Of a stretch of 64,000 nucleotides of DNA, positions 1 through 64,000 are shown piece by piece. Below the pieces are notes generated by a model. The model searched no databases and had not been told where the DNA came from. It worked only from the letters and a program-made list of their open reading frames with translations. The position numbers were made by a program, and so were the translations under genes. Location of the stretch: NCBI GenBank assembly GCA_964194555.1, contig CAXMMT010000078.1, positions 10,576 through 74,575 on the forward strand, given 5' to 3'. Position 1 is the first letter of the stretch; each line of letters starts with the position of its first letter. The stretch is from an uncultured Boseongicola sp. Its GTDB lineage: Bacteria; Actinomycetota; Acidimicrobiia; Spongiisociales; ZC4RG35.

Positions 1-661
1 CGGGTCAGGCGACCCATCGCCGGTGACCGCCAGGGGCTTGTATGCCGCCACCCGTGCGGTCGCCCAGAAGCTATGGGGCGACTCGGACATCGCTGGACGC
101 AAGTTTGCCGTACAAGGAGTAGGCAAGGTTGGCTCTGCATATGTTCAACTGCTGGTGGAAGCCCGGGCGGAGGTGGTCGTCACCGACGCCTACGAGCCTG
201 CGATCTGGGCCGCCGTGGAGCACTATGACGTAGAAGCCGCCGACCCTGGCGAGATCCACAAGGTCGAGTGCGACTTCTTCTCACCATGTGCGATGGGTGC
301 AGGTCTCAACGAGACGACCATCCCCGAGCTCAACTGTGCCGCAGTTGTGGGCAGTGCCAACAATCAGCTCGCCGTCGACAAGGACGCAGAGCGGTTGGCG
401 GATCGGGACATCCTCTACGCCCCCGATTTCGTCGTGAATGCCGGAGGACTCATCAACGTGTATGACGAACTACTGGGCTTTTCCAAGACCCGAGCTCTTC
501 ACCGCGTCGACTCCATTTTCGACGCAACCATGACGATCCTCGATACCGCCGAGAAGCACGACATCAACCCAAACGACGCGGCGATGAAGGTCGCTGAGGA
601 CCGAATCCGCAACATAGGGGATCTCCGGCGGTTCCGGCGGAGCGGGGACGACCGCAACTGA
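1..661 (+). CDS. Leucine/valine dehydrogenase (Glu/Leu/Phe/Val dehydrogenase family), C-terminal part; 5' end lies outside the window
   Basis: NAD-binding Rossmann motif GVGKVG and C-terminal LeuDH/ValDH-like sequence. The ORF is open to position 1. The E1 gene follows 3 nt downstream. Confidence 0.7.
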   Translation, partial: GSGDPSPVTARGLYAATRAVAQKLWGDSDIAGRKFAVQGVGKVGSAYVQLLVEARAEVVVTDAYEPAIWAAVEHYDVEAADPGEIHKVECDFFSPCAMGAGLNETTIPELNCAAVVGSANNQLAVDKDAERLADRDILYAPDFVVNAGGLINVYDELLGFSKTRALHRVDSIFDATMTILDTAEKHDINPNDAAMKVAEDRIRNIGDLRRFRRSGDDRN

Positions 662-663
662 CC

Positions 664-2691
664 GTGCAGACCGTCAGAATCCAACTGGACCACCGGGATC
701 TCGGACTCTCAGACGATCAGTTGGTCGAGATGTACCGGCTCATGCTCATGGCCCGACGCGTCGACGACCGAATGTGGGCTCTGCAGAGACAGGGGCGGGC
801 GGCATTCGTGTTGGGGTCCTCGGGACACGAAGCCATTCAGGTGGCCTCGGTGTTTGCACTCGACAAAGAGAAGGATTGGATTCTCCCCTACTACCGCGAC
901 ATGGGTGTTGGTCTCGCTTGGGGCTTTTCGCCCAGGGACATCTTCCTCGGAGTCTTCGCCAAGAGAGGAGACCCGATGTCGGGTGGCCGTCAACTCCCCA
1001 GCCACTGGTCTGATCCGGATAAGCGAGTCTTCACCCAGTCATCGGTGATCGGAACGCAGTTTCCCCACGCGGCCGGAATCGCTCACGGCATCAAGAATCG
1101 AGGCTCGGACGCCGTTGTCGTCGTTTATGGCGGCGAAGGGGCGACATCTGAAGGTGACTGGCACGAAGCAATGAACTGGGCCGGGATTCACGAGCTCCCG
1201 TTGATATTCGTCATCGAGAACAACCACTACGCCATCTCAGTCCCTTCAGAGGAGGAGGTCGCCGGCCGGATCGCCGACCGTGCCGCAGGTTACGGCTTCC
1301 CCGGTTTCGCCATCGACGGCAACGGTCCGCTCGAGGTCGTGGCCACCATGCAGCGTGCGGTGGCGAGGGCTCGGGCGGGGGAAGGACCAACCCTGATCGA
1401 GGCCGAGACCTACCGGTACTACGCCCATACCTCCGACGACAACGACAATCTCTACCGCTCGCGTGAGGAAGTAGAGACGTGGCGCAAAAAGGACCCTGTG
1501 GCCCGTCTCCAGCAGTACTTGATCGAGAACCGGATGCTCAGCGAGGCTGAGGACGCCGAACTCGACTCGAGTGTCGTGGAAGAGCTCGCCGTCGCGGTCA
1601 AAGAGGCCGAGAGCGCCCCCGACCCTGACGAGCCCACCTCCCGTGTCTACGCCAAGGGCATCGACCCGGGTCCCGCCGTGACCGAGCCGGAGATCCTTCC
1701 CGATGGGGACCGCATCAACCTGATAACGGCAGTGAACCGAACTCTCCACGAAATCTTCGAAGCTCATCCGGACACCGTCGTGTTTGGAGAGGATGTCGCT
1801 CGCGAGAAGGGTGGTGTGTTCAAGGCCACCCAGGGGCTCACCGAGCGTTTCGGGGCAGAGCGGTGTTTCAACGCTCCCATCGCGGAATCATCAATCATCG
1901 GCTGCGCGATAGGCATGTCGGCGGTTGGATTCAAGGTGATCCCGGAGATCCAGTTCGCCGACTACATCCACCCGGCTTTCAACCAGATCGTGTCGGAAGC
2001 GGCCAGGGTCAGTTTCCGCTCCGATGGACGATGGACCGTCCCGATCGTGATCCGGGCCCCGTATGGAGCCGGAATTCACGGCGCCCTCTATCACTCTCAA
2101 TCGGTCGAGTCTTTCTACGCCCATGTTCCAGGCCTGAAAGTCGTCGTGCCGTCGACTCCCGCCGACGTAAAGGGCCTACTTCACACGGCTGTCGAAGACC
2201 CAGACCCTGTGATATTCCTCGAGCCGAAGAAGCTGTACCGATTGGCGAAGGGCCCGTTCCCGGAAGGGGAGCACAGGATCCCCCTGGGCAAAGCGGCTGT
2301 CCGGCACGCTGGCTCCGACCTGACCATCATTGCGTACGGTGCTATGGCTCACTTTGCAATGGAGGCCATCCCCGTGCTGGAAGAACTAGGGATCAGCCCT
2401 GAGGTCATCGACCTTCGCAGTCTCAAGCCTCTTGACTGGGCGACCATCGAGACGTCTATTCAGAAGACGTCACGTGCCCTGATCGTTCATGAGGACAACG
2501 AGTTTCTCGGCTACGGTGCCGAGATCGCCGCTCAGATCGCCGACAAGACATTCGAGTGGCTCGATGCGCCCGTAAAACGTCTTGCCCTTCCTGACGTTCC
2601 GATCATGCCCTACGCCGGCTCCCTCGAACACAAGCTCTATCTGACCCCCGAGGACATCGTGGAGAATGCCCAGGAGTTGGCCAAGTACTGA
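664..2691 (+). CDS. Branched-chain 2-oxoacid dehydrogenase E1 component, fused alpha+beta subunits (TPP-dependent)
   Basis: 675 aa. The N-terminal half matches E1-alpha (YRLMLMARRVDDRMWALQRQGR, GEGATSEGDWHEAMNWAG). The C-terminal half matches E1-beta (transketolase-like, FNAPIAESSIIGCAIGMS, EIQFADYI). Confidence 0.8.
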   Translation: MQTVRIQLDHRDLGLSDDQLVEMYRLMLMARRVDDRMWALQRQGRAAFVLGSSGHEAIQVASVFALDKEKDWILPYYRDMGVGLAWGFSPRDIFLGVFAKRGDPMSGGRQLPSHWSDPDKRVFTQSSVIGTQFPHAAGIAHGIKNRGSDAVVVVYGGEGATSEGDWHEAMNWAGIHELPLIFVIENNHYAISVPSEEEVAGRIADRAAGYGFPGFAIDGNGPLEVVATMQRAVARARAGEGPTLIEAETYRYYAHTSDDNDNLYRSREEVETWRKKDPVARLQQYLIENRMLSEAEDAELDSSVVEELAVAVKEAESAPDPDEPTSRVYAKGIDPGPAVTEPEILPDGDRINLITAVNRTLHEIFEAHPDTVVFGEDVAREKGGVFKATQGLTERFGAERCFNAPIAESSIIGCAIGMSAVGFKVIPEIQFADYIHPAFNQIVSEAARVSFRSDGRWTVPIVIRAPYGAGIHGALYHSQSVESFYAHVPGLKVVVPSTPADVKGLLHTAVEDPDPVIFLEPKKLYRLAKGPFPEGEHRIPLGKAAVRHAGSDLTIIAYGAMAHFAMEAIPVLEELGISPEVIDLRSLKPLDWATIETSIQKTSRALIVHEDNEFLGYGAEIAAQIADKTFEWLDAPVKRLALPDVPIMPYAGSLEHKLYLTPEDIVENAQELAKY

Positions 2692-2770
2692 GTCGCTCCC
2701 AGTGGTATCCAACAGGGCAGAACCGGAGGTGATCACTGCTTGGTGCCCCGAGGGATATCTGCGAGAGTCG

Positions 2771-3910
2771 CTAGACGACCTCTCCTAGTTCCCTTCGGAC
2801 GATTGCAGCGCCCTCTGCAAGAGCATTCATTTTGGCCTGAGCGACTGGCCGCGACAGTGGAACCATTCCACAGTTGGTACACGGGTAGAGCTTCTCAGGC
2901 GCAATGTGCTCCAAGACTGCGCGGATCGTCTCTGCGACCTGCTCGGGTGTTTCCACGGCGTCGGTGGCAACGTCGATCACTCCGGCCAGCACTTCCTTAC
3001 CGTCCAGCATGTCCAGAAGTGCGAGCGGGACATTGGAGTTGGCGACTTCTATCGATATTTGGTCGATCGAAGACTCAGCCAGCACCGGGAAGGTCGACTC
3101 GTACTGACGCCACTCGTCTCCGAGACTTCGCTTCCACTCGATATTCGCCTTGATACCGTATCCGTAACAGATGTGAACGGCCGTAGTGACACTCAGTCCC
3201 TCAGCCGCTCGCTCCAAAGCTTCGATGCCCCAGCCAGCCACATCATCGAGAAAGACGTTGAAAGCCGGCTCATCGAACTGGATCAGGTCCACCCCGGCCA
3301 TCTCGAGCTCCCTGGCCTCCTCGTTGAGGATCTCAGCAAACACCATGGCCAACTCCTCACGATCGCCATAGAAGTCGTCGGCGAGAGTGTCTGACATGGT
3401 CATCGGACCGGGCAACTGGTATTTGATGGGCTGTTCGGTCAGCGATCTCAAGAACTTGGCGTCTTCCACATAGACACCCCGGCTACGGGACACCGGACCA
3501 ACCACTCTCGGCACAGACGCCTCATAACGCTGTCTGATGGTGATGTCAGCACGATTGTCCGAGTCGACACCTTCAAGACCTTCGATGAACGTCGTGACGA
3601 AGTGTTGTCTCGTTTGCTCGCCGTCCGTGATGACATCCAGTCCTGCTGCCTGCTGGTCAGCTACTGCGAGTCGGACAGCGTCATGTCTCGCCTCATCCAG
3701 CAATTCGCCCTCCGCCAACCAGTCGGCCCAGATCTGGTCAGGCGTGCTCAACCATCCTGGTTTGGGAAGACTCCCGGCGATTGTCGTGGAGAGAAGAGAA
3801 GTCACTGTGTTGCAGCTGGCGACGGTGTTGGAACGATGATCCGAGAGTAACCGGACCGCGGAACCTGCTGGTGAGTAGCGTACCGCGACCGTACTCATGT
3901 TGGAGAGCAC
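2771..3910 (-). CDS. Cobalamin-independent methionine synthase (MetE C-terminal domain-like) family protein
   Basis: TTIAGSLPKPGWL N-terminal motif, DVITDGE, and VHICYGY...NCGM C-terminal Zn-ligand region typical of MetE-like methyltransferases. The first ~35 codons are low-complexity, so the real start may be the GTG near 3805. Confidence 0.65.
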   Translation of the reverse strand: MLSNMSTVAVRYSPAGSAVRLLSDHRSNTVASCNTVTSLLSTTIAGSLPKPGWLSTPDQIWADWLAEGELLDEARHDAVRLAVADQQAAGLDVITDGEQTRQHFVTTFIEGLEGVDSDNRADITIRQRYEASVPRVVGPVSRSRGVYVEDAKFLRSLTEQPIKYQLPGPMTMSDTLADDFYGDREELAMVFAEILNEEARELEMAGVDLIQFDEPAFNVFLDDVAGWGIEALERAAEGLSVTTAVHICYGYGIKANIEWKRSLGDEWRQYESTFPVLAESSIDQISIEVANSNVPLALLDMLDGKEVLAGVIDVATDAVETPEQVAETIRAVLEHIAPEKLYPCTNCGMVPLSRPVAQAKMNALAEGAAIVRRELGEVV

Positions 3911-3961
3911 TAAGCCGAAGCATTATCTTCAAACAAGGCACCGAGATAGGAGGAGCAACCA

Positions 3962-4261
3962 ATGGCGGCTTACCTGATTGCAGACGTACTACCCGAAGAT
4001 ATCGAGGCCTACAGAGCGAGTGGATATCCTGAAGCTGCGGTTGCTACTGCGAAGGCTCACGGTGGGGTCTACAGGGCTCGGGGCGGTGAGACAATTGTGC
4101 TGGAGGGTGATTGGGAGCCTGAGCGAATGGTGGTCATCGAGTTCCCCTCCATGGACCAACTCCTTGCCTGGTATTCCAGTCCCGAGTATCAGGAATGGGC
4201 GCCGGTTCGCCAGGGTTTTGCTCCGAACTCGAAGTTAGTGGCCCTGGAAGGTACTCCTTAG
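3962..4261 (+). CDS. DUF1330 family protein
   Basis: 99-aa ORF with GGAGG RBS 7 nt upstream. The sequence (YLIADVLPEDIEAYRASGYPEAAVATAKAHGGVYRARGGETIVLEGDWEP...VIEFPSMDQLLAWYSSPEYQEWAPVR) matches the DUF1330 pattern. Confidence 0.6.
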   Translation: MAAYLIADVLPEDIEAYRASGYPEAAVATAKAHGGVYRARGGETIVLEGDWEPERMVVIEFPSMDQLLAWYSSPEYQEWAPVRQGFAPNSKLVALEGTP

Positions 4262-4348
4262 GCCACCCCGAGGCCGGCGTTGGGCCCTTTTCCCGGGTCG
4301 AAAGGCCTGCCCTGTCAAGCGCTCCTCGCCAGACCGAGGCAGGTGCCC

Positions 4349-4514
4349 CAGTGGTCTGTCGCTCAATTGATGCCGCGGTGTCACCGAGTCATCTGCGTCA
4401 TCTGGCAAGGACGCACAACGAAGACGCAGCCTTAGCTGCGTCAAGGCGGAGGACGCCGCCAGGGGCGTCGAGGGCCGGTGAGACCGCGTAGCTATTTGGG
4501 CGACAGACCACTAG
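4349..4514 (-). repeat. MITE/REP-like ~168-bp element, copy 1 (inverted relative to copies 2 and 3), with 15-bp terminal inverted repeats
   Basis: The reverse complement is ~92% identical to 33796-33963 and 49937-50104. Termini are CTAGTGGTCTGTCGC ... GCGACAGACCACTAG. Confidence 0.75.
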
Positions 4515-4520
4515 GCGCCG

Positions 4521-5246
4521 CTACCTTCGCGATGAATCGACAGTATTCCGGCTGAGAAATTCGACAAGAAAATCGGCCACCAAAGAAGAGTCTGGCTCGA
4601 TGTCCAATGAGGCGACACCGTCGTCTGCGGTTTCAGACGGAAAAGTCGTTCCACGTCGAAGTTCGAAGAGGCTGCGTGCGAAGTCGAGATCCATCTCAGG
4701 GTGACCCTGGATGCCGAGCATGGAGGACCCCACAGTCATCGCCGAAACCGGGCAGTGATCGTTCCAGCCGATGATTCTTCCCCCCACCGGCAACTTCTCA
4801 ATCTGGTCTTGATGGCTGTTGATGAGACGGAACGAATCAACACCATCAGGCACGAAGCCCAGACCGTCGGCTAGTTGAACCGTCTTGACGCCAACCCCCC
4901 AACCTCTATCCGCCCTGACGACCGTGCCACCGAGTGACTTGGCCAGGAGCTGATGCCCGAAACAGACTCCGACAAGAGGAACACCTCCTGTCGCCGTCTT
5001 GCGTATGAACTCCTCCAAGCGACGGATCCACTCGAAGTCGTCATTCACCGAGTGTCGAGATCCCGTAATGAGCCAAGCATCACATTCGGCAGGACTCCAC
5101 GGAATCTCGCCGCTGACCGCGTCGTAAACAACCAGCTCCACCTCCGGGTGACCGGCCAGCAGCCTCCGAAACATCACGTCATTGTCCCCTGAGATCCCCG
5201 CCAGGTCAGGTGACACATGGTCGCAGACCAGAAGCCCCACCCTCAT
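4521..5246 (-). CDS. Class I glutamine amidotransferase-like protein (PuuD / gamma-glutamyl hydrolase-like)
   Basis: GVCFGHQLL catalytic Cys motif and HPE near the C-terminus. The likely start is MRVGLLVCDH at 5246; the longer track ORF has a low-complexity N-terminus. Confidence 0.7.
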   Translation of the reverse strand: MRVGLLVCDHVSPDLAGISGDNDVMFRRLLAGHPEVELVVYDAVSGEIPWSPAECDAWLITGSRHSVNDDFEWIRRLEEFIRKTATGGVPLVGVCFGHQLLAKSLGGTVVRADRGWGVGVKTVQLADGLGFVPDGVDSFRLINSHQDQIEKLPVGGRIIGWNDHCPVSAMTVGSSMLGIQGHPEMDLDFARSLFELRRGTTFPSETADDGVASLDIEPDSSLVADFLVEFLSRNTVDSSRR

Positions 5247-5266
5247 GTCGGAATCGGTTGGTGATT

Positions 5267-6046
5267 TCACTCGGGCGTCACGTATGCGGCGGTGATCCCA
5301 CCGTCGACCACGAACTCGGTTCCGGTTACATAAGACGACTCGTCCGAGGCGAGGTAGAGCGCAGCCTTTGCCATCTCGGCGGCCTCCCCGAACCGCCCCA
5401 TGGGAATGTGAACCAACCGTCTCTGTCTCTTCTCCTCGGTGTCGAGGAATTTCATCAACAGCCCGGTCTTCAACGGGCCGGGGCACAATGCGTTGACCCT
5501 GATGTTCTCTCTCGCATGGACCACGGCCAACTCCCGGGTCATGGCGAGAACTGCCCCTTTGGACGCGGTGTAAGCGATTTGAGGGGTTGCCGCGCCGAGA
5601 AGGGCCACGAATGAGGCCGTGTTGATGATCGACCCTCCTCCCGCTCGACGAAGAGCCGGGATCCCATACTTGCAGCCAAGAAAGACGCCCCTGGCGTTGA
5701 CTCCCATTGTGAAGTCCCAGGTGTCCTCTGCTGTTGACATCGCATCATCGTCTGCGGGATGCATGATGCCCGCGTTGTTGAACATGATGTCCAATCGGCC
5801 GTACAAACTCTCCGCCGAGGCCACCATCTCCTCACAGTCGCCGGCCGACGACACATCGGCCACTTGGGCCGTCGCGCTCCCTCCCGCGGCACCGACCATC
5901 TCCACCGTCTCCATGGCTGCTTCCTCGTTGATATCCGCTGCGACAACAGAAGCCCCCTCGGAGCAGAAAAGCAGCGTCGTCTCGCGCCCGATTCCCGAGC
6001 CGGCGCCGGTGATCAGCGCAACCTTCTGGCCCAGCCTGCCCGTCAT
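5267..6046 (-). CDS. SDR family NAD(P)-dependent oxidoreductase
   Basis: TGAGSGIG cofactor motif, NNAG, and YTASKGAV catalytic YxxxK. The start at 6046 overlaps the upstream stop by ATGA. Confidence 0.8.
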   Translation of the reverse strand: MTGRLGQKVALITGAGSGIGRETTLLFCSEGASVVAADINEEAAMETVEMVGAAGGSATAQVADVSSAGDCEEMVASAESLYGRLDIMFNNAGIMHPADDDAMSTAEDTWDFTMGVNARGVFLGCKYGIPALRRAGGGSIINTASFVALLGAATPQIAYTASKGAVLAMTRELAVVHARENIRVNALCPGPLKTGLLMKFLDTEEKRQRRLVHIPMGRFGEAAEMAKAALYLASDESSYVTGTEFVVDGGITAAYVTPE

Positions 6047-7422
6047 ATTCGCTCGAAGTAGCGGACTCGTTCCCAATCAGTGACAGCGTTGTCATAGGCA
6101 CTCTGCTCGGTGCGAAAAAAGTGAGAATAATGGGCCTGGACGTCGGCTCCGAATACCCCACGGACGAACTCGGAGTTGGCGAACAGATCGATGGCGTCCC
6201 GGAGGGTCTTGGGGACCACGGAAAGCTCGTCGGCCTGATAGACGTCTCCTTCGAAGATGTCGGGCGGTTCGATGTGGTTGACGATGCCGTCCATCCCGGC
6301 CGCCAACACCCCTGCAAACGCCAGGTAGGGGTTGACGTCGGCGCCCGGGATCCGACACTCGATGCGCAGGCTCTGATCCCGTCCAACCACGCGAAAACCG
6401 GCGGTTCGGTTGTCGTAGCTCCACGCCAGTCGGGTGGGCGCCCATGAACCATCCTGGTAGCGCTTGTAGGAGTTGACCGTGGGAGCCATGAACACCATCA
6501 GGTCAGGAGCGTGGGCCATCCAACCGCCGAGGAACCAGCGGAAGATGTCGCTGCCGTGAACTGGGCCGATTGGATGCTCACCCGGAAAAGCACTTTTGTC
6601 CCCTTCCCACAAGCTCACATGGAGGTGACATGAAGATCCTGCCTCGTCCGCCGACGGCTTGGCCATGAAGGTGACCGAGGCTCCCATGCCGTCCGCTATC
6701 TCCTTCATCGCCTGTTTCATGACGGTATGACGATCTGCCATCTCCAAGATCTCGGAGTAGCGGATGTTCATCTCGTGCTGGCCCCGGCCCCACTCCCCTT
6801 TCGAGTTCTCCACGGGGATCCCCGAGCCTGCCAGATGACGCCGTACCTCGCCGTTGTAGAACTCCTCACGGGTTCCCTGAAGCAGGTGATAGTCCTCGAT
6901 GTACCAGCCCGCGGCCGTCAGATCCTGATAGTTCTTCTCGGCTGCTTGCCGGTAGGAGTCCTGGAACAAAAAGTACTCGAGCTCGGATGCACCCTTCGCG
7001 ACGTACCCCGACTGGGCCGCCTTCTCGACTTGGCGTCGGAGCATGGTGCGGGGAGCCACCGGTACCAGTTCATCGGAATGGGGATCCCGAAGATCGCACA
7101 AAACAAGCGCGCTGCGATCCAACCAGGTCGCCAGACGAAGTGTTGTGAGGTCTGGAACCATATGGAAGTCGCCGTAACCCAACTCCCAGTTGGCGTATTC
7201 ATAGCCGGGAACGGGCTCCATCTCCATGTCGGCTGTGAGCAGATAGTCAGAACCATGAGTGCCGTGCTCGAGCCCTACGTCGATGAAATGTCCCGCGTCG
7301 AATCTCTTACCGAGAACCCGCCCGTAGTGATCGGTGAAGGCAACGACAACGGTGTCGATCTCGTCTGTCTCGACTCTTTGCTCGAGATCTTCAATCTCGA
7401 GCATGCCCCGCGGGTTATCCAT
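6043..7422 (-). CDS. Glutamine synthetase family protein (GlnA-like; possible gamma-glutamyl-amine synthetase)
   Basis: 459 aa. GS catalytic-domain motifs (KPSADEAGSSCHLHVSLW, NSYKRY, RIECRIPGADVNPYLA). Confidence 0.8.
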   Translation of the reverse strand: MDNPRGMLEIEDLEQRVETDEIDTVVVAFTDHYGRVLGKRFDAGHFIDVGLEHGTHGSDYLLTADMEMEPVPGYEYANWELGYGDFHMVPDLTTLRLATWLDRSALVLCDLRDPHSDELVPVAPRTMLRRQVEKAAQSGYVAKGASELEYFLFQDSYRQAAEKNYQDLTAAGWYIEDYHLLQGTREEFYNGEVRRHLAGSGIPVENSKGEWGRGQHEMNIRYSEILEMADRHTVMKQAMKEIADGMGASVTFMAKPSADEAGSSCHLHVSLWEGDKSAFPGEHPIGPVHGSDIFRWFLGGWMAHAPDLMVFMAPTVNSYKRYQDGSWAPTRLAWSYDNRTAGFRVVGRDQSLRIECRIPGADVNPYLAFAGVLAAGMDGIVNHIEPPDIFEGDVYQADELSVVPKTLRDAIDLFANSEFVRGVFGADVQAHYSHFFRTEQSAYDNAVTDWERVRYFERI

Positions 7423-7490
7423 CGATCCTCCTGGCAGTGCAGTCAGGGCACACTATCCGTTCGATTGCCAACCGGTCGGGGCAGCCCTCC

Positions 7491-9122
7491 TCATGTGGCC
7501 ACCGGGATCTCCCGATCGCGGAGAAACTCGGCGAGTTTCTCCTCGGCCTGGTCGCCGAAAAGGATCCTGACGGCTTCGTCGAGGCCGGGGGACTCGATGA
7601 CGTCACTGTCGGGTATGACTTGGGTGATTTTGGAGCGTCTGCGAAGAAAGTCCTCCAGCTTGGTGACCATCTCGGTGTCCGCGGCCAGATGCAACTCGAC
7701 CCGGACGTAGTCGGCGCTTTCGATGATGTCCTCACCCATCGCCGGGTCCTTGCGGATCTCATCGAGCATCCCAAAGGCGCGGCGGCCGTATCGACGCCAC
7801 AACCGCTCGGAGAGGGCTTCGAGACCCTCGGTCGACCGAAGATCGTCAAGATGCATCAGCCGGGCCTGACGAAAGAACTCCGTTCGCGTGTGGCTAACCG
7901 GCTCTCCATACCAGTTGTGGGTGTCTGGCTCCAGGGGAACGCCTAGAGCCTCAACCGCGTCGGCGACCTCTTCGCCGACGTTCAGACAGTCGGTGAGCTT
8001 CCCCCCGAAGATCGTGATAACGCTTCGCTTGGTGTCTGTCTCGACCTCGTGCTTCCGCGAGAGCTTGGTCCAGTCGACATCCTCACCGACGGAGCTGTCG
8101 ACTCTCACCACCAGGGAACGGACACCACTGCGGTCGGCGATGACATCTGACGGGGTCAGCGGTGATGCAAGGTCTAGCCGTCGGTTGATCTGCTCCAGCA
8201 GAAAGTCACGGTCCTCATCCGTGACTTTCGTGAATGGCGAATCGACCCGGGTGTCGGTTGTACCGATCACCGACCGCATGCCCATTGGGATCACGTAGAA
8301 CAGCCGCTTGGTGTCGTCATAGAAAGCAAGAACCCTGTCTCTTGGTGTGAGCTGAGGAACGATGAGATGGATGCCTTTGGAGAAAACCACCCGATGCTCA
8401 GTGCTCACAGCGAACTGATCGTTGAGCTCACCGACGAAAGGGCCAGTCGCGTTGATCAGGACGCGACAGGTACAGGAGAATGGATCCTCCCCCGTTTCGA
8501 CATCGCGTAGCGTCACCAGCCAGCGCCCACCCTGATAGTCGGCATCCACCATTTCGACATAGTTGACAGCTTTTGCTCCGGCATCGAGAGCCGATCTCAC
8601 GAAGCCAAAGACAAACCTCGAATCGTTGTCCGACAGATAGGCGTCGTAGTACTCGATCCCACCGCGAGCCCGGCTGGTGTCGATGATGGGTTCTATCTGC
8701 TCGATCCTCTTCGGGGTGAGCAGTCGCGGTCGATGGGTCTTGAAGCCTCCGATCACCCAATAGGCCACTGAGCCAAGGCCGGCCAGCCACGGTGGGTAAG
8801 GAGAGGCGTCGTCGAGCGTGGCGAGAAAACTGATGGGCTTGACATTGTCCGGGTAGGCCCGCACCAGCCTGTTTCGAGATAGACAAAGCTTGCGAACCAA
8901 AAGCAGCTCGAATCCCTCCAGGTATTTGAAGCCTCCCCACACCAGGTTCGAGGAGGTCTGGCTGGTGAATCCGCCAAAATCCCCGCGATCGACAAGGGCA
9001 ACCTCGGCGCCTCGGCCGGCCAGTACCGCTGCGGAGACGGCTCCGTTGATCCCGCCACCTATGACCAGGGCATCGAATGAGCCGTCACGAATCCTGGCGA
9101 TGCTGGTGCTTCGCAGAGTCAC
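7491..9122 (-). CDS. glpD: Aerobic glycerol-3-phosphate dehydrogenase (FAD-dependent)
   Basis: N-terminal FAD fold FDALVIGGGINGAVSAAVLAGRG...SSNLVWGGFKYLE and overall 543-aa GlpD-like layout. Confidence 0.85.
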   Translation of the reverse strand: MTLRSTSIARIRDGSFDALVIGGGINGAVSAAVLAGRGAEVALVDRGDFGGFTSQTSSNLVWGGFKYLEGFELLLVRKLCLSRNRLVRAYPDNVKPISFLATLDDASPYPPWLAGLGSVAYWVIGGFKTHRPRLLTPKRIEQIEPIIDTSRARGGIEYYDAYLSDNDSRFVFGFVRSALDAGAKAVNYVEMVDADYQGGRWLVTLRDVETGEDPFSCTCRVLINATGPFVGELNDQFAVSTEHRVVFSKGIHLIVPQLTPRDRVLAFYDDTKRLFYVIPMGMRSVIGTTDTRVDSPFTKVTDEDRDFLLEQINRRLDLASPLTPSDVIADRSGVRSLVVRVDSSVGEDVDWTKLSRKHEVETDTKRSVITIFGGKLTDCLNVGEEVADAVEALGVPLEPDTHNWYGEPVSHTRTEFFRQARLMHLDDLRSTEGLEALSERLWRRYGRRAFGMLDEIRKDPAMGEDIIESADYVRVELHLAADTEMVTKLEDFLRRRSKITQVIPDSDVIESPGLDEAVRILFGDQAEEKLAEFLRDREIPVAT

Positions 9123-9190
9123 CGACTGATGCTTTCCCTACCTGCATAGGGTTTCTCCGCCCGGGGTTGAATGTTGCGGAGCAAGTCCGC

Positions 9191-10037
9191 CTACTTGTCC
9201 TGGGAGATGACGAATCCGCTCATGAACGGCTTCTGCATCGCGATGAACACTATTGCCGGAGGGATCGACGCGATGATCGCGGCCAACATCAAAGGGCCGA
9301 AGGTAAGCGAGCCGCCAACATTCAGCAGCGTCTGCATCGCGACCTGAACCACCTGCGCGTCATCGTCGCGGATGATCAAGCTCGGCCAGAGGAACATGTT
9401 CCACGTATAGACGAATTGGATGACGAAGAGCGCTGCGATGATGTTCCAGGACAGCGGAATCAGGACCTTGGTCAAGAACTTGTACGGTGAGGCTCCGTCG
9501 ATCTGAGACGCTTCGAGCAATTCGGACGGCATGTTGGCGAAATGCTGACGGAACAGAAACGCACCGGTCGCCGATGCGAGGAACGGCACCGTGATGGCAG
9601 CCATGGTGTCCTGCCATCCAAAACCCGCCACCAGTCGGAACATGGCGAGGATCATCACCTCGGTCGGCATCATGAGAGTGACGAGAACAAAGAAGAAGAC
9701 GATCCACTTGCCCCGAAACTTGAAGTAGACGAAGGCAAGCCCGGCGAGCAGCGACAGGATTGTCTTGCCGATAGTCACCCACAGCGACTGCTGGAGCGAG
9801 TTCCACATCGCAGTGCTGAAGTTTCGTTTCACCCAAACGTCATCGAAGTTCGATGCCAATGCGCTGCCCGGTGTGAACTGGAAAGAGAAGATCTCCCCGT
9901 TGGTTTGGGTCGCAATCAGCATGGCGTAGAGAAGCGGGAAGGCCAGGACCAGAACCGTGGCTGTGAGGGCGATGTGGAAAGGCCATTGCCTGCCGCGCAC
10001 AAATCCCTTGTGCTGAACTCCGGCTGATAACCCGGCC
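9191..10037 (-). CDS. ABC transporter permease (CUT1 family, UgpE/MalG-like)
   Basis: EAA loop motif ASQIDGASPYKFLTKVLIPL with 6 TM helices. The start is probably TTG immediately after the upstream stop; the longer track ORF overlaps the preceding permease. Confidence 0.7.
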
Positions 10038-10040
10038 AAC

Positions 10041-11420
10041 TCAGGCCCCCCCGTAGCTGACGCGCTCGCCACTGGTGCGGAACTGCCAGAGGGTGACACC
10101 GATAACCGCGGCGAACAGCAGGACAGACTGTGCGGCGCCACGACCCAGATCACCGTTGTTGACACCAATGCGAATGATCTCGTAGATCGCCACCGACGTC
10201 TTGCCGGCAGGGGCGCCCTTGGTCATGAAATCGATGGTGGCGTAGATGTCAAAGAAGGCATATGTGAGGTTGGTGACAAGAAGGAAGAACGTGATCGGTG
10301 ACAGGGCAGGGATCACGATCTTGGTAAAACGCTTCCAGGCGGACGCGCCATCGAGTATCGAAGCCTCGATCTGAATGATGGAGACCGTTTGCAGACCGGC
10401 CAGATAGAAGAGAACGTTGTACCCGAGGATCTTCCAACCGCTGGCCATGATGATGGCGGCCTGGGCGAGAACCGCGCTCTCCCGATAGTTGGGGGCGTCG
10501 ATGCCGAACCAGTTTTCCATTACGTAATTGAAGATCCCCGCGGTGGGATCAAAGATCATGAAGAACAAGATTCCTGCGACAGCAGGTGAGATGGCGTAAG
10601 GCCAGATGAGCAGGGTCCGATATATTCCCCCACCGCGAATCTTTCGGAACGCAAGGTAGGCGATACCCAGGCCACCGATCATCCCCACAGCCACGATCCC
10701 GACAGTGATGATGACTGTGTTCAGGTAGACCGGCCGGTAGGCGACTTGACCATCGCCACCAGGGGAGAAGATCGCATAGAGCGCTACGAACACCGAAAGT
10801 GCCGCAGCCAAGGAAGCGAGTTCCGCTCCTCGATGACCCAGCGATCCCGGCGAGGCGGAGCGGCGCCACCATCTCGCCCCGTAGATAGCGCCGATCGAGA
10901 TGAGGGGAATCGCCACCAGCTTGACCGGGTCGGTGATGAGGAGTTCGGTGAAGTTGCCGAAGCAAACGTCCAGAGACTTTGGGGCGCCGAGACGCGCCAG
11001 CTTCGTCGAGAGTGTGAATGTCTGCGCTGCCGGTGTGTAGAGAAACACCGCGAGAATGATCAGAGTGGGAGAAAGAAGGGCCCAGGGCACCCACCAGCCG
11101 AGATTGAATCCCCCCGACCTGATCTCCCCGGTCATCCCCGACTCGTCGGACCTCTCACCGTCGGCGCGGTCATAGAAGGCCTTGGCAACGATGAGAGCCA
11201 GCCAAGAGCCACCCGCCATGAGCCCGTAGGCCAATAGGTGGTCGACACCGGAGGTTTCTGGTGCAAAACCGCATTGGCCCATTGCCAGAGGGGTGACAGC
11301 AGCACCCGCGACCGATGCGGTGGTTCCGATACCCAGTCGCCGAGGGGTCCGGTATCGGGGAGTCCTCGCCAAATAGAGAGGTCCCAACACCGCAGCAATG
11401 ACGAGACCGATTATCAGCAT
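10041..11420 (-). CDS. ABC transporter permease (CUT1 family, UgpA/MalF-like, with N-terminal extension)
   Basis: EAA motif EASILDGASAWKRFTKIVIPAL and multiple TM helices. The exact start is uncertain. Confidence 0.7.
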   Translation of the reverse strand: MLIIGLVIAAVLGPLYLARTPRYRTPRRLGIGTTASVAGAAVTPLAMGQCGFAPETSGVDHLLAYGLMAGGSWLALIVAKAFYDRADGERSDESGMTGEIRSGGFNLGWWVPWALLSPTLIILAVFLYTPAAQTFTLSTKLARLGAPKSLDVCFGNFTELLITDPVKLVAIPLISIGAIYGARWWRRSASPGSLGHRGAELASLAAALSVFVALYAIFSPGGDGQVAYRPVYLNTVIITVGIVAVGMIGGLGIAYLAFRKIRGGGIYRTLLIWPYAISPAVAGILFFMIFDPTAGIFNYVMENWFGIDAPNYRESAVLAQAAIIMASGWKILGYNVLFYLAGLQTVSIIQIEASILDGASAWKRFTKIVIPALSPITFFLLVTNLTYAFFDIYATIDFMTKGAPAGKTSVAIYEIIRIGVNNGDLGRGAAQSVLLFAAVIGVTLWQFRTSGERVSYGGA

Positions 11421-11508
11421 GCAGCTATACGACGATTCACAATCAGGTGGTCAGTTTCGTTAGAGAAGGTGGGGTAGCGAAAACCGCTACCCCACTTTCT
11501 GTCTTCTG

Positions 11509-12930
11509 TCAGCCTCCGAAGAGGGTTTCGTACTCAGTCAGGATCTTGTTGGCTTCTTCGTTGGCCGCGCCCATGCGCTCAGCCACATCCAGGTCGTTCA
11601 CCAGGATGTCTTCGATGGCGAGAGTGATCACATCGCGAATTGCAACGAAGTTGCCAAGCAACGCACCAAGCGATGCCGGAGTGTTCTCCGCGGCTGCGAG
11701 TTGATCCGAGGCCACCAGACTGTTCGGGCTCTCGGCGTACCAACCCTCTGTCTCCAGCAGATCCACCGCATCCTGTGTGATCGGGATGTAGCCGGTGATC
11801 TGGTGCCACTCCGCTGCGTTGGCGGCATTGGAGAAGAAGTTGAGAAACGCCAGAGCGCCATCCTGTGTCACGTCGTCCATGCCGTCGAGCATCCAGATCG
11901 TCGCGCCACCGATGAGGTTGCCGACGTAGTCGACATCTCCATTGTGTGGCATGAAGCTGGCTTCGACGCCGAACCCGGCGTCTGCTCCGCCCTCTGTGAG
12001 GAGAGTCGCGTCCGAACTCGAGTAAATCAGCATGGCAACTTCCTGGGCGTAGAAAGCGTTGGCTGTTCCGTCCCAGTCACGCTGTGCACCGGTGTAGACG
12101 TAGTGGCCCTTGTCGGCCATGTCCTTCCACCAGCCGATGTAGTCGACCATTGCGTTTGAGTCGAGGAACACTTCGGTCGCCCGGCCGGTTCGGCCGTTGT
12201 CGGCGTTGGCCAGCAACGCGCCCTGCTGTCCGAGACTCTGCTCGACGAACCAGCCGTGGTTCGGCCAGGTCATACAGGCAGAGGGTCCGTCTGCCAGCGC
12301 TGCGATCTTCTCGCAAGCAGCCTCTACTTCGTCCCATGTGTCAGGAATCTCGGTCACCCCGGCGGCGTCGAGAATGTCCGAGTTGGAGAACATGATCGCC
12401 GAGGATGTGTTCCAGGGCATCGAGTAGAACGAGCCATCCACTGTGTAGTAGTTCCGAGCGGCGTCAACCACCGAATCGAGAACCACCGGCACTCCGAGAA
12501 TCTCGGTACGACCAGCGATGGCCTCGGTTACCGACGCGAAGATCGGGTTTCCTCCGGCATCGACAGCGTCGAGAGCCTGTCGAGTTGCAGCCTCGAAGAA
12601 ATGGATCAGCCCAGGTGGGTCACCACTATCCACGGCGAGCACAGCCGCGTCAAACACGTCGTTATACGAGGCGAAAGACACAACATCGATGTTGTAATCG
12701 GGGTGAGCGGCATTGAAATCGGCCGCTTTTTCCTGAGCGAAGCCCAATCGAGCCTCATCAGAGAAGGCAACCCAGAATTCAATATCGGATACGCCTGCCC
12801 CATCGCCACCGACAGTGGTAGCGGCGTCGCCGGCAGCTTCGGTGGTGTCCGTCGAGGAACCATCTCCACATGCAGCAACGATCAACGCTATCACGGCCAG
12901 TAAGGCAAATAGTCGAATCTTGGAATTCAT
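11509..12930 (-). CDS. ABC transporter substrate-binding lipoprotein (extracellular solute-binding family 1; possible sn-glycerol-3-phosphate/glycerophosphodiester binding)
   Basis: Signal peptide with lipobox LIVAAC. SBP family-1-like sequence. Operon order SBP-permease-permease sits next to glpD. Confidence 0.7.
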   Translation of the reverse strand: MNSKIRLFALLAVIALIVAACGDGSSTDTTEAAGDAATTVGGDGAGVSDIEFWVAFSDEARLGFAQEKAADFNAAHPDYNIDVVSFASYNDVFDAAVLAVDSGDPPGLIHFFEAATRQALDAVDAGGNPIFASVTEAIAGRTEILGVPVVLDSVVDAARNYYTVDGSFYSMPWNTSSAIMFSNSDILDAAGVTEIPDTWDEVEAACEKIAALADGPSACMTWPNHGWFVEQSLGQQGALLANADNGRTGRATEVFLDSNAMVDYIGWWKDMADKGHYVYTGAQRDWDGTANAFYAQEVAMLIYSSSDATLLTEGGADAGFGVEASFMPHNGDVDYVGNLIGGATIWMLDGMDDVTQDGALAFLNFFSNAANAAEWHQITGYIPITQDAVDLLETEGWYAESPNSLVASDQLAAAENTPASLGALLGNFVAIRDVITLAIEDILVNDLDVAERMGAANEEANKILTEYETLFGG

Positions 12931-13174
12931 TGTTCCGTCCTATGGGTAGCTTGGGATACACCGCCGGAATCCCAGCAAGCTGATGACACTGACGTCATCC
13001 AGACACTCTGATCATCCGACTTCCAGCGCACCCTACTCACCAAAACGACGAGTGATCGCGGATGGGTGCGGGGGCCTGTGCCGAAACATGGGTCGGGTAC
13101 TGATGCGGTGTCCAGAATCGGGATCGAAGAGGTGACAGACGAGGTCGTAGCCCTGGTCGTACACTGACACCGAC

Positions 13175-14038
13175 GTGGCCTCGACTAACAACGACTCCTT
13201 GCAGGAGGTCATTTCGAGAGTCCCGTATCTGGCGCGAGCGAAGGAGTTGGCTATCACGCCGCTACCCGGCGGTTTGACCAACATGAGCTATCTCGTGGTG
13301 GCGAACGGGGCAAAGTTTGTCGTCCGGGTCAGCGGAGTGAGCGGAGAGACGCTCGGGATTGATAGGACCAGCGAGGCTGACGCGCTTCGTCGGGCAGAGG
13401 CAGCCGGTATCGGGCCCGAGGTAGTCGCGTTCCTCCTACCCGAGGGTCATCTGATTACGCGCTACCTCGCCAATGCCCGCACGCTGACACTTGAACAGTT
13501 CACCGAACCCGAGATGATCCCCCGGGTCACGGCAAGGCTGAGGGACATTCACACCCTCGATCCGATTGCGCGGGACTTCGACCCACATGCCGACATTCGC
13601 CGTTGGTTGGAGATCACCGAGGGACAGCGGGCGTCGCGTCCCGCTCAACTTGGACCTCTTCTCGAGCAAGTCACCGAGATCGAGCGTCTTCGGCCAACTT
13701 TGCCGGAAAACGCAAAGGTGTTTTGCCATAACGATCCATACTTTCTGAACTTTCTCGACGATGGCTCTTTGTGGGTCATCGACTGGGAATACGCCGGGAT
13801 GGGAGACCCGATGTATGACCTGGCCGGGGTTGGCAATTTTCTGGATGACGTCGGACGGGATCTGCTGCTCGAATCGTATTTCGGCGACGGTGGCAGCCGA
13901 CTTCGCCGCGATTTGGATAATCTCATCGCGGTCTACGTCTGTTGGAACATCGCATGGACCCTGGTCCAGATCGATGTCAGCCCTATACGCTTCGACTACG
14001 TCAATTTTCTCGAGGAGCTTCTCGAAGGATTGCCCTGA
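13175..14038 (+). CDS. Phosphotransferase enzyme family protein (APH / choline-ethanolamine kinase-like)
   Basis: Brenner/catalytic motifs CHNDPYFLNFL and VIDWEYAGMGDPMYDLA typical of the APH/ChoK kinase fold. Confidence 0.7.
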   Translation: MASTNNDSLQEVISRVPYLARAKELAITPLPGGLTNMSYLVVANGAKFVVRVSGVSGETLGIDRTSEADALRRAEAAGIGPEVVAFLLPEGHLITRYLANARTLTLEQFTEPEMIPRVTARLRDIHTLDPIARDFDPHADIRRWLEITEGQRASRPAQLGPLLEQVTEIERLRPTLPENAKVFCHNDPYFLNFLDDGSLWVIDWEYAGMGDPMYDLAGVGNFLDDVGRDLLLESYFGDGGSRLRRDLDNLIAVYVCWNIAWTLVQIDVSPIRFDYVNFLEELLEGLP

Positions 14039-14053
14039 CCTGTTCGGTCGCGT

Positions 14054-16621
14054 CTATCTCGACGACTCGTCGAGAGCAAGCACAACCGCCTCATAGACGG
14101 TCAACTCAAACCCAGGAGCGATCGCTTCCTCGGCAGCTTCTTCTCCCAGGATCGCTTCCAGCCGACTTCTCGCATCCTCCAGATGCAACAAACCCGGCAG
14201 CCAGCTTCCACCGAGTCTCTCTTGAGCCGCTACCGCTGCACCGGCGAGCAGACCGGCCAACCTGATATTGCCCCGTTCCGCCTCTGCCACCGCCAACCAC
14301 TCGATTCCCCACACCTGAAGATAGAGGTCATTCATCTCGACCGCCTCCTGGATTCCCCTGCGCGCGGTTTCGGACGCTGATTCAAACCTGCCCTCTGCCG
14401 TGGCCACCCCTGCGATGGCATAGGTGACCTGAGTCGCCTGGATCAACCTCCCAGCCGAGCGATACAGTTGCTCGACGCGGCGAAATTCGGGTTCCATGCC
14501 AGATAACCCCTCCCTCTCTGCCATCCCTTTGAAAGCTTCCGCAGCCATCACGTCGGCTAGCCCTCCATCGTCTCCAAGGGCGCCATAGATGACCTTTAGC
14601 TCCTCGAGCATGGGGGTTATCTCATCGTCACGACCGGAGTAGATATATGTCGCCGCCACTCCGAACAGGGCCTCGGCTATGAGCTTGCTGTCATCTTGGT
14701 GCCGGGCAGCTTCTACAGCCACGGCATAGGAGTCCAGTGCCTCGTCAAACCGAGATTGCCAGTAACGGAGGGCCCCGCGCGCCATGAGGCCCTTGATCAT
14801 CCCATCCGACATCTCATCCGAGCCCGGCAAAGCAAAGAAGCGATCGAGCCACAGCTCCAGCTCCAGGAGGAGTCCCCTACTTTGATAGAAACGCCAGATG
14901 TTTCCCAGCAACGCCAGCCCCTCCTCTGCTGCCTTCCTGTCGACCAGCCTGCGGAGTACCTCTCTGAAGTTGTCGTGCTCACTGTCGAGCCGAGAGCGCC
15001 ACCATTCCCCACGATCACTTTGCAGCCCATCTGAAGCCTCCTCACCGATGACACGGAAGTAATCGATGAAAGATGTAGCCACGCGGGCGGACTCATCGGC
15101 GGCGTCGAGACGCTCCAACGCAAATCTGCGGACTCCGTCCAGCATGCGCATCCGACCGCTTCCATCCGGATCGACCAGCAGAAGGCTTCGATCCACCAAC
15201 TCGCCGATTGAGTCCAACGTTTCGCCAACCGGCTCTCCGCCGCTGACTTCTTCCGCCCCCCTGATCGTCATCCCGCCGGCGAACACACCCAGTCTCCTGA
15301 AGGTGGCCTGGTCTGATGGGTCAAGAAGCTCATAACTCCACGCCAGGGCCTGGTCGAGTGAGCGGTGGCGATCGGGAAGACCTGTGCTCCGCGATGCGAG
15401 TCGCCCACCCTCCTCGAGTCGCTCCACCATCTCCGCGGCGGAGAGCAGGTTGGCCCTTGCCGCTGCCAACTCCAAGGCAAGAGGAAGCCCGTCCAACAAC
15501 TCCACCAACTGCTCGACTTCGGCATCATCAGCCGTGAAAGCCGGATTCACCTCCCGAGCACGAACGACAAAGAGCCGCCCACCTACGGAGAGTCCGACAC
15601 TCCCGTTCCCGCTCAAGGGAACTACCGAGAACCTCTGCTCACCGGAAACCCGCAGTGGGGCCTGGCTGGTGACCAAAAACTTCAAACCGTCACCTCCTGC
15701 AAGAAGCCCGGCGACATCTGGCGCTGCGTCGAGAACCTGTTCGAAATTGTCCAGGATCAACAACAGGTCCTTGCTCCCAATGACACCCAACACCGACTCG
15801 ACTTCGCCCTTCTCGGCTCCAACCTCACTGGCCACCGATGCCAACACGAACGCCGGATCCGATATGGACGAAAGGTCAATGAGGGTCACGCCGTCACTGA
15901 ACTCTGCAAGTGCGCTGCGTCCGGCATCCAGGGCGAGTCTCGTCTTACCGACTCCTCCCGGCCCCAGCAGAGTCACCAGCCGGTGAGTCGACAGCATGTT
16001 CTTGATTGTCGCCAGATCATCCTCCCTGCCGATGAGCGATGACGAGAGGACCGGAAGGTTGTTGGGCCGGGAGGTTGTCGTTCGCAGCGGCGGGAAATTC
16101 GCCGCTTGACCGGGAACCAACACTTGAAATATGGACTCGGGCTGCTCCAGGCCCTTGAGAAGATGCTCGCCAAGATCCCGGTACTCGTACTCCGCCCCAC
16201 CCAGATCACGCGTTGTCTGTGAGACGAGAATCTGGCCGCCATGGCCGGCATCAACGATTCGTGACGCCCTGGTCACCGGGAGACCCAAATAGTCGTCACC
16301 ACCCAACTCCGCCTCGCCGGTGTGCATCCCGATACGAACTCGCACCGAACCCTCCTCAGGCCACGAATGCTCCACGAGACCGAACTGAGCGCTGACTGCC
16401 GACTCCACTGCTGCACGAGCGGACTCGAATACGACGAAGAATCCATCACCCAGGGTTTTGACCTCGACTCCATCGCCTTCTGCGATGACCGATCGGATGA
16501 TGGTGTCATGCGCTCTGAGAATCTCTTTGAATCCGGATCCGAGACGCGCGGCCAGTCGCGTGGAACCCTCGATGTCAGTGAAGAAGAAAGTCAGCGTCCC
16601 GCTGGGCAACTTGCTGGTCAT
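14054..16621 (-). CDS. Class III adenylate/guanylate cyclase - P-loop NTPase (STAND/AAA) - TPR-like multidomain signalling protein
   Basis: N-terminal CHD cyclase domain (FFFTDIEGST...GMHTGEAE), Walker A LLGPGGVGKTRLAL, and long C-terminal helical repeats. No HTH was seen. Confidence 0.75.
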   Translation of the reverse strand: MTSKLPSGTLTFFFTDIEGSTRLAARLGSGFKEILRAHDTIIRSVIAEGDGVEVKTLGDGFFVVFESARAAVESAVSAQFGLVEHSWPEEGSVRVRIGMHTGEAELGGDDYLGLPVTRASRIVDAGHGGQILVSQTTRDLGGAEYEYRDLGEHLLKGLEQPESIFQVLVPGQAANFPPLRTTTSRPNNLPVLSSSLIGREDDLATIKNMLSTHRLVTLLGPGGVGKTRLALDAGRSALAEFSDGVTLIDLSSISDPAFVLASVASEVGAEKGEVESVLGVIGSKDLLLILDNFEQVLDAAPDVAGLLAGGDGLKFLVTSQAPLRVSGEQRFSVVPLSGNGSVGLSVGGRLFVVRAREVNPAFTADDAEVEQLVELLDGLPLALELAAARANLLSAAEMVERLEEGGRLASRSTGLPDRHRSLDQALAWSYELLDPSDQATFRRLGVFAGGMTIRGAEEVSGGEPVGETLDSIGELVDRSLLLVDPDGSGRMRMLDGVRRFALERLDAADESARVATSFIDYFRVIGEEASDGLQSDRGEWWRSRLDSEHDNFREVLRRLVDRKAAEEGLALLGNIWRFYQSRGLLLELELWLDRFFALPGSDEMSDGMIKGLMARGALRYWQSRFDEALDSYAVAVEAARHQDDSKLIAEALFGVAATYIYSGRDDEITPMLEELKVIYGALGDDGGLADVMAAEAFKGMAEREGLSGMEPEFRRVEQLYRSAGRLIQATQVTYAIAGVATAEGRFESASETARRGIQEAVEMNDLYLQVWGIEWLAVAEAERGNIRLAGLLAGAAVAAQERLGGSWLPGLLHLEDARSRLEAILGEEAAEEAIAPGFELTVYEAVVLALDESSR

Positions 16622-16647
16622 AGTGTCCGGCCCGATCCTACGCTTTC

Positions 16648-17052
16648 TCAGATTTCGCTCTGCCCGGCCTGATCTGTCAACAGGCTCTCCACCAGAGCCT
16701 CAATCTCATCGCGGATCGCCCTGACGTCCTCCAACGGTTTTTCGGACGGGTCTTCGAGAGCCCAATCGAGGTAGCGCTTGCCTGGTATCACCCGGCAACT
16801 GTCGCCACACCCCATCGTCACGACGACATCGGCTGCCTCGAGCCGCTCGTCGGTCCAACGCTGTGGCCGTCGGTTCGAGATATCGATTCCCTTTTCGGCC
16901 ATGGCCACCACGACGACCGGATTGATCAACTCGACAGGCTCCGAACCTCCCGAGAACACCTCGACTTCGCCGCCCGAGAGTTGACGCATGAACCCGGCCG
17001 CCATCTGAGAGCGGCCCGCGTTGTGGACACAGAGGAAGAGAACACTGGCCAT
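16648..17052 (-). CDS. Arsenate reductase / low-molecular-weight phosphotyrosine phosphatase family (ArsC, thioredoxin-coupled type)
   Basis: LMW-PTP P-loop VLFLCVHNAGRSQMAAGF. The likely start is MASVLFLC. Confidence 0.7.
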   Translation of the reverse strand: MASVLFLCVHNAGRSQMAAGFMRQLSGGEVEVFSGGSEPVELINPVVVVAMAEKGIDISNRRPQRWTDERLEAADVVVTMGCGDSCRVIPGKRYLDWALEDPSEKPLEDVRAIRDEIEALVESLLTDQAGQSEI

Positions 17053-17087
17053 ACCCCCATGATGCCATTGATCGGACACCCCGATAA

Positions 17088-18080
17088 TTGTGCCCCGATA
17101 GGGTCACCAGCATGTCCGGGTTGGTAAACGCGCAGGTTCGTGTCCGCGATGATCTCATCGAAATGGCGGAGCGATCATTCGCAGCGATTGCGACGCCAGG
17201 AGGGTCCCTCTCCGGAGAGGAACGGGTTGCGTTGGCGGAAGCCGCCAGGGGCTCAGAAGTGAGCGGCCGACTCCAGGAGTTCGCCCGTCATCTGTACTCC
17301 AGCCCTGCAACGGTCGCTCTCGAGCATGTCAGGCACGCGGCGAGCGACGCCGGTGACCCCCAGACCGTGGAGACAATCGGAATCGTTGCCAGACTCTCGG
17401 CGCTGGACCGACTTCACACTGTGCTTGGCGTCGATCTGGAGCCTCTCCCTACTCCGCAGCCTGGTCTGGCGACCGGAGAGATCGTCAGAGGCCTCAAACG
17501 TCGCCGGGGACACGTGCCAATGCCACCAGGACCGATCCCGGTGACACTCGACTTGGTGCCATTCGAGGCTGAAGCCTTTCAGTCCATGTTCGGACCCCTG
17601 TACATGACGGAAGAGCAGATGGGTGATCCGCTGTTCGCCCGGGACCCTGGCTTGAACACACCACAACTGGAGACGATTGCGGCGCGCATCTCAATGCTCA
17701 ACGAGTGTTTCTACTGAGTATTCAGCCACGCATGGCGGCTCCGGTGGAGCGGCGAGATACACGAATACGACATACGGATCGAAGGGATCGCCGATCCGGC
17801 TATCGACGTTGGTGTCCCAGGCGGGATGGCGTTGGTCGGACTGGTAGACGACATGGTAAAAGGTGATACCACTGCTCGCCGGCAAGCTCGGGACGCCATT
17901 TTGAACGAGCTCGGACCCGAGTCGCTCGTCGACGCTGCCGCTGTCTTCGGCAATTTCGAGATGATGAACAGGGTCGCTGAAGGCACCGGGATCACGGTCC
18001 CCCCACAGGTGCTGGAGAGAGAAGCCGAGATGATCAAGACCCTCGGTCTCGAGGACACGCTGAAGAGCCAACACGTCTAG
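17088..18080 (+). CDS. AhpD-like (carboxymuconolactone decarboxylase family) selenoprotein; in-frame UGA at 17715-17717 read as selenocysteine
   Basis: Track ORFs 17088..17717 and 17826..18080 share one frame with no other stops between them. The sequence around the UGA is SMLNECFY-U-VFSH. With U as Cys this reproduces the AhpD/CMD active-site signature NxCxYCxxxH (CxxCxxxH), with U at the second Cys position. A candidate hairpin with a GGU loop sits at 17735-17753. Confidence 0.5.
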
Positions 18081-18090
18081 GAGCGGGCTC

Positions 18091-18708
18091 CTAAATGTGC
18101 AGAGGTCCCTCCGGAGTAGCGAGGCTCACCGATACGACCGCCGCAGCGCCAGCGACACAGCAAATATTGGGTATGTCTTCGGTCCATCTCGCCAGACGAG
18201 CCCTATCTCCGCTGAGCACGACCTCCTCGACTCCGGTGACGTTGCGATCGTGGATCACATCCGCTCTCCCTGGCATCTGGTCCTGGGGGACATACCATTC
18301 GATGAAGAAGGGCAGGAATTCCTCAACGGCAAGTTCCAAGCCTGCCACGCTCCACTTCAACTCGACGCCATCAGGCCTTAGTCGGCTCATGGCTGTCGGC
18401 TCCAGATCCAAACGGGTGCACACGGCACTCAAGTCATCGGTTCGGACGGAGATGGCATCGACGACGCCTGTAGCCCCAACCCGTCCGCTTGCCCATCTTC
18501 CAAAGGGGCTGGCATCGGCTTCTGATGGGTCGACGACCGCGACCAACTCGATATAGCTGTCACCGAGAGGGACGATGCGATTCGCCGTGCCGTGACCCGG
18601 ATGGCGGCCTCCCTCCACAGAATCGAGGCCAAAACGGTCTCTGAAGCTTCGGGCGCCCTCATCGAGGTCGCCAACACATACGATCAGGTGGTCGATCATG
18701 AGGTTCAC
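18091..18708 (-). CDS. VOC (glyoxalase/bleomycin-resistance-like) family protein
   Basis: MIDHLIVCVGDLDEGARSF...HPGHGTANRIVPLGDSYIELVAV matches the Glyoxalase-like fold pattern. Confidence 0.6.
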   Translation of the reverse strand: MNLMIDHLIVCVGDLDEGARSFRDRFGLDSVEGGRHPGHGTANRIVPLGDSYIELVAVVDPSEADASPFGRWASGRVGATGVVDAISVRTDDLSAVCTRLDLEPTAMSRLRPDGVELKWSVAGLELAVEEFLPFFIEWYVPQDQMPGRADVIHDRNVTGVEEVVLSGDRARLARWTEDIPNICCVAGAAAVVSVSLATPEGPLHI

Positions 18709-18870
18709 GGTGACAATCCTCGCAGGTACACAACCGTCATAGACTCATCCAATCGTGAAACGCTTCTCGCCTCTTCTGATTCTGGCGGTGGTTGCGGTTG
18801 TGGCCGCGGCTGTCCTGAAGAGCAACAACGAGGTCTTGCCACCCGAGACGTGGCAACCGGTAGAGCCTTC

Positions 18871-19506
18871 GTGAAGATTGGAGTCCTCGTCACCGGGGAC
18901 ACGGCAGTCAGGGCTGCCCACTCGCTCAGCGCCCATACCTCAGTAGACGAGGTGGTGGTCATCGGCCCTGCCACCAGCAAGAGCTTCAAGGTTGTGGATT
19001 CTGCCGAGGGTTGTGACCTTCTGATTGGCACCGGCGCCCAGGCGCCTTCGAGGGCGAGAAAGCACGCTGTGCCGCTCTTATGGGACGGCGAATCAGACGA
19101 AGAGGGTGTTGCCGTCTGGGGTGCCAATCCTCGCGGACTGACCCTTGCTCTTGCGTCTAGAGAGTCTGATCCGAGGCTTGTCGCCGTCGCGCACCCCGAT
19201 CTCGACGAAGGTTCCGACCACCAGTCGCGGTTTCCGGACCCTCTGGGGAGTCTGGGTGCCGTCGACAAGATCTACGGTGGCCAGCGTCTGGCCGAGGCCC
19301 AGTCGCCCAACGAGTTCGCCGCATGCCTGGCGATTGGCGCAGACAGAAGGGTGACCATCATCGACGACGCCGCCTTCATGTCCGGTATCGCCCTTGCAGC
19401 CGCCGTGGACATCGCCGACGGCAGTCCAAGTCCCGTCTGGGATGCCTCCCTCCCCTACCTTCGAGCAGCAATGGCCATGGGTTTGGTGATGGCAGAAGAC
19501 ATCTGA
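18871..19506 (+). CDS. Hypothetical protein (start assumed at GTG, VKIGVLVTG...)
   Basis: Codon-biased + frame. The longer track ORF would overlap the VOC gene, so a GTG start at 18871 is used. The antisense ORF 18705..19268 looks like low-complexity noise. Confidence 0.4.
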   Translation: MKIGVLVTGDTAVRAAHSLSAHTSVDEVVVIGPATSKSFKVVDSAEGCDLLIGTGAQAPSRARKHAVPLLWDGESDEEGVAVWGANPRGLTLALASRESDPRLVAVAHPDLDEGSDHQSRFPDPLGSLGAVDKIYGGQRLAEAQSPNEFAACLAIGADRRVTIIDDAAFMSGIALAAAVDIADGSPSPVWDASLPYLRAAMAMGLVMAEDI

Positions 19507-19528
19507 AATCCCAACCGGGTGCACGCGG

Positions 19529-20029
19529 TTAGGAGAGCGTTATGGGGGGACTTTCCTCGGTCGGAATGTCGGCTTGATCGGCGGGAGGGATCACGGCGCC
19601 GTTGCCGTCGCGGTAGTCGGTCGGCGGGTGGAGAATCTGCTGCTGGGGCACCACCACCGGGTTGAGGGTCTCCTCGAGCACGACCACCTCGAGACCACCG
19701 ACCACATCAGAGACCAAGTTGTAGACAATGGCGAACGCCGTTGTCGATCCTGTCATGAGAACCCACCACACGACCGAGCCAAAGATCACAAACCGCAGGA
19801 ACTGTTCGGTGTTGGCAAAGGGCTGGGAGCCTTCCTCGATCAGTGTGATCTCAACAAGGAACGCCGTTATCTGATCGGGGATCCCCGCCCGCTCGAGCAC
19901 CGCCCAGAAGATCACAAACCCGAGCACCAGAGCGAGGCCCACCACAGCCCAAACCACCGCTGACACCTTCAAGACCGTCCACGGGTCGATCTTTCGAATT
20001 ATGCGTCTGACACGGCGGACAGTTGCCAT
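19529..20029 (-). CDS. DUF3566 family transmembrane protein (conserved downstream of gyrA in Actinobacteria)
   Basis: Two TM helices, Arg-rich N-terminus, and the same position as Mycobacterium Rv0007. Confidence 0.6.
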   Translation of the reverse strand: MATVRRVRRIIRKIDPWTVLKVSAVVWAVVGLALVLGFVIFWAVLERAGIPDQITAFLVEITLIEEGSQPFANTEQFLRFVIFGSVVWWVLMTGSTTAFAIVYNLVSDVVGGLEVVVLEETLNPVVVPQQQILHPPTDYRDGNGAVIPPADQADIPTEESPPITLS

Positions 20030-20105
20030 AGGGAACTCCGGGGTTGTGGAGAAAGTCTAAGAGAAACCTTGACCAGACCAACGTAACGCGGTCAATGGAG
20101 GTTCC

Positions 20106-22544
20106 TCAACCAATCTCTTCGGTGACCACCGTCACCGCCGACAACTCGTTGCCCTCGCCAACGTCGATCACCTTGACGCCCGTCGTGTCCCGCTTTTGAC
20201 GGCTGATCTTGGCAACGGAGGTACGAATGCCTACACCCGCCGAAGATATCAAGAAGACCTCATCTTCCTTCTCGACGGCTCTCACCGCCACCAGATTTCC
20301 GCGGACGCGTGTGATCTTGAAGGCTTTGACTCCCATCCCTCCCCGTGCCTGGCGGCGGAACTCTGACATGACCGTTCGTTTCCCATATCCACCTGCGGTG
20401 AGAAGCAAGACCTCGTCACCTTCGACGTTGGAGACAGCGGCCACTACCTGGTCGCCCTCGCGGAGGCGGATCCCGCGGACACCCTGTGTCCCGCGCCCCA
20501 TGCTTCGCAGATCCGACTCGGCGAAGCGGATGCCCACTCCTCCCCTTGTGAAAATGAGGATGTCGTTCTCTCCGTTGGTAGGGCGCACCGAGACCAACTC
20601 GTCGTCCTCTGTCAGATTGATGGCGACGAGAGTCTGGTTACGGGACTCATACTCCTTGAACTCGGTCTTCTTCGCCTGTCCCCTCTTGGTGACCATCACC
20701 AGATATCGACCGGTCTCGTAGTCCCGCGTGTCGATGATCGATTGGACGACCTCGTCGGGCCCCAGGGGCAGAACGGCCTGTGCCAGCACACCTTTCGCGG
20801 TCCGGGATTGTCTCGGTATCGCGTGTGCCTTGATGCGATGCACAAGACCTCTGTTCGTGAAGAAGAGAAGATAGGCGTGCGCCGTGGTGTGCACCAGATG
20901 GGTGATGACATCGTCGCCGGCGACCTCCGCCGCCTTGACTCCCCTGCCACCACGGGTCTGGGTCCGATAGGTGGATGCCGGCACCGACTTCACATATCCC
21001 GCCTGGGAGACGGTAATGATCAGCTCGTCGTCGGCAATGAGGTCTTCGAGACTCAGATCACCCTCGTCGGGGATGATCCTGCTGAGGCGCTCGTTGGCGA
21101 ACTGCTCACGGATGGCACCCATCTCTTCTTTGATGATGGACCATCTTGTCTTCGGGTCGGCCAGAATCGCCTCCAGATCGGCAATCCGATGCTGAAGCTC
21201 GGCGAGCTCGGTACGGAGCTTGTCAACCTCGAGTGCTGTCAGTCGACGCAGCGGCATGTCGAGGATGGCGTTGGCCTGAATCTCACTCAACTCGAAGTTC
21301 TCGATCAGGTTGGCCCGCGCCTCGGCGGTGTCTGCCGAACCGCGAATGATCCTGATGACTTCGTCGATGCTGTCGACAGCGATGATCATGCCCTCGAGGA
21401 TGTGGGCCCTCGCGTTGGCCTGATCGAGTCTGAATTGGGTCCTTCGCTCGATGACCTCCATCTGATGATCGAGGTAATAGCCCACCATCTCGGCCAGACC
21501 GAGAGTCCGGGGGACACCATCCACCAGGGCCACCATGTTGTATGCAAAAGAGTCCTGAAGCGGGGTGTTCTTGTAGAGCTGGTTGAGGACGACCTGAGGG
21601 ATGGCATCCCGTTTGATCTCGATGACCAGACGGGTCCCAACCCGGTCTGAGGACTCGTTTCGGACCTCGGCGATCCCGGTCATGCGCTTTGAATCGACCA
21701 GATCCTTGATCTTGGCGACAATGCGCTCGATGGAAACTTGATAAGGGAGCTCGGTTACGACCACGGCCGTCCGGCCCTTGCGGACCTCCTGCACGTCGCA
21801 TACCGCCCGGATCTTGACCGAGCCACGGCCGGTGATCAGTGCCTCCTTCATAGAGGTCGCTCCGACGAGAAAGCCGCCTGTTGGGAAGTCTGGCCCCTTC
21901 ACGAACCCGAGGAGATCTTCCGACGTGGCGTCGGGATGATCAATGGTGTGGAGAGCCGCATCAATGACCTCACCGAGGTTGTGGGGTGGGATATTGGTGG
22001 CCATGCCAACCGCTATCCCCTGTGACCCATTGACCAGGAGATTGGGATATCTCGACGGAAGCACTGTCGGCTCTTGGAGTTCGCCCGAGTAGTTATCGGC
22101 GAAATCCACGGTGTTCTCGTTGATGCTTTCGAGAAGATGAGTGGAGAGTTTGGTGAGCCGGCACTCCGTGTACCGAGCCGCGCCCGGTGGGTCGTCGACT
22201 GTCCCGAAGTTCCCCTGGGGGTCGATGAGAAGATGCCGCATCGAGAAATCCTGACCCATGCGGACAAGGGCGTCGTATATGGCCTGATCCCCGTGCGGGT
22301 GGTAATTGCCCATTACGTCCCCGACGACCTTCGAGCACTTGCGGTGTGCCGAAGCAGGACTGATGTTGTTCTCGAACATCGAGTAGATGATTCGACGCTG
22401 AACGGGTTTGAGACCGTCCCTGACATCCGGAAGAGCACGAGAGACTATCACCGACATCGCGTAGTCGATGAAACTCGCCTCCATCTCCGCGGTGATCTCG
22501 ATCTCGGGAAAGCTCTCCGTTGTGGTGTGTTCGTCTGTCATGAC
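20106..22544 (-). CDS. gyrA: DNA gyrase subunit A
   Basis: [25 protein letters not shown] and the active-site Tyr region. The likely start is MTDEHTT at 22544, just after the gyrB stop. The length (812 aa) rules out an intein. Confidence 0.9.
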
Positions 22545-22554
22545 TCCAAAGGGC

Positions 22555-24546
<1,992 letters not shown>

Positions 24547-24596
24547 TTACCCGGAAACACCGACAGAAACGAATTCATCGCCAATACAAATCGACT

Positions 24597-24932
24597 TCAT
24601 GCCCTTCCTGGCGGGAGCACCTCAATCGAGTCGATCACACCCTCTCCGAACCGGTTTCTGAGTGTCTCCAGAAGACTGGCTTCGCCGTATCGGAGAAACG
24701 CCACCATGGACGGTGCTGAGGCCTCGATGACCAGGGTTCGACCTCTCACAAACATTGGCTTGGATCGCCCCACCCAGGGTTGACCTGCCAGAGCTTCCCA
24801 CTCGCCGTTCACTTGAGCCATCAACACCGGGTCCGGCAGACCCAAACGAGTGAAGACATCGTTCAAAGACTCCGAGAACGGCTCCAGGTCGTTACCGGCG
24901 CTCACTCGATAGTCCCTCCTCTCACCTTCCAT
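24597..24932 (-). CDS. DUF721 (DciA-like) protein
   Basis: Sits between recF and gyrB as Mycobacterium Rv0004 does. C-terminal pattern W..vG...P.f.r.gtLvIea.s......L (EWEALAGQPWVGRSKPMFVRGRTLVIEASAPSMVAFL). Confidence 0.55.
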   Translation of the reverse strand: MEGERRDYRVSAGNDLEPFSESLNDVFTRLGLPDPVLMAQVNGEWEALAGQPWVGRSKPMFVRGRTLVIEASAPSMVAFLRYGEASLLETLRNRFGEGVIDSIEVLPPGRA

Positions 24933-25996
24933 GTCGACCCCGAGATGGGAATGTCCTCGGGGTGGGTGGATGTGATGAGTGTCTGTGTATGGGAAGGCAA
25001 CGACCCGGCAAGCGCCGCCGCACGGCCGGGGTCGAGCTCAGAAAAGACATCGTCGAGAAGCAGAATCGGAGACTCGCCCATTGCCTCCGTTATAGCGCGG
25101 TGGGCAGCCAGTCTCACCGCGAGGGCAATCGTTCGCTGCTCTCCTTGACTTGAATGGGTACGCGTTTGGTGGCCATCAATCGAGAAACCCGGCTCGTCCC
25201 TGTGAGGACCGACGGTTGTCATCCTCCTTTCATAGTCGTTGCGGCGGCTCTCCTCAAGAGCCTTGGCAATCAACTCGGCGAATTCCCCGGCAGAGGCCGG
25301 GCGCAGTTCCCCCTCTCCCCATGATGTCTTGTAGGTGAATGTCGCCACAGTCCCGTCCCGTGCGATCTCCTCATAAGCATCAAGCAGAACCGGCGAGAGG
25401 GTCTCGATCACTCGTGCCCGACGAGCCATCACCCGTCCTGCGGACTGGGCCAATCTCGAATCCCAAACCGAGAGCGTCGCTTCGTCGTGCCCGCCGGTCT
25501 TCAGGAAGGCATTTCTTTGTCGCAACGACCTTTCGAACTCTGATTGATCCAGATCGGCGGACGGCCAGAGTTGGATGGCTACGGCATCGAGGAGGCCGCG
25601 ACGGTATGAAGGGCCTCTCTTCACCAGGTCGAGATCCTCCGGAAGAAACGCCACCACCCGCACCACTCCGAGAAGATCTGCCGTCCTCTTGAGTCTCGTC
25701 TTGTCCACTTGCGTCCTTCGAGCACCTTGACGTGGGAGTTCGATCTCCACGAGACGACTTCGCTCCTCGCTGGTCAACCCCGCCCTGATCACGGCCCTAT
25801 CGGATTCGTTGCCGATTACGGCTGAATCCGGAGAGGATCTAAAGGACTTCAGGGTGGCGAGATAGCCAATCGCTTCCAAGACGTTGGTCTTGCCGGCGCC
25901 ATTAGGACCGATGAGGAGGTTGACCCCGGGTTCAGGGCTCCATTCGAGTGATTTGTACGACCGAAAATCGAGAAGAGAAAGCCAATCAATCCGCAT
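24902..25996 (-). CDS. recF: DNA replication and repair protein RecF
   Basis: Walker A GPNGAGKTNVLEAI, the SMC-like signature, and its position after dnaN. Confidence 0.9.
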   Translation of the reverse strand: MRIDWLSLLDFRSYKSLEWSPEPGVNLLIGPNGAGKTNVLEAIGYLATLKSFRSSPDSAVIGNESDRAVIRAGLTSEERSRLVEIELPRQGARRTQVDKTRLKRTADLLGVVRVVAFLPEDLDLVKRGPSYRRGLLDAVAIQLWPSADLDQSEFERSLRQRNAFLKTGGHDEATLSVWDSRLAQSAGRVMARRARVIETLSPVLLDAYEEIARDGTVATFTYKTSWGEGELRPASAGEFAELIAKALEESRRNDYERRMTTVGPHRDEPGFSIDGHQTRTHSSQGEQRTIALAVRLAAHRAITEAMGESPILLLDDVFSELDPGRAAALAGSLPSHTQTLITSTHPEDIPISGSTWKVRGGTIE

Positions 25997-27079
25997 TCAG
26001 ACGCGCACGGGCATCAACAAGTAGAGGAAATTCCCCTCGGTCCCGGTGTCGAGGACACTTGGTTTGTACGAATCGATAACCTGGATCCGCACCGACTCAC
26101 CGGGCATGGCCATGACTCCATCCTGGAGATAACGAGGATTGAAAGCAATCGTCACTTCCTCGTCACTTCCGGTGAATTCGCCTGAAAGATGTTCGGATTC
26201 AGCACCAACATCCTGGCGGCTCACCGTTACCTCGACGCCACCGTCCATGAGCTTGAGCCGAACTGGGATGTGATCTTCGGCCACGAGCGACACTCGGTCC
26301 AAAGCCGCGAGGAGCTCTTCTTTGTCGAGGATGACCTGGTTGGGATAGGTCTCCGGCAACAGTGACTGGTATTTGGGGAAATTCCCGTCAATCAGACGAA
26401 GACGCAGGGTCCCCCTGTCCGACGAGAACACCGCTTCCCGCTCCCGCAGCTGTGCGGTTACCTTGGGAGCGCCAACCGTGCGTGCCATCTCCCGAAGTCC
26501 CCGAGCGGGAACAAGACCCGTTCCTTCCAAACCGACCCCGGCGAGGTCTCGCTTGGCAAGCCGATACGAGTCGGTAGCCACCATGCGGAGTCCCTCCTCC
26601 GAACTCTCGAAGAGAACCCCGGTCAAAATCGGCCGAGCTCCGTCACCCGACGCGGCAATAGTGACCTGATTGATAGCCTCGGCGAGTTCTTCACCATCTA
26701 CTTCGACGCCTTCCGAAACAATGTCTTCCTGCACCGGAAAGTCCTCGACGTTGAGAGGACGTAGCGTGAAGCGTGGGCCATTTCCCTGAATCTCGATGTC
26801 CGTGTCCGACACCCCGATCGTGACTTGCCCGCCGGGCATCTTGCGGACTGCCTCGGAAAGAAGCCGTCCCGGGATCACGGCCCTTCCTTCCTCGATGACC
26901 TCCACCTCTGCTTGGGTCCGGACAGTCATGTCCAGATCTGTGCCAGTCACGCGGAGACTCGATCCAGAGACCTCACAAAGCAACCCTTGAAGCACCGGCA
27001 GCGCTGTCCGGGTACCAACCGCCCGGTTGGCCCGGCCAAGTACATCGGCAAGGTCGTCCCGCTGAGCACGGATTCTCAC
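25997..27079 (-). CDS. dnaN: DNA polymerase III beta sliding clamp
   Basis: 360-aa three-domain beta-clamp sequence with a GTG start at 27079, sitting between dnaA and recF. Confidence 0.9.
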   Translation of the reverse strand: MRIRAQRDDLADVLGRANRAVGTRTALPVLQGLLCEVSGSSLRVTGTDLDMTVRTQAEVEVIEEGRAVIPGRLLSEAVRKMPGGQVTIGVSDTDIEIQGNGPRFTLRPLNVEDFPVQEDIVSEGVEVDGEELAEAINQVTIAASGDGARPILTGVLFESSEEGLRMVATDSYRLAKRDLAGVGLEGTGLVPARGLREMARTVGAPKVTAQLREREAVFSSDRGTLRLRLIDGNFPKYQSLLPETYPNQVILDKEELLAALDRVSLVAEDHIPVRLKLMDGGVEVTVSRQDVGAESEHLSGEFTGSDEEVTIAFNPRYLQDGVMAMPGESVRIQVIDSYKPSVLDTGTEGNFLYLLMPVRV

Positions 27080-27251
27080 AGGTAGTTGTCCCTTCTTCTC
27101 TTATTACAAAGTTTCATTTCAAGACCAGTAGTTGTAGTAGGGGTCTGTGGATTTGTGGAATAGCTGTGTTTCTTTCGTGGCCGATTGGGGATTATCCGTG
27201 GGAAATAGGTGTGCATCTCGTGGTGATAACTGGTGACTTTCCCTGGATAAC
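27080..27251. promoter_or_regulatory. Putative oriC core (dnaA-dnaN intergenic region): DnaA-box cluster plus an AT-rich segment
   Basis: Nine-mers close to TT(A/G)TCCACA on both strands: TGTGGATTT, TGTGGAATA, TTATCCGTG, GGTGATAAC, CTGGATAAC, TGTGGAAAC. The AT-rich stretch CTTATTACAAAGTTTCATTTCAAG abuts the dnaN start. Mycobacterium and Streptomyces place oriC here. Confidence 0.6.
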
Positions 27252-28631
27252 TCAAGACCCTGTGGAAACACCACCACCTTTCCTCAGCTCCTGTGTTAAT
27301 TGATTGACTCGATCGAAGACCGCTCTGTCAGATCGGAGAATCCGCTTCACCTTCTCGACTGAGTGGAGAACAGTGGTGTGATCCCTGTTGAAGTGACTAC
27401 CTATCTTCGGAAGTGAGAGATCGGTCAGTTCACGGCACAAGTACATCGAGATCTGACGACAAAGGACCAGGGGTTGACGGCGACTGGAGCTGAGGACATC
27501 TTCTACGGAGAACCCAAAAGCCTGGGCAGTGGTTCTGATGATCGTCTCAGGTCCGAGAGGTACGGGCTCGTCGGTGGCAATGATGTCATGCAACACACGT
27601 TCGGCGGTATCGAGGTCAATGTCTCTCCGGTTCAACGCCGACCAGGCTGTCACTCTTGTCAAGGCACCTTCTAACTCCCGAATGTTATCTGATACCAGAC
27701 CTGCTATGTACTCGAGAACCTCGATGGGCACCGGACGCGGGGCGAACTCGGCGTTTGATTTGAGAATCGCCAGTCGAGTCTCGACATCAGGTGGCTGTAT
27801 GTCGGTGAGGAGCCCCCACTCGAAACGACTGCGCAGCCGGTCTTCGAGGGTTGACAGATTTCTCGGGTGACGGTCGGAGCTGATGACCATTTGCTTTCCC
27901 GACTCGTAGAGAGAGTTGAACGTGTGAAAGAACTCCTCGAGGATCTGCTCCTTGCCCTCGAAGAACTGAACATCGTCTAGGAGAAGGATGTCAACACCGC
28001 GGTATCTGTGCTTGAAGGCATCGGGTCTCTTGCGCCGGATCGAGTCGATGAAATCGTTCAAGAAGTTCTCGGACGAGACGTAGCGGACAACAAGATCGGG
28101 GTACATCTCGAGGGCCTCGTGGCCAACGGCGTTGAGAAGATGCGTCTTGCCAAGTCCCGCACCGCCATATATGAACAATGGGTTGTAATGGGCGCCGGGT
28201 TGCTCGGCCACGGCCATGGCAGCCGCCCATGCGAATCGGTTGGACTGACCCACCACAAAACTCTCGAACCGATACCTCGAGATGAGGTTGGTGGCTTTTG
28301 TGGGTGTGGAGGGGTCTTTGGAGGTGTCGACGGTTGCGGAATCTTCGCCAAGTGGAAGGGGTTGCTCAATCGGAGCGACATCGCTGACGCGGTAAAGAGG
28401 GCTTCCCTCGGTCGAGTAGGCCGATTGATATGCGGCGTCGACGAGTTCACTGTGTTTGTCACGTACCCAACGAAGGTGGAACTCCGTTGGTGCGATCAGG
28501 ATCAGGGTGTCTTCGTCATGGTCTGCCTCGAGCCTGGAAAGCCAGGTTTCCCAATTTCCTTTGGATACCCCGGCGCGCAGGGTATCTCTGAATTCCGTCC
28601 AGTTGTCACTTGCTCTTTGTGTTTGGGTCAA
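27252..28631 (-). CDS. dnaA: Chromosomal replication initiator protein DnaA
   Basis: AAA+ GGAGLGKTHLLNAVG and the domain IV DNA-binding helix. The likely start is TTG at 28631, preceded by GGGAGGAG with 7-nt spacing. Confidence 0.9.
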   Translation of the reverse strand: MTQTQRASDNWTEFRDTLRAGVSKGNWETWLSRLEADHDEDTLILIAPTEFHLRWVRDKHSELVDAAYQSAYSTEGSPLYRVSDVAPIEQPLPLGEDSATVDTSKDPSTPTKATNLISRYRFESFVVGQSNRFAWAAAMAVAEQPGAHYNPLFIYGGAGLGKTHLLNAVGHEALEMYPDLVVRYVSSENFLNDFIDSIRRKRPDAFKHRYRGVDILLLDDVQFFEGKEQILEEFFHTFNSLYESGKQMVISSDRHPRNLSTLEDRLRSRFEWGLLTDIQPPDVETRLAILKSNAEFAPRPVPIEVLEYIAGLVSDNIRELEGALTRVTAWSALNRRDIDLDTAERVLHDIIATDEPVPLGPETIIRTTAQAFGFSVEDVLSSSRRQPLVLCRQISMYLCRELTDLSLPKIGSHFNRDHTTVLHSVEKVKRILRSDRAVFDRVNQLTQELRKGGGVSTGS

Positions 28632-29086
28632 AAGGCCGCTCCTCCCAGTGGCCGAGTTGTTCACAGATCCATCCACACCTGTGGAAACGTCTGTGCACAT
28701 CCTCCAGAGAATTCAAATTTCAACCGCGGAGTGATGGTTCACTCACCGGTGACAGATGAGGTAGCCACTCTCCTCGGATATCGAGTCCAGCGAGTATCGG
28801 TGTTGGAGAAGTGGCAGTCAAGACCGCGAGAATCCCCGGTGTGGAAGACTTCCTCTACATCTATCCACAAAGATAATCCCAGGTAGACAGACCTTTTTCC
28901 ATTACCTGCCTGACGGGTTGAGGATGACATCCGTGACCAAAGCGTGTTCTGCTTCTTTTCGCGACCTTTCCCAATTCTTCGCGATTGCGACAGAAAGTGA
29001 GGGCACGATCGACAGTTGGGCTTTGACATAGGTTTCCAACAGTCCGTAACCTGTGACGACCCTTTCCCTCTACCCAATGTTTTGTC
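28632..29086. promoter_or_regulatory. dnaA / rpmH divergent promoter region with DnaA boxes
   Basis: ATCCACACCTGTGGAAAC, TGTGGAAGA, and CTATCCACAAAGATAATCC. Confidence 0.5.
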
Positions 29087-29221
29087 ATGAAAAGGACCTA
29101 TCAACCCAAAGTACGCCGTCGCCGCCGCCGTCACGGTTTCCGGCACCGAATGCAGACTCGCGCCGGCCGCGCCACCATCAGTTCGCGTCGTCAAAAGGGT
29201 CGGAAGCGGCTCACTGTCTGA
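29087..29221 (+). CDS. rpmH: 50S ribosomal protein L34
   Basis: Translates to [44 protein letters not shown] (44 aa). It is absent from the ORF track because it is below the track's 60-aa minimum. Confidence 0.9.
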
Positions 29222-29222
29222 T

Positions 29223-29537
29223 CTGGAAACACTCCGAAACGCCCGGGACTTTCGTAGAGTCCTGAGCAAAGGCAAGCGGAGCCGCAGCGGCGGAATCGTC
29301 CTGGTCGGGTCGCCAGGCCAACCAGGGCCTCCTCGTGTTGGGCTTGTTGTTTCCAGGGGCAGCGGAAACGCCGTGACTCGAAACCGTATCAAGAGACGGT
29401 TGCGTCACGCGGCCCGCGAACTGCCACTACAACCAGGAACGGATTACATCATCATCGCCAGCGGCCAGGTCTCAGAGGTCGACTACACCCAGGTGCAGAC
29501 ATGGCTCGACCGCGCCCTCGAGGGTGTGAAGAGATGA
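29223..29537 (+). CDS. rnpA: Ribonuclease P protein component
   Basis: LETLRNARDFRRVLSKGKRSRSGGIVLV...GNAVTRNRIKRRLRHAAREL matches RnpA. No canonical start was found within the 22 bp of frame examined upstream of 29223, so the start codon is uncertain. Confidence 0.7.
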   Translation: METLRNARDFRRVLSKGKRSRSGGIVLVGSPGQPGPPRVGLVVSRGSGNAVTRNRIKRRLRHAARELPLQPGTDYIIIASGQVSEVDYTQVQTWLDRALEGVKR

Positions 29538-29779
29538 TTGGGTGGCTACGTCCTCGGAACCTGATGGTTGGTCTGATCGGTATTTACCAGAAAGTGGTAA
29601 GTCCTGGAATTGGGACCAACTGCCGGTACCAGCCGACATGCTCATCGTATTCGGCGGAGGCAATCCAGAGATTTGGCGTGATTCGAGGGGGCTGGCTGGG
29701 TCTCAAGCGCATCGGAAGATGCCATCCTCTGCGCCCCGGGGGTTATGACCCTGTGCCTGATAACCGGAGAGCCCAATAA
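29534..29779 (+). CDS. yidD: Membrane protein insertion efficiency factor YidD
   Basis: YQKVVSPGIGTNCRYQPTCSSYSAEAIQRFG...RIGRCHPLRPGGYDPVP. The start overlaps the rnpA stop by ATGA. Confidence 0.75.
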   Translation: MIGWLRPRNLMVGLIGIYQKVVSPGIGTNCRYQPTCSSYSAEAIQRFGVIRGGWLGLKRIGRCHPLRPGGYDPVPDNRRAQ

Positions 29780-30636
29780 TGGGGGAGATATTCGACACGC
29801 TGATCAGGGCCCTGGGATCGGTCCTCGACTTCTACTTTGATCTACTCACACCACTTGTCAGTGACGGTTTGGCCTATGGCCTCGCAATCATCCTTCTCAC
29901 CATCACGATCAACGTGGTCGTTTTTCCACTCACCCTCAAACAGACCAGGGCGACGAGGGCGTTCACCGAGATTCAGCCAAAGATCAAGAAGATCCAGGCA
30001 GAATACAAGGACGACCCTCAGGAGATGCAGCGTCGTCTCATGGAGACCCAAAGGGCCGCGGGCGCCACACCCGGTGGATGTCTTCTTCCGCTTCTGGTCC
30101 AGATGCCGATCTGGTTTGCGCTCTTCCGGTTGCTCAGAGAGCCCGAGACTTATATCAGCGCCGATTCTGCGCTCGGAATGTCTTTGACCAATGGGGGCGT
30201 GGGCACGTTCTTGGGAATGATGCTTGGGGAGTCCCCATCAGCAGCGATGGCCAACGGCGTCTTGTACGCCATCCCCTATCTGTTGATGATTGCCTTCATG
30301 GTTGCCACCCAGTATGTGCAGATGTGGCACTCCACTTATGGCCAGGATCGGCCAGATCAGAAGGGCGCCGGGGCCCAACAGGCCATCACCAAGATAATGC
30401 CCCTGTTCATTGGTGTCATATCATGGAACTTCCCGGCGGGGTTGGTGCTCTACTGGACCACATCAAACCTGTTTCGTCTCGGACAGCAGGTTCTGATTTT
30501 CAAGATCGATGGGCGCCCAACCCCACCAAACAAGGCCGAACCAGAGCCGGATCAGGATGACGGCACTGATGGGAGCAAGCCAGGTAATCCGCAGCAGGGT
30601 GCCGCTGACAAGCGCCGTCGGCGCAGGAGGAGATGA
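29779..30636 (+). CDS. yidC: Membrane protein insertase YidC (short Gram-positive type)
   Basis: Five TM helices, the 60 kDa inner-membrane-protein motif, and a C-terminal basic tail RRRRRRR. Confidence 0.85.
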   Translation: MGEIFDTLIRALGSVLDFYFDLLTPLVSDGLAYGLAIILLTITINVVVFPLTLKQTRATRAFTEIQPKIKKIQAEYKDDPQEMQRRLMETQRAAGATPGGCLLPLLVQMPIWFALFRLLREPETYISADSALGMSLTNGGVGTFLGMMLGESPSAAMANGVLYAIPYLLMIAFMVATQYVQMWHSTYGQDRPDQKGAGAQQAITKIMPLFIGVISWNFPAGLVLYWTTSNLFRLGQQVLIFKIDGRPTPPNKAEPEPDQDDGTDGSKPGNPQQGAADKRRRRRRR

Positions 30637-30637
30637 C

Positions 30638-31504
30638 ATGGTCAATGTCGATATGGTCGAGGTGAAAGCCAAAACAGTGGAAATCGCCGTAGAAGCGGCG
30701 ATGCAAGAGCTGGGTATCGAGGACCGGGATGGTCTCGATGTCGAGATTGTGAACGCGCCGGTCAAGGGTTTCCTCGGAATTGGCGGTGAAGATGCGGTGG
30801 TCCGTGTCACCAGGAGAAAGGGCCGCCGTCGTCGTGGGGGACGCCGCACTGGCTCTTCGCAGGGGAAAGGGAGCCAGTCTGGTAAAGCAAAATCCGGCGA
30901 TCAGCAGCGCGGCTCTGCAAAATCAGGTAAGAATGGTTCCCGACAGCAACAAAACAAGCCGCCCAGGAACACCGGCGCGGCCCGCAAATCCGAGAGGAAA
31001 GAGAAGACCGTGAGTGATGACCGCCCGGTTCTATCCACCGAAGAACAGGCCAGGATTGCCCAGGAGTTTCTGGAGGGCTTGGTTGGGGCCTATGGTCTCG
31101 AGGGTGAGGTCACCACGACAGTGGACGACGGTGTCATCATTGCCGATGTCAGTGGTGAGCAAACCGAGGCCCTTGTCGGTGTTCGCGGGACGGTACGCGG
31201 CGCCATTCATGAGCTGACCAGGACGGTTCTACAGCGATATGGGCAGGAAACCGCCCGTCTCCGTCTCGATATCGCCGGCTACGCCGAACGACGTCGACAG
31301 GCACTCTCCATCTATGCCGAGCAGTTGATCGATCAACTAGACAGCGAAGGCGGAGAGATCATGCTGGAGCCGATGAGTCCGGCCGATCGCAAGGTAATAC
31401 ATGATGTAGCCTCGACCAAACCGGGAATCGAGTCCTATTCAGAAGGCGAACCACCAAGACGTTTTGTCGTGTTGTCCAAAGCGGGTTCCTCCGAAGAAGA
31501 ATAG
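30638..31504 (+). CDS. Jag/KhpB RNA-binding protein (KH + R3H domains)
   Basis: N-terminal Jag_N, basic low-complexity linker, KH domain, and R3H domain (IMLEPMSPADRKVIHDVAS). Sits after yidC. Confidence 0.75.
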   Translation: MVNVDMVEVKAKTVEIAVEAAMQELGIEDRDGLDVEIVNAPVKGFLGIGGEDAVVRVTRRKGRRRRGGRRTGSSQGKGSQSGKAKSGDQQRGSAKSGKNGSRQQQNKPPRNTGAARKSERKEKTVSDDRPVLSTEEQARIAQEFLEGLVGAYGLEGEVTTTVDDGVIIADVSGEQTEALVGVRGTVRGAIHELTRTVLQRYGQETARLRLDIAGYAERRRQALSIYAEQLIDQLDSEGGEIMLEPMSPADRKVIHDVASTKPGIESYSEGEPPRRFVVLSKAGSSEEE

Positions 31505-31520
31505 TCCAGCAACATCTCGG

Positions 31521-32159
31521 ATGAATAGCCGGAGAGCAATCTCGTGGCTACTTTGGTTTCACGTGGAACACAGTTACTGGACACGAGTAGGGGATCATGT
31601 CGGTCACGGGATCGATTCCTCACAGCTTGCCCAACTGATTGACTACCGAGACTGGCTTGTTGCCGAGGCCCTCCCGGTTGGCGGGATCGGCCCGGCGGAG
31701 GCGGTGAGGATCGACCGAAGGCATATCGCTGATTCACTACTTTTTGCGGCTCCGCTGCAGGACCCGGGTGAGATCTGGGATTTGGGCTCGGGTGCGGGTC
31801 TCCCTGGGATACCACTGGCCATCCTGTTTCCAGAGACCCCTGTGGTTCTCATCGATCGTTCCTCGCGGAGTGCCGATTTGATGAGACGGGCCGTGAGGAT
31901 TCTCGATTTGCCAAACGTGCGGGTGGAGCATCTTGATATCGATCGTTTGCGAGGAGACTCCCCTACGATTGTTTCCAGGGCGGCTTTGCCCCCAGAAAGG
32001 ATGCGCCGTGTGGTGACGAAGCATCTCGATCGTCAGGGAGTGGCGATCGTTGGTGGATCGTGGACAAGGAAGCCGAGCGCTCCGGGATGGGAGATACTAG
32101 AGATTCCACGCGATGTCCTTGACCATACGGTTTGGCTACTTATCATGCGTCGTCCATGA
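31521..32159 (+). CDS. rsmG: 16S rRNA (guanine527-N7)-methyltransferase
   Basis: SAM-binding motif DLGSGAGLPGIPLAI. The likely start is the ATG at 31521. Confidence 0.8.
   Translation: MNSRRAISWLLWFHVEHSYWTRVGDHVGHGIDSSQLAQLIDYRDWLVAEALPVGGIGPAEAVRIDRRHIADSLLFAAPLQDPGEIWDLGSGAGLPGIPLAILFPETPVVLIDRSSRSADLMRRAVRILDLPNVRVEHLDIDRLRGDSPTIVSRAALPPERMRRVVTKHLDRQGVAIVGGSWTRKPSAPGWEILEIPRDVLDHTVWLLIMRRP
31554..31569. promoter_or_regulatory. parS-like palindrome (14/16 match to TGTTTCACGTGAAACA)
   Basis: GGTTTCACGTGGAACA inside the 5' end of rsmG. Confidence 0.4.
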
Positions 32160-32941
32160 CGAAACCAACAGTGGTCGCCCTTGCCAACCAGAAGGGTGGG
32201 GTCGGCAAGTCGACAACGGCAATCAATCTGGCTGCCGCACTGGCATTCCAGGATCAGCGGGTGTTGCTCATCGACCTCGACCCACAAGGCAACGCCTCGA
32301 GTGGGCTTGGTATCGAACGTCGCAGTATCGAAGTATCGGTTTATGACGTCCTGCTCAAGGAGTCAGACATTGGCGATGCCATCGAACCGACCTCGGTGCG
32401 CAATCTCTTTGTGGTGCCGGCCACAATCGATCTGGCGGGCGCCGAGATCGAGTTGGTCTCGATGTTTTCACGTGAAACAAGACTGAAGACGGCGATCTCG
32501 GAGATTGATCAGGAATTCGACGTGGTGTTCATCGACTGTCCACCATCGTTGGGTCTGCTCACCGTCAATGCGCTTGCTGCTGCTGGTGAGGTGATGATAC
32601 CGATCCAATGTGAGTATTACGCCCTGGAAGGTCTCACCCAGTTGCTCAAGAACGTCGAATTGGTCACATCCAGTCTCAACCCGGCATTGAAGGTTTCTGG
32701 GGTGATTCTCACCATGTATGACGCTCGGACCAAGCTCTCCAAGGATGTCGCCTCCCAGGTTCGTGAATATTTTGGCGAGATTACTTACCGTACAGTCGTC
32801 CCCAGATCGGTTCGGCTCTCCGAGGCACCGTCTTACGGTGAGCCTATCGAGGCTTTTGACCCGATGAGCAGGGGGGCAATTGCCTATCGGCACCTCGGCA
32901 AGGAATTCATCGAACGGCATAACGTCGAAGAGGAGGATTAG
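32156..32941 (+). CDS. parA: Chromosome partitioning ATPase ParA (Soj)
   Basis: Deviant Walker A KGGVGKST. The start overlaps the rsmG stop by ATGA. Confidence 0.85.
   Translation: MTKPTVVALANQKGGVGKSTTAINLAAALAFQDQRVLLIDLDPQGNASSGLGIERRSIEVSVYDVLLKESDIGDAIEPTSVRNLFVVPATIDLAGAEIELVSMFSRETRLKTAISEIDQEFDVVFIDCPPSLGLLTVNALAAAGEVMIPIQCEYYALEGLTQLLKNVELVTSSLNPALKVSGVILTMYDARTKLSKDVASQVREYFGEITYRTVVPRSVRLSEAPSYGEPIEAFDPMSRGAIAYRHLGKEFIERHNVEEED
32464..32479. promoter_or_regulatory. parS site
   Basis: GTTTTCACGTGAAACA lies within parA. It matches 14/16 to TGTTTCACGTGAAACA and is a near-perfect palindrome around CACGTG. Confidence 0.6.
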
Positions 32942-32944
32942 GAG

Positions 32945-33799
32945 TTGAGCCCACGTAAGGCAGGTCTTGGCCGTGGTCTGGAGGCGCTGATACCAAGTGA
33001 GCCGGACGAGACCTCGGAGTCGGTATTACTTCAGGTTCCAGTTGATGAGATTGAGGCCAACCCGGATCAGCCGAGAAGCCGGTTCGATGACGTCTCGCTC
33101 GACGAGCTCTCCGCCTCGATAGAGGAAGTTGGCATTCTCCAGCCAATCGTGGTTACCCCTACCGACACCGGGTACACCCTTGTCGCCGGCGAGCGGAGGT
33201 GGCGAGCCGCCAAGCGTGCTGGACTAGATACGATTCCAGCCGTTACCCGAGAGGCTTCGGGTGATTCCACCCTTGTCGAGTCACTCGTGGAGAATGTACA
33301 GCGTCAAGATCTAACTCCCCTCGAAGAGGCACACGCCTATCGTCAACTCCTGGAAGATTTTGGAATGACACAGCAGCAGGTGGCTGATCGGGTCGGAAAG
33401 TCGCGTCCGGCCGTCTCCAATACCCTCCGTCTTCTGCAACTGCCAGGTCCGGTTCAGACATTGGTGGACGCCGGGCATCTCAGCGCTGGGGCTGCGAGGG
33501 CTCTCTTGGGGTTGGAGGATGAGAAGTACGTCATGTATCTGGCCGAGAAGGCACACGCAGAAGGATGGAGCGTGCGCCAGGTCGAGGAAGCAGTGCGCAC
33601 GCGGCGCGAGATGGAATCTCCAACCCGGAAGGAAAGCGTCCGTGTGGTACGGCCGGTGGAGATCATCGAGTTGGAGAAGCGATTGATCGAACGATTGGGG
33701 ACCAAGGTCAACATCAGCTATCGCAACGAGAGAGGCAAGGTCGAGATTCGATTTGGCTCAATCGAGGAGCTCGAGCACATCTATCGGGTCATCTCCTAG
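32945..33799 (+). CDS. parB: Chromosome partitioning protein ParB
   Basis: GERRWRAA arginine patch and an HTH. TTG start with AGGAG RBS. The TAG stop lies inside the left terminal repeat of the element at 33796. Confidence 0.85.
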   Translation: MSPRKAGLGRGLEALIPSEPDETSESVLLQVPVDEIEANPDQPRSRFDDVSLDELSASIEEVGILQPIVVTPTDTGYTLVAGERRWRAAKRAGLDTIPAVTREASGDSTLVESLVENVQRQDLTPLEEAHAYRQLLEDFGMTQQQVADRVGKSRPAVSNTLRLLQLPGPVQTLVDAGHLSAGAARALLGLEDEKYVMYLAEKAHAEGWSVRQVEEAVRTRREMESPTRKESVRVVRPVEIIELEKRLIERLGTKVNISYRNERGKVEIRFGSIEELEHIYRVIS

Positions 33800-33963
33800 T
33801 GGTCTGTCGCCCAAATAGCTACTCGGTCTCACCCGGCCCTCGACGCCCCTGGCGGCGTCCTCCGCCTCGACGCAGCTACGGCTGCGCCTTCATTGTGCGT
33901 CCTGGCCAGATGAGGCCGATGGCTCGGTGACACCGCGGCATCAATTGAGCGACAGACCACTAG
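33796..33963 (+). repeat. MITE/REP-like ~168-bp element, copy 2
   Basis: CTAGTGGTCTGTCGCCCAAATAGC ... CAATTGAGCGACAGACCACTAG, a 15-bp perfect terminal inverted repeat. It fills the parB-cwlM intergenic space. Confidence 0.75.
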
Positions 33964-33967
33964 CGTC

Positions 33968-34942
33968 CTACGGGCCGCCTCCCGAGGAACCGGAGGCAAG
34001 GAAGTCAGCCAGCCCCTCTACGACCGTCACCCCCAGACTCTCACTGAGATGACGACGTGAGATGACCGCGGCCGGAGCTCTCGTTTCTTTGAGCATTGCG
34101 CTTGCCCGACCTTCCACACGTCCGCCAACAACAGAAGAAAGAGACTTGGCCAGTTGCTCACCCGCTGCTGAGGTGCTGTGTTCGGTAGTGAAATAGAAAA
34201 CACAGTCTTCGTCCGACGGGTTGATTCGGAAGGCGATGATGAGATCCGATCCCATTCGGTTGGCTCGTCTCGCCCGGATACGCTCGGGCAGTTGGGTATC
34301 CTGACTCCTCGACATCATGGGGAGTCCTCCGGCGTCTTGGATCGCAATGGCGGCCCCGCTGGCGGCTGCCCAAGCCTGCCGGGTCTCGTGGGGGTCGCGA
34401 CAGCCGGCGTCGAGGTAGACCCTGGTCCCGGCGACGGTGGGAGGGAGTCTCCTCAGCCACTCTCTCTCCCGAAGAGCGTGACGTCCCTCCTTCATATCTC
34501 CTCTGCTCACGAGACGGATCTCGGTGACGACCTCCGGCCCTACTTTTCCATCTTCTGCCAGATTGCGATTGTGCTGGAAGTCGATCACCGCCGTCTCGGT
34601 GTCTGGTCCGAAGATCCCATCGGCTTTACCCGAGTCGAATCCAAGAGAGTTGAGACGTGACTGCAATTCGGCCACGTCCTCACCCCGAACCATCGGCCGA
34701 CGCATGTAGACGAGACGGTCACCAAGCCGATAGCCGGCCTCATATAGGGATCGCCAGGTATCGGGCCCGACGATTCCATCAACGTCCAGACCCTTCGCCT
34801 TCTGGAATGCCATCACAGCATCCAGTGTGAAGTCGCCAAAGACCCCCCGTACGTCGTCGGCTGATTCGAAGCCAAGCGCGGCAAGTCGATCCTGGATGTC
34901 CCGAATGGGAGGGCCCTCGTCACCGAGGCGAAATAGACGCAT
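33968..34942 (-). CDS. Peptidoglycan-binding-domain protein with N-acetylmuramoyl-L-alanine amidase (Amidase_3) domain (CwlM-like)
   Basis: Two PG_binding_1 repeats (DVDGIVGPDTW, GKADGIFGPDTETA) and an amidase_3-like C-terminus. Sits next to trxA-trxB as in mycobacteria. Confidence 0.7.
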   Translation of the reverse strand: MRLFRLGDEGPPIRDIQDRLAALGFESADDVRGVFGDFTLDAVMAFQKAKGLDVDGIVGPDTWRSLYEAGYRLGDRLVYMRRPMVRGEDVAELQSRLNSLGFDSGKADGIFGPDTETAVIDFQHNRNLAEDGKVGPEVVTEIRLVSRGDMKEGRHALREREWLRRLPPTVAGTRVYLDAGCRDPHETRQAWAAASGAAIAIQDAGGLPMMSRSQDTQLPERIRARRANRMGSDLIIAFRINPSDEDCVFYFTTEHSTSAAGEQLAKSLSSVVGGRVEGRASAMLKETRAPAAVISRRHLSESLGVTVVEGLADFLASGSSGGGP

Positions 34943-34978
34943 TGGCCGTCGATCTTAGGAAGACCCTGCACCAAGGGC

Positions 34979-35296
34979 TCAGATGTATTCGGCGAGCTCC
35001 TGCATCAGACGATGCTTGGGGGCAGCACCGACGATCCGCTTCTTCTCGACCCCATCCTTGAAGAGAATTAGCGTTGGGATGCTCATGACGTCGTGGGCGG
35101 CGGCGGTCTGCGGATTGTGATCAACGTCGAGTTTGCCGATATTGAAGCCATCATGCTCCTCAGCGATCTCCTCCAGAACAGGCGCAATCACCCGGCAGGG
35201 GCCGCACCATTCGGCCCAAAAGTCGACGAGGATGGGCGTCTCAGCGCTGATCTCATCATTGAAAGTCCCGTCGTTGAGGGTGCGAATTTCAGCCAT
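34979..35296 (-). CDS. trxA: Thioredoxin
   Basis: WCGPC active site; 105 aa. Confidence 0.9.
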   Translation of the reverse strand: MAEIRTLNDGTFNDEISAETPILVDFWAEWCGPCRVIAPVLEEIAEEHDGFNIGKLDVDHNPQTAAAHDVMSIPTLILFKDGVEKKRIVGAAPKHRLMQELAEYI

Positions 35297-35347
35297 GTCG
35301 GTTTCCTTCTCCTTGGTCTACCTCAGTGAACCTGACTCACTGATAGG

Positions 35348-36271
35348 TCATTCCTGGTGTGCCAGCCATCGTTCGGCATCGATGGCAGCCATACAGCCTG
35401 TTCCCGCCGCCGTCACAGCTTGGCGGTATACGTGGTCGGCAACGTCACCAGCAGCGAAAACACCTTCGACCGAGGTGTGTGTTCCGCCGCTGTCTGCGAT
35501 TATGAGATAACCGTTTTCGTCGAGATCCAACTTGTCCACGAAGAGGTCGGTCGTGGGCTTGTGTCCGATCGCGACGAACACGCCATCGATTGCCATCTCC
35601 GAGGACTCCCCGGTAACGGTGTCCTCGAGCGTCACCCCGGAGACGAGATCGTCACCATGGATCTCAGTCACGATCGAGTTCCACCTCATCTCGATCTTGT
35701 CGTTCGCTTCAGCGCGAGCGGCCATGATCTTGGAGGCTCGCAACTCATCTCGTCGATGTATGACGGTTACTTTGGAGGCGAATTTGGTCAGGAACAAGGC
35801 CTCTTCCATTGCAGTGTCTCCGCCACCGACGACGATCAGTTCCTTATCCCGGAAGAAGAATCCGTCACATGTTGCACATGCGGAGACGCCCTTGCCGGTG
35901 AGCTTATCCTCACCCGGGACACCGAGCCATGTTGCTGAGGCACCCGTGGCGATGATGACGGCGTCGGCTGTGTACTCGTCGGCTCCGACGTTGATCCTGA
36001 AGGGTCTCGTGGAGAAGTCGACTTCGGTCACATCGACTTGATGGAGCCTCGTTCCGAATCTCTCAGCCTGCTTTCGAAACTGGTCCATCAGTTCTGGTCC
36101 CAGGATCCCGTCAGGAAATCCAGGATAGTTCTCGACGTCGGTTGTGATCATGAGTTGACCACCGGCCAACACGCCCTCGAAGACGATCGGATTGAGATCG
36201 GCGCGTGCGGCGTACAGCGCTGCGGTGAGACCTGCCGCGCCTGATCCGATAATCACCAACTTTTCATGCAT
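35348..36271 (-). CDS. trxB: Thioredoxin-disulfide reductase
   Basis: GSGAAG FAD motif, CATCDG redox-active disulfide, and NADPH motif GGGDTAMEEA. Start at MHEKLVIIG. Confidence 0.9.
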   Translation of the reverse strand: MHEKLVIIGSGAAGLTAALYAARADLNPIVFEGVLAGGQLMITTDVENYPGFPDGILGPELMDQFRKQAERFGTRLHQVDVTEVDFSTRPFRINVGADEYTADAVIIATGASATWLGVPGEDKLTGKGVSACATCDGFFFRDKELIVVGGGDTAMEEALFLTKFASKVTVIHRRDELRASKIMAARAEANDKIEMRWNSIVTEIHGDDLVSGVTLEDTVTGESSEMAIDGVFVAIGHKPTTDLFVDKLDLDENGYLIIADSGGTHTSVEGVFAAGDVADHVYRQAVTAAGTGCMAAIDAERWLAHQE

Positions 36272-36546
36272 TATTCTTCCTCGATCCTCTTGAACCAGAA
36301 GTAGCCGCCCACTCCAAGAAGCAGAGCTCCCAGGACAGCGAATGCTCCTGCAGTGGCGAGCGGAATCTCCAGTGCCCCGAAGATTGCCCACGACAGGAAT
36401 ATCAACGCGGTCAACGCCATTGCCAGCGTCAGGATTCCCAGTCCGGTGAGCTTGATGCCATAGGCGACCCGGTCGACAGTCATTGCCCGGACCTTCTGTG
36501 CAATCTGCTCGAGGAGTTCGGCGAATTTGATGGCGTATTCGTGCAT
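36271..36546 (-). CDS. Small membrane protein (actinobacterial holin-X-like / DUF)
   Basis: 91 aa with two TM helices and an amphipathic N-terminus. Ends immediately before trxB. Confidence 0.5.
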   Translation of the reverse strand: MHEYAIKFAELLEQIAQKVRAMTVDRVAYGIKLTGLGILTLAMALTALIFLSWAIFGALEIPLATAGAFAVLGALLLGVGGYFWFKRIEEE

Positions 36547-36640
36547 GTCGGCGTCAGGCTAGTTCTAAGGTCCTGAGACCGGTATTTCGTCCCGCTTCCG
36601 CCGAGAAACGGATTCCTCGCCGCTAGACAGCGAACGGTCT

Positions 36641-39600
36641 TTAGACCGCCACCTCTTCAGATTCTGAGTCGTACCGATTGAATACGTCCTCGTAGAGGTC
36701 GAGGTAAGCCTTGAATCCATGAGTCGTGAAGAACTCTAAAGCCGATCTAGCGGCCTCGATCGCCTCGGGATGGTCGGAGGGCAGAACCGCCGCCGTGACC
36801 GCATCGGCGTGCGCCCGAGGTAGGGGCGGCATGGTCTTCGACCACAGTTCGATCAGCTTCCGCCGGGCGACGAGAGCCGACTTGTTGTCATCATCCAACG
36901 CCGCCACCACCATCATGGCGAACTGACGCAGTCCGTCGATGGCGCGACCTTTCCTATCGACGGCCTCGAGTCGATCGAGCAACTGGCGGGCGCCGTTCAC
37001 GTCGTCGGTGATGCCGACGCTCCCCAAACCAGGTTCGATAGATGCTGGGTAGTAATTGAGCGGTTCAGGCTCACCTTCCAGGATCAGTCTTGTCACAGTC
37101 TCGAGATCCCCTTTGAGATACATGGCATTCGCACGGATCTGTTCCCCCGCATCCTTGATCTGGGGATCGTCGCTCTCGAGATACACTTCGACTATCTCGA
37201 GGATTCGGGCGTGTTTGGCCGGGTCCGTACCGTCTCGTGTTTGTTCGAACTGAAGCCGATTGATCTCGAAAGCATCGGCCCAGAACTCGGAAAGGTCGAA
37301 GCTCTCACCATGCTCGACCATCGAGAGCGCCCTCTCAATGTCACCGCCTTGGAATGTGTAAATCGAGTGAAAGAAAAGAGATCTGAATTGCCAGCCGATA
37401 TTGCCTGACTTGTCAATCAGTCGATCGAACTTGTCAATCTCGAATAGCATCTGACTGTCGGATATGGTCGTCGCACCGAAGTTGTTGATGGCACGAATCT
37501 CCGCGTTGAGAAGACCACGGTCAGCGGCCACATCCGCTATCCCGCGCAGGAGGGCCACGCTTTCCACGCCACGTCCGCCTTGCGCCAGTGACAATGCCTT
37601 GTTGTTGAGCGTGTCCAGCAACTCCTCGACCATATCCAACTGCTCGAGAACCGGCAGTACACGATCGGCAACCTCGATCGCCTTCACCTCCTGTCCGGCG
37701 AGGGCCAATGCACGAGAGGTTTCACTGGCCAGCCGGGCCCAGATCTCGTCGGCAGCCTTCGGCGTGGTTTCGTAGACTGGCAAAATGACCTGCACCGCCT
37801 TGGCAGCGTCAAAATTCCCGGCAAGACCGTACGCAACGCGAGTGGCGGCGCGTGCGACTCCTAGAACATCCCGTGCCTCCCGGTACCATTCGAGGGCCTC
37901 ATTGCCGATCTCAAATGCCAGATCCTCCCGTCCCGTCTTCTCGAGACAGACGCTCAGTTGTATCTTCAGGTCCGCGATCTCGGCCTCATCAGAAGTCAGT
38001 TCAATTGCATGTTGATATAGCGAGACGGCTTGTCGATCTGAGCGCAACTCCCGGGCCCGCTTGGCCGAAGCAACGAGGGATTCGCGGGCTCGGTTCAGCA
38101 ACTCCGTATTCTCGGGATCGGCGGCGGCGGCACTGGCGTAATGACCCGCAACGACACCGGCCAACTCTGGATCATTCAGCAACTCCGTTCGACGGGCGAC
38201 CTCGAGATGACGGCTGACACGATCGGATCTGGCCAGACGCCCGTATGCGACCTCGCGGATGAGGCTCTGTACGAACCGATACTGGCCACGTTCGGGCGAG
38301 CGACGATCTTCGTCCAACTCGAGAACATCACTTCGGACCAATGACCTCAAGGTCGTTTCCAGCTCCTCGGGGGTCTTGTCAGCCATGTCAGCAATCCCAA
38401 CCAGGGTGAAGGAAAGCCCGAGTACTGAAGCGTCCTGGATGACCGCCACCTCGTCGGGTTCCAGGCGGTCGAGTCGTGCTCCGATTATGGCGCTGACACT
38501 GTCCGGTATGGCCAACTCGCCCGGGTCGCCAACCAACTCGTATCCATCATCAACGGCTACCAGATCACCCGAGTTGATGAGCATGCGGACGAACTCGACG
38601 GCATGAAGGGGAACCCCAGCCGTCCGATCGGCAATACGATCCAAGACATCGGTCGGAATCCCCGGCGCAAGACCGGTGACCAGTTCTCTCATGGCGCCGT
38701 CATCGAGACGGCTGAGATGCATGAGGAGTGAGCGCCGCCGCGCCGCGCCCCAATCTGGACGTTTCTCGAGAAGCTCGGGTCGGGCCAGTGCCAGAACCAG
38801 TATCGGGTTTTGGGTGCTTCTCTCGACCAGCTCCTCGATGAATTCAAGCAGCCCCTCATCTGCCCAGTGGAGATCTTCGAAGACCATGAGAACCGTTCCC
38901 CGCTCGGAGATTCTCTGGAAAAAGGTGCGAAGGGCGGCGTACAACTCGGACCGATCGCCTGGTGGCATCTCCGAAATGCCGATGAGGGCGGCCAGCCGGG
39001 GCTCGATCCATTTTTGGTCCTCTTCGTCGGGAGCGAACTCTGCCACTGTCGTCCGCAGTTTCATCCTGGCCTTGGCGGCGTCTTCACCTTCCGTGATCCC
39101 CGCGCGCTGTCGGATCATCTCCCCAAGGGCCCAGAATGTGACCCCCTCTCCGTACGCCGGCGATCGGCCGTTGTGGTAGTAGATGATTTCGGCGATACCG
39201 TCGATGTATCGCAGTAGCTCCTGGGAGAGCCGGGTCTTTCCAATGCCACCCTCGCCGATGATCGAGACCATCCGAGCCCTCTGTTCACGACCGGTGGCGT
39301 GAAGCTGATCCTTGAGGAGACGTAGCTCGTCGTCCCTACCGACAAAGGGCCCTTCAACCAGTTCACTGCCTCGCTTGGACTGAGAGAGAGCTATCACCCG
39401 GACCGCGTTGTAGGCGGCAACTGACAGCTCCTTGCCTTTCACCTTCTGGTCGCCGATCGCGACGAATTCGACAGCCGAGCCCACCAGGTCCCGGGTGGAC
39501 TCGCCCACATACACCCCACCGGGAGGTGCCATCGACTGAAGACGCGAGGCGGTATTGACGAGGTCGCCGACCACAAGGCCATGCTCGTTTCCTCCGGATC

Positions 39601-40135
39601 CGACCGAGGCTTCACCCGACATGACACCGGCTCTCGCGTCAAGACCCGGAATGTCGACGTCGCCGCCGAGCCCTCGCACCATGTCGACCAGCTCGAGGGC
39701 GGTTCGAGTAGCTCTCTCGGCGTCATCCTCATGGGCTGCGGCGGCTCCGAAGACGCCCATCACGGCGTCCCCGATGAACTTGTCGGTCACGCCTCCATAA
39801 CGGTCGATGATCTCGCGGCATCGGTCGTAATAGTCGGTGAGCATTGACCGAATGTCTTCGGGATCGCGCCCCTCGGAAAGCGAGGTGTACCCGACGAGAT
39901 CGGCAAACACGACAGATACCAGACGCCGTTCACCCCGATCGCTGGTGGGATCTTCCGTGGGACTCGCCGAAGCGGGCGAGTCCTCGAGTGTATTGCCGCA
40001 GTTGAAGCAGAACTTGTTCGAAGAATCGTTGACTGTGTCACAGTTTGAGCAAGATCGACCCAAGGCATTTCCACAACTCGAACAGAAGGAGTGGTCGGCT
40101 GGATTCTCGGTTCCGCAAGAACTACATGTGATCAT
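36641..40135 (-). CDS. Double zinc-ribbon - class III adenylate/guanylate cyclase - P-loop NTPase (STAND) - TPR multidomain protein
   Basis: N-terminal CxxC x4 (CSSCG...CSSCG, CSNCD...CFNCG), CHD cyclase domain (VFADLVGYT...FIGDAVMGVFG), Walker A IGEGGIGKTRLS, and a ~700-aa helical-repeat C-terminus. Confidence 0.75.
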   Translation of the reverse strand: MITCSSCGTENPADHSFCSSCGNALGRSCSNCDTVNDSSNKFCFNCGNTLEDSPASASPTEDPTSDRGERRLVSVVFADLVGYTSLSEGRDPEDIRSMLTDYYDRCREIIDRYGGVTDKFIGDAVMGVFGAAAAHEDDAERATRTALELVDMVRGLGGDVDIPGLDARAGVMSGEASVGSGGNEHGLVVGDLVNTASRLQSMAPPGGVYVGESTRDLVGSAVEFVAIGDQKVKGKELSVAAYNAVRVIALSQSKRGSELVEGPFVGRDDELRLLKDQLHATGREQRARMVSIIGEGGIGKTRLSQELLRYIDGIAEIIYYHNGRSPAYGEGVTFWALGEMIRQRAGITEGEDAAKARMKLRTTVAEFAPDEEDQKWIEPRLAALIGISEMPPGDRSELYAALRTFFQRISERGTVLMVFEDLHWADEGLLEFIEELVERSTQNPILVLALARPELLEKRPDWGAARRRSLLMHLSRLDDGAMRELVTGLAPGIPTDVLDRIADRTAGVPLHAVEFVRMLINSGDLVAVDDGYELVGDPGELAIPDSVSAIIGARLDRLEPDEVAVIQDASVLGLSFTLVGIADMADKTPEELETTLRSLVRSDVLELDEDRRSPERGQYRFVQSLIREVAYGRLARSDRVSRHLEVARRTELLNDPELAGVVAGHYASAAAADPENTELLNRARESLVASAKRARELRSDRQAVSLYQHAIELTSDEAEIADLKIQLSVCLEKTGREDLAFEIGNEALEWYREARDVLGVARAATRVAYGLAGNFDAAKAVQVILPVYETTPKAADEIWARLASETSRALALAGQEVKAIEVADRVLPVLEQLDMVEELLDTLNNKALSLAQGGRGVESVALLRGIADVAADRGLLNAEIRAINNFGATTISDSQMLFEIDKFDRLIDKSGNIGWQFRSLFFHSIYTFQGGDIERALSMVEHGESFDLSEFWADAFEINRLQFEQTRDGTDPAKHARILEIVEVYLESDDPQIKDAGEQIRANAMYLKGDLETVTRLILEGEPEPLNYYPASIEPGLGSVGITDDVNGARQLLDRLEAVDRKGRAIDGLRQFAMMVVAALDDDNKSALVARRKLIELWSKTMPPLPRAHADAVTAAVLPSDHPEAIEAARSALEFFTTHGFKAYLDLYEDVFNRYDSESEEVAV

Positions 40136-40232
40136 TCAGAGTGGTGGAACATATTGGGAACCGGAGACTATCGAACAGTTCCCGGCCAGGTCGATCCCGT
40201 TTCTCAGGGATGAGTGATTTACGGCAAATACC

Positions 40233-41024
40233 TCACTCGTCGGTGTGCACGAGGGAACACGTAGCCGCTTCGACGAAAGCGATGGGGGTGTCCTCGCCCA
40301 ACTGCTCAGCCGTCGGGACGGCAACCAAATAGGACGTTTCGGGGTCGAACCCAAAGTCCTCAGCCTCGGCGAAACTCACCTCGCCAACCGCTTTGTATCC
40401 CTCGAGATCGGCCACGAGCAGACACTCTGCTTGCTTGTCGAGCACGGATTGTTGTTCGTTACCCCCGGTATCCGCGGCGGTCGCGAACTGACCGGCGCGG
40501 ACCTTTGAAGCTTCACGGCTGAAGAAACCGACGATCGCCTCTTCTGACCCGGCGTCATCAGCCGAAACAGCGTCTTCGGCGATCGAAGGCGCCTCTGCTC
40601 CCTCGTCGGCTCCGGCGGAGGCGACAGTGGTGTCTGCTGTCTCACCGGCGTCCCGAGATGCAGCCAGTTCTTCGGTGGCGGCGTCGTCGCCCGAGAATCC
40701 GTCCGTGTTGAGAACCGCCACGAGGCCCACGACCAGAAAGAGGCCTGCAGCCGCGTACGACCAGCGGAAATACCAGGGCGTGGTCTTCTTGGTCGCAACT
40801 GGTTGGGCTTTGAGCTGGGTCCAGATATCTCGATGCAGCGCCGCCTTCTCAATATCGGACATGACGGCCGGTTGAACATTCGCGAGTGCGTTGAGGGCGG
40901 TCTTCTGCGCCTCATACTCGGAGCGGGCCTTTCCGGACGACGCAACGAGGGCGCGGGCCTCGGTCTCATCGTCGAGGGCTCCCTCGGCGAGAGCGGCGAT
41001 CAACTCGATCTCGTGTTTACGCAT
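40233..41024 (-). CDS. Anti-sigma factor (single-pass membrane protein, RsmA/RskA-like)
   Basis: Lies directly downstream of the ECF sigma. Anti-sigma N-terminal helix MRKHEIELIAALAEGALDDETEA, one TM helix, and an acidic extracytoplasmic domain. Confidence 0.6.
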   Translation of the reverse strand: MRKHEIELIAALAEGALDDETEARALVASSGKARSEYEAQKTALNALANVQPAVMSDIEKAALHRDIWTQLKAQPVATKKTTPWYFRWSYAAAGLFLVVGLVAVLNTDGFSGDDAATEELAASRDAGETADTTVASAGADEGAEAPSIAEDAVSADDAGSEEAIVGFFSREASKVRAGQFATAADTGGNEQQSVLDKQAECLLVADLEGYKAVGEVSFAEAEDFGFDPETSYLVAVPTAEQLGEDTPIAFVEAATCSLVHTDE

Positions 41025-41045
41025 GCAATCCCTTTGATGCTCTCA

Positions 41046-41591
41046 TTACGTGTTTTGGTTCCCCAGATGGTTGGCCAGAAGACGTCTTCCTCGAAACACC
41101 CTGGACTTCATCGTTCCCACGGGCACGCCCAGCGTCTGTGCAGCGTCAGGGAGGGACATCCCCTCGATGTCGGAGAGGACGATGGCCGTTCGAAACTCCG
41201 GCGGAAGCGAAGCAAGAGCCTCCTGAATCTCTGGTCGAAGCGCCGCTGCCTCGACCGTCTCATGCGCGGTCGGGTCGGCGGGGTCGAGATGTTCGGGCAT
41301 CGGCTCCGCTGGGCGTCTCTTCTGCTTCCTCAGCTGGTCGTAGCATGTGTTGACGGCGATGCGATAGACCCATGTGCCAAAGGTGGACTTGCCCTCGAAT
41401 TGGTGAGCCTTTCGAAAGGCGGTGAGGAATGTCTCCTGAGTGGCGTCGAGAGCCTTCTCCCTGTTTCCCAGTATTCGGAGACACACGGAGAAGACTCGAT
41501 CCTCATGGGTCTTCATGATCTCGGTGAAGGCCTCGTGATCGCCGTCGGCCACCCGCGCCAGAAGTACGGCGTCCTCGGTGGCTTTGGTCAC
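41046..41591 (-). CDS. ECF (sigma-70 family) RNA polymerase sigma factor, SigM-like
   Basis: Region 2 (FGTWVYRIAVNTCYDQLRKQKRR) and region 4 (LPPEFRTAIVLSDIEGMSLPDAAQTLGVPVGTMKSRV). The start is taken as the GTG at 41591, which overlaps the upstream stop by GTGA. The track ORF extends to 41663. Confidence 0.75.
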   Translation of the reverse strand: MTKATEDAVLLARVADGDHEAFTEIMKTHEDRVFSVCLRILGNREKALDATQETFLTAFRKAHQFEGKSTFGTWVYRIAVNTCYDQLRKQKRRPAEPMPEHLDPADPTAHETVEAAALRPEIQEALASLPPEFRTAIVLSDIEGMSLPDAAQTLGVPVGTMKSRVFRGRRLLANHLGNQNT

Positions 41592-42877
41592 GGGAGGAAT
41601 CGTACTTCTGAAATCGACGCATAAAACGACCCGTCGGCATGAAGGGGCAGCTCGGTCAGCCACACCAGCCAGAAACCACCCTCACGTGGAGGTAGGTTGA
41701 CCAATGTCGCTCCGTGCGCGGCTTGAGCTCCTGCTATCCGTGTCCACTCATCGAGTTGTGGAAAGAAGACGTCGGACCAATAGATCTCGAATCGAGTACC
41801 GACACTCAATCCGATCAACTGTGTTTGGGCGGGGGTTCCTCTCAGTGTGAAGGTCACACCCACACCGGGCTTGATCCCCGCGAGGGGGTCCTGGTAGCTC
41901 TCGGTTCGCCAGAATGTCGAGATGTTACCGTCGACGAGGTTGCCCACCGAGTCGTCGTTCTCACCACCACCCCCAAAGGGATCGAAGGTGGCGGCGTTCC
42001 CGATGGCGACCTCACCGACCGGTGACGTGGTCGATGACGACAATTCGGTGGTCGGGACCGAGGGCTTGGTAGTTGTGACCGGGGTTGGGAGGAGCGGCTC
42101 ACCTCCACCGGCGACGAAACGTCCCAGGGCCACGAGTCCGATAGCCACGACCACCAGGGTTATCGCTGAGATGATCAGACGCCGCGAAGCAACCCGCGGC
42201 TCAGCTATCGGCGAGCGGGGGGTAGGAGCCGCAATCAGAGCTTCCTCGAGGGCCGAGGCGGTGAGGTCGCCCGATTGGCCCGAGCGAAGTATGCGATCGA
42301 TGCTCCTGGAGAGACCGTCGATTCGCTCGGATGGCGGTGGACCGCCAGGCGGTGACCCTGTGAGGGCTGATTCGAGTGCTGCGGCGAGGCCGCTCACGTC
42401 GCCGTTGGCACCTGTGCGAGGTTCTCTGCCGAACGCGCCGAGCTTCGCGGCATGCGCCGACGAATAGGAAATAGCGGAGAGATCGATGGCCCCATGGATG
42501 GCTTCGATCTCATGAAGCGCGGCCAATGCACCCGCTAGGCCGGCGGCGTTGGGCAAGAAGTCGGGAAGCTCGATTGGATGCGACGCCTCGACTCGGTCGG
42601 CCACCGTCGAACCCCCGGTCCATTCGGAGACCGAGTAGGCGCCACCGGCCACCTCGGCCACGGCAAAGACCCGGGCGAGATGTGAGTGGGCGACCTTGGC
42701 AGCGTCACCAACCTGATCGACGAACTGTTTTCGTCTCTTCGAAGAAGTCTCGGGCCCGAGACTTCGCAAAAGCACCGGTCGATCCAGGGACGTGTCTGTT
42801 GCCAGCCACTCCTCGATGTCACCATCGCGGCCTAGACGCATCTCGAGCTTGAATCTGTCGGGTATCGCGGCCGGCAT
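41588..42877 (-). CDS. Membrane protein with N-terminal degenerate protein-kinase-like domain, one TM helix, and C-terminal discoidin/F5-8-type-C-like extracellular domain (resembles the C-terminal half of mycobacterial MviN)
   Basis: Kinase-like N-terminus without catalytic motifs. TM LIISAITLVVVAIGLVAL. C-terminal NLVDGNISTFWRTESYQ motif. Confidence 0.5.
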   Translation of the reverse strand: MPAAIPDRFKLEMRLGRDGDIEEWLATDTSLDRPVLLRSLGPETSSKRRKQFVDQVGDAAKVAHSHLARVFAVAEVAGGAYSVSEWTGGSTVADRVEASHPIELPDFLPNAAGLAGALAALHEIEAIHGAIDLSAISYSSAHAAKLGAFGREPRTGANGDVSGLAAALESALTGSPPGGPPPSERIDGLSRSIDRILRSGQSGDLTASALEEALIAAPTPRSPIAEPRVASRRLIISAITLVVVAIGLVALGRFVAGGGEPLLPTPVTTTKPSVPTTELSSSTTSPVGEVAIGNAATFDPFGGGGENDDSVGNLVDGNISTFWRTESYQDPLAGIKPGVGVTFTLRGTPAQTQLIGLSVGTRFEIYWSDVFFPQLDEWTRIAGAQAAHGATLVNLPPREGGFWLVWLTELPLHADGSFYASISEVRFLP

Positions 42878-42924
42878 TGCCGCTAGTTCAGCAGACTCCT
42901 TGTGGAGCGAAGACCACCGGGCGG

Positions 42925-43683
42925 TCAGGTCTTGTATCGAAGTATTCGAAGAGTGGTGCCGGTCGGCATGAATCCCTCTTTCGAATACAACCGACGGGCC
43001 TGGACATTCTCCTCGCGAACGTTGAGAACCATTGTCTGTGCGGACTTCTCACGAGCCCATTGCAGGGCTGCTCTCACGAGCTCAGAACCGATGTTCTTGC
43101 CACGGTGCTCGGAATGAACAGCGATGCGCTGAAGATAGGAGACGCTCCATTGGGCACCCACGATCGCGTACCCGGTAGCTCTGGTTTCCCCCACGGTCAG
43201 GACCACCGATCGGGTTGTCGAAGACATCGCCTCGGTCAGCCCGTCAACGCTCATTCTCCAGAATCCCTGGAAAGCGTGGCGGTCGATCTCGATGAGGGCG
43301 TCCCAATCCGGCTTCTCGGACTCGACGACCAATGAGGCCGGAGTCGACCTGTTCGATATCACTGGACGCTCCATCACATTGAGACGAAAGACTTCCTCAT
43401 ACCCGCACTTCAGCCAGACCCGGGTCGATGACCTATACAAGGCGGGCGAGTACACCGACGCCTGGCTCAGATCGACCAGATCCTCCGAGGCAGCTGTCAG
43501 AAAGTCACTGCTTCCCCGATCGAGTCTGAGAAAGGCGTCGGGTGTGTCGTCGTTCCACAACCTGGCACTGGCACGTGCCCACCCCCGGGAAAGTGTGACG
43601 GGTGCGGGCCAACGACCTTCGATACGGAGCCGGTGGGACACGTGTGGGAGAATATAACCATGCAGGTTGTTGTTGCGAGCCAC
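42925..43683 (-). CDS. GNAT family N-acetyltransferase (start uncertain; possibly internal M at 43374)
   Basis: Acetyl-CoA binding motif QRIAVHSEHRGKNIGSELV. The longest ORF would overlap the divergent deacetylase start. Confidence 0.55.
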   Translation of the reverse strand: MARNNNLHGYILPHVSHRLRIEGRWPAPVTLSRGWARASARLWNDDTPDAFLRLDRGSSDFLTAASEDLVDLSQASVYSPALYRSSTRVWLKCGYEEVFRLNVMERPVISNRSTPASLVVESEKPDWDALIEIDRHAFQGFWRMSVDGLTEAMSSTTRSVVLTVGETRATGYAIVGAQWSVSYLQRIAVHSEHRGKNIGSELVRAALQWAREKSAQTMVLNVREENVQARRLYSKEGFMPTGTTLRILRYKT

Positions 43684-44670
43684 CCTTCATCGTTGCAGCA
43701 CGACACGGGTCGCAATCATCCGGAGCGACCCGATCGAGTGCTGGCGGTTCGTCGGGGAATTGACGGATGTGGTCTAGACATCGTCGACATCGAGTCCCCA
43801 GAGATTCAGCGAAGCCAGCTCGCCGTCGTTCACGATGCCTCCTACATCGAGATGGTCGAGATGTTCTGCTCGCTGAGTGGGGGAGCCCTCGACATGGACA
43901 CCGTTGTGTCCGAGGAGTCGTGGCAGGCTGCCCTGACCGCAGCCGGGGGCGTTTGGGCGCTCATCGAGGAGTTGAGAACACGGCCCGACGCAACTGGTTT
44001 CGCCATATCGAGACCTCCCGGGCACCACGCTTTTCGCGATCGGGCCATGGGATTCTGTCTGTTCAACAACATTGCAGTCTCGGCGGCTCTGCTGCGCTCA
44101 CATGGGGAGAGGGTGGCGATTCTCGACTGGGATGTCCATCATGGAAACGGAACCCAATCGATGCTTGCCGATGATCCTGGGGTGCTGTACGTATCGATCC
44201 ATCAGGATCCGTTCTATCCGTTTGACGGCCATATCCGGGATATTGATGAGGGAGCTGCAAAGGGCACCACAGTCAACATCCCTCTGCCGGCGGGCACCGC
44301 GGGGGATGTCTACCGTCTTGCGTGGGGAGAGTTGGTGATTCCTGTTGTGAGGCAATTCGAGCCCGACTGGGTGCTCATCAGCGCCGGATTTGACGCCCAC
44401 ATCGATGACTCGCTGGGGGAGTTTCAACTCATGTCGAGCGACTTCGGCTGGTTGGCTGGGGCGGTCGCCGAAGCCCATCCGGTGAGCCGGGTGGTGGCGA
44501 CTCTGGAGGGCGGTTACGACCTGGACGCGCTGGAGCAGTCCACCATCGCCACCCTCATGGGTCTGGCGGGCATTGCTCCGATATCGAATGAGACGCGGGT
44601 TTCGCCGCCCGCGGCAGGGCAGGCGGTGGACAGAGCGGCACAAGCAATAGTGCGCCACTGGAAGGTGTGA
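43660..44670 (+). CDS. Histone deacetylase superfamily protein (acetoin utilization AcuC / acetylpolyamine amidohydrolase-like)
   Basis: RPPGHHA, DWDVHHGNGTQ, and SAGFDAH zinc-binding motifs. Confidence 0.8.
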   Translation: MQVVVASHPSSLQHDTGRNHPERPDRVLAVRRGIDGCGLDIVDIESPEIQRSQLAVVHDASYIEMVEMFCSLSGGALDMDTVVSEESWQAALTAAGGVWALIEELRTRPDATGFAISRPPGHHAFRDRAMGFCLFNNIAVSAALLRSHGERVAILDWDVHHGNGTQSMLADDPGVLYVSIHQDPFYPFDGHIRDIDEGAAKGTTVNIPLPAGTAGDVYRLAWGELVIPVVRQFEPDWVLISAGFDAHIDDSLGEFQLMSSDFGWLAGAVAEAHPVSRVVATLEGGYDLDALEQSTIATLMGLAGIAPISNETRVSPPAAGQAVDRAAQAIVRHWKV

Positions 44671-44957
44671 ATCGAATCTTGGACCCCGGATAGGACACTT
44701 TCAGAGCACTAGTGCTCTGGCCACGAACGTTGGCGATGTTGAGGGCGAGGCGGAGGCGTCTCTGACAAGGACGCAGGACGAAGGCGCACCGGCCCGTTCG
44801 TCGAGGACGAGGACACGGTCAGGGGCGTCACTGGACGTCCTGAACGCGGCAAACGTTTGTGGTCGGGGCACTAGTCAACTGCGGAGAGGTCATCCTTTCC
44901 CTCTCAACCTTGGTGCCGATCAGCCGATAACCACCGAGGACTCATCAGGGAAGGACT

Positions 44958-46037
44958 ATGGAAAGCAATATCGACGATCTTCTTGGACGCGCCGTCGCTG
45001 CGGGAGCTTCCGACTTCCATCTCAAGGTTGGGTCGGCGCCCATCGTTCGAATCGACGGAGAGCTGCGAAGACTGGACGGCATAGAGCCACTGCGTCCCTC
45101 TGATACAGAGGCCTACGCCGAGGTCATATTCACTCCAAAAGCAGCAGACGACTTCAAGACGGTTGGCACTGCCGATTTTGCGTATGGAAAGCATGAATTG
45201 GGACGGTTCCGGGTTACAGCGTTCAGACAGCGTGGCTCGGTCTCGATGGTCCTACGGAGGGTCGTGCCTGGCTCCAGAAGCTTCGCCGAGTTGGGGTTGC
45301 CCCGGATTGTCGAAAAGTTGGCCGCCGCCAAATCCGGTCTCGTTCTGGTGACTGGTCGATCCGGGTCAGGCAAGACCACGACCATTTCTTCGATGCTCGA
45401 CTGGATCAATTCCAATCGTGGAGCTGCCATTCTCACCGTCGAGGATCCGATTGAAGTCCTGCATCCCGACAAGCGCTCGGTGGTCGTGCAGCGCGAAGTC
45501 GGGGTCGACACGCCCAACATGGCAGAGGCGGTCCGGGGGGCCATGCGACACGACACGGATGTGATCATGGTCTCTGAGCTATCTGATCCGGAAACGGCCC
45601 GAGTGGCGATCGACGCTGCCGAGACAGGGCATTTGGTCATTTCTTCGATGAGAACCACCGATCCGGCAGAGACTGTCAGTCGGCTCGTATCGATGTTTCC
45701 CGACTCGCAGAAGGCAGTGATTCGGAGCCAACTGGCCGCTCAGCTACAGGCGATCATCAGCCAGCTTCTAGTTGAGACTTCGGACTCCGGGGTAACTCTT
45801 GTCTGTGAGATCCTCACGAACAATGAGAGAACACAGGAGTGGATCATGGGTGGTGAGGAGGCCTCCTTCCTCGTCGAAGTGATCAAGGACAGCGGCTTTC
45901 ATGGCATGCAGACCTTCGATCAAGCGCTGCTCAAGCAGGTCGTCGACCGCAAGGTCGAGATCGACTCTGCACTGCCTCACGCACGCAATTCCCACGAGAT
46001 GAAGGCCAAGGCGCTCGCCGCAGGCATCTCGGCCTGA
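44958..46037 (+). CDS. pilT: PilT-like type IV pilus retraction ATPase (PilT/PilU family)
   Basis: PilT N-terminal domain, Walker A GRSGSGKTTT, Asp box AILTVEDPIE, and His box GHLVISSMRTT. Confidence 0.75.
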   Translation: MESNIDDLLGRAVAAGASDFHLKVGSAPIVRIDGELRRLDGIEPLRPSDTEAYAEVIFTPKAADDFKTVGTADFAYGKHELGRFRVTAFRQRGSVSMVLRRVVPGSRSFAELGLPRIVEKLAAAKSGLVLVTGRSGSGKTTTISSMLDWINSNRGAAILTVEDPIEVLHPDKRSVVVQREVGVDTPNMAEAVRGAMRHDTDVIMVSELSDPETARVAIDAAETGHLVISSMRTTDPAETVSRLVSMFPDSQKAVIRSQLAAQLQAIISQLLVETSDSGVTLVCEILTNNERTQEWIMGGEEASFLVEVIKDSGFHGMQTFDQALLKQVVDRKVEIDSALPHARNSHEMKAKALAAGISA

Positions 46038-46098
46038 CCAACCCCAACAGTCTCGGATATGGTCGCGAGTATCTCGGCACCCGGCAGCGATAACCTGG

Positions 46099-47508
46099 GT
46101 GACCGTGATTCCCAAGCGGCTCGAATTCCTCACTTCTGCGGATCTTCCGCCGGCTCAACTGAGCGAGATCTTCGACAAGGCCGGTGAGGAACTTTTCCTG
46201 GTGGGCGGATCGGTCAGGGACGCGTTCCTGGAACGGCCCCTCGAAGACTTCGATTTCGCGACAAGCGCCCGTCCCGACATGGTGGTTCGACTCCTCACGG
46301 GATGGGCCGACACTATCTACAAGATCGGGGAGGCTTTTGGGACCATCGCGGCCCGGAAGGACGGGCACGCAATCGAGATAACAACATACCGGAGCGAGGT
46401 ATACCGCAACGACTCACGCAAACCTGTCGTCACCTACTCCGATGACATCGAGACGGATCTGAGCCGCCGAGACTTCACGGTGAACGCGATCGCCCTCTCG
46501 ATGACCGAGCTCGAGCCGATTGACCCGTACGGGGGTCTCCGAGACCTGGCGGCCATGTTGTTGAAGACCCCTCTCGATCCCGAGGTCTCCTTCGGAGACG
46601 ACCCGTTGCGGATGCTTCGTCTTTTCCGGTTTCAGGCCATGCTCGGCTTCGCGACTGAGGAGTCGGCTGTTGCGGCCGTTCGGATGATGGCGGATCGCCT
46701 GGAGATCATCTCGGCCGAGAGGATCAGGGATGAGCTGTCGAAGTTGCTGCTGGCTCCCACTCCCGGCAAGGCACTGGACATGGTGGTGTCCACAGGTCTT
46801 GCCGATCACTTTCTTCCGGAGTTGCCCCTCCTTGCCATGGAGCAGGACCCGATGCACAAACACAAAGACGTGCTTGCCCACACTTTTGCTGTTGTGGACA
46901 AGACATCACCTGATCTCGTGCTCCGTCTGGCTGCCCTTCTCCACGACGTCGGCAAGCCCGATACCCGTGAGTACGGTCCCCGTGGCGTGACCTTCCATCA
47001 CCATGAGGTGGTTGGTGCACGTTTGGCCCGACATCGTCTCAGGGCGCTCCGCTATCCGAAGGCGGTCGTCGACGATGTCAGCCGGCTCGTCTTTCTCCAC
47101 TTGAGACCTCATACGCTCAAGCTGGGCTGGACCGACTCTGCCGTTCGTCGTTATGTGCGGGACGCCGGTGATCTGGTCGACAGACTCAACGAGCTGGTGC
47201 GATGTGATGTCACAACCGCCAATCAACGTCGGGCGCAGGCGATCCGGTCGCGCATCGACGAGCTGGAGGAGCGAATCCTCGATCTGTCTGCCAGGGAGGA
47301 GCTGGCGAGACTACGTCCACCCCTTGACGGCAATCAGATAATGGACTACCTGGATCTCGATCCCGGCCCCCGGGTTGGGGCGATCATGGACATCCTGCTC
47401 GAGAAGCGCATCGATGACGGCCCGTATTCGGTGGAGGAGGCGTATCGGATCGTGAGGAAGTGGGCAATCGACAATGGTGTCTCCGACCCTGGTGATAAGG
47501 ACACCTAG
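46099..47508 (+). CDS. CCA-adding tRNA nucleotidyltransferase with HD domain (PcnA-like)
   Basis: Pol-beta NT motif GGSVRD...DFDFAT, an RxxRxxxF element, and HD motif LLHDVGKP. Confidence 0.8.
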   Translation: MTVIPKRLEFLTSADLPPAQLSEIFDKAGEELFLVGGSVRDAFLERPLEDFDFATSARPDMVVRLLTGWADTIYKIGEAFGTIAARKDGHAIEITTYRSEVYRNDSRKPVVTYSDDIETDLSRRDFTVNAIALSMTELEPIDPYGGLRDLAAMLLKTPLDPEVSFGDDPLRMLRLFRFQAMLGFATEESAVAAVRMMADRLEIISAERIRDELSKLLLAPTPGKALDMVVSTGLADHFLPELPLLAMEQDPMHKHKDVLAHTFAVVDKTSPDLVLRLAALLHDVGKPDTREYGPRGVTFHHHEVVGARLARHRLRALRYPKAVVDDVSRLVFLHLRPHTLKLGWTDSAVRRYVRDAGDLVDRLNELVRCDVTTANQRRAQAIRSRIDELEERILDLSAREELARLRPPLDGNQIMDYLDLDPGPRVGAIMDILLEKRIDDGPYSVEEAYRIVRKWAIDNGVSDPGDKDT

Positions 47509-47517
47509 CCTTGCCTG

Positions 47518-48456
47518 GTGATTCTGGTAGCCATCCCGGCCGTGGCATTGGCCGCGGTGTCCCTCGCCGCCTTTGCCGGCCGATGGGTCTGGTGGCTGGA
47601 CGTCCTCGCCAACTTTCGACCGCAGTATGTAGTGAGCCTGGTCATCCTGGGCCTGATCGTTCTGATGTCGAGATGGCGACGGATCGGGTATGGGATTCTG
47701 GCTGTCGCCGCGATCAACCTGGTGTTCGTCCTTCCCCTGTATGTTGGGTCACCCGGTGTGACCGATCCCGACTTGCCATCGCTGCGAGTGATGTCGTTCA
47801 ACCTTCTTTCGACAAACGCGAGCTACTCGAACGTGATCGAGTACATCAGGACGGTCGATCCTGATCTGGTTTTGCTCCACGAGGCAAGCCGGCCCTGGGA
47901 AGTAGCGATCGAGGCGGCGAATCTCGGCTACCAGGTGATTCGCCCTCGTTCGGACAGTCTCATCTTCGGCACCCTGGTGATGGTTCGAGGCGAGGATGTG
48001 GAGGCCATCTCCTACGGGTTTGCCGAGGCTCAGCCACGCGCTGTTTCGATCATGTACCGGCCGACCGGCTGGCCCGAAGGGGTCAGCGTCCTCTCGACTC
48101 ACCCGCTGGCGCCCACCGAGAAGGATCGCGCCCAGTTGAGGGACGCCCAACTCGACTTCGCGGCCACCTGGGCCGCGGACCAGGAAGACGGCATCATCGT
48201 GGTCGGTGATTTCAACGCCACCCCATGGTCATGGCCCTTTCGCAACCTCATGGCGAGGGCGCCGCTACGAAACTCCCAACTCGGTTTTGGAGTTCAACCG
48301 AGCTTTCCCACGTCGTCGACCTTTCTCATGAGAGTGCCAATAGACCACCTTCTTCATAGCGACACTCTGTCGGTGGTGGATCGCCGTCTCGGTCCTGCAA
48401 TGGGATCGGACCACTTTCCCCTCGTCGTCGACCTCCAGCTCAACTCGGGGAAATAG
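47518..48456 (+). CDS. Endonuclease/exonuclease/phosphatase (EEP) family membrane protein
   Basis: N-terminal TM helices followed by an EEP fold (VMSFNLLS, GDFNATPW, GSDHFPLVVDL). Confidence 0.7.
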   Translation: MILVAIPAVALAAVSLAAFAGRWVWWLDVLANFRPQYVVSLVILGLIVLMSRWRRIGYGILAVAAINLVFVLPLYVGSPGVTDPDLPSLRVMSFNLLSTNASYSNVIEYIRTVDPDLVLLHEASRPWEVAIEAANLGYQVIRPRSDSLIFGTLVMVRGEDVEAISYGFAEAQPRAVSIMYRPTGWPEGVSVLSTHPLAPTEKDRAQLRDAQLDFAATWAADQEDGIIVVGDFNATPWSWPFRNLMARAPLRNSQLGFGVQPSFPTSSTFLMRVPIDHLLHSDTLSVVDRRLGPAMGSDHFPLVVDLQLNSGK

Positions 48457-48470
48457 GTAACTTCTGGCTC

Positions 48471-49922
48471 ATGCCCGATCGATATGCAGAGCACCGCAGC
48501 CGTCTGGCGAAAGAGATTGGGTCGGAAGGTCTCGCCGTGATACCGGCGGCGACCGAGGTAATTCGCAACCACGATGTCGCTCACCATTTCCGACAGGACT
48601 CCGCGTTCTGGTATCTGACAGGCTTCCACGAACCAGACGCCGTGGCGGTGATCGCGCCGGGACATGATGATGGCGACTTCTGCCTTTTCGTGAGGCCGAA
48701 GGACCCGGCCCAGGAGGTCTGGACGGGAATCAGGGCTGGCAAGGAGGGAGCCCGTGAGGGGTTTGGCGCCGACATTGCATATGAGATCACTGACCTGGAG
48801 TCGGTCCTCGGACGTCTCATGATCGGCCGCGAAGTGCTCTGGTACGCGGCCGGTAACGACGGGTTCGACCACCGCATCACCGCCATCATCACCCAGGCGA
48901 GATCGCACCGGGAGCGTTTCGGGGGTGTAGTTCCGTCCACGGTGAAGGACGTCTCCGTCCCTTTGGGCGAGATGATGCTCTACAAACACGGTGAGGAGGC
49001 GGAGAGTCTCAGAGAAGCCTGCCACCTGAGCACCCTCGGCCACATCGAAGCGATGCGATTCGCCAAGCCGGGTATGTGGGAGCATCAGGTTCAGGCAGCC
49101 CTCGAATACTTCTGGCGATTGAACGGCTCGCCACGTAACGGCTACCCGTCGATCGTCGCGTCAGGAGCCAACGCCTGCATCCTCCACTACGAGGAGAATG
49201 ACAGTCAGATCGGTGCGAAGGACCTCATCCTCATCGACGCGGCCGCCGAAGTAGATGGCTACTCGGCAGATATCACCCGGACGTTCCCCGCCGGCGGCAG
49301 GTTCAGTGGCCCGCAGAAGGCGCTTTATGAAGTAGTCCTCGCGGCCGAGGTGAAAGGCATCGAGATGTGCGCACCGGGGTCAACCATGCGAGGCATCCAT
49401 GATGAGGCCACCAGGATTCTCACCGAGGGAATGGTCGATCTCGGGTTGCTTCCCTTGTCGGTCGAGGAGTCGCTTGCCATGCATCACTACACCGAGTTCT
49501 ACATGCATCGCACGGGTCACTGGCTCGGCCTCGATGTGCACGACCGTGGGAGCTACCGGGTAGAGGGTCAACCCAGGTCGCTGGAGCCTGGCATGTCGTT
49601 CACAGTGGAGCCCGGGCTGTATGTCGCCCCGGACAAGACAGAGATTGAGCTGACACTTCTCGCTTACGACCTAGACGAGCGAAATGAGCGCCGCATACGT
49701 CTCGGGCCGTCAGCAGCCTCGGCGAAGGATGCTGAAGAAAAAGAGAACGCCAAGACGATCACCCACCAGGTCCCCAAGGAGTTCCTCGGGATCGGCGTGC
49801 GCATCGAAGACGACATCTATGTCACGGCCGACGGCCGCGAGAATATGACATCCTCGGTTCCGACGGAGGTCACGGATGTTGAAGCGATGTGTGGCGAGGA
49901 GCCCTTGCTTCCAAGCAGTTAG
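48471..49922 (+). CDS. Xaa-Pro aminopeptidase (M24B family)
   Basis: AMP_N domain and pita-bread fold with metal ligands (DAAAEVDGYSADITRT, HRTGHWLGLDVHD, VEPG). The TAG stop is followed immediately by repeat copy 3. Confidence 0.8.
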   Translation: MPDRYAEHRSRLAKEIGSEGLAVIPAATEVIRNHDVAHHFRQDSAFWYLTGFHEPDAVAVIAPGHDDGDFCLFVRPKDPAQEVWTGIRAGKEGAREGFGADIAYEITDLESVLGRLMIGREVLWYAAGNDGFDHRITAIITQARSHRERFGGVVPSTVKDVSVPLGEMMLYKHGEEAESLREACHLSTLGHIEAMRFAKPGMWEHQVQAALEYFWRLNGSPRNGYPSIVASGANACILHYEENDSQIGAKDLILIDAAAEVDGYSADITRTFPAGGRFSGPQKALYEVVLAAEVKGIEMCAPGSTMRGIHDEATRILTEGMVDLGLLPLSVEESLAMHHYTEFYMHRTGHWLGLDVHDRGSYRVEGQPRSLEPGMSFTVEPGLYVAPDKTEIELTLLAYDLDERNERRIRLGPSAASAKDAEEKENAKTITHQVPKEFLGIGVRIEDDIYVTADGRENMTSSVPTEVTDVEAMCGEEPLLPSS

Positions 49923-49926
49923 GTGA

Positions 49927-50104
49927 GCGACAGACCATTAGTGATCTGTCGCCCAAATAGCTACTCGGTCTGACCGGCCCTCGGCGCCCCTGGCGGCGTC
50001 CTCCGCCTCGACGCAGCTACGGCTGCGCCTTCGTTGTGTGTCCTGGCCAGATGACGCCGATGACTCGGTGACACCGCGGCATCAATTGAGCGACAGACCA
50101 CTAG
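49927..50104 (+). repeat. MITE/REP-like element, copy 3, preceded by a solo terminal-repeat fragment
   Basis: GCGACAGACCATTAG followed by TGATCTGTCGCCCAAATAGC ... GCGACAGACCACTAG. The right-end CTAG supplies the TAG stop of the minus-strand gene that ends at 50101. Confidence 0.75.
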
Positions 50105-50763
50105 ATCGTCGCCGGGATGGCGTAGAGCCAGATCGCCATGAAGTGGAGGACGCTTGCCGTGACCACCAGAACGTGGAACAACTCGTGGTAGGAGAAGCTC
50201 CTGGGTAGGAGTCTTGGCCACTTGGTCAGGAAGATCACGGCCCCGACCGTGTAGCAGAGGCCCCCAAGGAGGATCAGAGCAACGGCGCTCCACCCGAGTT
50301 CCTCGATGATCCGCGGCAACCAGGCGATCGCAATCCAGCCCATCGAGAGCTGCAATGACACCGAGAGCCATGTCTTGACATTCGGAAGAAGAGACTTCAG
50401 GACGATTCCGGTTGCCGCGATGCCCCAAAGCAAGCTCAGGCTCACTGCCAGGGACACACCGTCGAGGATGGCAATGACGACGGGAGTGAAGGTGCCGGCC
50501 ACGACTAGATAGATCATCGAGTGGTCGACTCGCTGCAGGCGGGTTTTCCATCTTTGTTCCCAGGGGATGGAGTGGTAGAGCGACGAGACGATGTACATCA
50601 CCAGCAAGGCCAGGCCGAAGATCAGAGCACCAGCCAACGCAGCTGCACTTCCCCAGGCACGGATGATCAGGAATACGAGACCGACGACAGTCGCAACCGC
50701 GGCGCCCCCGTGGAGGAACCCCCTGATGGGGTTTTGCATTTTTCCGAGGGTGAGACGGTCCAC
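50101..50763 (-). CDS. Hemolysin III / PAQR family membrane protein
   Basis: Seven TM helices and conserved His residues (SSLYHS, HELFHVLV). Confidence 0.75.
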   Translation of the reverse strand: MDRLTLGKMQNPIRGFLHGGAAVATVVGLVFLIIRAWGSAAALAGALIFGLALLVMYIVSSLYHSIPWEQRWKTRLQRVDHSMIYLVVAGTFTPVVIAILDGVSLAVSLSLLWGIAATGIVLKSLLPNVKTWLSVSLQLSMGWIAIAWLPRIIEELGWSAVALILLGGLCYTVGAVIFLTKWPRLLPRSFSYHELFHVLVVTASVLHFMAIWLYAIPATI

Positions 50764-50810
50764 TGGAGAACAGGTTATTCGTCTTCTCGCCGGTACGATG
50801 AAACATCGTC

Positions 50811-51578
50811 ATGGCCTTCGGTCTTCTCTATCGAATCTACGAGCGACGTCTCAGCGCCGAGCTGGATCATGATCGTCTGCCACAGCACATCGGGGTGGTG
50901 CTCGATGGGCACCGACGACACGCTCGGGAGGAAGGCCTTGCCTCGTACACAGAGTCATACCGGGTGGGTATGGCTCGTTTCGCCGAGTTTCTGGGCTGGG
51001 CCAACGAGTTCGACATCCCGGTTGTCACCGCGTGGGTCCTTTCTAAGGAGAATCTCTCCCGTGATTCCGAGGAGCTCGACCCGTACTTCGAGGTTCTCAT
51101 CGAGCTCTTCAAGAGGCTTCCTGCGCTTTGTGATGACTACGACATGGCGATCAAGTTCATCGGGAGCCTCGATCTGCTGCCCGATCATCTGGTCTCTGCG
51201 GCGAAGAGCGCAGAGGAGGCACACCCCAAAGGCTCGCGAACACTCAACATCGCAATGGGCTACGGGGGGCGTCAGGAGATCGTTGATGCCGCCAAGGACC
51301 TCGTCGCTGAGCTCGTGGAGAGTGGCGTTCCCGAGGATGAGCTTGCAAGTCAGATCAGCTCAGACGCTCTTGCAGCCCACATGTACTCGGCGGATCTGCC
51401 CGATCCTGATCTCTTGATCCGCACTTCGGGCGAGTCCCGTCTCTCCGGGTTCCTGTTGTGGCAGTCGGCATATGCCGAGTTCGTGTTTGTCGATGTCAAC
51501 TGGCCTGCCTTCCGCCATGTCGATTTCCTACGCGCGCTCCGCGACTTCACAGGCAGAACCCGCCGCTTCGGTCAATAA
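50811..51578 (+). CDS. uppS: Isoprenyl transferase (cis-prenyl diphosphate synthase, UppS family)
   Basis: HIGVVLDGHRRHA and the RTSGESRLSGFLLWQSAYAEF C-terminal motif. Confidence 0.8.
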   Translation: MAFGLLYRIYERRLSAELDHDRLPQHIGVVLDGHRRHAREEGLASYTESYRVGMARFAEFLGWANEFDIPVVTAWVLSKENLSRDSEELDPYFEVLIELFKRLPALCDDYDMAIKFIGSLDLLPDHLVSAAKSAEEAHPKGSRTLNIAMGYGGRQEIVDAAKDLVAELVESGVPEDELASQISSDALAAHMYSADLPDPDLLIRTSGESRLSGFLLWQSAYAEFVFVDVNWPAFRHVDFLRALRDFTGRTRRFGQ

Positions 51579-51621
51579 GCCTGTGACTCCGAACAAGGAC
51601 ACCGCAACCCTCGTCGATCAG

Positions 51622-52041
51622 ATGAGACGCCACTACGACGACGGTTGTTTTGCGTGTGGCCGTGAGAATCCTCTCGGTCTTCATCTCGACGGCTTCTCTC
51701 TGGACGAGGGGTTGGTGAGCGCTCGTTTCGATCCTCGAGAGGAATACCGGGGTGCAGGCACTTCACTTCACGGAGGCGTGGCAGCCACAGCCCTCGACGA
51801 GATGCTGGTGTGGGCCGGCATCCTCGATCTGAGGGTGATGTCGGTCACCGCCAAGATGGAGCTCAAGTTCCGGCGGCCCGTTCAGGTGACCGACCCGATC
51901 CTGGTGCGAGCCAGAGTCGATGAGCGCCGGGGGAGAAGGCTGCTCACCTCAGGAGAGCTGTTGGTCGGCGATCGGGTCTGTGTCGAGGCGTCGGGACTCT
52001 ATCTGGTCACGTCGGATCTCGCGGAGTTGGGCATTCTCTGA
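51622..52041 (+). CDS. PaaI/4HBT hotdog-fold thioesterase
   Basis: HGGVAATALDE motif. The start is taken at MRRHY, after the uppS stop. Confidence 0.6.
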   Translation: MRRHYDDGCFACGRENPLGLHLDGFSLDEGLVSARFDPREEYRGAGTSLHGGVAATALDEMLVWAGILDLRVMSVTAKMELKFRRPVQVTDPILVRARVDERRGRRLLTSGELLVGDRVCVEASGLYLVTSDLAELGIL

Positions 52042-52063
52042 CCGGCTCGGGCTGTTAGAAGCT

Positions 52064-52750
52064 TTAGACGGTGACCATCCCTGGGTGGAGGTGGGCGACG
52101 TTGCCAAGTTGTCTCAGGGAGAAGGCCCATCCGGTGCTGATCCTGGTCATGGTCAATCGCGAAACACCGGTATGGGGCTGCCGGAACCGTTCCCACTCCC
52201 AAGGAACGGGTTCGAGGCCAAGCAGGTGGCCGAGAATCACCGCGTTGGTGCCGGCGTGGGCGATGATGATCACTCGCCGGTCGGGTTCGTCGACGGTCCA
52301 TAGGTGACGGTGGTCAGGATCCATCGGGTGAATCCCATGTGCAGCGAGTGTCTCGGCGAGTCCGCTGACGACGCGCTCGTGAAATGCTCTGAATGACTCG
52401 CCACCGGGAAGTCCTTCCCACATCTCCTCCATCGAGCGTGTGTTTGCTTCTTCGAAGTGCCGCTCGATCTCCTCAACAGGTGCTCCTTCCCACTCTGGAG
52501 GATTGTTGATTTCCTGCAACCAGTCGTACACCTCGTGCCCGTGGTCGAGATCGGCGGTGACCAACTCGGCCGTCTGCACCGCGCGAGTCATCGAGGAGAC
52601 CCAAAGCTCGTCGACATCCTCCAGTGATGCAAGGCGGTGGGCCACTCGGGCGGCCTGTGCCTGGCCCAACTCTGTGAGCCCGGGGTCGTTGCGAACCAGT
52701 CTGTCGGGAGCCCAGTCGGGCTGTCCGTGTCTAACCAGGAGGAGATCCAT
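52064..52750 (-). CDS. Histidine phosphatase family protein (phosphoglycerate mutase-like)
   Basis: LLLVRHGQ catalytic RHG motif and SSMTRAVQTAE. The start is MDLLLVRHG; the longer track ORF has a noise-like N-terminus. Confidence 0.7.
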   Translation of the reverse strand: MDLLLVRHGQPDWAPDRLVRNDPGLTELGQAQAARVAHRLASLEDVDELWVSSMTRAVQTAELVTADLDHGHEVYDWLQEINNPPEWEGAPVEEIERHFEEANTRSMEEMWEGLPGGESFRAFHERVVSGLAETLAAHGIHPMDPDHRHLWTVDEPDRRVIIIAHAGTNAVILGHLLGLEPVPWEWERFRQPHTGVSRLTMTRISTGWAFSLRQLGNVAHLHPGMVTV

Positions 52751-52807
52751 GCCTGGAAACCTAGTGGCCCGCAGCCGCTGGTCGTCTGTCGCCAATACGA
52801 TGGGGTC

Positions 52808-53353
52808 GTGACAAGAGACCTTCTGATCGAGCACCTGAAGACCCATGCGTTGAGAACAGATGGCCCGTTCACCCTGCGGTCCGGTGCTGTTTCGTCGTGG
52901 TATCTCGATGCCCGTCAGACCACCTTCGATGGTCGGGGAGCGGGGGTCGTCGGTCGGGCTGTCTATCAGGTTCTCGCCCCTGCTGTCGAGGCGGTCGGCG
53001 GAATGACCATGGGCGCAGACCCGATCGCCATAGCCACGGCGATGGTCGCAGCCGAAGACGGTCGTGATCTCAAGGCGTTCTCGATAAGGAAGACAGCCAA
53101 GGATCACGGCATCGGAGGAAGACTGGTGGGGCCGGTCGGCCCGGGTGCCCGTGTCGCCATCCTCGAAGACACGACAACCACCGGTAGTGCGGCGGTCGAG
53201 GCGGCGCGACATGCCATCGAGGAAGGTCTCGTTATCGTGCAGGCAATTGCACTTTTGGACCGATCAGAGGGACTGGCAGCCCGCAATTTTGCAGAGTTGG
53301 GCATCCCTCATGTGGCGCTGACGACGCCATCTGACCTGGGGGTGGGCACGTGA
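52808..53353 (+). CDS. pyrE: Orotate phosphoribosyltransferase
   Basis: PRPP-binding motif VAILEDTTTTGSAAVEA and FTLRSGAVSSWYLD. GTG start, divergent from the phosphatase gene. Confidence 0.75.
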   Translation: MTRDLLIEHLKTHALRTDGPFTLRSGAVSSWYLDARQTTFDGRGAGVVGRAVYQVLAPAVEAVGGMTMGADPIAIATAMVAAEDGRDLKAFSIRKTAKDHGIGGRLVGPVGPGARVAILEDTTTTGSAAVEAARHAIEEGLVIVQAIALLDRSEGLAARNFAELGIPHVALTTPSDLGVGT

Positions 53354-53946
53354 CCCTTGTCGTGAGGAGATCAGCTGTCAAGATGTGGCTGATGGCCATG
53401 GCGGGTATCCCGCTGCTGGTGATCTCGCTGGACGTTCTGACCAATCGACGCATCACCAACTGGCTCCGCGAGATCGTGTTCAGACCGGAGGACACCCAGA
53501 TTTATGAGCCTCGGGATGTCATCTGGGCGTGGGTAATGGCTTTGTTTGCCGGATTCATCGTTCTGTGGGGACTGAAAGAGCTGTTCCTTCCCACCAAGGT
53601 CCTCGAGTGTCGCGACGAAGGACTGGCGCTGAAGATCAGCGGTCCGTTCCGCCCGCCGTCGCTCCTTCTCTGGGACGACATCGATGATGTCACCGGTGGT
53701 GAGATCAACGATGAGGGTGACGTGGTTCACCTTCTTCTCATCACTGTGTTGAGTCGGGAGGGCCTGCCCGAAACCCCGTGGGGCGCGAGATGGGTCAAGG
53801 ACGACAAGTTGGGTGTGCTGGCAGAGGATTGGTCCGATGACCCATCAGACGTCGCCGACAAAATCATCGATTGCGCGGTGGCTGCGGCACGTAAGTCCAC
53901 GAGAGACCGAGCCGACCGGATGTCAGCGAGCATGGAGGACGAGTGA
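53350..53946 (+). CDS. Hypothetical membrane protein
   Basis: Two N-terminal TM helices. GTG start overlapping the pyrE stop. Confidence 0.4.
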
Positions 53947-54728
53947 GTCTCGTCGGCGCTCACACTCCTTCCGGGGATCCGCTCGCCGAGGCGGAGGCGA
54001 GAGGAGCTGATCTGGTTCAGATCTTCCTCTCCAATCCTCAATCATGGAAGAAACCGCTACCCAGAGATGACGCCGCCGCACTGCGGAGCTCCCCAATCCC
54101 CGTTTACGTCCACGCTCCGTATCTGATCAATGTCTGCGCCGACAACAACCGGGTTCGAATACCGAGCAGGAAGATTCTTCAGGACACATGTGACGCCGCC
54201 GCCGACATCGATGCCACCGCCGTTGTGGTTCATGGCGGTCATGTGACGGGCGACGGTCTCCAGGAGGAAGGGTTCATCCGATGGCGAAGGGCCTTGGAGT
54301 CCCTGGATACGGACATGTTGGTCCTGATCGAGAACACCGCCGGTGGGGAAAAGGCATTGGCACGTCGTGTCGAGTGGATGGCGCGCCTATGGGATGAGAT
54401 TGGCGGTTTTGGCGTTGGCCTGGTTCTGGACACCTGTCACTCGTGGGCCGGCGGCGAGCCGTTCGACGGTCTCGTCGAGCGAGTCCTGGAGGCCACGGGG
54501 CGTATCGACCTGGTGCACGCCAACGATTCCAAGGACCTTTTCGACTCGCGCCGGGACCGTCATCAGAATCTCGGCAAGGGGGAGATCCCTATCGAAGACC
54601 TGGCCCGGGAAATCGCCGTTGCCGGCGCCCCGATCGTGGTGGAGACACCGGGCGGGGTCGATTGCCAAGTCACCGACATCGAGTGGGTGCGTCAAGCATG
54701 TGCAGGCACGCGGGCCGGGCCCACTTAA
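53943..54728 (+). CDS. nfo: Deoxyribonuclease IV (AP endonuclease family 2)
   Basis: Xylose-isomerase-like TIM barrel with metal-ligand motifs ([27 protein letters not shown]). Confidence 0.75.
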
Positions 54729-54740
54729 CCGCGCACCCCG

Positions 54741-55193
54741 ATGACTTCGACCACGAAATGCACGGTGATTCTCCTGTCTCTCGTTCTGGCGGTATCCGCT
54801 TGTTCCGGGGCAACTCCAACCTCGGCTCTTCGCGAGGCTGGGATTGAAGTTGGTGGCGAGCCTCTGACTGTCTGGGTCGCCGACCAACCCATCGAGCGTC
54901 AGCAGGGCCTGATGGGGGTCGATCGGCTTCCTGGTGGCATAGACGGGATGCTCTTCGTCTACGAGTCGGAGCAGTCGACGACATTCTCCATGTTCAACAC
55001 GCCAATGACCCTCGACATCTGGTGGTTCGATTCGGATGGCGTCCTTGTCGGATCGGCGGAGATGGAGCCGTGCTTTGCCAAGCCATGCACGTTCTACCGG
55101 TCACCGGGGCCGATTGAATCGGTGCTGGAGACTCCTCAAGGCAGGTACTACTTTCGGCCCGGCATGGGTCTCTCGACTATCGACAGCAGCTGA
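54741..55193 (+). CDS. DUF192 family lipoprotein
   Basis: Lipobox LAVSAC and the DUF192 pattern (PLTVWVADQPIERQQGLMG...DGMLFVY...MFNTPMTLDIWWFDSDG). Confidence 0.6.
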   Translation: MTSTTKCTVILLSLVLAVSACSGATPTSALREAGIEVGGEPLTVWVADQPIERQQGLMGVDRLPGGIDGMLFVYESEQSTTFSMFNTPMTLDIWWFDSDGVLVGSAEMEPCFAKPCTFYRSPGPIESVLETPQGRYYFRPGMGLSTIDSS

Positions 55194-55303
55194 CGTCGTC
55201 TACCATTTAGCGCTGCACCGGCGTCTCGCGCCGCACGGTGCGACGAAACCCCTGCTCCATCATGTTGGTGGGGCCTTCCGACCGGATGTCCATAGGAGGT
55301 CAC

Positions 55304-55591
55304 ATGCGCGGTTATGAGATAATGACGATTCATCGGCCAGATCTGACCGAAGACGACGTCGAGGCCAAGATCACCGAACTCGAGTCGTATCTCTCAGACA
55401 GCGGTGCCACAGTCACCAAACGCGATATCTGGGGCAAACGCAGATTCGCCTACAAGATCGACCACATGTCAGAAGGCTTCTACTCGGTGCTTTCCGTTCA
55501 GGCCGAGCCCGGCGCCGTTGACTCGATCGACCGAATGCTCACCCTCACCGATGAGGTCGTGAGGCACAAGATCGTTCGTCCGGGCGAATAG
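55304..55591 (+). CDS. rpsF: 30S ribosomal protein S6
   Basis: MRGYEIMTIHRPDL...RRFAYKIDH. Start of the rpsF-ssb-rpsR-rplI operon. Confidence 0.85.
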   Translation: MRGYEIMTIHRPDLTEDDVEAKITELESYLSDSGATVTKRDIWGKRRFAYKIDHMSEGFYSVLSVQAEPGAVDSIDRMLTLTDEVVRHKIVRPGE

Positions 55592-55654
55592 CACTGGATT
55601 CCGTCCCACCGGCACGGCATAGTCGAGTGTGAGACAGGAATAGAGGAGAAACAG

Positions 55655-56107
55655 ATGTCAAATAACGTCACTCTCATCGGCAACCTCGTCGATGACCCAG
55701 AACTCCGGTTCACCCCGTCGGGTGTCGCCATGGCAAAGATCCGAATGGCCGTCAACCGTCGCTGGCGCGGTCAGGACGGCGAATGGCAGGAGAGCACCAG
55801 CTTTTTCACTGGGACCATCTGGCGCGAACAGGCCGAGCAGGTGGCCGAGTCGCTGCAGAAGGGGGCGAGGGTGATCGTGAGCGGTCGTCTCGAGCAGCGG
55901 AGCTGGGAGACCCAGGAAGGCGATAAGCGCTCCGTTGTGGAGATTCAGATCGACGAGATCGGGCCGTCACTGCGCTGGGCCACTGCCACTGTCAATAAGA
56001 CCCAGCGTCAGGGGGGCGACTGGTCAAACGACAAGAAGTCCGACAGCACGCCGGCGACGACGCCCGTGGCCCGTGATGACTTTGGGCCCGATGAAGCACC
56101 TTTCTAG
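55655..56107 (+). CDS. ssb: Single-stranded DNA-binding protein
   Basis: OB-fold N-terminus ([19 protein letters not shown]) and acidic C-terminal tail [10 protein letters not shown]. Confidence 0.9.
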
Positions 56108-56118
56108 GAGACTATTCA

Positions 56119-56391
56119 ATGCCACGTAAGAACAAGAGAGCCCCGCGGGCAACCAGAGGGGGTCGACGCGAGACCTATCGTAGGGGCAAACCGAAGCCTT
56201 GCGCCGTCTGTGCTCAGGGTGGTGCTCTCGATTGGAAGGACGCGTCGTTTCTGCGCAAGTTCGTCTCGGATCGAGGAAAGATCCGCAGTCGCCGCGTGTC
56301 GGGTCTGTGCCCGCGTGATCAGCGCAGAGTGGCCACGGCCGTCAAGAACGCTCGCGAGATGGCACTTCTCCCCTATGTAGGCACTCGATGA
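56119..56391 (+). CDS. rpsR: 30S ribosomal protein S18
   Basis: CAVC...DWKD...[20 protein letters not shown]. Confidence 0.9.
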
Positions 56392-56834
56392 AGCTGATTC
56401 TCACGTCTGACGTGGTGGATCTGGGCAAGCGCGGCGATGTTGTCGACGTTGCCGACGGATTCGCCCGCAACTATCTGCTGCCACGGAAGTACGCCATCAA
56501 GGCAAACGATGGCGCCCTTGCGGCGGCTGAGAACATCCGCGAGACCCGTCTTGCAACCGAGCGCAAGGCGAAGGATCTCGCAGAGGCGATAGCCACCCAG
56601 CTCGTGGGTAGCCGTGTGGTTCTCGCGGCCCAGGCGGGCGACGAGGGCCAGCTCTACGGGTCGGTTTCGGTCGCCGATGTCGTTGAGGGCATCAAGCGTT
56701 TCACCGGTATCGAGTTGGAGAAGAGTCAGGTTGAGATGGACGAGTCGATCAAGGCGATCGGTCTCCACGAGATCCAGATAAAGGTCCACACCGAGGTGGA
56801 GTTCCCTCTCACCCTCGACATCATTCCGGCCTGA
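56388..56834 (+). CDS. rplI: 50S ribosomal protein L9
   Basis: [32 protein letters not shown]. Confidence 0.9.
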
Positions 56835-57050
56835 TCCACTCGATCTAGTCACAAGTTTCGCGGTTGACTGTCAATCTCTTCCACCGCGAAAAACAATCAT
56901 CGCTTTGAGTTGGGGTGAGGTGTGCGGTGGTCTATGTTCGGTCCACTTCCCCCGCTGAAGGCGGTTTCCACTTCCCCGTCCGGCGGGGTCTTGCGCGTCG
57001 AGACCCAAATCTGTCGGTGGCATGTGGCATCTTGTTTGGAGAGGACGTAA

Positions 57051-58403
57051 ATGACTGGAATGACCGAACAAAGCGAGTTGCGGCCTGGTTACCGCAATCC
57101 TCCCCACTCGCGTGAGGCAGAGGAGTCGATCATCGGGGCTTTGCTCCTCTCTGTGGACGCGGTCAATGACGTCATGGATCACATTCATCCAGAGGACTTC
57201 TACGTGCCGGCGCACCAGGCCATCTTCGAGGGCATGCGAGAGCTCTTCGACTCCAATCAGGCGATCGATGCCGTCACCGTCTCCGAGGTCTTGCGACGGC
57301 ATGGCGAGCTGGAGAAGGTTGGCGGGGTTCAATACCTGGCGCGTCTGGTTGACATCGTTCCCTCAACCTCCAACATCTCCTATTACGCGGGAATAGTCGA
57401 GGAGCACGCCAAACGACGCGAGTTGATCCGTGCCGGAGCCTCGGTCACCGATGTGGCTTTCAACCTCGACGAGGAGATCGCCATGGTGCTCGACCGGGCA
57501 GAGCAGGCTGTGCTCGGTGTCGCCGAGAGACGCTCTTCGCAGACTCTTGTCGAAGTGGGACCGATGCTGAGCGATGTCCTCGAGCAGATCGAGTTGATGG
57601 AGCAAAGAGGAAGTGAGCTCACCGGGCTGGCCACCGGCTACATGGATCTCGACCGGAAACTGGCTGGTCTTCAACCGGCCAACCTCATTGTCGTGGCATC
57701 GAGGCCGGGCATGGGGAAGAGCTCGTTGGCCCTGGGTATCGCGATCAATGTGGCCGCTCAGGACGAGTCCGTGGCGATTTTTTCCCTGGAAATGTCGAAG
57801 GAGGAACTGGTCCAGAGGATCCTGTCTTCTGTGGGGAAGGTCGACTCGATGAAACTCCGAGCGGGTCAATTGGGCCCGCTCTGGCAAAGGGTGGTCGATG
57901 CCGCAGGGAGAATGTACAAAGCGCCTATCTACATCGATGACTCCCCTGTGGTCACGGTCACCGACATCCGGGCCAAGTGCCGTCGGCTAAAGCGAAGGAA
58001 GGGACTCTCCCTTGTCGTGGTCGACTATTTGCAATTGATGGAGTCGTCCAAGCGAGAAAATCGCCAACAAGAGATTTCGGAGATCACCAGGAATCTCAAG
58101 AACCTCGCCAGAGAGCTCGGAGTTCCGATCATCGCGTTGTCTCAGTTGAACCGGTCACTGGAGCAGAGGGAGGATAAGCGCCCACGGCTTGCCGACCTCC
58201 GGGAGTCCGGGGCGATCGAGCAGGATGCCGACGTGGTGATGTTCATCTACCGCCACGAGTACTACCACCCCGAGGATCAAGAGAAGAGGGGAATAGCCGA
58301 GGTGATCGTCGCCAAGCACCGCGCCGGTTCGACGGGTCCGGTGGAGATGACGTTTCAACCCGAGTTCACTCGGTTCGCCAACCTGGGTCGTGACGTCAGC
58401 TGA
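57051..58403 (+). CDS. dnaB: Replicative DNA helicase DnaB (no intein)
   Basis: N-terminal domain PHSREAEESIIGALL, Walker A SRPGMGKSSLAL, and a RecA-like fold. The 450-aa length excludes an intein. Confidence 0.9.
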   Translation: MTGMTEQSELRPGYRNPPHSREAEESIIGALLLSVDAVNDVMDHIHPEDFYVPAHQAIFEGMRELFDSNQAIDAVTVSEVLRRHGELEKVGGVQYLARLVDIVPSTSNISYYAGIVEEHAKRRELIRAGASVTDVAFNLDEEIAMVLDRAEQAVLGVAERRSSQTLVEVGPMLSDVLEQIELMEQRGSELTGLATGYMDLDRKLAGLQPANLIVVASRPGMGKSSLALGIAINVAAQDESVAIFSLEMSKEELVQRILSSVGKVDSMKLRAGQLGPLWQRVVDAAGRMYKAPIYIDDSPVVTVTDIRAKCRRLKRRKGLSLVVVDYLQLMESSKRENRQQEISEITRNLKNLARELGVPIIALSQLNRSLEQREDKRPRLADLRESGAIEQDADVVMFIYRHEYYHPEDQEKRGIAEVIVAKHRAGSTGPVEMTFQPEFTRFANLGRDVS

Positions 58404-58417
58404 CTTCCTTCTTGACA

Positions 58418-58458
58418 TGACTAACACCCTTAGTTAGAATAACTAAGATCATTAGTCA
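58418..58458. promoter_or_regulatory. Nested palindromic operator plus promoter upstream of the SRPBCC-TetR operon
   Basis: TGACTAA-N5-CTTAGTTA-GAA-TAACTAAG-ATCA-TTAGTCA, with TTGACA at 58412. Confidence 0.45.
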
Positions 58459-58479
58459 CAACTATCGAGGAGGATCACA

Positions 58480-58998
58480 ATGACTTCTTCTGATCGTCGA
58501 TCAGATTCGTTTCTTCGGGCGTCGCTTTTGGGCAGTGCCAGAGGTGTTCACCCAAGGCGTCTCGTTACCGAGATAGAGATCGACGCGAGTTCCGACGCCG
58601 TGTGGGATGTGCTGACCGACCTGTCCGAGTATCAAGACTGGAACCCGTTCGTTGTGGCCGGATCGGGTGAGGTGGCCGTTGGTGAGCAAATCGAGATCCG
58701 CATGAGGCAGTCGGAAGGCAGCGACACGACGTTCAAGCCGATTGTGACCGAGGCGACTTCACCGAGCACCTTCGAGTGGTTGGGGCGCCTCGCCATACCC
58801 GGGTTGTTTTCGGGTCGCCATCGATTTGATCTCCTGTCCAGTGAGACCGGGACGCGAGTTGTCCACTCAGAGGAATTCAGCGGTGTGCTGGTCCCGCTGC
58901 TGTGGAATTCCCTCGATCGCAAGACAAGAGGAGGGTTTGAGGCCATGAATGTGGCAATGAAGGAGCGGGTTGAGGCGAGGACGCCTCCGATCGTCTGA
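58480..58998 (+). CDS. SRPBCC (START / polyketide cyclase-like) family protein
   Basis: SRPBCC-like beta-grip sequence with a WDVLTDLSEYQDWNPF element. Confidence 0.6.
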   Translation: MTSSDRRSDSFLRASLLGSARGVHPRRLVTEIEIDASSDAVWDVLTDLSEYQDWNPFVVAGSGEVAVGEQIEIRMRQSEGSDTTFKPIVTEATSPSTFEWLGRLAIPGLFSGRHRFDLLSSETGTRVVHSEEFSGVLVPLLWNSLDRKTRGGFEAMNVAMKERVEARTPPIV

Positions 58999-59579
58999 TG
59001 GGTCGAAAAGCGGGGATCACGCTCGAAGACGTTGTGGAGACGGCAGCGACCATTGCTGATAGTCATGGGCTCGAAGCCGCCACACTCACCGCAGTCGCCG
59101 GTGAGCTTGGCATCAAGACGCCTTCTCTCTACAACCACGTCAAAGGGATCTCCGGGATGAGAAGACTCCTGGCCGTTCACGGCTCGCAGCTGCTGCTGAG
59201 AACGTTCGAAGAGGCAATTGGAGACCTAGAAGGAGCTGAGGCTCTTCGATCCATAGCCCAAGCCGATCGGCAGTTCGCCCGCGATCACCGTGGGCTCTAC
59301 GACTCCTTCCTACCGGCTCCCAAACCCGACGAAGACGCTGAACTGTATGAAGCGATGGCCGAACCGGTGTTTCTGGTTGCACACGTGCTGTTGGACATGG
59401 GGATTCCCCAGAGTGAGGCGATTCATCTGATCCGAGCCCTGCGGGCGCTGTTGCATGGATTTCTCGACCTCGAAGCGAAGGAAGGCTTCGGAATGCCGAT
59501 AGGGATCGATGCGAGTTTCGATGCTTCTGTCGACCTGATCATCGCAGGTATCGAGACAGCCGCGGCAAACTCCAAGTAG
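58998..59579 (+). CDS. TetR/AcrR family transcriptional regulator
   Basis: N-terminal HTH ITLEDVVETAATIADSHGLEAATLTAVAGELGIKTPSLYNHV. Confidence 0.75.
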   Translation: MGRKAGITLEDVVETAATIADSHGLEAATLTAVAGELGIKTPSLYNHVKGISGMRRLLAVHGSQLLLRTFEEAIGDLEGAEALRSIAQADRQFARDHRGLYDSFLPAPKPDEDAELYEAMAEPVFLVAHVLLDMGIPQSEAIHLIRALRALLHGFLDLEAKEGFGMPIGIDASFDASVDLIIAGIETAAANSK

Positions 59580-59583
59580 ACGA

Positions 59584-59605
59584 GCGGCAACCAGAAGGTT
59601 GCCGC
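59584..59605. terminator. Stem-loop between the convergent TetR and dcd genes
   Basis: GCGGCAACC-AGAA-GGTTGCCGC, a perfect 9-bp stem. There is no U-tract on either strand. Confidence 0.4.
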
Positions 59606-59753
59606 TGGAGGGGTTCGTCGCTTGCCCGTGGAGCAAAAAGCTCCCGAGGGGGACTCGTTACGGGCAGGGACTCACTCAGTCCTCAGTTTGCCCACTCGGA
59701 GTGGTGAATGTGGCCCTGATGGCACACATTGAGAATATGCACAGACGCGCTAG

Positions 59754-60329
59754 TTACCTTTCCGATGAGTCGAAGTCTCGATGGGATCGACTCGCAGTCG
59801 GGCCCGATTGGCCCTGATACTTGGACCCGAGCTCCGGGGATCCATAGGGGAACTCCGCCGCGGTGGTCATCTGATAGAAGCTGATCTGCCCGATCTTCAT
59901 GCCGTGGTAGATGGCGATGGGCAGCGTGGCGACGTTGGAGAGCTCCAGAGTGATGTGGCCTTCGAATCCGGGGTCGATGAATCCGGCCGTGGAGTGGATG
60001 AGGAGCCCAAGCCGGCCCAGGGAGGATTTGCCTTCGAGTCTTGCAACGACGTCGTTGCCCAGCTTGATCCGCTCAAGAGTCGATCCGAGCACGAACTCGC
60101 CTGGATGCAACATGAAAGGCTCGTCCTCGCCCATTTGGACGAGTTGGGTCAGGTCATCCTGTGGCGAACGGGGATCGATTTTCGAGTAGCGGTGATTCAC
60201 AAAGACCCTGAACCCGTTTCCAACCCGGAGGTCGACCGAGGATGGCTGTACGAAGGCCGGCTCGTAGGGGTCGATGACTATCGAACCGCTCTCGATGGCG
60301 TCGCGGATGGATCGGTCGGAGAAGATCAT
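59754..60329 (-). CDS. dcd: dCTP deaminase
   Basis: Dcd trimer signature. Start at [12 protein letters not shown]. Confidence 0.85.
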
Positions 60330-60472
60330 CGGACGGGCATGGTAGGTGTCACCCACAAGAACGGCCATCGCCGCCACCAGAAGCGAACCTGAGGAAACCG
60401 CCCCCATATACGGGCGTAACTACCTCAGGTTCGGGTGACGGCTGGTTCGGGTGACGGCTGGAGCGGTCGACG

Positions 60473-60546
60473 TGGAGCGGGTGACGGGAATCGGACCCGC
60501 GTCCCGAGCTTGGGAAGCTCGTGTTCTACCATTGAACTACACCCGC
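60473..60546 (-). tRNA. tRNA-Gly (anticodon CCC)
   Basis: The reverse complement GCGGGTGTAGTTCAATGGTAGAACACGAGCTTCCCAAGCTCGGGACGCGGGTCCGATTCCCGTCACCCGCTCCA folds as a cloverleaf with anticodon loop CUUCCCAAG and encoded CCA. Confidence 0.85.
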
Positions 60547-60675
60547 TGAGAGCCCAGAATAGCCCACACTCCACTCTCGGCTATCTGCTCGACCGTACGA
60601 CTGTCGATGGTGGTTGTTCGTCTTGGGTCGGCTAAGTTCTCCGTTGCTCCCAATTCTTCGAGAAACGAGAAACTC

Positions 60676-61428
60676 ATGAAAACCGATCGTCCTACCTGGC
60701 TACTGGTCACCGTGTTGCTGGCCTTGTCGTTGGCCGCTTGCGGCGTTACTTTGCCTGTCGAGCCGACAGAAGTTCCCCCTGGGACTGAGGCTCCAGAAAC
60801 GACGGATGCCCCTGCGACCACCGAGGCCCCTCCGACGAGCGAGGCTCCCGCTGAGGACGAGAGTGAAACCAACTGGCCGTTGCTGATCGGACTGTTTCTC
60901 CTGGCCTTCTTGCTGATAGGCATGATCATGGGCCGGTCGCGGAAGAAGGCTGCCGTTCCGGTTCCTGTCTCCGCAGAGAGGACATTCAAGGAATATGTCC
61001 GTGATGGGTACAGCGAGGCTCGTTGGCTGCTCGACGGGCTTACCGACGAGTTGGCGATATGGCGAGGAAACGCCCTCCACGACCACCGAACCGAAGCGGA
61101 CGACTCAGCAGGAACGGCGATGCTGGCGACATGGTCTCAGCTCGATGACCGAATGAATCAGGCCAAGGATGAGCTTTACCGGGCCGAGGCGGCTGCACCA
61201 GACCAGAACACTGCTCAGACGATACGTGCCACGATCTCAGCCCTCGGGGAGACACGGACAGCGGTAGACGCGCGTGCCGAAGCCAGACTCAACACCAGGC
61301 AGATCGAGTCAGCCGATCAGACGGCTTTGGCCGAGGCCCGCGAACGGGAGCGACTTTCCTCGGCGAATCTGGCTGAAAAGCGCCAGAAGCTCAACGACGC
61401 GTTGCTCGGTCTCAGCGCCGTCGTCTAA
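60676..61428 (+). CDS. Hypothetical membrane-anchored protein (signal/lipobox, Pro/Thr/Glu-rich linker, TM, coiled-coil)
   Basis: Start at MKTDRPTWLLVTVLLALSLAACG. TM segment WPLLIGLFLLAFLLIGMIMG. Confidence 0.5.
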   Translation: MKTDRPTWLLVTVLLALSLAACGVTLPVEPTEVPPGTEAPETTDAPATTEAPPTSEAPAEDESETNWPLLIGLFLLAFLLIGMIMGRSRKKAAVPVPVSAERTFKEYVRDGYSEARWLLDGLTDELAIWRGNALHDHRTEADDSAGTAMLATWSQLDDRMNQAKDELYRAEAAAPDQNTAQTIRATISALGETRTAVDARAEARLNTRQIESADQTALAEARERERLSSANLAEKRQKLNDALLGLSAVV

Positions 61429-61480
61429 TCACTCCATGGAAGGCTCGAAAGCCGACTGGCGCGATCGGCCTGGCTAAGTG

Positions 61481-61720
61481 TTAGGTGAAGAGAGTTACCG
61501 CGCCCCAGACACTCAGAAGCAGTCCGACTGCTGACAGAAACACAACTCTCCCTGATCGATATTGGGCGTGTTCCACCCCTTTGGGGGCCTTGCCTTGACG
61601 GTGCTTCCACCAGGCCAGCCCGTTTCCGATCAGCAGGGCCAGACCGAGACCGAGGATCAGCTCCGGCAAAAGGTTCTCGAAGTCGAGCAGGTCTCCCACG
61701 GTTGGCACGGTAACGCCGAA
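61481..61720 (-). CDS. Possible small two-TM membrane protein (only the C-terminal ~80 codons of the track ORF)
   Basis: Hydrophobic helices LILGLGLALLIGNGLAWW and VVFLSAVGLLLSVWGAV. The rest of track ORF 61481..62182 is antisense to thrB and was discarded. Confidence 0.3.
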   Translation of the reverse strand, partial: FGVTVPTVGDLLDFENLLPELILGLGLALLIGNGLAWWKHRQGKAPKGVEHAQYRSGRVVFLSAVGLLLSVWGAVTLFT

Positions 61721-61732
61721 TAGGCTGATTGC

Positions 61733-62581
61733 GTGAGCGAAATGGCTGTCGCCTCGGCACCGGCGACCACAGCGAACCTGGGCCCCGCGTTTGATTGCAT
61801 CGGACTGGCCCTCAGTCCCCGATGCACAGTGCGTGCCCGTGAGGCCGACGAGTGGTCGGTGGAGCATGTGGGGGAGTTTCGACCCGGCCCGACGGACGGC
61901 GACGGTGTGCTTGCTGCCGCACGCCAGGTCGTTGGTGAGAGGCCGCTGTCGATAGTGGTCGACACAGAGGTCCCCATAGGCAAGGGACTGGGCTCCTCGG
62001 CGGCGGCCTATGTCGCCGGGACAGCGGCGGCTCTTCGCGCAGTCGGCGAGGACGCCTCTCCAGATCGCGTGTTTCGCTTGGCGAAGGAGTTGGAGGGACA
62101 CGACGATCAGGTGGGTGCAGCGGTTTATGGCGGTTTGGTCCTCATCCCGGCCGAGGGGCTCCCGATGAGACTCCCCTTCCATCCATCGTTGAGGCCGGTA
62201 GTTGCCGTGCCACCGACGCGCTTGCCCACATACAAGGCCCGGTCCATCCTTGCTGACGAGATACCCAGGGATGTTGTGATACGAAGTTTGGCAAGAGTCT
62301 CCTCGCTCACGGTCGGACTCATCACCGGAGACCCCGGCATGCTCTCAGCCGCCCACGGCGATGAGATTCACGAGGCCCCGAGGGCTCACCTGAGTCCCGA
62401 AGTTGGTCACCTGATGGACGTGGCACGACGGGCAGGCGCTCTTCACGTGGCTAGATCGGGAGCCGGACCTTCGGTCGTAGCGATCACCACGTTCGATACG
62501 GCCGATCGCGTGGCGGATGCCTTCCGCAGCGAGGGGGTCGGAGTCATCAACGAGTCCATGGACACCACCGGCTTGGTTTGA
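61733..62581 (+). CDS. thrB: Homoserine kinase
   Basis: GHMP kinase motifs ATTANLGPAFDCIGLAL and PIGKGLGSSAA. Confidence 0.8.
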   Translation: MSEMAVASAPATTANLGPAFDCIGLALSPRCTVRAREADEWSVEHVGEFRPGPTDGDGVLAAARQVVGERPLSIVVDTEVPIGKGLGSSAAAYVAGTAAALRAVGEDASPDRVFRLAKELEGHDDQVGAAVYGGLVLIPAEGLPMRLPFHPSLRPVVAVPPTRLPTYKARSILADEIPRDVVIRSLARVSSLTVGLITGDPGMLSAAHGDEIHEAPRAHLSPEVGHLMDVARRAGALHVARSGAGPSVVAITTFDTADRVADAFRSEGVGVINESMDTTGLV

Positions 62582-62847
62582 GGTTTGGGTACCGGCCCCC
62601 CCAACCTCCGCCCATCGCTGCGGACGACCTACCAGGATTGGGAAGAGGGGCCCCAGCCGGATATGGGCGGCTGGTTTGGACGATTCCGGGTTGGCCGTAC
62701 CCGGTTTCGTCCGTCGCAACCCCCGTTGCATATCTCCTTTACGCCCGGCAAAGCTCGTTCGTCATGGATTTTCTATGACGATGGGCTGTTTGTGGGTGTA
62801 ATAGGGTTATGCAAGGAGTTTTCGCCGCAAGGATTGGTCGATAGCTG

Positions 62848-63390
62848 GTGAGCGACGCTCGTTTTTCGGAGGTCTACAACGCTTTTCACTGGCATGTCTA
62901 CGCGTACTGCTTCCATCGTACGAGTCGTGAGACGGTCGATGACGCTGTGGCGGACACGTTTCTCACCGCCTGGCGAAAAATCGAGAGAATTCCTGACGGT
63001 GCCGACGCTCTGCCATAGCTTTACAGCGTCGCCTATCGGGTCGTGGGGCGTCAGTGGAGAGGTGTTTCGCGTCGCAAGAATCTCGCTGAGAAGCTGGCCG
63101 GTGCAGGACTGGAGTATGTGACTCCACCGGAGACGTTTGTTGTTTCCAGCCACGAGAACGACCTGGTGGTCAGAGCAGTTTCCAAACTCAAGAGCAGCGA
63201 CCGAGAGATCCTCCGACTTGCCGTCTGGGAAGATCTGGATCGGCCACAAGTCGCCATGGTGCTCGGCATTAGCACCGATGCAGTCAGACAGAGGCTGTAT
63301 GAGGCACGAAAACGTCTCGTTTCCGAATATGAGCGTTTAGAGCGTAAACGAACCCCATCCCCCGCTCCTGAGAAAGGAGGTACATTGTGA
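62848..63390 (+). pseudogene. ECF sigma-70 family sigma factor interrupted by an in-frame amber codon (TAG at 63016-63018) at the conserved Trp of the ...P-W-LYxxA motif
   Basis: One reading frame from GTG 62848 gives region 2 (FSEVYNAFHWHVYAYCFHR...DTFLTAWRKIERI...ALP*LYSVAYRVVGRQ) and region 4 (EILRLAVWEDLDRPQVAMVLGISTDAVRQRLYEARKRL). The stop splits it into two track ORFs. A TGG to TAG change is a single transition. Confidence 0.6.
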
Positions 63391-64000
63391 AGACCGAAGA
63401 ACGCCTGATGGCGATGTACGCCGACGCCAATCCGATAGAGCTTGTCGACTTGCTTGACATGGTTGGCGTTGACCACGCCGCGTACCTCGCAACCCTTGCC
63501 CAAAGGAGCAGCGACATGACGGAGCTAGACACCAAGTCAACAGAATCAAAGAAACCTCGGCGACCGATAGTGTCTTGGCTGATAGCAGCCGGAGTGGCCA
63601 CCGTCATCGGGGTGGCGATCATCATTGCCGCTCAGAACACTGACGAAGCACCGGTCGTCGATCAGCCAACAACCACAGCGGGACCGGTCACCATCGAGAC
63701 CGTGCTCGATTTGAGCGAATCGCCTATCCGCGGGACTTTCGAGGTCACAGAAGGCGCTGATGTCCTTGGGTGTTCCAGCGGAACCTTGGTGTCGATGAAC
63801 TCGGAGACCTTCGGGAAGGATGACAATGTCATGACATGTGAGTCCGGCTCGAATACGGGGACTTTCACCATCATCTACAACCGTGAGCTGTTCGACTGGA
63901 GTGTTCTGGAAAGCTCCGACGACTTCGCCGGTCTGCAAGGTGAAGGGCGCTTCTCTTTTGTCTTCACTAGCGCAAGTAGAATCGTGGAGACGTTCACAGG
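63387..64000 (+). CDS. Putative anti-sigma factor / membrane protein, start-stop overlapped with the sigma gene; 3' end outside the window
   Basis: The GTG start overlaps the sigma TGA (GTGA). Single TM helix IVSWLIAAGVATVIGVAIIIAA. The frame is open to the window end with high GC3. Confidence 0.5.
   Translation, partial: MKTEERLMAMYADANPIELVDLLDMVGVDHAAYLATLAQRSSDMTELDTKSTESKKPRRPIVSWLIAAGVATVIGVAIIIAAQNTDEAPVVDQPTTTAGPVTIETVLDLSESPIRGTFEVTEGADVLGCSSGTLVSMNSETFGKDDNVMTCESGSNTGTFTIIYNRELFDWSVLESSDDFAGLQGEGRFSFVFTSASRIVETFT

Follow-up and report, generated by a model that had tools for sequence, protein, structure and literature searches.

The Nezha elements of cyanobacteria are MITEs of about 100–160 bp with inverted ends, TA flanks and a long hairpin, and the Correia elements of Neisseria have TA as their target. 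We know of no description, for Correia/NEMIS or Nezha, of strand-asymmetric covariation or of a reshuffling of ends and cores. In the Bacillus cereus group, MIC231 elements hold passenger genes without a transposase between IS-type inverted ends. The family described here resembles MIC231 in that its cassettes bracket passenger genes without a transposase, but MIC231 has the ends of IS231 (IS4 family), whereas the ends found here are of the IS630 type with TA flanks. Correia/NEMIS elements are also similar in being about 100–160 bp long, in having inverted ends and in forming long hairpins when transcribed; in the case of Correia, RNase III processes these RNA hairpins (PMC2229807).

RUP, a MITE of 107 bp that targets TA, has been attributed to IS630-Spn1 (PMC2229807). 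Repeats of this kind in pneumococcus are over-represented between convergent genes and are able to provide stop codons (PMC3049150). The present repeats share with RUP a small non-coding body, IS630-like inverted ends that pair into a duplex, insertion at TA and enrichment between convergent genes (PMC2229807, PMC3049150). They differ from it in host phylum, sequence and length (165 bp here). The preference for CTAG and the reconstitution of TAG are explicit in the present family, which also has gene cassettes and several end classes around one core, while an identical-ended partner IS was not found for it in the loci searched. MITEPsy1 of Pseudomonas syringae, which is IS5-related, is likewise a small MITE at CTAG targets (PMC3189936); it duplicates 4 nt, whereas the present family keeps the TA only, with outer bases that are independent of each other. 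According to PMC2170065, IS630-family elements duplicate TA, as the biochemistry of ISY100 indicates, and IS630 of Shigella sonnei prefers the TA in 5′-CTAG-3′ (Tenzen and Ohtsubo 1991, as cited there); the repeats described here appear to be alike in both respects. About 30 bp of each end are sufficient for the transposition of ISY100, which fits the mini forms of 45–50 bp in the present family. Unlike the copies in the window (the whole stretch of 64,000 nucleotides that was analysed), which lack a transposase, IS630 and ISY100 are autonomous elements of 0.95–1.15 kb.

Copies of the repeat in the window

The initial annotation of the window had described three copies of a repeat bounded by CTAG, about 92–95% identical and without coding capacity. 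All three were found at the places given for them (Table 1), at about 165 bp each, the start of copy 3 being shifted to 49938 from 49937 (its left end is TTAGTGATCTGTCGC = TTAGTGATC). When compared with copy 2 by blastn, copy 3 was 95.2% and copy 1 was 94.0% identical, and the global pairwise identities among the three ranged from 92.8 to 94.6%. Stops were present in all six frames of copies 1–3, and the ORFs 4195–4491 and 33565–33930, which had been called spurious, exist as mechanical ORFs only. Some details held for part of the copies. Perfect CTAG…CTAG ends are a property of copy 2 but not of copies 1 and 3, whose left ends differ (CCAG at 4348–4351 in copy 1). The central hairpin GCAGC-TACG-GCTGC was recovered in copies 2 and 3, but copy 1 has GCAGC-TAAG-GCTGC in the same orientation, which reads GCAGC-CTTA-GCTGC on the + strand of the window.

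Table 1. Repeat elements in the window and the genes next to them (positions are those of the window).
Feature	Position	Strand	Remarks
MITE copy 1, class-1 ends	4348–4514	+	element proper 4351–4511; nhmmer E = 1.1e-50
MITE copy 2, class-1 ends	33796–33963	−	element proper 33799–33960; perfect CTAG at both ends
MITE copy 3, class-1 ends	49938–50104	−	element proper 49941–50101
Solo end fragment GCGACAGACCAT	49927–49938	.	1 mismatch to the end sequence
Fourth, diverged element	44709–44874	+	nhmmer E = 3.5e-14, profile positions 46–151
DUF1330 gene	3962–4261	+	one side of copy 1
GATase gene	4521–5486	−	other side of copy 1; TAG stop 6 nt from the element
parB	32945–33799	+	Pfam ParB_N, HTH_ParB, ParB_C
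Peptidoglycan-binding-domain gene	33968–34942	−	convergent with parB
Xaa-Pro aminopeptidase gene (PepP)	48471–49922	+	precedes the solo end and copy 3
HlyIII-family gene	50101–50763	−	TAG stop made of the final base of copy 3 and the TA
Tandem genes on either side of the fourth element	43633–44670 and 44958–46037	+	

While these three copies stand, the count of three was too low. The additional, diverged element has the same core of about 95–105 nt as copies 1–3, but class-2 inverted ends instead (TAGTGCTCTGGCCACGAACGTT … AACGTTTGTGGTCGGGGCACTA), with CTAG flanks on both sides; its overall identity to copies 1–3 is about 65%. In the class-1 copies the element proper measures 161–162 bp, and inverted ends of 12–21 bp (GTGGTCTGTCGC-Y-CAA-W-T) surround a G+C-rich core, the ends GTGGTCTGTCGC(Y)CAA(W)T agreeing at 19 of 21 positions. 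With up to three mismatches allowed, the 15-mer CTAGTGGTCTGTCGC was found 8 times, compared with 1.97 ± 1.52 times in shuffled sequences, none of which (0/100) reached 8. The copies sit in both orientations, at non-coding positions; the better-folding strand, read from the A end to the B end, is + for copy 1, and it is the − strand for copy 2.

Target site

TA is present on both sides of the intact copies of the family, and a few ends have decayed (to CA, TG or GA). Within the window, copy 2 has its TA duplications at 33797–33798 and 33961–33962 and copy 3 has TA at 49939–49940 and 50102–50103, while in copy 1 the right TA is kept (4512–4513) and the left one has become CA (4349–4350). The bases outside the TA are mostly C on the left and G on the right, so that most ends read C-TA…TA-G. 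In such canonical copies a duplication of 2 bp and one of 4 bp are indistinguishable, because CTAG is palindromic. Seven non-canonical copies have the left/right outer bases C/A, C/A, C/C, G/G, T/G, G/A and T/G, with the inner TA-G and C-TA constant. The outer bases thus vary independently on each side, which argues for a 2-bp duplication of TA at a preferred CTAG and not for a 4-bp duplication of CTAG. Empty sites in relatives have a single TA. The pairs of filled and empty sites are consistent with TA duplication, short of proof since the relatives are at 94–96% protein identity and the flanks carry small indels.

Stop codons of the adjacent genes

The first base of the element is G and its last base is C, so each flanking TA reads TAG together with the element. 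As the initial annotation had it, the stop of parB (33797–33799) is composed of the target TA and the first G of copy 2, and that of the HlyIII gene (50101–50103, − strand) of the last C of copy 3 and the TA. The PepP stop (49920–49922) is followed by GTGA and then by the solo end, also in agreement with that annotation. The solo end with its TA (49927–49940) thus begins 4 nt past this stop and abuts copy 3 through a common TA, and a nested or repeated insertion, as suggested earlier, is plausible. Elements that abut at one common TA recur at loci L049, L056 and L060, and abutting remnants like the solo end at L060 and L036/L056.

In relatives the stop of the peptidoglycan-binding gene overlaps that of parB, and in the relative L111 parB ends at the same codon position with TAA. 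The PepP and HlyIII stops were predicted to have once overlapped on the target TA; this prediction failed, the relatives showing a spacer of 18–22 nt. Over the whole family, 40 of 108 element ends have a terminal TAG that closes an open frame of 100 codons or more; the two control frames gave 36 of 216. CTAG is scarce in the window, which has 40 sites where a Markov model predicts 75 and a zero-order one 233. None of 33 copies lay between divergent genes.

Occurrence in other genomes, empty sites and remnants

The copy count and the search for empty sites that had been proposed as a check both gave positive results. The repeats are dispersed: the 20-mer end pattern was found in 66 other genome-assembly stretches, nearly all of them Acidimicrobiia MAGs, and on at least 13 contigs of a single MAG (CAZRID01). 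There was no match on plasmids when the element was used in blastn, and viral contigs gave 0 matches to the end pattern; the end sequence, searched as a text string in papers, returned unrelated primer matches only.

The site of copy 2 is empty in L111, whose ParB is 96% identical (…ATCTCC-TA-AGCG), and in L102–L110 (87–88%). That of copy 3 is empty in L113 (PepP 94% identical) and L114 (82%). At the parB stop, locus L112 has TAGTGTCACTAG, which looks like an excision footprint. Counting this one, four remnants of the form TAGTG-N0–6-CACTA were found, against 0–2 for each of six control palindromes.

The family has size forms of about 165, 75–80 and 45–50 bp, in addition to solo ends; such a deletion series with solo ends is typical of MITE families. 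Lone ends, for example those at L011, L021, L034, L043 and L063, are solo or truncated: the ORFs adjoining them were considered as transposases and rejected, being host-like by sequence reading. Gene-carrying cassettes of about 640–920 bp are bounded by the same ends and occur in several different flanks, with a DinB/MDMPI_N-like or an Imm5-like gene as passenger; none of these cassettes lies within the window.

A related insertion sequence with a transposase

A regular expression for YSPxLNPIE, the classic IS630 motif, returned no transposase when run on all loci translated in six frames. The result was falsely negative: at this place the actinobacterial subgroup carries HASWLNQVE. By tblastn with a hand-written DDE_3 consensus, validated on plasmid IS630 transposases, an IS of 1157 bp was found at locus L049. 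It codes for a protein of 356 aa with DDE_3 (E = 4.8e-26) and HTH_32, HTH_28, HTH_23 and HTH_29, the HTH-HTH-DDE architecture of the IS630 and ISY100 transposases. The IS is flanked by TA, one TA being common to it and a MITE copy, and it belongs to CAZRID01, the MAG that carries the MITE end pattern. Its transposase type has 5238 homologues at E ≤ 1e-40. P0242, a transposase 88% identical to that of L049, is carried as C-TA-[GTGC…GCAC]-TA-G in at least 5 different flanks, so the related IS has CTAG/TA insertion sites of its own.

The ends of the MITE are homologous to those of this IS630-family IS. The MITE B end scored 11 against the right end of the IS, compared with 3.4 ± 1.8 for shuffled sequences (3/2000 reached the score); the A end scored 8 against the left end (3.5 ± 1.7; 59/2000), and the class-3 MITE end scored 12 against the right end (3.4 ± 1.6; 1/1000). 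The similarity is distant (a TA-GTG…CGC pattern) for the Acidimicrobiia and Streptomyces IS630 relatives that were examined, the ends of the IS copies (L049, L118–L127) matching those of the MITE at 10–12 of the first 20 bases without being identical. IS630 relatives of Streptomyces and Kitasatospora also have ends that read …GCAGCAC-TA-G. An IS with exactly the MITE ends (TA-GTGGTCTGTCGC) was not found in about 0.8 Mb of loci. The protein family of L049 and P0242 is a candidate transposase for the MITE ends. It may be noted that two types of partner had been proposed: IS630/Tc1 fits, having homologous ends and the same CTAG target, but IS200/IS605 is at odds with the inverted-repeat ends and the TA duplication of the element.

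Folding of the core and classes of ends

Each of copies 1–3 forms a long hairpin, the core pairing from end to end. In the folding check suggested by the initial annotation, copy 2 gave a whole-element hairpin of −99.6 kcal/mol on the − strand (z = −8.1) and −87.1 kcal/mol on the + strand (z = −6.5). In the consensus hairpin, which is made of 48 pairs, 95.5% of the cells are paired, compared with 33–45% for slid controls. Compensatory changes on both sides were seen in 20 of these pairs, against 8.5 ± 1.4 in shuffles (0/500 reached 20). In all 23 aligned copies the same strand folds better, by about 22 kcal/mol on average; RNAalifold gave −58.8 and −27.3 kcal/mol for the two strands, with 123 G-U and 18 A-C cells. 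The asymmetry is also present in class-2 and class-3 elements, the fourth element of the window folding at −91.1 kcal/mol on the + strand and −64.2 kcal/mol on the − strand.

One core was found with three unrelated classes of end, and when core variants were set against end classes all four combinations were seen, the copies with other than class-1 ends numbering only about 5. The A end adjoins the 3′ end of a gene in 21 of 26 cases, and in tandem contexts 7 copies are co-oriented against 3; with genes called by our own crude caller, this is a trend that does not reach significance (7 vs 3; 21/5 vs 14/8). No Rfam family matched the element at the gathering score or at E ≤ 1, and no canonical U tract follows the long hairpin. 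In actinobacteria, however, a terminator may do without a U tract. The only terminator-like motif, on one strand of copies 1–3, is the central 6-bp hairpin with CCTTCGTTGT after it; this is the other strand than that of the long hairpin, and motifs of this kind were fewer than in shuffled sequences.

Discussion

We consider it highly probable that the repeats are a MITE of the IS630/Tc1-mariner type, native to uncultured Acidimicrobiia. The suggestion that they are a non-autonomous element that targets or recreates CTAG/TAG is borne out by the multiple copies, the empty sites, the TA flanks and the IS630 relative. As a kind of element it is ordinary; the family is new, and tidy. Mobilisation in trans, and which transposase is the exact partner, are inferred, and the copies are presumably mainly selfish and near-neutral rather than functional.

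An IS630-family transposase with two helix-turn-helix domains and a DDE_3 domain, encoded elsewhere in the genome, would bind the ends, excise the element and insert it into a TA, preferably inside CTAG, with duplication of the TA. TAG would then arise from the left TA on the top strand and from the right one on the bottom strand. If the insertion falls on the TA of a stop codon (TAA or TAG), the protein would end at the same residue as before, and at a TA common to two overlapping convergent stops both proteins would be unchanged in their last residue. Rebuilding TAG at each end would let the element sit on gene ends harmlessly. As CTAG is rare in the genome, a sizeable share of CTAG sites would be stop codons and selection would remove insertions inside genes, the surviving copies are expected to pile up at 3′ ends and between convergent genes.

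Plain cut-and-paste of double-stranded DNA leaves the covarying hairpin, the strand asymmetry and the three end classes without a reason, and the core may be subject to more than simple parasitism. The core could be a functional structured module for which the transposon ends are a mere vehicle: an RNA hairpin that ends or stabilises the upstream transcript, an insulator of convergent genes, or a single-stranded DNA structure, with copies being kept, or the core being repeatedly recaptured, on account of a function. This reading is compatible with that of a MITE, and the compensatory pairs, the constancy of the better-folding strand, the excess of G-U over A-C cells, the sharing of one core by unrelated ends and the position of the A end at gene 3′ ends speak for it. 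Against it, related sequences can exceed shuffle controls without structural constraint, and MITEs that are palindromic occur widely and are mostly taken to be selfish. The missing Rfam match and U tract, the scarcity of the terminator-like motif and its place on the opposite strand, the orientation bias that is not significant and the few copies with other ends all weigh in the same direction; we hold it to be possible but doubtful. The more specific claim, that the G+C-rich core of about 95–105 nt is a selected, strand-specific module which has been repeatedly picked up or exchanged by different IS630-type ends, seems to us unlikely. If it were true, the core could be an RNA hairpin at transcript 3′ ends, an insulator between convergent genes or a structure that aids the element itself, and the family would be more than a decayed IS: a modular hairpin cassette whose transposon ends are interchangeable.

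The remaining readings concern the nature of the ends and are far less probable. CTAG at both ends of most copies recalls an IS5- or IS701-type MITE that duplicates the 4-bp CTAG (YTAR), such as MITEPsy1, with CTAG or YTAA as its target and a duplication of 4 nt (PMC3189936), but the left and right 4-mers differ in seven out of seven non-canonical copies and the ends are homologous to IS630-family and not to IS5-type IS; this is very improbable. We rate as equally improbable a REP/REPIN repeat that depends on a RAYT, a Y1 tyrosine transposase, for its movement, or a palindromic element derived from IS200/IS605 that transposes as single-stranded DNA. Long imperfect hairpins, compensatory changes, strand asymmetry, an extragenic position that is often between convergent genes and a GTGG motif near the end would all suit such an element. 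It is contradicted by the symmetric inverted ends, the TA on both sides and its apparent duplication, the use of the same ends by gene-carrying cassettes and the homology of the ends to DDE_3 IS; furthermore, no Y1 transposase was seen among the ORFs next to ends that were inspected or Pfam-scanned. The REP-type structural repeat that had been offered as an option is likewise not supported, since no single end is a palindrome in itself and the element has TA flanks. The models of 4-bp duplication, REP/RAYT and IS200/IS605 were rejected on the TA flanks, the variable outer bases and the IS630-like ends. Segmental duplication, which the initial annotation had named as the outcome that would speak against a mobile element, and chance similarity are both refuted: the copies are not a segmental duplication, because similarity ends exactly at their boundaries and the flanks are unrelated, and the stretches in other genomes, the empty sites at orthologous loci and the shuffles of the end motif point the same way.

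Taken as an IS630-type MITE, the family offers a clean example of an end sequence that would make insertion into a stop codon harmless, as the TA is duplicated and the element gives the G, on both strands. Such stop-preserving ends would let the element wedge between convergent genes with overlapping stops. Should they be confirmed on larger samples, the cassettes and the covarying, strand-biased core with different ends would make the family useful for studying whether selection for function acts on MITE cores. Since copies differ among relatives at 94–96% protein identity, they are usable as strain markers in metagenomes. Automatic and six-frame gene callers can be expected to produce spurious Arg/Pro-rich ORFs across the copies. 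Short-read assemblies break at the copies, as in two short-read contigs of the window's own strain (L001 and L101) that both end inside copy 2, and Acidimicrobiia MAGs would gain in quality from a model of the family.

The repeat copies in the window

The three repeat stretches reported in the initial annotation were present at the places claimed, with sequences that matched the description, except that copy 3 starts at 49938 and not at 49937. Pairwise identities among copies 1–3 were 92.8–94.6%; by blastn, copies 3 and 1 were 95.2% and 94.0% identical to copy 2, respectively. When the copies were aligned with 20 nt of flank per side, the flanks were unrelated and the similarity was confined within the element boundaries, which refutes segmental duplication. 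The 15-mer end sequence (up to 3 mismatches) occurred 8 times in the window, compared with 1.97 ± 1.52 in shuffles. The CTAG bounds claimed for every copy were perfect at both ends in copy 2 only; the left bound is CCAG in copy 1 and TTAGTGATC in copy 3. The stops of parB (33797–33799) and of the HlyIII gene (50101–50103) do lie inside element ends. After the PepP stop (49920–49922) come, as described, GTGA and then the solo end GCGACAGACCAT-TA, which abuts copy 3. The copies lack coding capacity, stops being present in all six frames. The whole element is predicted to form a single long hairpin (for copy 2, -99.6 kcal/mol with z = -8.1 on one strand and -87.1 kcal/mol with z = -6.5 on the other), and Rfam gave no match for the element. 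A profile built from 23 copies revealed a fourth, diverged element that was absent from the earlier list.

Coordinates of the elements and related features (L numbers denote loci fetched from other assemblies)
Feature	Location	Size	Remarks
Copy 1	window 4348–4514	~165 bp
Copy 2	window 33796–33963	~165 bp
Copy 3	window 49938–50104	~165 bp
Fourth element	window 44709–44874		between two tandem + strand genes; CTAG both sides; inverted ends TAGTGCTCTGGCCACGAACGTT...
Terminator-like central hairpin	window 33871–33886 (+), 50012–50027 (+), 4442–4423 (-)		followed by CCTTCGTTGT or TTCGTTGT
IS630-family IS	L049 99–1255	1157 bp	CAZRID010000202.1 (Acidimicrobiaceae MAG); flanked by TA within CTAG
DinB/MDMPI_N-like gene cassette	L018 2817–3685; L065 3063–3982	~870–920 bp	differing flanks
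Further cassette loci, listed with L018 and L065	L069, L072, L077, L078, L084, L086, L094		many metagenome contigs
Imm5-like gene cassette	L052 3361–4000	~640 bp
Cassette with uncharacterised 165-aa ORF	L083 165–881	717 bp

Target site and empty sites

Intact elements carry TA at both ends, a few ends having decayed (e.g. CA at the left of copy 1). Just outside the TA, the left-hand base is usually C and the right-hand base usually G, which yields CTAG...CTAG. Because CTAG is palindromic, a 2-bp and a 4-bp duplication look the same in canonical copies. They are distinguished by seven non-canonical copies (outer bases C/A, C/A, C/C, G/G, T/G, G/A and T/G), in all of which the two outer 4-mers differ while TA-G...C-TA is constant. 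A 4-bp CTAG duplication, as found for the IS5-related MITEPsy1 (PMC3189936), was rejected on this ground; duplication of TA with a preference for CTAG fits the copies. According to a reference cited in PMC2170065, IS630 prefers TA within 5'-CTAG-3', and the references and ISY100 biochemistry in that source have IS630-family elements duplicating TA.

The parB site and the PepP/HlyIII site were both found free of the element in relatives. In L111 (ParB 96% identical) the parB site reads ...GGGTCATCTCC-TA-AGCGCCGCC; there the TAA of parB and the TAG of the convergent peptidoglycan-binding gene, on the other strand, share the TA in a 4-nt overlap, CTAA (2572–2575). The site also lacks the element in L102–L110 (87–88%), where the two genes overlap by 11 nt near 3345–3355. 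In L112 (ParB 89% identical), TCC-TAGTGTCACTAG-TCG lies exactly at the parB stop (1804–1815). This TAGTGTCACTAG (TA-GTG-T-CAC-TA) resembles the footprint that excision of an element with GTG...CAC ends would leave, and is at most suggestive of one. Four footprint-like remnants were counted in the fetched DNA, against 0–2 for control palindromes; remnants of this kind lie in L040 and L060. Copy 3 is absent from L113 (94%) and L114 (82%), and in L113 the HlyIII stop makes CTAG exactly at the position of copy 3. An original overlap of the PepP and HlyIII genes at this site was considered and rejected, as the relatives have a spacer of 18–22 nt. The flanks at empty sites show small indels. The filled/empty pairs, which are non-isogenic, are consistent with TA duplication.

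An IS630-family relative

A first search, with a regular expression for the classic IS630 motif, gave no match. A hand-written DDE_3 consensus was then run on plasmids, where it matched 920 records; those annotated were IS630-family transposases, which validated the consensus as a probe. In all the fetched DNA it matched a single gene, that of the IS in L049. The encoded transposase (356 aa) has DDE_3 (E = 4.8e-26) together with HTH_32, HTH_28, HTH_23 and HTH_29. The two ends of the IS read TAGTGCTTTCTCGCATTAATTACACGCGTG and TAGTGCAGCCGCGCAGAAGTAGTACGCGTG, the latter reverse-complemented. The IS shares the TA on its right with a MITE copy, and at least 13 contigs of the same MAG carry the MITE end pattern. 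For P0242, an 88%-identical transposase, 10 places were fetched (L118–L127, at least 5 different flanks). All had ends of the form C-TA-[GTGC...GCAC]-TA-G; hence the target preference equals that of the MITE. The nearest plasmid-borne relatives, IS630-family elements of Streptomyces and Kitasatospora (57–58% identical), likewise end ...GCGGAGCAGCAC-TA-G.

The B end of the MITE scored 11 against the right end of the IS, compared with 3.4 ± 1.8 for shuffled sequences (3/2000 reached this score), and the A end scored 8 against the left end of the L049 IS, compared with 3.5 ± 1.7 (59/2000). By this comparison, the homology of the MITE ends to those of the IS extends past the TAGTG that they share, without the two being identical. 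Of the autonomous partner envisaged in the initial annotation, a relative was recovered, an IS630-family IS with homologous ends, but no IS with exactly the MITE's ends occurred among the fetched loci. Taken with the TA/CTAG target and the empty sites, this homology bears out the main reading of the initial annotation, a non-autonomous transposable element. We consider it very probable that the repeats are a MITE of the IS630/Tc1-mariner type, the family being new and its kind already known, and that its stop-codon habit comes from its target and terminal bases.

Spread of the family and its size forms

A scan for further copies, covering one genome per species, found TAGTGGTCTGTCGCYCAAWT in 66 stretches, nearly all of them from Acidimicrobiia MAGs, with up to 13 or more contigs from single MAGs. 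The ParB and PepP homologues having source names were also from Acidimicrobiia MAGs. The viral contigs and plasmids searched gave no match to the element. In the window's own strain, two short-read contigs stop ~24–36 nt into copy 2, as is expected of an assembler at a repeat.

The family forms a deletion series of ~160–165 bp (like the window copies), ~75–80 bp and ~45–50 bp. The last are hardly more than two ends, and solo ends are many. Outside the window only, MITE ends also bracket small cassettes without a transposase (Table), which resemble mobile insertion cassettes. It may be noted that in L033 a YfbU-domain gene adjoins a lone end.

Stop codons and gene context

The first base of the element proper is G and its last is C, so that a gene whose TAA or TAG gave the target TA would still end at the same residue. 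After insertion, TAG would be read at the left TA on the top strand and at the right TA on the bottom one. The association with stop codons is explained by the target (TA in CTAG) and these terminal bases. At 40/108 fetched ends, the terminal TAG closed a reading frame that was open for 100 codons or more, compared with 36/216 in the other two frames. Of 33 copies placed with our own crude gene caller, 6 had convergent neighbours, 10 had tandem neighbours and none had divergent ones; for the rest, a gene was called on one side at most. The same distribution has been described for the repeats of pneumococcus, the IS630-related RUP among them, and these too can supply stop codons (PMC3049150, PMC2229807); the habit is therefore a tidy instance of an established pattern. 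CTAG is strongly depleted in the window, with 40 sites where trinucleotides predict 75 and base composition 233, and several of the 40 are stop codons. TTAA is almost missing (2 sites), and TA occurs 1111 times against 2638 expected.

Covariation and strand bias of the hairpin

In an alignment of 23 distinct ~165-bp copies from several subfamilies, the consensus hairpin had 48 pairs. Paired cells amounted to 95.5%, compared with 87.4% in shuffles and 33–45% with partners slid, and 20 pairs showed changes on both sides (8.5 ± 1.4 in shuffles). The strand starting TAGTGGTCTGTCGCTCAATTGATGCC folded better in 23/23 copies, the mean advantage being 21.9 kcal/mol under RNA parameters and 10.9 kcal/mol under DNA parameters; RNAalifold gave -58.8 against -27.3 kcal/mol for the other strand. 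G-U cells numbered 123 and A-C cells 18. Such a bias is not needed by a double-stranded cut-and-paste mechanism. Orientation with respect to neighbouring genes showed no significant preference (tandem, 7 co-oriented and 3 opposed). The sole terminator-like motif, a small central hairpin of 6–8 bp found in all three copies, is opposite to the better-folding strand; no part of the core varies less than the adjoining ACGAAGGCGCA. In an alignment of the window copies and 20 loci, many copies from other MAGs had systematically unlike ends, one being GTGGTCTGTCGC and the opposite one GTGGCCCGTCGC, giving T-G wobble pairs on one strand and C-A mismatches on the other. Both ends of the window's copies are of the GTGGTCTGTCGC type.

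The core is also found with other ends. Class-2 ends (TAGTGCTCTGGCCAC...) occur on the fourth window element and on a partial copy in L041. Class-3 ends (TAGGGCAGCCTCGCGGAAGTTCG...), again unrelated, occur on a 164-bp element in L112 (2839–3003), whose core is ~95% identical to the class-1 core of the window; the class-3 end resembled the IS630 right end significantly, scoring 12 against it compared with 3.4 ± 1.6 in shuffles. The core and the fold asymmetry are common to all three end classes (-91.1 vs -64.2 kcal/mol, + and - strands of the fourth element; -92.7 vs -64.5). Class-1 ends were seen with both core variants, X and Y, class-3 ends with X and class-2 ends with Y, the copies outside class 1 being only ~5. 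This pattern points to a reshuffling of ends and cores, which is plausible because each element end recreates the CTAG target and elements often abut, as in window copy 3, L049, L056 and L060. The only feature that might make the family more than an ordinary one is the covarying, strand-biased core with its several end classes; that it does so seems to us unlikely, though conceivable.

Other features of the window

The order yidC, jag, rsmG, parA, parB, convergent peptidoglycan-binding gene, thioredoxin and thioredoxin reductase at ~29500–36400, taken from gene calls in L102–L110, is typical of the surroundings of an actinobacterial replication origin. No clear GC-skew switch was seen in the window. 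The sole Rfam or ARAGORN match in the window was a tRNA-Gly (anticodon CCC) at 60473–60546 (-).

Follow-up and report, generated by a model that had tools for sequence, protein, structure and literature searches.

Does the TGA at window positions 17715-17717 end a protein, or is it read as selenocysteine (Sec) within the active site of a longer one? The codon lies in a 64,000-nucleotide stretch of DNA, referred to here as the window, which covers the part of the chromosome near oriC in an uncultured member of the Acidimicrobiia. This region carries dnaA, dnaN, recF, gyrB, gyrA, DUF3566, yidC, jag, parA, parB, trxB and dnaB, and its gyrA is 98% identical to the gyrA of the MAG BS2bin.4. Window positions 17112-18080 are interpreted here, with a probability of about 0.9, as one gene encoding a 322-residue AhpD-related selenoprotein (NF041238, the 'CFYU' family), in which the UGA would be read as Sec by means of a hairpin located a short distance downstream. 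The selenoprotein family to which the gene belongs has been on record since 2005 and is represented by a curated NCBI model, and the result is therefore the re-annotation of something already known. The features on which this interpretation draws are collected in Table 1.

Table 1. Features of the selenoprotein locus and its immediate neighbours (window coordinates).
Feature	Position	Strand	Basis or remark
ArsC / low-molecular-weight phosphatase-like protein, CX5R motif; divergent neighbour	16648..17079	-	
TTG extension of the mechanical ORF, probably untranslated	17088..17111	+	Homologues mostly begin at the equivalent of ATG 17112
Complete predicted selenoprotein gene	17112..18080	+	Met1 ... 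Sec202 ... Val322; family NF041238
Active-site segment E187-x11-C199-F-Y201-U202-x3-H206	17670..17729	+	Five-residue AhpD proton-relay pattern
Predicted Sec codon, Sec202, at the second Cys position of the AhpD CxxC	17715..17717	+	TGA in 24/24 loci; Cys in homologues and structures
C-terminal 120 codons completing the AhpD/CMD-like domain	17718..18077	+	dN/dS, structure alignments, 495 matches
SECIS-like hairpin inside the CDS, stems 17735-17741 / 17747-17753	17735..17753	+	Conserved register, invariant loop G
Terminal stop TAG of the selenoprotein gene	18078-18080	+	
Glyoxalase_3 (VOC) domain protein, convergent neighbour	18091..18708	-	PF13468, 123.8 bits; gyrA-proximal synteny block

Reading frame and start codon

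Mechanical ORF calling divides the locus into two plus-strand frames. The first (17088-17717) encodes 209 aa from a TTG and is terminated by the TGA, and the second (17826-18080) encodes 84 aa in the same frame, its start lying 108 nt past the TGA. When 17088-18080 is translated as a whole, 331 codons with one internal stop are obtained (...ISMLNECFY-stop-VFSHAWRLRWSG..., or, in its wider protein context, ...AARISMLNECFY-stop-VFSHAWRLRWSG...), and the codon context at 17703-17729 reads NECFY-TGA-VFSH. Counted from the ATG at 17112, this is one frame of 322 codons whose single internal TGA is the one under study. What the first-pass annotation had stated about the two ORFs, their shared frame and the lone TGA was reproduced by translation in every particular. 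The start codon is probably the ATG at 17112 (MSGLV...) rather than the TTG at 17088, because the N-terminal part of most homologues is 201 aa long. The tblastn matches in 25 genomes cover residues 1-322 of the protein.

Frame continuity across the TGA, taken alone, is not beyond chance. The window has a G+C content of 59%, and a scan of it detected about 90 in-frame TGAs that are flanked on either side by long open stretches. The finding rises above this background because of the catalytic motif and the comparative evidence described below; among the roughly 90 chance candidates in the window, no redox motif was found at any in-frame TGA other than that at 17715. A reassignment of UGA in the genetic code was also considered and rejected, since TGA terminates 18 of the 33 confidently identified window genes. 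It is the commonest true stop, and recoding at 17715-17717 would consequently be site-specific.

Family membership

With the UGA translated as Cys, the read-through protein matches the NCBIfam model NF041238 with a score of 205.6 bits (cutoff 175, E 1.2e-60), residues 65-315 aligning to model positions 81-354 of 357. This equivalog model bears the name 'AhpD_rel_CFYUT, alkylhydroperoxidase-related (seleno)protein'. A 2026 review describes NF041238 as a CxxU selenoprotein family and equates it with 'hypothetical protein 1' of the Sargasso Sea study (PMC13188914), a CXXU selenoprotein that was reported in 2005 without functional evidence (Zhang, Fomenko, Gladyshev; PMC1088965). The present protein shares with the family the CFYU motif, the in-frame TGA, a downstream SECIS-like hairpin, a length in the range of ~320-360 aa and the rarity of Cys homologues. 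It differs in the residue after Sec, which is Val in the present clade (CFYUV) and Thr in the family name, and in its length of 322 aa as compared with the 357-position model; otherwise, the two are indistinguishable.

The first-pass annotation had assigned the protein to the known AhpD-like selenoproteins. The family is indeed known, but it is NF041238, a sister of the classical 'AhpD-like' group of COG2128 / TIGR01926, whose members are among the most abundant selenoproteins in marine metagenomes (PMC2398784). Both belong to the same superfamily and have a CxxU with Sec in second place within an N-x-C-x-Y-U-x-x-x-H-type motif (PMC2398784), whereas the present family possesses an extra N-terminal lobe of ~165 residues. 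The match to TIGR01926 reaches 33.9 bits, below the trusted cutoff of 81.8, which points to a related but separate family, and the 2026 review likewise treats NF041238 as separate from 'AhpD-like' (PMC13188914). Alignment to the Pfam CMD profile (PF02627), which had been suggested as a check, gave 18.8 bits over residues 171-211 only, below the gathering threshold of 23; the segment downstream of the UGA nevertheless resembles the AhpD/CMD domain when it is compared with known structures, as described under the active site.

The residue at the UGA position

Comparison with homologues indicates which amino acid belongs at the position of the UGA. Among the database homologues, whose identity to the window protein extends down to 27%, 93 of 95 end exactly at ...CF[YF]. 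The corresponding genomic loci were retrieved by a scan of one genome per species with a 13-sequence alignment as the query. This returned 25 loci, mostly from Acidimicrobiia MAGs, together with Kiloniellales, Deltaproteobacteria and Thermoanaerobaculia bins and one genome labelled Acidobacteria. Of these loci, 24 cover the site, and in every one of them CFY is followed by TGA, and never by TAA, TAG or TGY.

Full-length homologues are rare, and those found carry Cys opposite the UGA. P0104 (NACFYCTRAH) and P0122 (NECFYCLLSH) are 36-38% identical to the window protein, and P0153 and P0171 are partial homologues of the Cys form. The pairing of Sec with Cys at the catalytic Cys is the classical signature by which selenoproteins are defined (PMC1088965). 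The proposal that the UGA occupies the second Cys of a CxxCxxxH motif, together with the alignment of Cys homologues that was recommended for checking it, is thus upheld by the family score above cutoff, by the TGA in 24 of 24 loci and by the Cys in the full-length proteins. Judged from these sequences, the protein is an AhpD-type redox enzyme whose active site very probably contains a selenocysteine, encoded by the in-frame UGA. As a separate observation, one family member, P0229, has lost both redox residues.

A SECIS-like hairpin downstream of the UGA

The hairpin GCGGCUCC-GGU-GGAGCGGC begins 17 nt past the UGA. Its stem contains a G.G mismatch at 17737/17751. In the family consensus, the apical loop spans 17742-17746 (5 nt), and its second position, 17743 (column 29 of the alignment), is an invariant G followed by G or U; in the window sequence, pairing of C17742 with G17746 is possible and leaves the GGU loop. 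The first-pass annotation had already named this hairpin as a candidate SECIS, and its position was confirmed; the G.G mismatch had gone unmentioned.

Conservation of the hairpin was assessed in a gapless RNA alignment of 23 sequences covering 50 nt from the UGA, in which helix columns 21-27 face columns 33-39. Paired cells amount to 86% in the hairpin register, compared with 24-50% after a shift of the 3' partner by 1-3 columns. Compensatory changes are present at three pairs, for example C-G to A-U at 22/38, and in one locus (L024) the whole stem is replaced. RNAalifold independently recovers the core helix 24-27/33-36. Since the core of the stem hardly varies, there is only modest covariation. 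Third-position entropy is the lowest of the gene at codons +6 to +12, at 0.61 bits versus a gene mean of 1.54 (7-codon windows). Leu+8 is encoded by CUC in 18 of 19 sequences and Ser+11 by AGC in 16 of 17, whereas for conserved four- to six-fold degenerate residues elsewhere in the gene the majority codon accounts for only 49% of cases. Folding of the single sequence 17706-17790 yields an unremarkable energy (z = -0.46). A search of Rfam at gathering and permissive thresholds returned no SECIS match, and no general bacterial SECIS model was apparent.

Two genes of the Cys form allow a further comparison. In L028 the hairpin is kept after a TGC codon, and in L030 it has been partly lost. The hairpin retained in L028 may be a fossil SECIS; the nucleotide conservation could thus partly reflect such a relic, or constraints on the peptide and on codon usage.

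The position, small loop and conserved G of bacterial SECIS elements have been described (PMC1088965). As in the E. coli fdhF type, the present hairpin lies within the coding sequence soon after the UGA and has a small apical loop with a conserved G and then a U; it differs in its short stem (4-7 bp) and in lacking an evident bulged U. By these sequence features, the hairpin at 17735-17753 fits a bacterial SECIS. In such a role, it would recruit SelB-GTP-Sec-tRNA(Sec) to the ribosome, and the UGA at 17715-17717 would be read as selenocysteine during translation.

A competing explanation accepts read-through of the UGA and dispenses with Sec: the codon might be decoded as Cys or Trp by near-cognate pairing, passed by hairpin-stimulated read-through, or filled with Cys by the Sec machinery under selenium scarcity. 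In its favor, downstream hairpins can stimulate read-through in general, and Sec insertion at this UGA remains a prediction. However, the affected site is precisely the catalytic Cys position, which is occupied by Cys in non-UGA homologues, and the position, small loop and conserved G of the hairpin match the descriptions of bacterial SECIS elements (PMC1088965). Moreover, NF041238 is curated as a selenoprotein family (PMC13188914), and Sec machinery is documented in at least one order of the Acidimicrobiia, namely the Actinomarinales, an order other than that of the present genome (bioRxiv 10.64898/2026.04.03.716425). Read-through of this kind is accordingly considered very unlikely, and insertion of Sec by way of the hairpin is preferred.

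Translation beyond the UGA

Another explanation holds that the TGA is an authentic stop, the product being a 201-aa protein that ends in CFY and the downstream frame being untranslated, a pseudogene remnant or a separate small gene with an internal start. Several observations favor this view. TGA is the usual stop in the genome, and gene callers split nearly every homologue in exactly this way. In addition, a search with ARAGORN, Rfam, NCBIfam (on 40 ORFs) and tblastn with E. coli SelA, SelB and SelD detected no tRNA-Sec, selA, selB or selD in the 64-kb window or in the 25 homologous loci (380 kb in total).

The sequence beyond the TGA, however, behaves as a coding region. In 24 of 24 loci, the frame continues without a stop through the 120 downstream codons of the window gene or their counterparts, with 113-154 stop-free codons past the TGA and a conserved U-x-x-x-H; the His of this motif, His206, lies just past the TGA and is invariant (present in 19/19 sequences). 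In comparisons of the window with ten homologues, dN/dS amounts to 0.14-0.25 past the TGA and to 0.12-0.24 before it. This similarity argues that the codons past the TGA are translated in the same frame, with purifying selection acting on them as it does upstream. An authentic stop shared by the homologues, which had been named as an outcome that would count against a selenoprotein, is therefore not what these stop-free and selectively constrained frames indicate. An internally started gene would also have to make do with a first in-frame ATG that lies 36 codons downstream, at 17826. Furthermore, a stop inside the catalytic CxxC would cost half of the AhpD domain, and the homologues of the Cys form are continuous proteins.

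The public databases preserve the missing halves of these genes. When the C-terminal 120 residues were used as a query, 495 representative matches were returned, nearly all of them orphan fragments (100-170 aa) with a start just past the TGA position. About 145 of the 150 best representative matches are fragments split at the UGA. Taken with the preceding evidence, termination at the TGA is highly improbable, and a single translated frame of 322 codons remains the preferred reading. The chance that the TGA stems from faulty sequencing or assembly, or from a mutation that recently inactivated the copy in this one genome, is negligible: 24 independent assemblies from several phyla share it, and 93 truncated database proteins imply it as well.

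Active site, fold and proposed chemistry

In a phmmer comparison with PDB sequences, residues 161-299, a stretch that includes the UGA position, align to 6k40 (AhpD of D. radiodurans), 2pfx, 2gmy and 2prr. The second Cys of the N-x-C-x-Y-C-x-x-x-H motif in these AhpD-family structures falls on U202, and their C-terminal helix '...f.mtNRva' falls on NFEMMNRVA of the window protein. This alignment across the UGA indicates that the downstream segment belongs to the AhpD/CMD domain. The contrary outcome, a segment unlike the CMD domain, had been named as one that would count against the selenoprotein interpretation; instead, the segment matches the C-terminal helices in these four structures.

The residues around the predicted Sec are strongly conserved. 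In family alignments, E187, C199 and F200 do not vary, and at least 90% of the sequences keep Y201. The proton-relay residues are Glu118/Cys130/His132/Cys133/His137 in M. tuberculosis AhpD and Glu36/Cys48/Tyr50/Cys51/His55 in PA0269 (PMC3141380), and the spacing of E187/C199/Y201/U202/H206 in the window protein (12-2-1-4) is identical to that of both proteins. The present protein differs from M. tuberculosis AhpD (1knc, 1gu9) and P. aeruginosa PA0269 in that Sec replaces the second Cys and in that it is about twice as long, with sequence similarity confined to the motif region.

Structural information comes from a predicted model of the Cys-form homologue P0122, which is all-helical (pLDDT 88.7, pTM 0.89). 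A Foldseek search with this model gave AhpD/CMD proteins as its top matches, and the best structural match of the two-lobed single chain is the eukaryotic Sestrin-2. According to the model, the protein is a two-lobed AhpD fold with its redox centre in the C-terminal lobe. The likeness to human Sestrin-2 (5cuf, 5t0n) is structural only and was obtained through the predicted model of a 38%-identical homologue; Sestrin-2 itself is 12% identical, eukaryotic and not a selenoprotein, and it is devoid of a CxxC/CxxU centre of this type.

These features suggest a plausible catalytic arrangement. Sec202 and Cys199 would form a CxxU redox centre on the all-helical AhpD/CMD fold, with Glu187, Tyr201 and His206 at the proton-relay positions defined in AhpD. 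The enzyme would probably cycle between a selenol/thiol and a selenenylsulfide state, thereby reducing a peroxide, a sulfenic acid or a disulfide. No ahpC or peroxiredoxin gene was found among the 40 larger window ORFs that were scanned. A more speculative and rather unlikely idea is that NF041238 comprises bacterial sestrin-like selenoenzymes that act on a substrate or partner outside the AhpC/AhpD system and whose chemistry effectively requires selenium; such a requirement, if true, would explain the rarity of the Cys forms.

Genomic neighbourhood

The divergent neighbour of the selenoprotein gene encodes an ArsC-like protein that scores ~76 bits against arsenate reductase models, under all of their cutoffs (157-215). 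The first-pass annotation had placed this gene 35 bp away on the opposite strand; the strand is correct, and the gap ranges from 8 to 59 bp depending on the start codons chosen for the two genes. The order ArsC-like / selenoprotein / Glyoxalase_3 / orf18592 / DUF3566 / gyrA is kept among Acidimicrobiia relatives, and synteny of the Glyoxalase_3 gene in particular is retained in loci L001-L005, L007, L009, L010 and L018.

This arrangement does not extend to the family as a whole. The ArsC-like gene adjoins the selenoprotein gene in the closest relatives only, and in distant loci the selenoprotein gene is flanked by unrelated ones, for example acetyl-CoA synthetase-like and enoyl-CoA hydratase genes. 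Across the homologous loci, no redox partner is conserved beside the gene. The earlier suggestion that the two genes form a thiol/selenol redox cluster was therefore rejected as unsupported: their adjacency is local synteny, limited to close relatives and to the gyrA-proximal block.

Significance

The main value of the finding lies in annotation. Gene callers report a 201-aa "hypothetical protein" and, apart from it, an orphan C-terminal ORF, and the expectation that they would split the gene in this way throughout the family proved correct for nearly all homologues deposited in public databases. Modest biochemical leads come from the conserved relay residues, the near-exclusive use of Sec and the sestrin-like two-lobe model; these leads open no new question. 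For the organism, the gene makes the use of selenocysteine by this uncultured Acidimicrobiia lineage very probable, and it predicts that selA, selB, selC and selD would be encoded elsewhere in the genome.

Genomic context of the selenoprotein gene

The window comes from the region around the replication origin in the chromosome of an uncultured member of the Acidimicrobiia. The genes of this region, at 19529-33799 and 57051-58403, are listed in the table together with the other features discussed here.

Features in and around the selenoprotein gene neighbourhood (window positions)
Feature	Position	Strand	Remark
Kinase-like protein, 287 aa	13175-14038	+	Top match: guanitoxin-pathway kinase GntI model
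Large multidomain protein, 855 aa	14054-16621	-	N-terminal adenylate/guanylate cyclase-like region
ArsC / low-molecular-weight phosphatase-like gene	16648-17079	-	Divergent from selenoprotein gene
304-aa ORF	18592-19506	+	Overlaps 18091-18708 (-)
DUF3566	19529-20029	-	
gyrA	20106-22625	-	
gyrB	22555-24486	-	
recF	24902-25996	-	
dnaN	25997-27079	-	
dnaA	27252-28700	-	
yidC	29779-30636	+	
jag	30509-31504	+	
parA	32132-32941	+	
parB	32945-33799	+	
105-aa ORF	34979-35296	-	Adjoins thioredoxin reductase gene
Thioredoxin reductase	35348-36391	-	TIGR01292, 416.9 bits, cutoff exceeded
Large multidomain protein, 1164 aa	36641-40135	-	N-terminal adenylate/guanylate cyclase-like region
dnaB	57051-58403	+	

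The ArsC-like product scores about 76 bits, well under the arsenate reductase cutoffs of 157-215, and its gene directly adjoins the selenoprotein gene in the closest relatives only. The 304-aa ORF gave no match in Pfam and NCBIfam searches, and its conservation among Acidimicrobiia relatives begins only at about residue 55-78. Its true start probably lies downstream of the called one; if so, the ORF would no longer seem to overlap the Glyoxalase_3 gene (18091-18708).

Some 18 kb separate the thioredoxin reductase gene from the selenoprotein gene, with no sign of a link between the two. The small ORF adjoining the reductase gene may encode a thioredoxin. Both cyclase-like multidomain products matched models only far under the family cutoffs; the 855-aa protein also matched TPR-protein models weakly, and the 1164-aa protein matched a kinase/cyclase fusion model. 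The kinase-like protein reaches 229 bits against GntI, short of the cutoff of 357, and its gene adjoins, at 7491-12930, genes for a ugpB/ugpA/ugpE-like ABC transporter and a glycerol-3-phosphate dehydrogenase.

Hairpin and redox residues in homologous genes

A GCUC-CGGGC-GAGC hairpin is kept at the SECIS position in a gene that carries TGC (Cys) opposite the UGA (locus L028, 3001-3954, encoding the homologue P0122), and is partly lost in a second Cys-form gene (L030, 903-1913). The L028 hairpin may represent a fossil SECIS, left after a recent change from Sec to Cys; alternatively, it may indicate that RNA does not drive all of the nucleotide conservation. In another full-length family member, P0229 (317 aa), both redox positions are replaced, the segment reading LNQSAFVLFTH as against NECFYUxxxH; the protein is presumably a non-redox paralogue.

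Follow-up and report, generated by a model that had tools for sequence, protein, structure and literature searches.

Operons that encode ECF sigma factors are usually autoregulated. The closest relatives of solved structure to the sigma factor described here, CnrH-CnrY (4cxf), SigL (6dv9) and RpoE-RseA (1or7), are distant ones, found with E values of 4e-9 to 3e-6 and scores of 30-40 bits. The locus shares with them the two-domain layout of sigma-2 and sigma-4 and a small membrane partner encoded directly downstream of the sigma factor gene, though its partner, unlike theirs, bears no detectable similarity to the anti-sigma domains of the CnrH, SigL and RpoE systems.

Mycobacterium leprae has sigma-factor pseudogenes. 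In Bacillus anthracis, the regulator gene plcR is a pseudogene by virtue of a nonsense mutation (PMC3171730). Like plcR and the M. leprae genes, the sigma factor gene analysed here is a regulator gene with a single stop and with intact orthologues in close relatives; those cases, however, belong to well-studied niche shifts or genome reduction, whereas the present one is a single locus of one MAG with its neighbouring genes intact. A further parallel is offered by rpoS of Escherichia coli, which has TAG at codon 33 in K-12 and for which both natural and selected null alleles are known (PMC2700278). As with rpoS (PMC2700278), an alternative sigma factor appears to have been lost by a single-base nonsense change that is polymorphic between close relatives. 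In contrast to this locus, rpoS encodes a group-2 sigma factor with demonstrated selective trade-offs and with known suppression or re-initiation, while the gene described here encodes an ECF (group 4) sigma factor of an uncultured Acidimicrobiia bacterium and is known from sequence alone.

Upstream of the sigma gene lies a short, hairpin-rich, RNA-like element tied to an ECF sigma factor, in which respect it resembles the sigma-E-dependent MicA, RybB and MicL, and one of its hairpins has an invariant CCCC loop as in C-rich-loop sRNAs such as 6C. Unlike MicA, RybB, MicL and 6C, the element matches no Rfam family and is a candidate RNA only. Most deserving of further study are a partner protein of no known anti-sigma family and a conserved, covariation-supported element that is absent from Rfam.

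An ECF sigma factor gene with one amber codon

In the window, by which the whole stretch of 64,000 nucleotides that was analysed is meant, the sigma frame runs over 180 codons from the GTG at 62848 to the TGA at 63388-63390, with a single in-frame stop and no frameshift (Table 1). The initial annotation, made from the letters of the window, had described a canonical ECF sigma factor with regions 2 and 4 intact and an amber codon as its only defect, and both statements hold. With the tryptophan restored, the product passes the cutoffs of PF04542 Sigma70_r2 (31.9 bits vs 24), of PF08281 Sigma70_r4_2, the region 4.2 HTH (38.3 bits vs 25.7), and of TIGR02937 sigma70-ECF (65.8 bits vs 42.9, residues 6-159), its sigma-4 also passing that of PF04545 (24.2 bits vs 24.1); none of the ECF subfamily models in NCBIfam and Pfam reached its cutoff on this restored product. 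The sigma-2 domain, with regions 2.1-2.4, is fully present in the DNA, while translation stops inside it. Sigma-2, sigma-4 and a small size without regions 1.1 and 3, the traits of ECF (group 4) sigma factors, are thus all found, but since the frame is interrupted by the TAG at codon 57 the locus is classed as an ECF sigma pseudogene rather than as a working member of the group.

Table 1. Features of the sigma/partner module and its surroundings in the window
Feature	Position	Strand	Basis or remark
Homoserine kinase gene (GHMP kinase)	61733..62581	+	conserved upstream neighbour; selection control
Structured element upstream of sigma gene	62674..62808 (flanks 62653-62847)	+	covariance model R1
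P1a	62678-83/62707-12	+	helix of upstream element
P1b	62686-91/62699-704	+	helix of upstream element
P2, GCAAC-CCCC-GTTGC	62716-29	+	helix, invariant CCCC loop
P3/P4, long hairpin	62735-62806	+	upstream element
TGAC-N14-GGGYGTA pair, back to back	62740-62764, 62776-62800	-, +	arms of P3/P4
ECF sigma factor gene, one amber inside	62848..63390	+	translation; Pfam/NCBIfam with Trp restored; orthologues
N-terminal ORF left over, 56 aa	62848..63018	+	first part of sigma-2 only
TAG in place of the Trp57 TGG codon	63016..63018	+	G-to-A at 63017; L001/L003 DNA alignment has TGG
C-terminal residual ORF, internal GTG, 115 aa	63043..63390	+	sigma-2 end, linker, sigma-4
Window-specific G-to-T (sigma W180L; partner ATG to ATT)	63386..63386	+	L001/L065 comparison
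Partner gene (GTGA overlap with sigma stop)	63387..64000	+	open for 204 codons to window end

The amber codon stands in the context GCT CTG CCA TAG CTT TAC AGC. It had been taken for a TGG-to-TAG transition at the conserved region-2 tryptophan, and the comparison bears this out, the closest orthologues having TGG at this position and Trp57 being found in 14/14 aligned orthologues and in 118/118 members of the family (the set of those with at least 170 aa), where it aligns with the conserved W-L-(F/Y) sigma-2 helix of the CnrH, SigL and RpoE structures. That a stop should fall on a conserved tryptophan is unremarkable, since 10 of the 18 transitions able to make a stop in the sigma gene lie in its five TGG codons. 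Nonsense changes account for about 4.2% of all possible single-base changes in the window's copy.

The stop leaves two shorter reading frames. The exact 56-aa product of the first is known from one record, which forms a single-member cluster and comes from one NCBI contig that also encodes the window's exact homoserine kinase; a homologue search with this fragment matched itself alone. The second opens at a GTG nine codons past the amber codon, before which no Shine-Dalgarno sequence was found, so that it is probably unexpressed, and its exact 115-aa product was absent from the protein collection searched. The window also holds a second, unrelated ECF sigma gene on the minus strand (41070-41681), which is about 25% identical to the first, intact, and has strong r2 and r4_2 matches.

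Orthologues and gene order

Full-length orthologues of 180 aa were recovered by protein search at 90% identity (P0001) and at 81-82% identity (P0002-P0004), and together with the copy in L065 these span 77-92% identity overall. Beyond them lies a large family of sigma factors at 40-58% identity from Acidimicrobiia MAGs and metagenomes. The syntenic orthologues are 92-94% identical to the window in DNA and are intact with TGG at the amber position, the nearest relative being the syntenic L065 with 94.3% DNA identity in the sigma gene. The contigs that encode P0001 share with the window the order of ribosomal proteins S6, S18 and L9, SSB, DnaB, dCTP deaminase, homoserine kinase, sigma factor and a 213-aa partner, at 88-97% DNA identity to window positions 51884-64000, and the order homoserine kinase, leader, sigma, partner around the module itself is common to the orthologues. 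The L001 sigma sequence, identical or with one change, occurs in at least 10 contigs from different samples. A comparison of orthologous loci, proposed in the initial annotation as a check, thus gave TGG and an intact sigma gene throughout, with neither the same stop nor a conserved split arrangement in any of them. The amber allele itself is known from one assembly only and was not found in scans of GTDB-representative genomes and JGI metagenomes. What this comparison exposes is a well-delimited and widely duplicated sigma/partner module of the Acidimicrobiia.

Two further differences in gene order were seen along the syntenic stretch. Between dnaB and the dCTP deaminase gene the window has a segment of 1.1 kb (58411-59503) that is missing from the syntenic L001 and carries genes for an SRPBCC/polyketide-cyclase-like protein (58456-58998) and a TetR-family regulator (58974-59579). 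Following the stop of the homoserine kinase gene, about 62 nt (62583-62645) are present in the window and in L065 and lacking in L001; since L065 keeps the stretch, it was deleted in the L001 lineage rather than inserted in the window.

A conserved element upstream of the sigma gene

The 265 bp upstream of the sigma gene had been described as non-coding. This is right as regards protein, as a 62-aa ORF, annotated as a gene in L001, was rejected as coding on the grounds that it ends early in L027 and that its 21 N-terminal codons are conserved at the nucleotide level without synonymous variation. The stretch is not featureless, however, and contains a conserved element. Compared with relatives that share just 79% identity in the sigma gene, window positions 62645-62847 are better conserved than the coding sequence. 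Each of 30 fetched loci has a single copy of the 14-mer GCAACCCCCGTTGC (62716-62729), invariably on the strand of the sigma gene and about 130 nt before codon 1, with no further copy elsewhere. The upstream region folds with -101 kcal/mol (z = -6.2 vs shuffled sequence).

The element is about 135 nt long. R1, a covariance model built from 16 sequences, scores 126.7 bits at 62674-62808 of the window and has, in each of 25 loci, one strong match (41-127 bits), which lies before the sigma gene, with no strong match elsewhere in 515 kb. When 23 sequences were aligned by fitting them to R1, 92.7% of cells were paired, as against 32-42% in slid controls, 15 of 30 pairs changed on both sides, and the covariation score was 0.281 compared with 0.064 or less in controls; the raw MAFFT alignment gave 72.9% paired vs about 40% in controls. 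A search of Rfam found no match at E <= 1 in 61500-64000 and, at E <= 10 in 62640-62860, chance eukaryotic matches only, while a search of the literature for an ECF-associated RNA motif returned nothing relevant. Scans of 62400-64000 for sigma-70 promoters and intrinsic terminators found none. In L065 (1165-1182) and L067, an extra hairpin of about 18 nt is inserted between P1 and P2, the two differing in sequence and both being self-complementary, a pattern typical of the variable stems of structured RNAs.

Each arm of P3/P4 is one of two TGAC-N14-GGGYGTA motifs placed back to back, and the 64-kb window has no other match to this motif. The paralogous modules L006 and L007 have kept only the plus-strand (right-hand) motif, which is also the only arm left in L026, there in diverged form; most family members have the same spacing of 17 nt from xAC to CAT/CGT, counted manually. 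Judged by these features, the pair may represent candidate divergent ECF-type promoters.

Two readings of the element may be entertained. It may be a structured leader RNA on the sigma strand of about 135-190 nt, as might be expected from the excess of G-U over A-C pairs in P3/P4 (33 vs 8, p = 1e-4, uncorrected for relatedness) and from the greater stability of the 3' domain on the plus strand. It may also be a pair of divergent promoters, one of which drives a hairpin-rich small RNA of about 100 nt with P2 and P1. With regard to such a divergently transcribed RNA, the GCAAC-NNNN-GTTGC hairpin is invariant, and the 5' domain (P1, P2) slightly favours the minus strand, with A-C 13 vs G-U 5 and a lower folding energy (p = 0.03).

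Nature of the amber codon

Three explanations had been put forward for the amber codon: a recent inactivating mutation, a sequencing error and a programmed event. The first is the one best favoured by the evidence, the orthologues being intact with TGG and TAG being a normal terminator in this DNA. It is accordingly probable that the codon arose by a real, lineage-specific G-to-A nonsense mutation at 63017 and that the gene is a young pseudogene or loss-of-function allele. Reassignment of TAG was ruled out, as TAG closes long conserved ORFs of the window, for example ssb at 56105-56107, which ends at the same point in L001; the partner gene of L001 also terminates at TAG. Phase variation or slippage was rejected because there is no repeat or homopolymer at the amber site.

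Other disrupted copies of the sigma gene exist in the family. The 633-bp ENA contig L004 and the intact JGI module L026 are identical over 633 nt but for one base, and this one difference, a C-to-A change, turns Tyr63 from TAC (L026:10187-10189) into TAA (L004:179-181), six codons past Trp57. A second copy in L039 (10-420, minus strand) shows older decay, with a frameshift and TAG at Trp70, and an older decayed copy in L054 (1833-2075) has TGA at Trp42 and loses similarity beyond about residue 87. One account of the locus would join the amber codon and the TAA of L004, as segregating knock-outs, to a regulatory element peculiar to this ECF sigma family of the Acidimicrobiia, be it leader RNA or divergent promoters; we hold it tentatively, at slightly less than even chances. 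Natural knock-out alleles of this kind would be ready-made controls for studying the module and its element.

A stronger claim would be that loss is adaptive and recurrent, nonsense alleles of the sigma family segregating because loss is advantageous under some conditions, as in rpoS. This is unlikely. The one-base stop of L004 close to Trp57, in a gene where about 4.4% of random single-base changes are nonsense (L004/L026), and the two older decayed copies (L054 and the second copy of L039) count in its favour, and amber and premature-stop alleles of rpoS provide a documented precedent (PMC2700278). However, the disrupted copies number four among roughly 50 loci, the family has several paralogues and was sampled through metagenome assemblies, and ordinary turnover of such multi-copy genes would fit the observations equally well; the C-to-A change of L004 could be an assembly error, as it lies on a short contig.

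It is also improbable, though the idea has some observations to recommend it, that the A at 63017 is an artefact, namely an error of sequencing, polishing or consensus calling or a minority variant that entered the MAG consensus, and that the gene is intact in the organism. The amber allele comes from one contig only, a single base separates it from the codon of the orthologues, the leader and the partner still look constrained or open, and the similar one-base stop on L004, a 633-bp contig of low-quality type, indicates that such calls do occur. Against this, the 16 other genes of the 12 kb that the window has in common with L001 are all free of stops and frameshifts in the window's copy, a sign of a clean assembly. 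The amber site is CCATGG in the orthologues, and since the window keeps 6/8 of the CCATGG sites that L001 has in the region common to both, a base-calling error linked to this motif is unlikely and the artefact reading loses further ground. The changes R23H, A174P and W180L in the same copy would, moreover, go unexplained by one base error.

Low-level near-cognate readthrough of UAG occurs in bacteria. Such readthrough, and a GTG nine codons past the stop (63043) that opens a 115-aa ORF with sigma-4, lend the remaining idea, a programmed event by amber readthrough (suppressor tRNA, pyrrolysine or a leaky context) or by re-initiation of a two-piece gene at that GTG, what plausibility it has, but it is highly improbable given that the orthologues have no stop or split arrangement, that TAG is an ordinary terminator in this DNA, that ARAGORN found no suppressor tRNA-CUA in the 64-kb window, where tRNA-Gly(CCC) at 60473-60546 is the only tRNA, that the GTG has no Shine-Dalgarno sequence, that a split would cut the sigma-2 fold, that the site has no repeat, and that the second stop in the family, in L004, is TAA at another codon.

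Consequences and age of the lesion

If the amber codon is a real nonsense mutation, as we prefer to read it, the G-to-A change at 63017 would have turned the TGG of the invariant Trp57 into an amber codon, and the sigma polypeptide would end after 56 residues, losing the conserved WLY helix and everything beyond it, including sigma-4. Lacking the WLY helix and sigma-4, such a product would be no functional sigma factor, and from what is generally known of ECF systems it could not form holoenzyme. Ribosomes would stop 370 nt before the start of the partner gene, so that translational coupling would presumably be lost, and if the operon is autoregulated the whole sigma/partner module would be silenced. 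The partner gene, still open, would then be a relic on its way out rather than a functioning orphan anti-sigma factor. The proposal of a pseudogene leaving an orphan anti-sigma factor is thus supported in its first half by the intact TGG orthologues, while in its second half the partner would rather be a silent relic. A silent relic agrees with the near-neutral replacement/silent ratio of 2.8 for the partner gene in the window lineage. For annotation, the practical warning is to merge the 56-aa and 115-aa ORFs into a single pseudogene entry and not to list the partner as an active orphan anti-sigma factor. In itself, the amber codon adds one case to the regulators lost by point mutation and is of little import.

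The age of the lesion was approached by polarising changes among the window, L065 and L001. In the sigma gene, replacement and silent changes number 13/7 plus the stop in the window lineage, 3/6 in that of L065 and 7/7 in that of L001; in the partner gene, the corresponding counts are 31/11, 24/14 and 10/6, and in the homoserine kinase gene, which served as control, 4/24, 7/37 and 2/12. The replacement excess runs in the direction expected if constraint on the sigma/partner operon had been relaxed in the window lineage, and is suggestive of this, although neither the contrast for sigma (13/7 vs 10/13 in the sisters, p = 0.22) nor that for sigma and partner together (44/18 vs 44/33, p = 0.11) is significant. 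Among the replacements in the window sigma are R23H, at a position that is Arg in 118/118 family members, and A174P, for which the family has no other example; W180L is present as well. The intact sigma of L001 carries rare residues too (Y10C, G51R). In 193 nt of the upstream element, lineage-specific changes number 6, 8 and 4 in the window lineage and its two sisters, the window being no more diverged than these. As the element is not accelerated, the lesion would be recent on the scale of the lineage divergence of roughly 6%, and any inactivation would likewise be recent given that the replacement excess is not significant, that L001 has odd residues as well, that the element evolves no faster and that the partner gene is open.

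The downstream partner gene

The overlap of the partner start with the sigma stop (GTGA), noted in the initial annotation, is real, the GTG lying at 63387-63389. The partner gene had also been called intact. It is indeed open for 204 of about 213 codons, but it runs off the window before its stop; the orthologues are 209-213 aa long, and the ORF ends about 9 codons short of the expected stop. In L001 and L065 the partner starts with an ATG one codon earlier (ATGGTGA), and the loss of this ATG through the window-specific change at 63386 leaves the GTG at 63387 as the start. Natural GTG starts of partner genes occur in other modules, for example L026, and an overlap of the form GTGA or ATGGTGA is shared by the window, L001, L065, L026 and L006. 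All modules examined have a homologous partner N-terminus downstream of the sigma gene. A compensated frameshift, considered for the variable C-terminal segment of the partner, was rejected, the DNA alignment having a 3-nt deletion and substitutions only.

The partner consists of an N-terminal cytoplasmic part of 63 aa, a transmembrane segment at residues 64-82 and a beta-barrel ectodomain, and so is the single-TM protein it had been taken for; by hydropathy analysis it has 5 K/R before the segment and 0 after it, in keeping with the positive-inside rule and an N-in orientation. The N-terminal ~45 aa are conserved, whereas paralogous modules swap the outer domain (213 aa vs 286-296 aa). AlphaFold predicts an eight-stranded beta structure for the C-terminal domain, with pLDDT above 90 at residues 100-204, and gives the N-terminus a pLDDT below 50. 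Foldseek returned weak matches of the ectodomain to dirigent/DUF3224-like folds (E 0.009-0.09), and one member of the partner family has a weak Pfam match to DUF3224.

The suggestion that the partner is the cognate anti-sigma factor agrees with its position and topology. No match to a known anti-sigma family came from sequence searches against Pfam, NCBIfam and PDB chains or from a Foldseek comparison with PDB structures. The best family below cutoff was CU044_5270 (18.5 bits vs 100), and RskA_C was matched with E = 0.28 in 1/18 partner family members; similarity to CnrY, RseA, RskA/RslA, zf-HC2, RsdA and class I/II ASD went undetected. Of the features by which an anti-sigma factor is recognised, gene position and orientation and topology are present in the partner, and homology to a known domain is absent. 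On the strength of its position and topology, the partner is therefore named here a putative anti-sigma factor.

Many proteins of 130-160 aa (P0134-P0240) match the C-terminal beta-barrel domain of the partner only, which means that the domain also exists as a stand-alone protein family; this family has no Pfam annotation and is probably secreted. Beyond the partner gene, contigs with an identical sigma/partner module follow two different downstream continuations (L001:11150-11662 and L060-L062 vs L055-L058 and L064), which part about 0-500 nt past the partner gene, where several contigs end. A 128-nt piece of this region matches window positions 44748-44875 at 91%, which suggests that a repeat or a strain breakpoint may adjoin the sigma/partner module.
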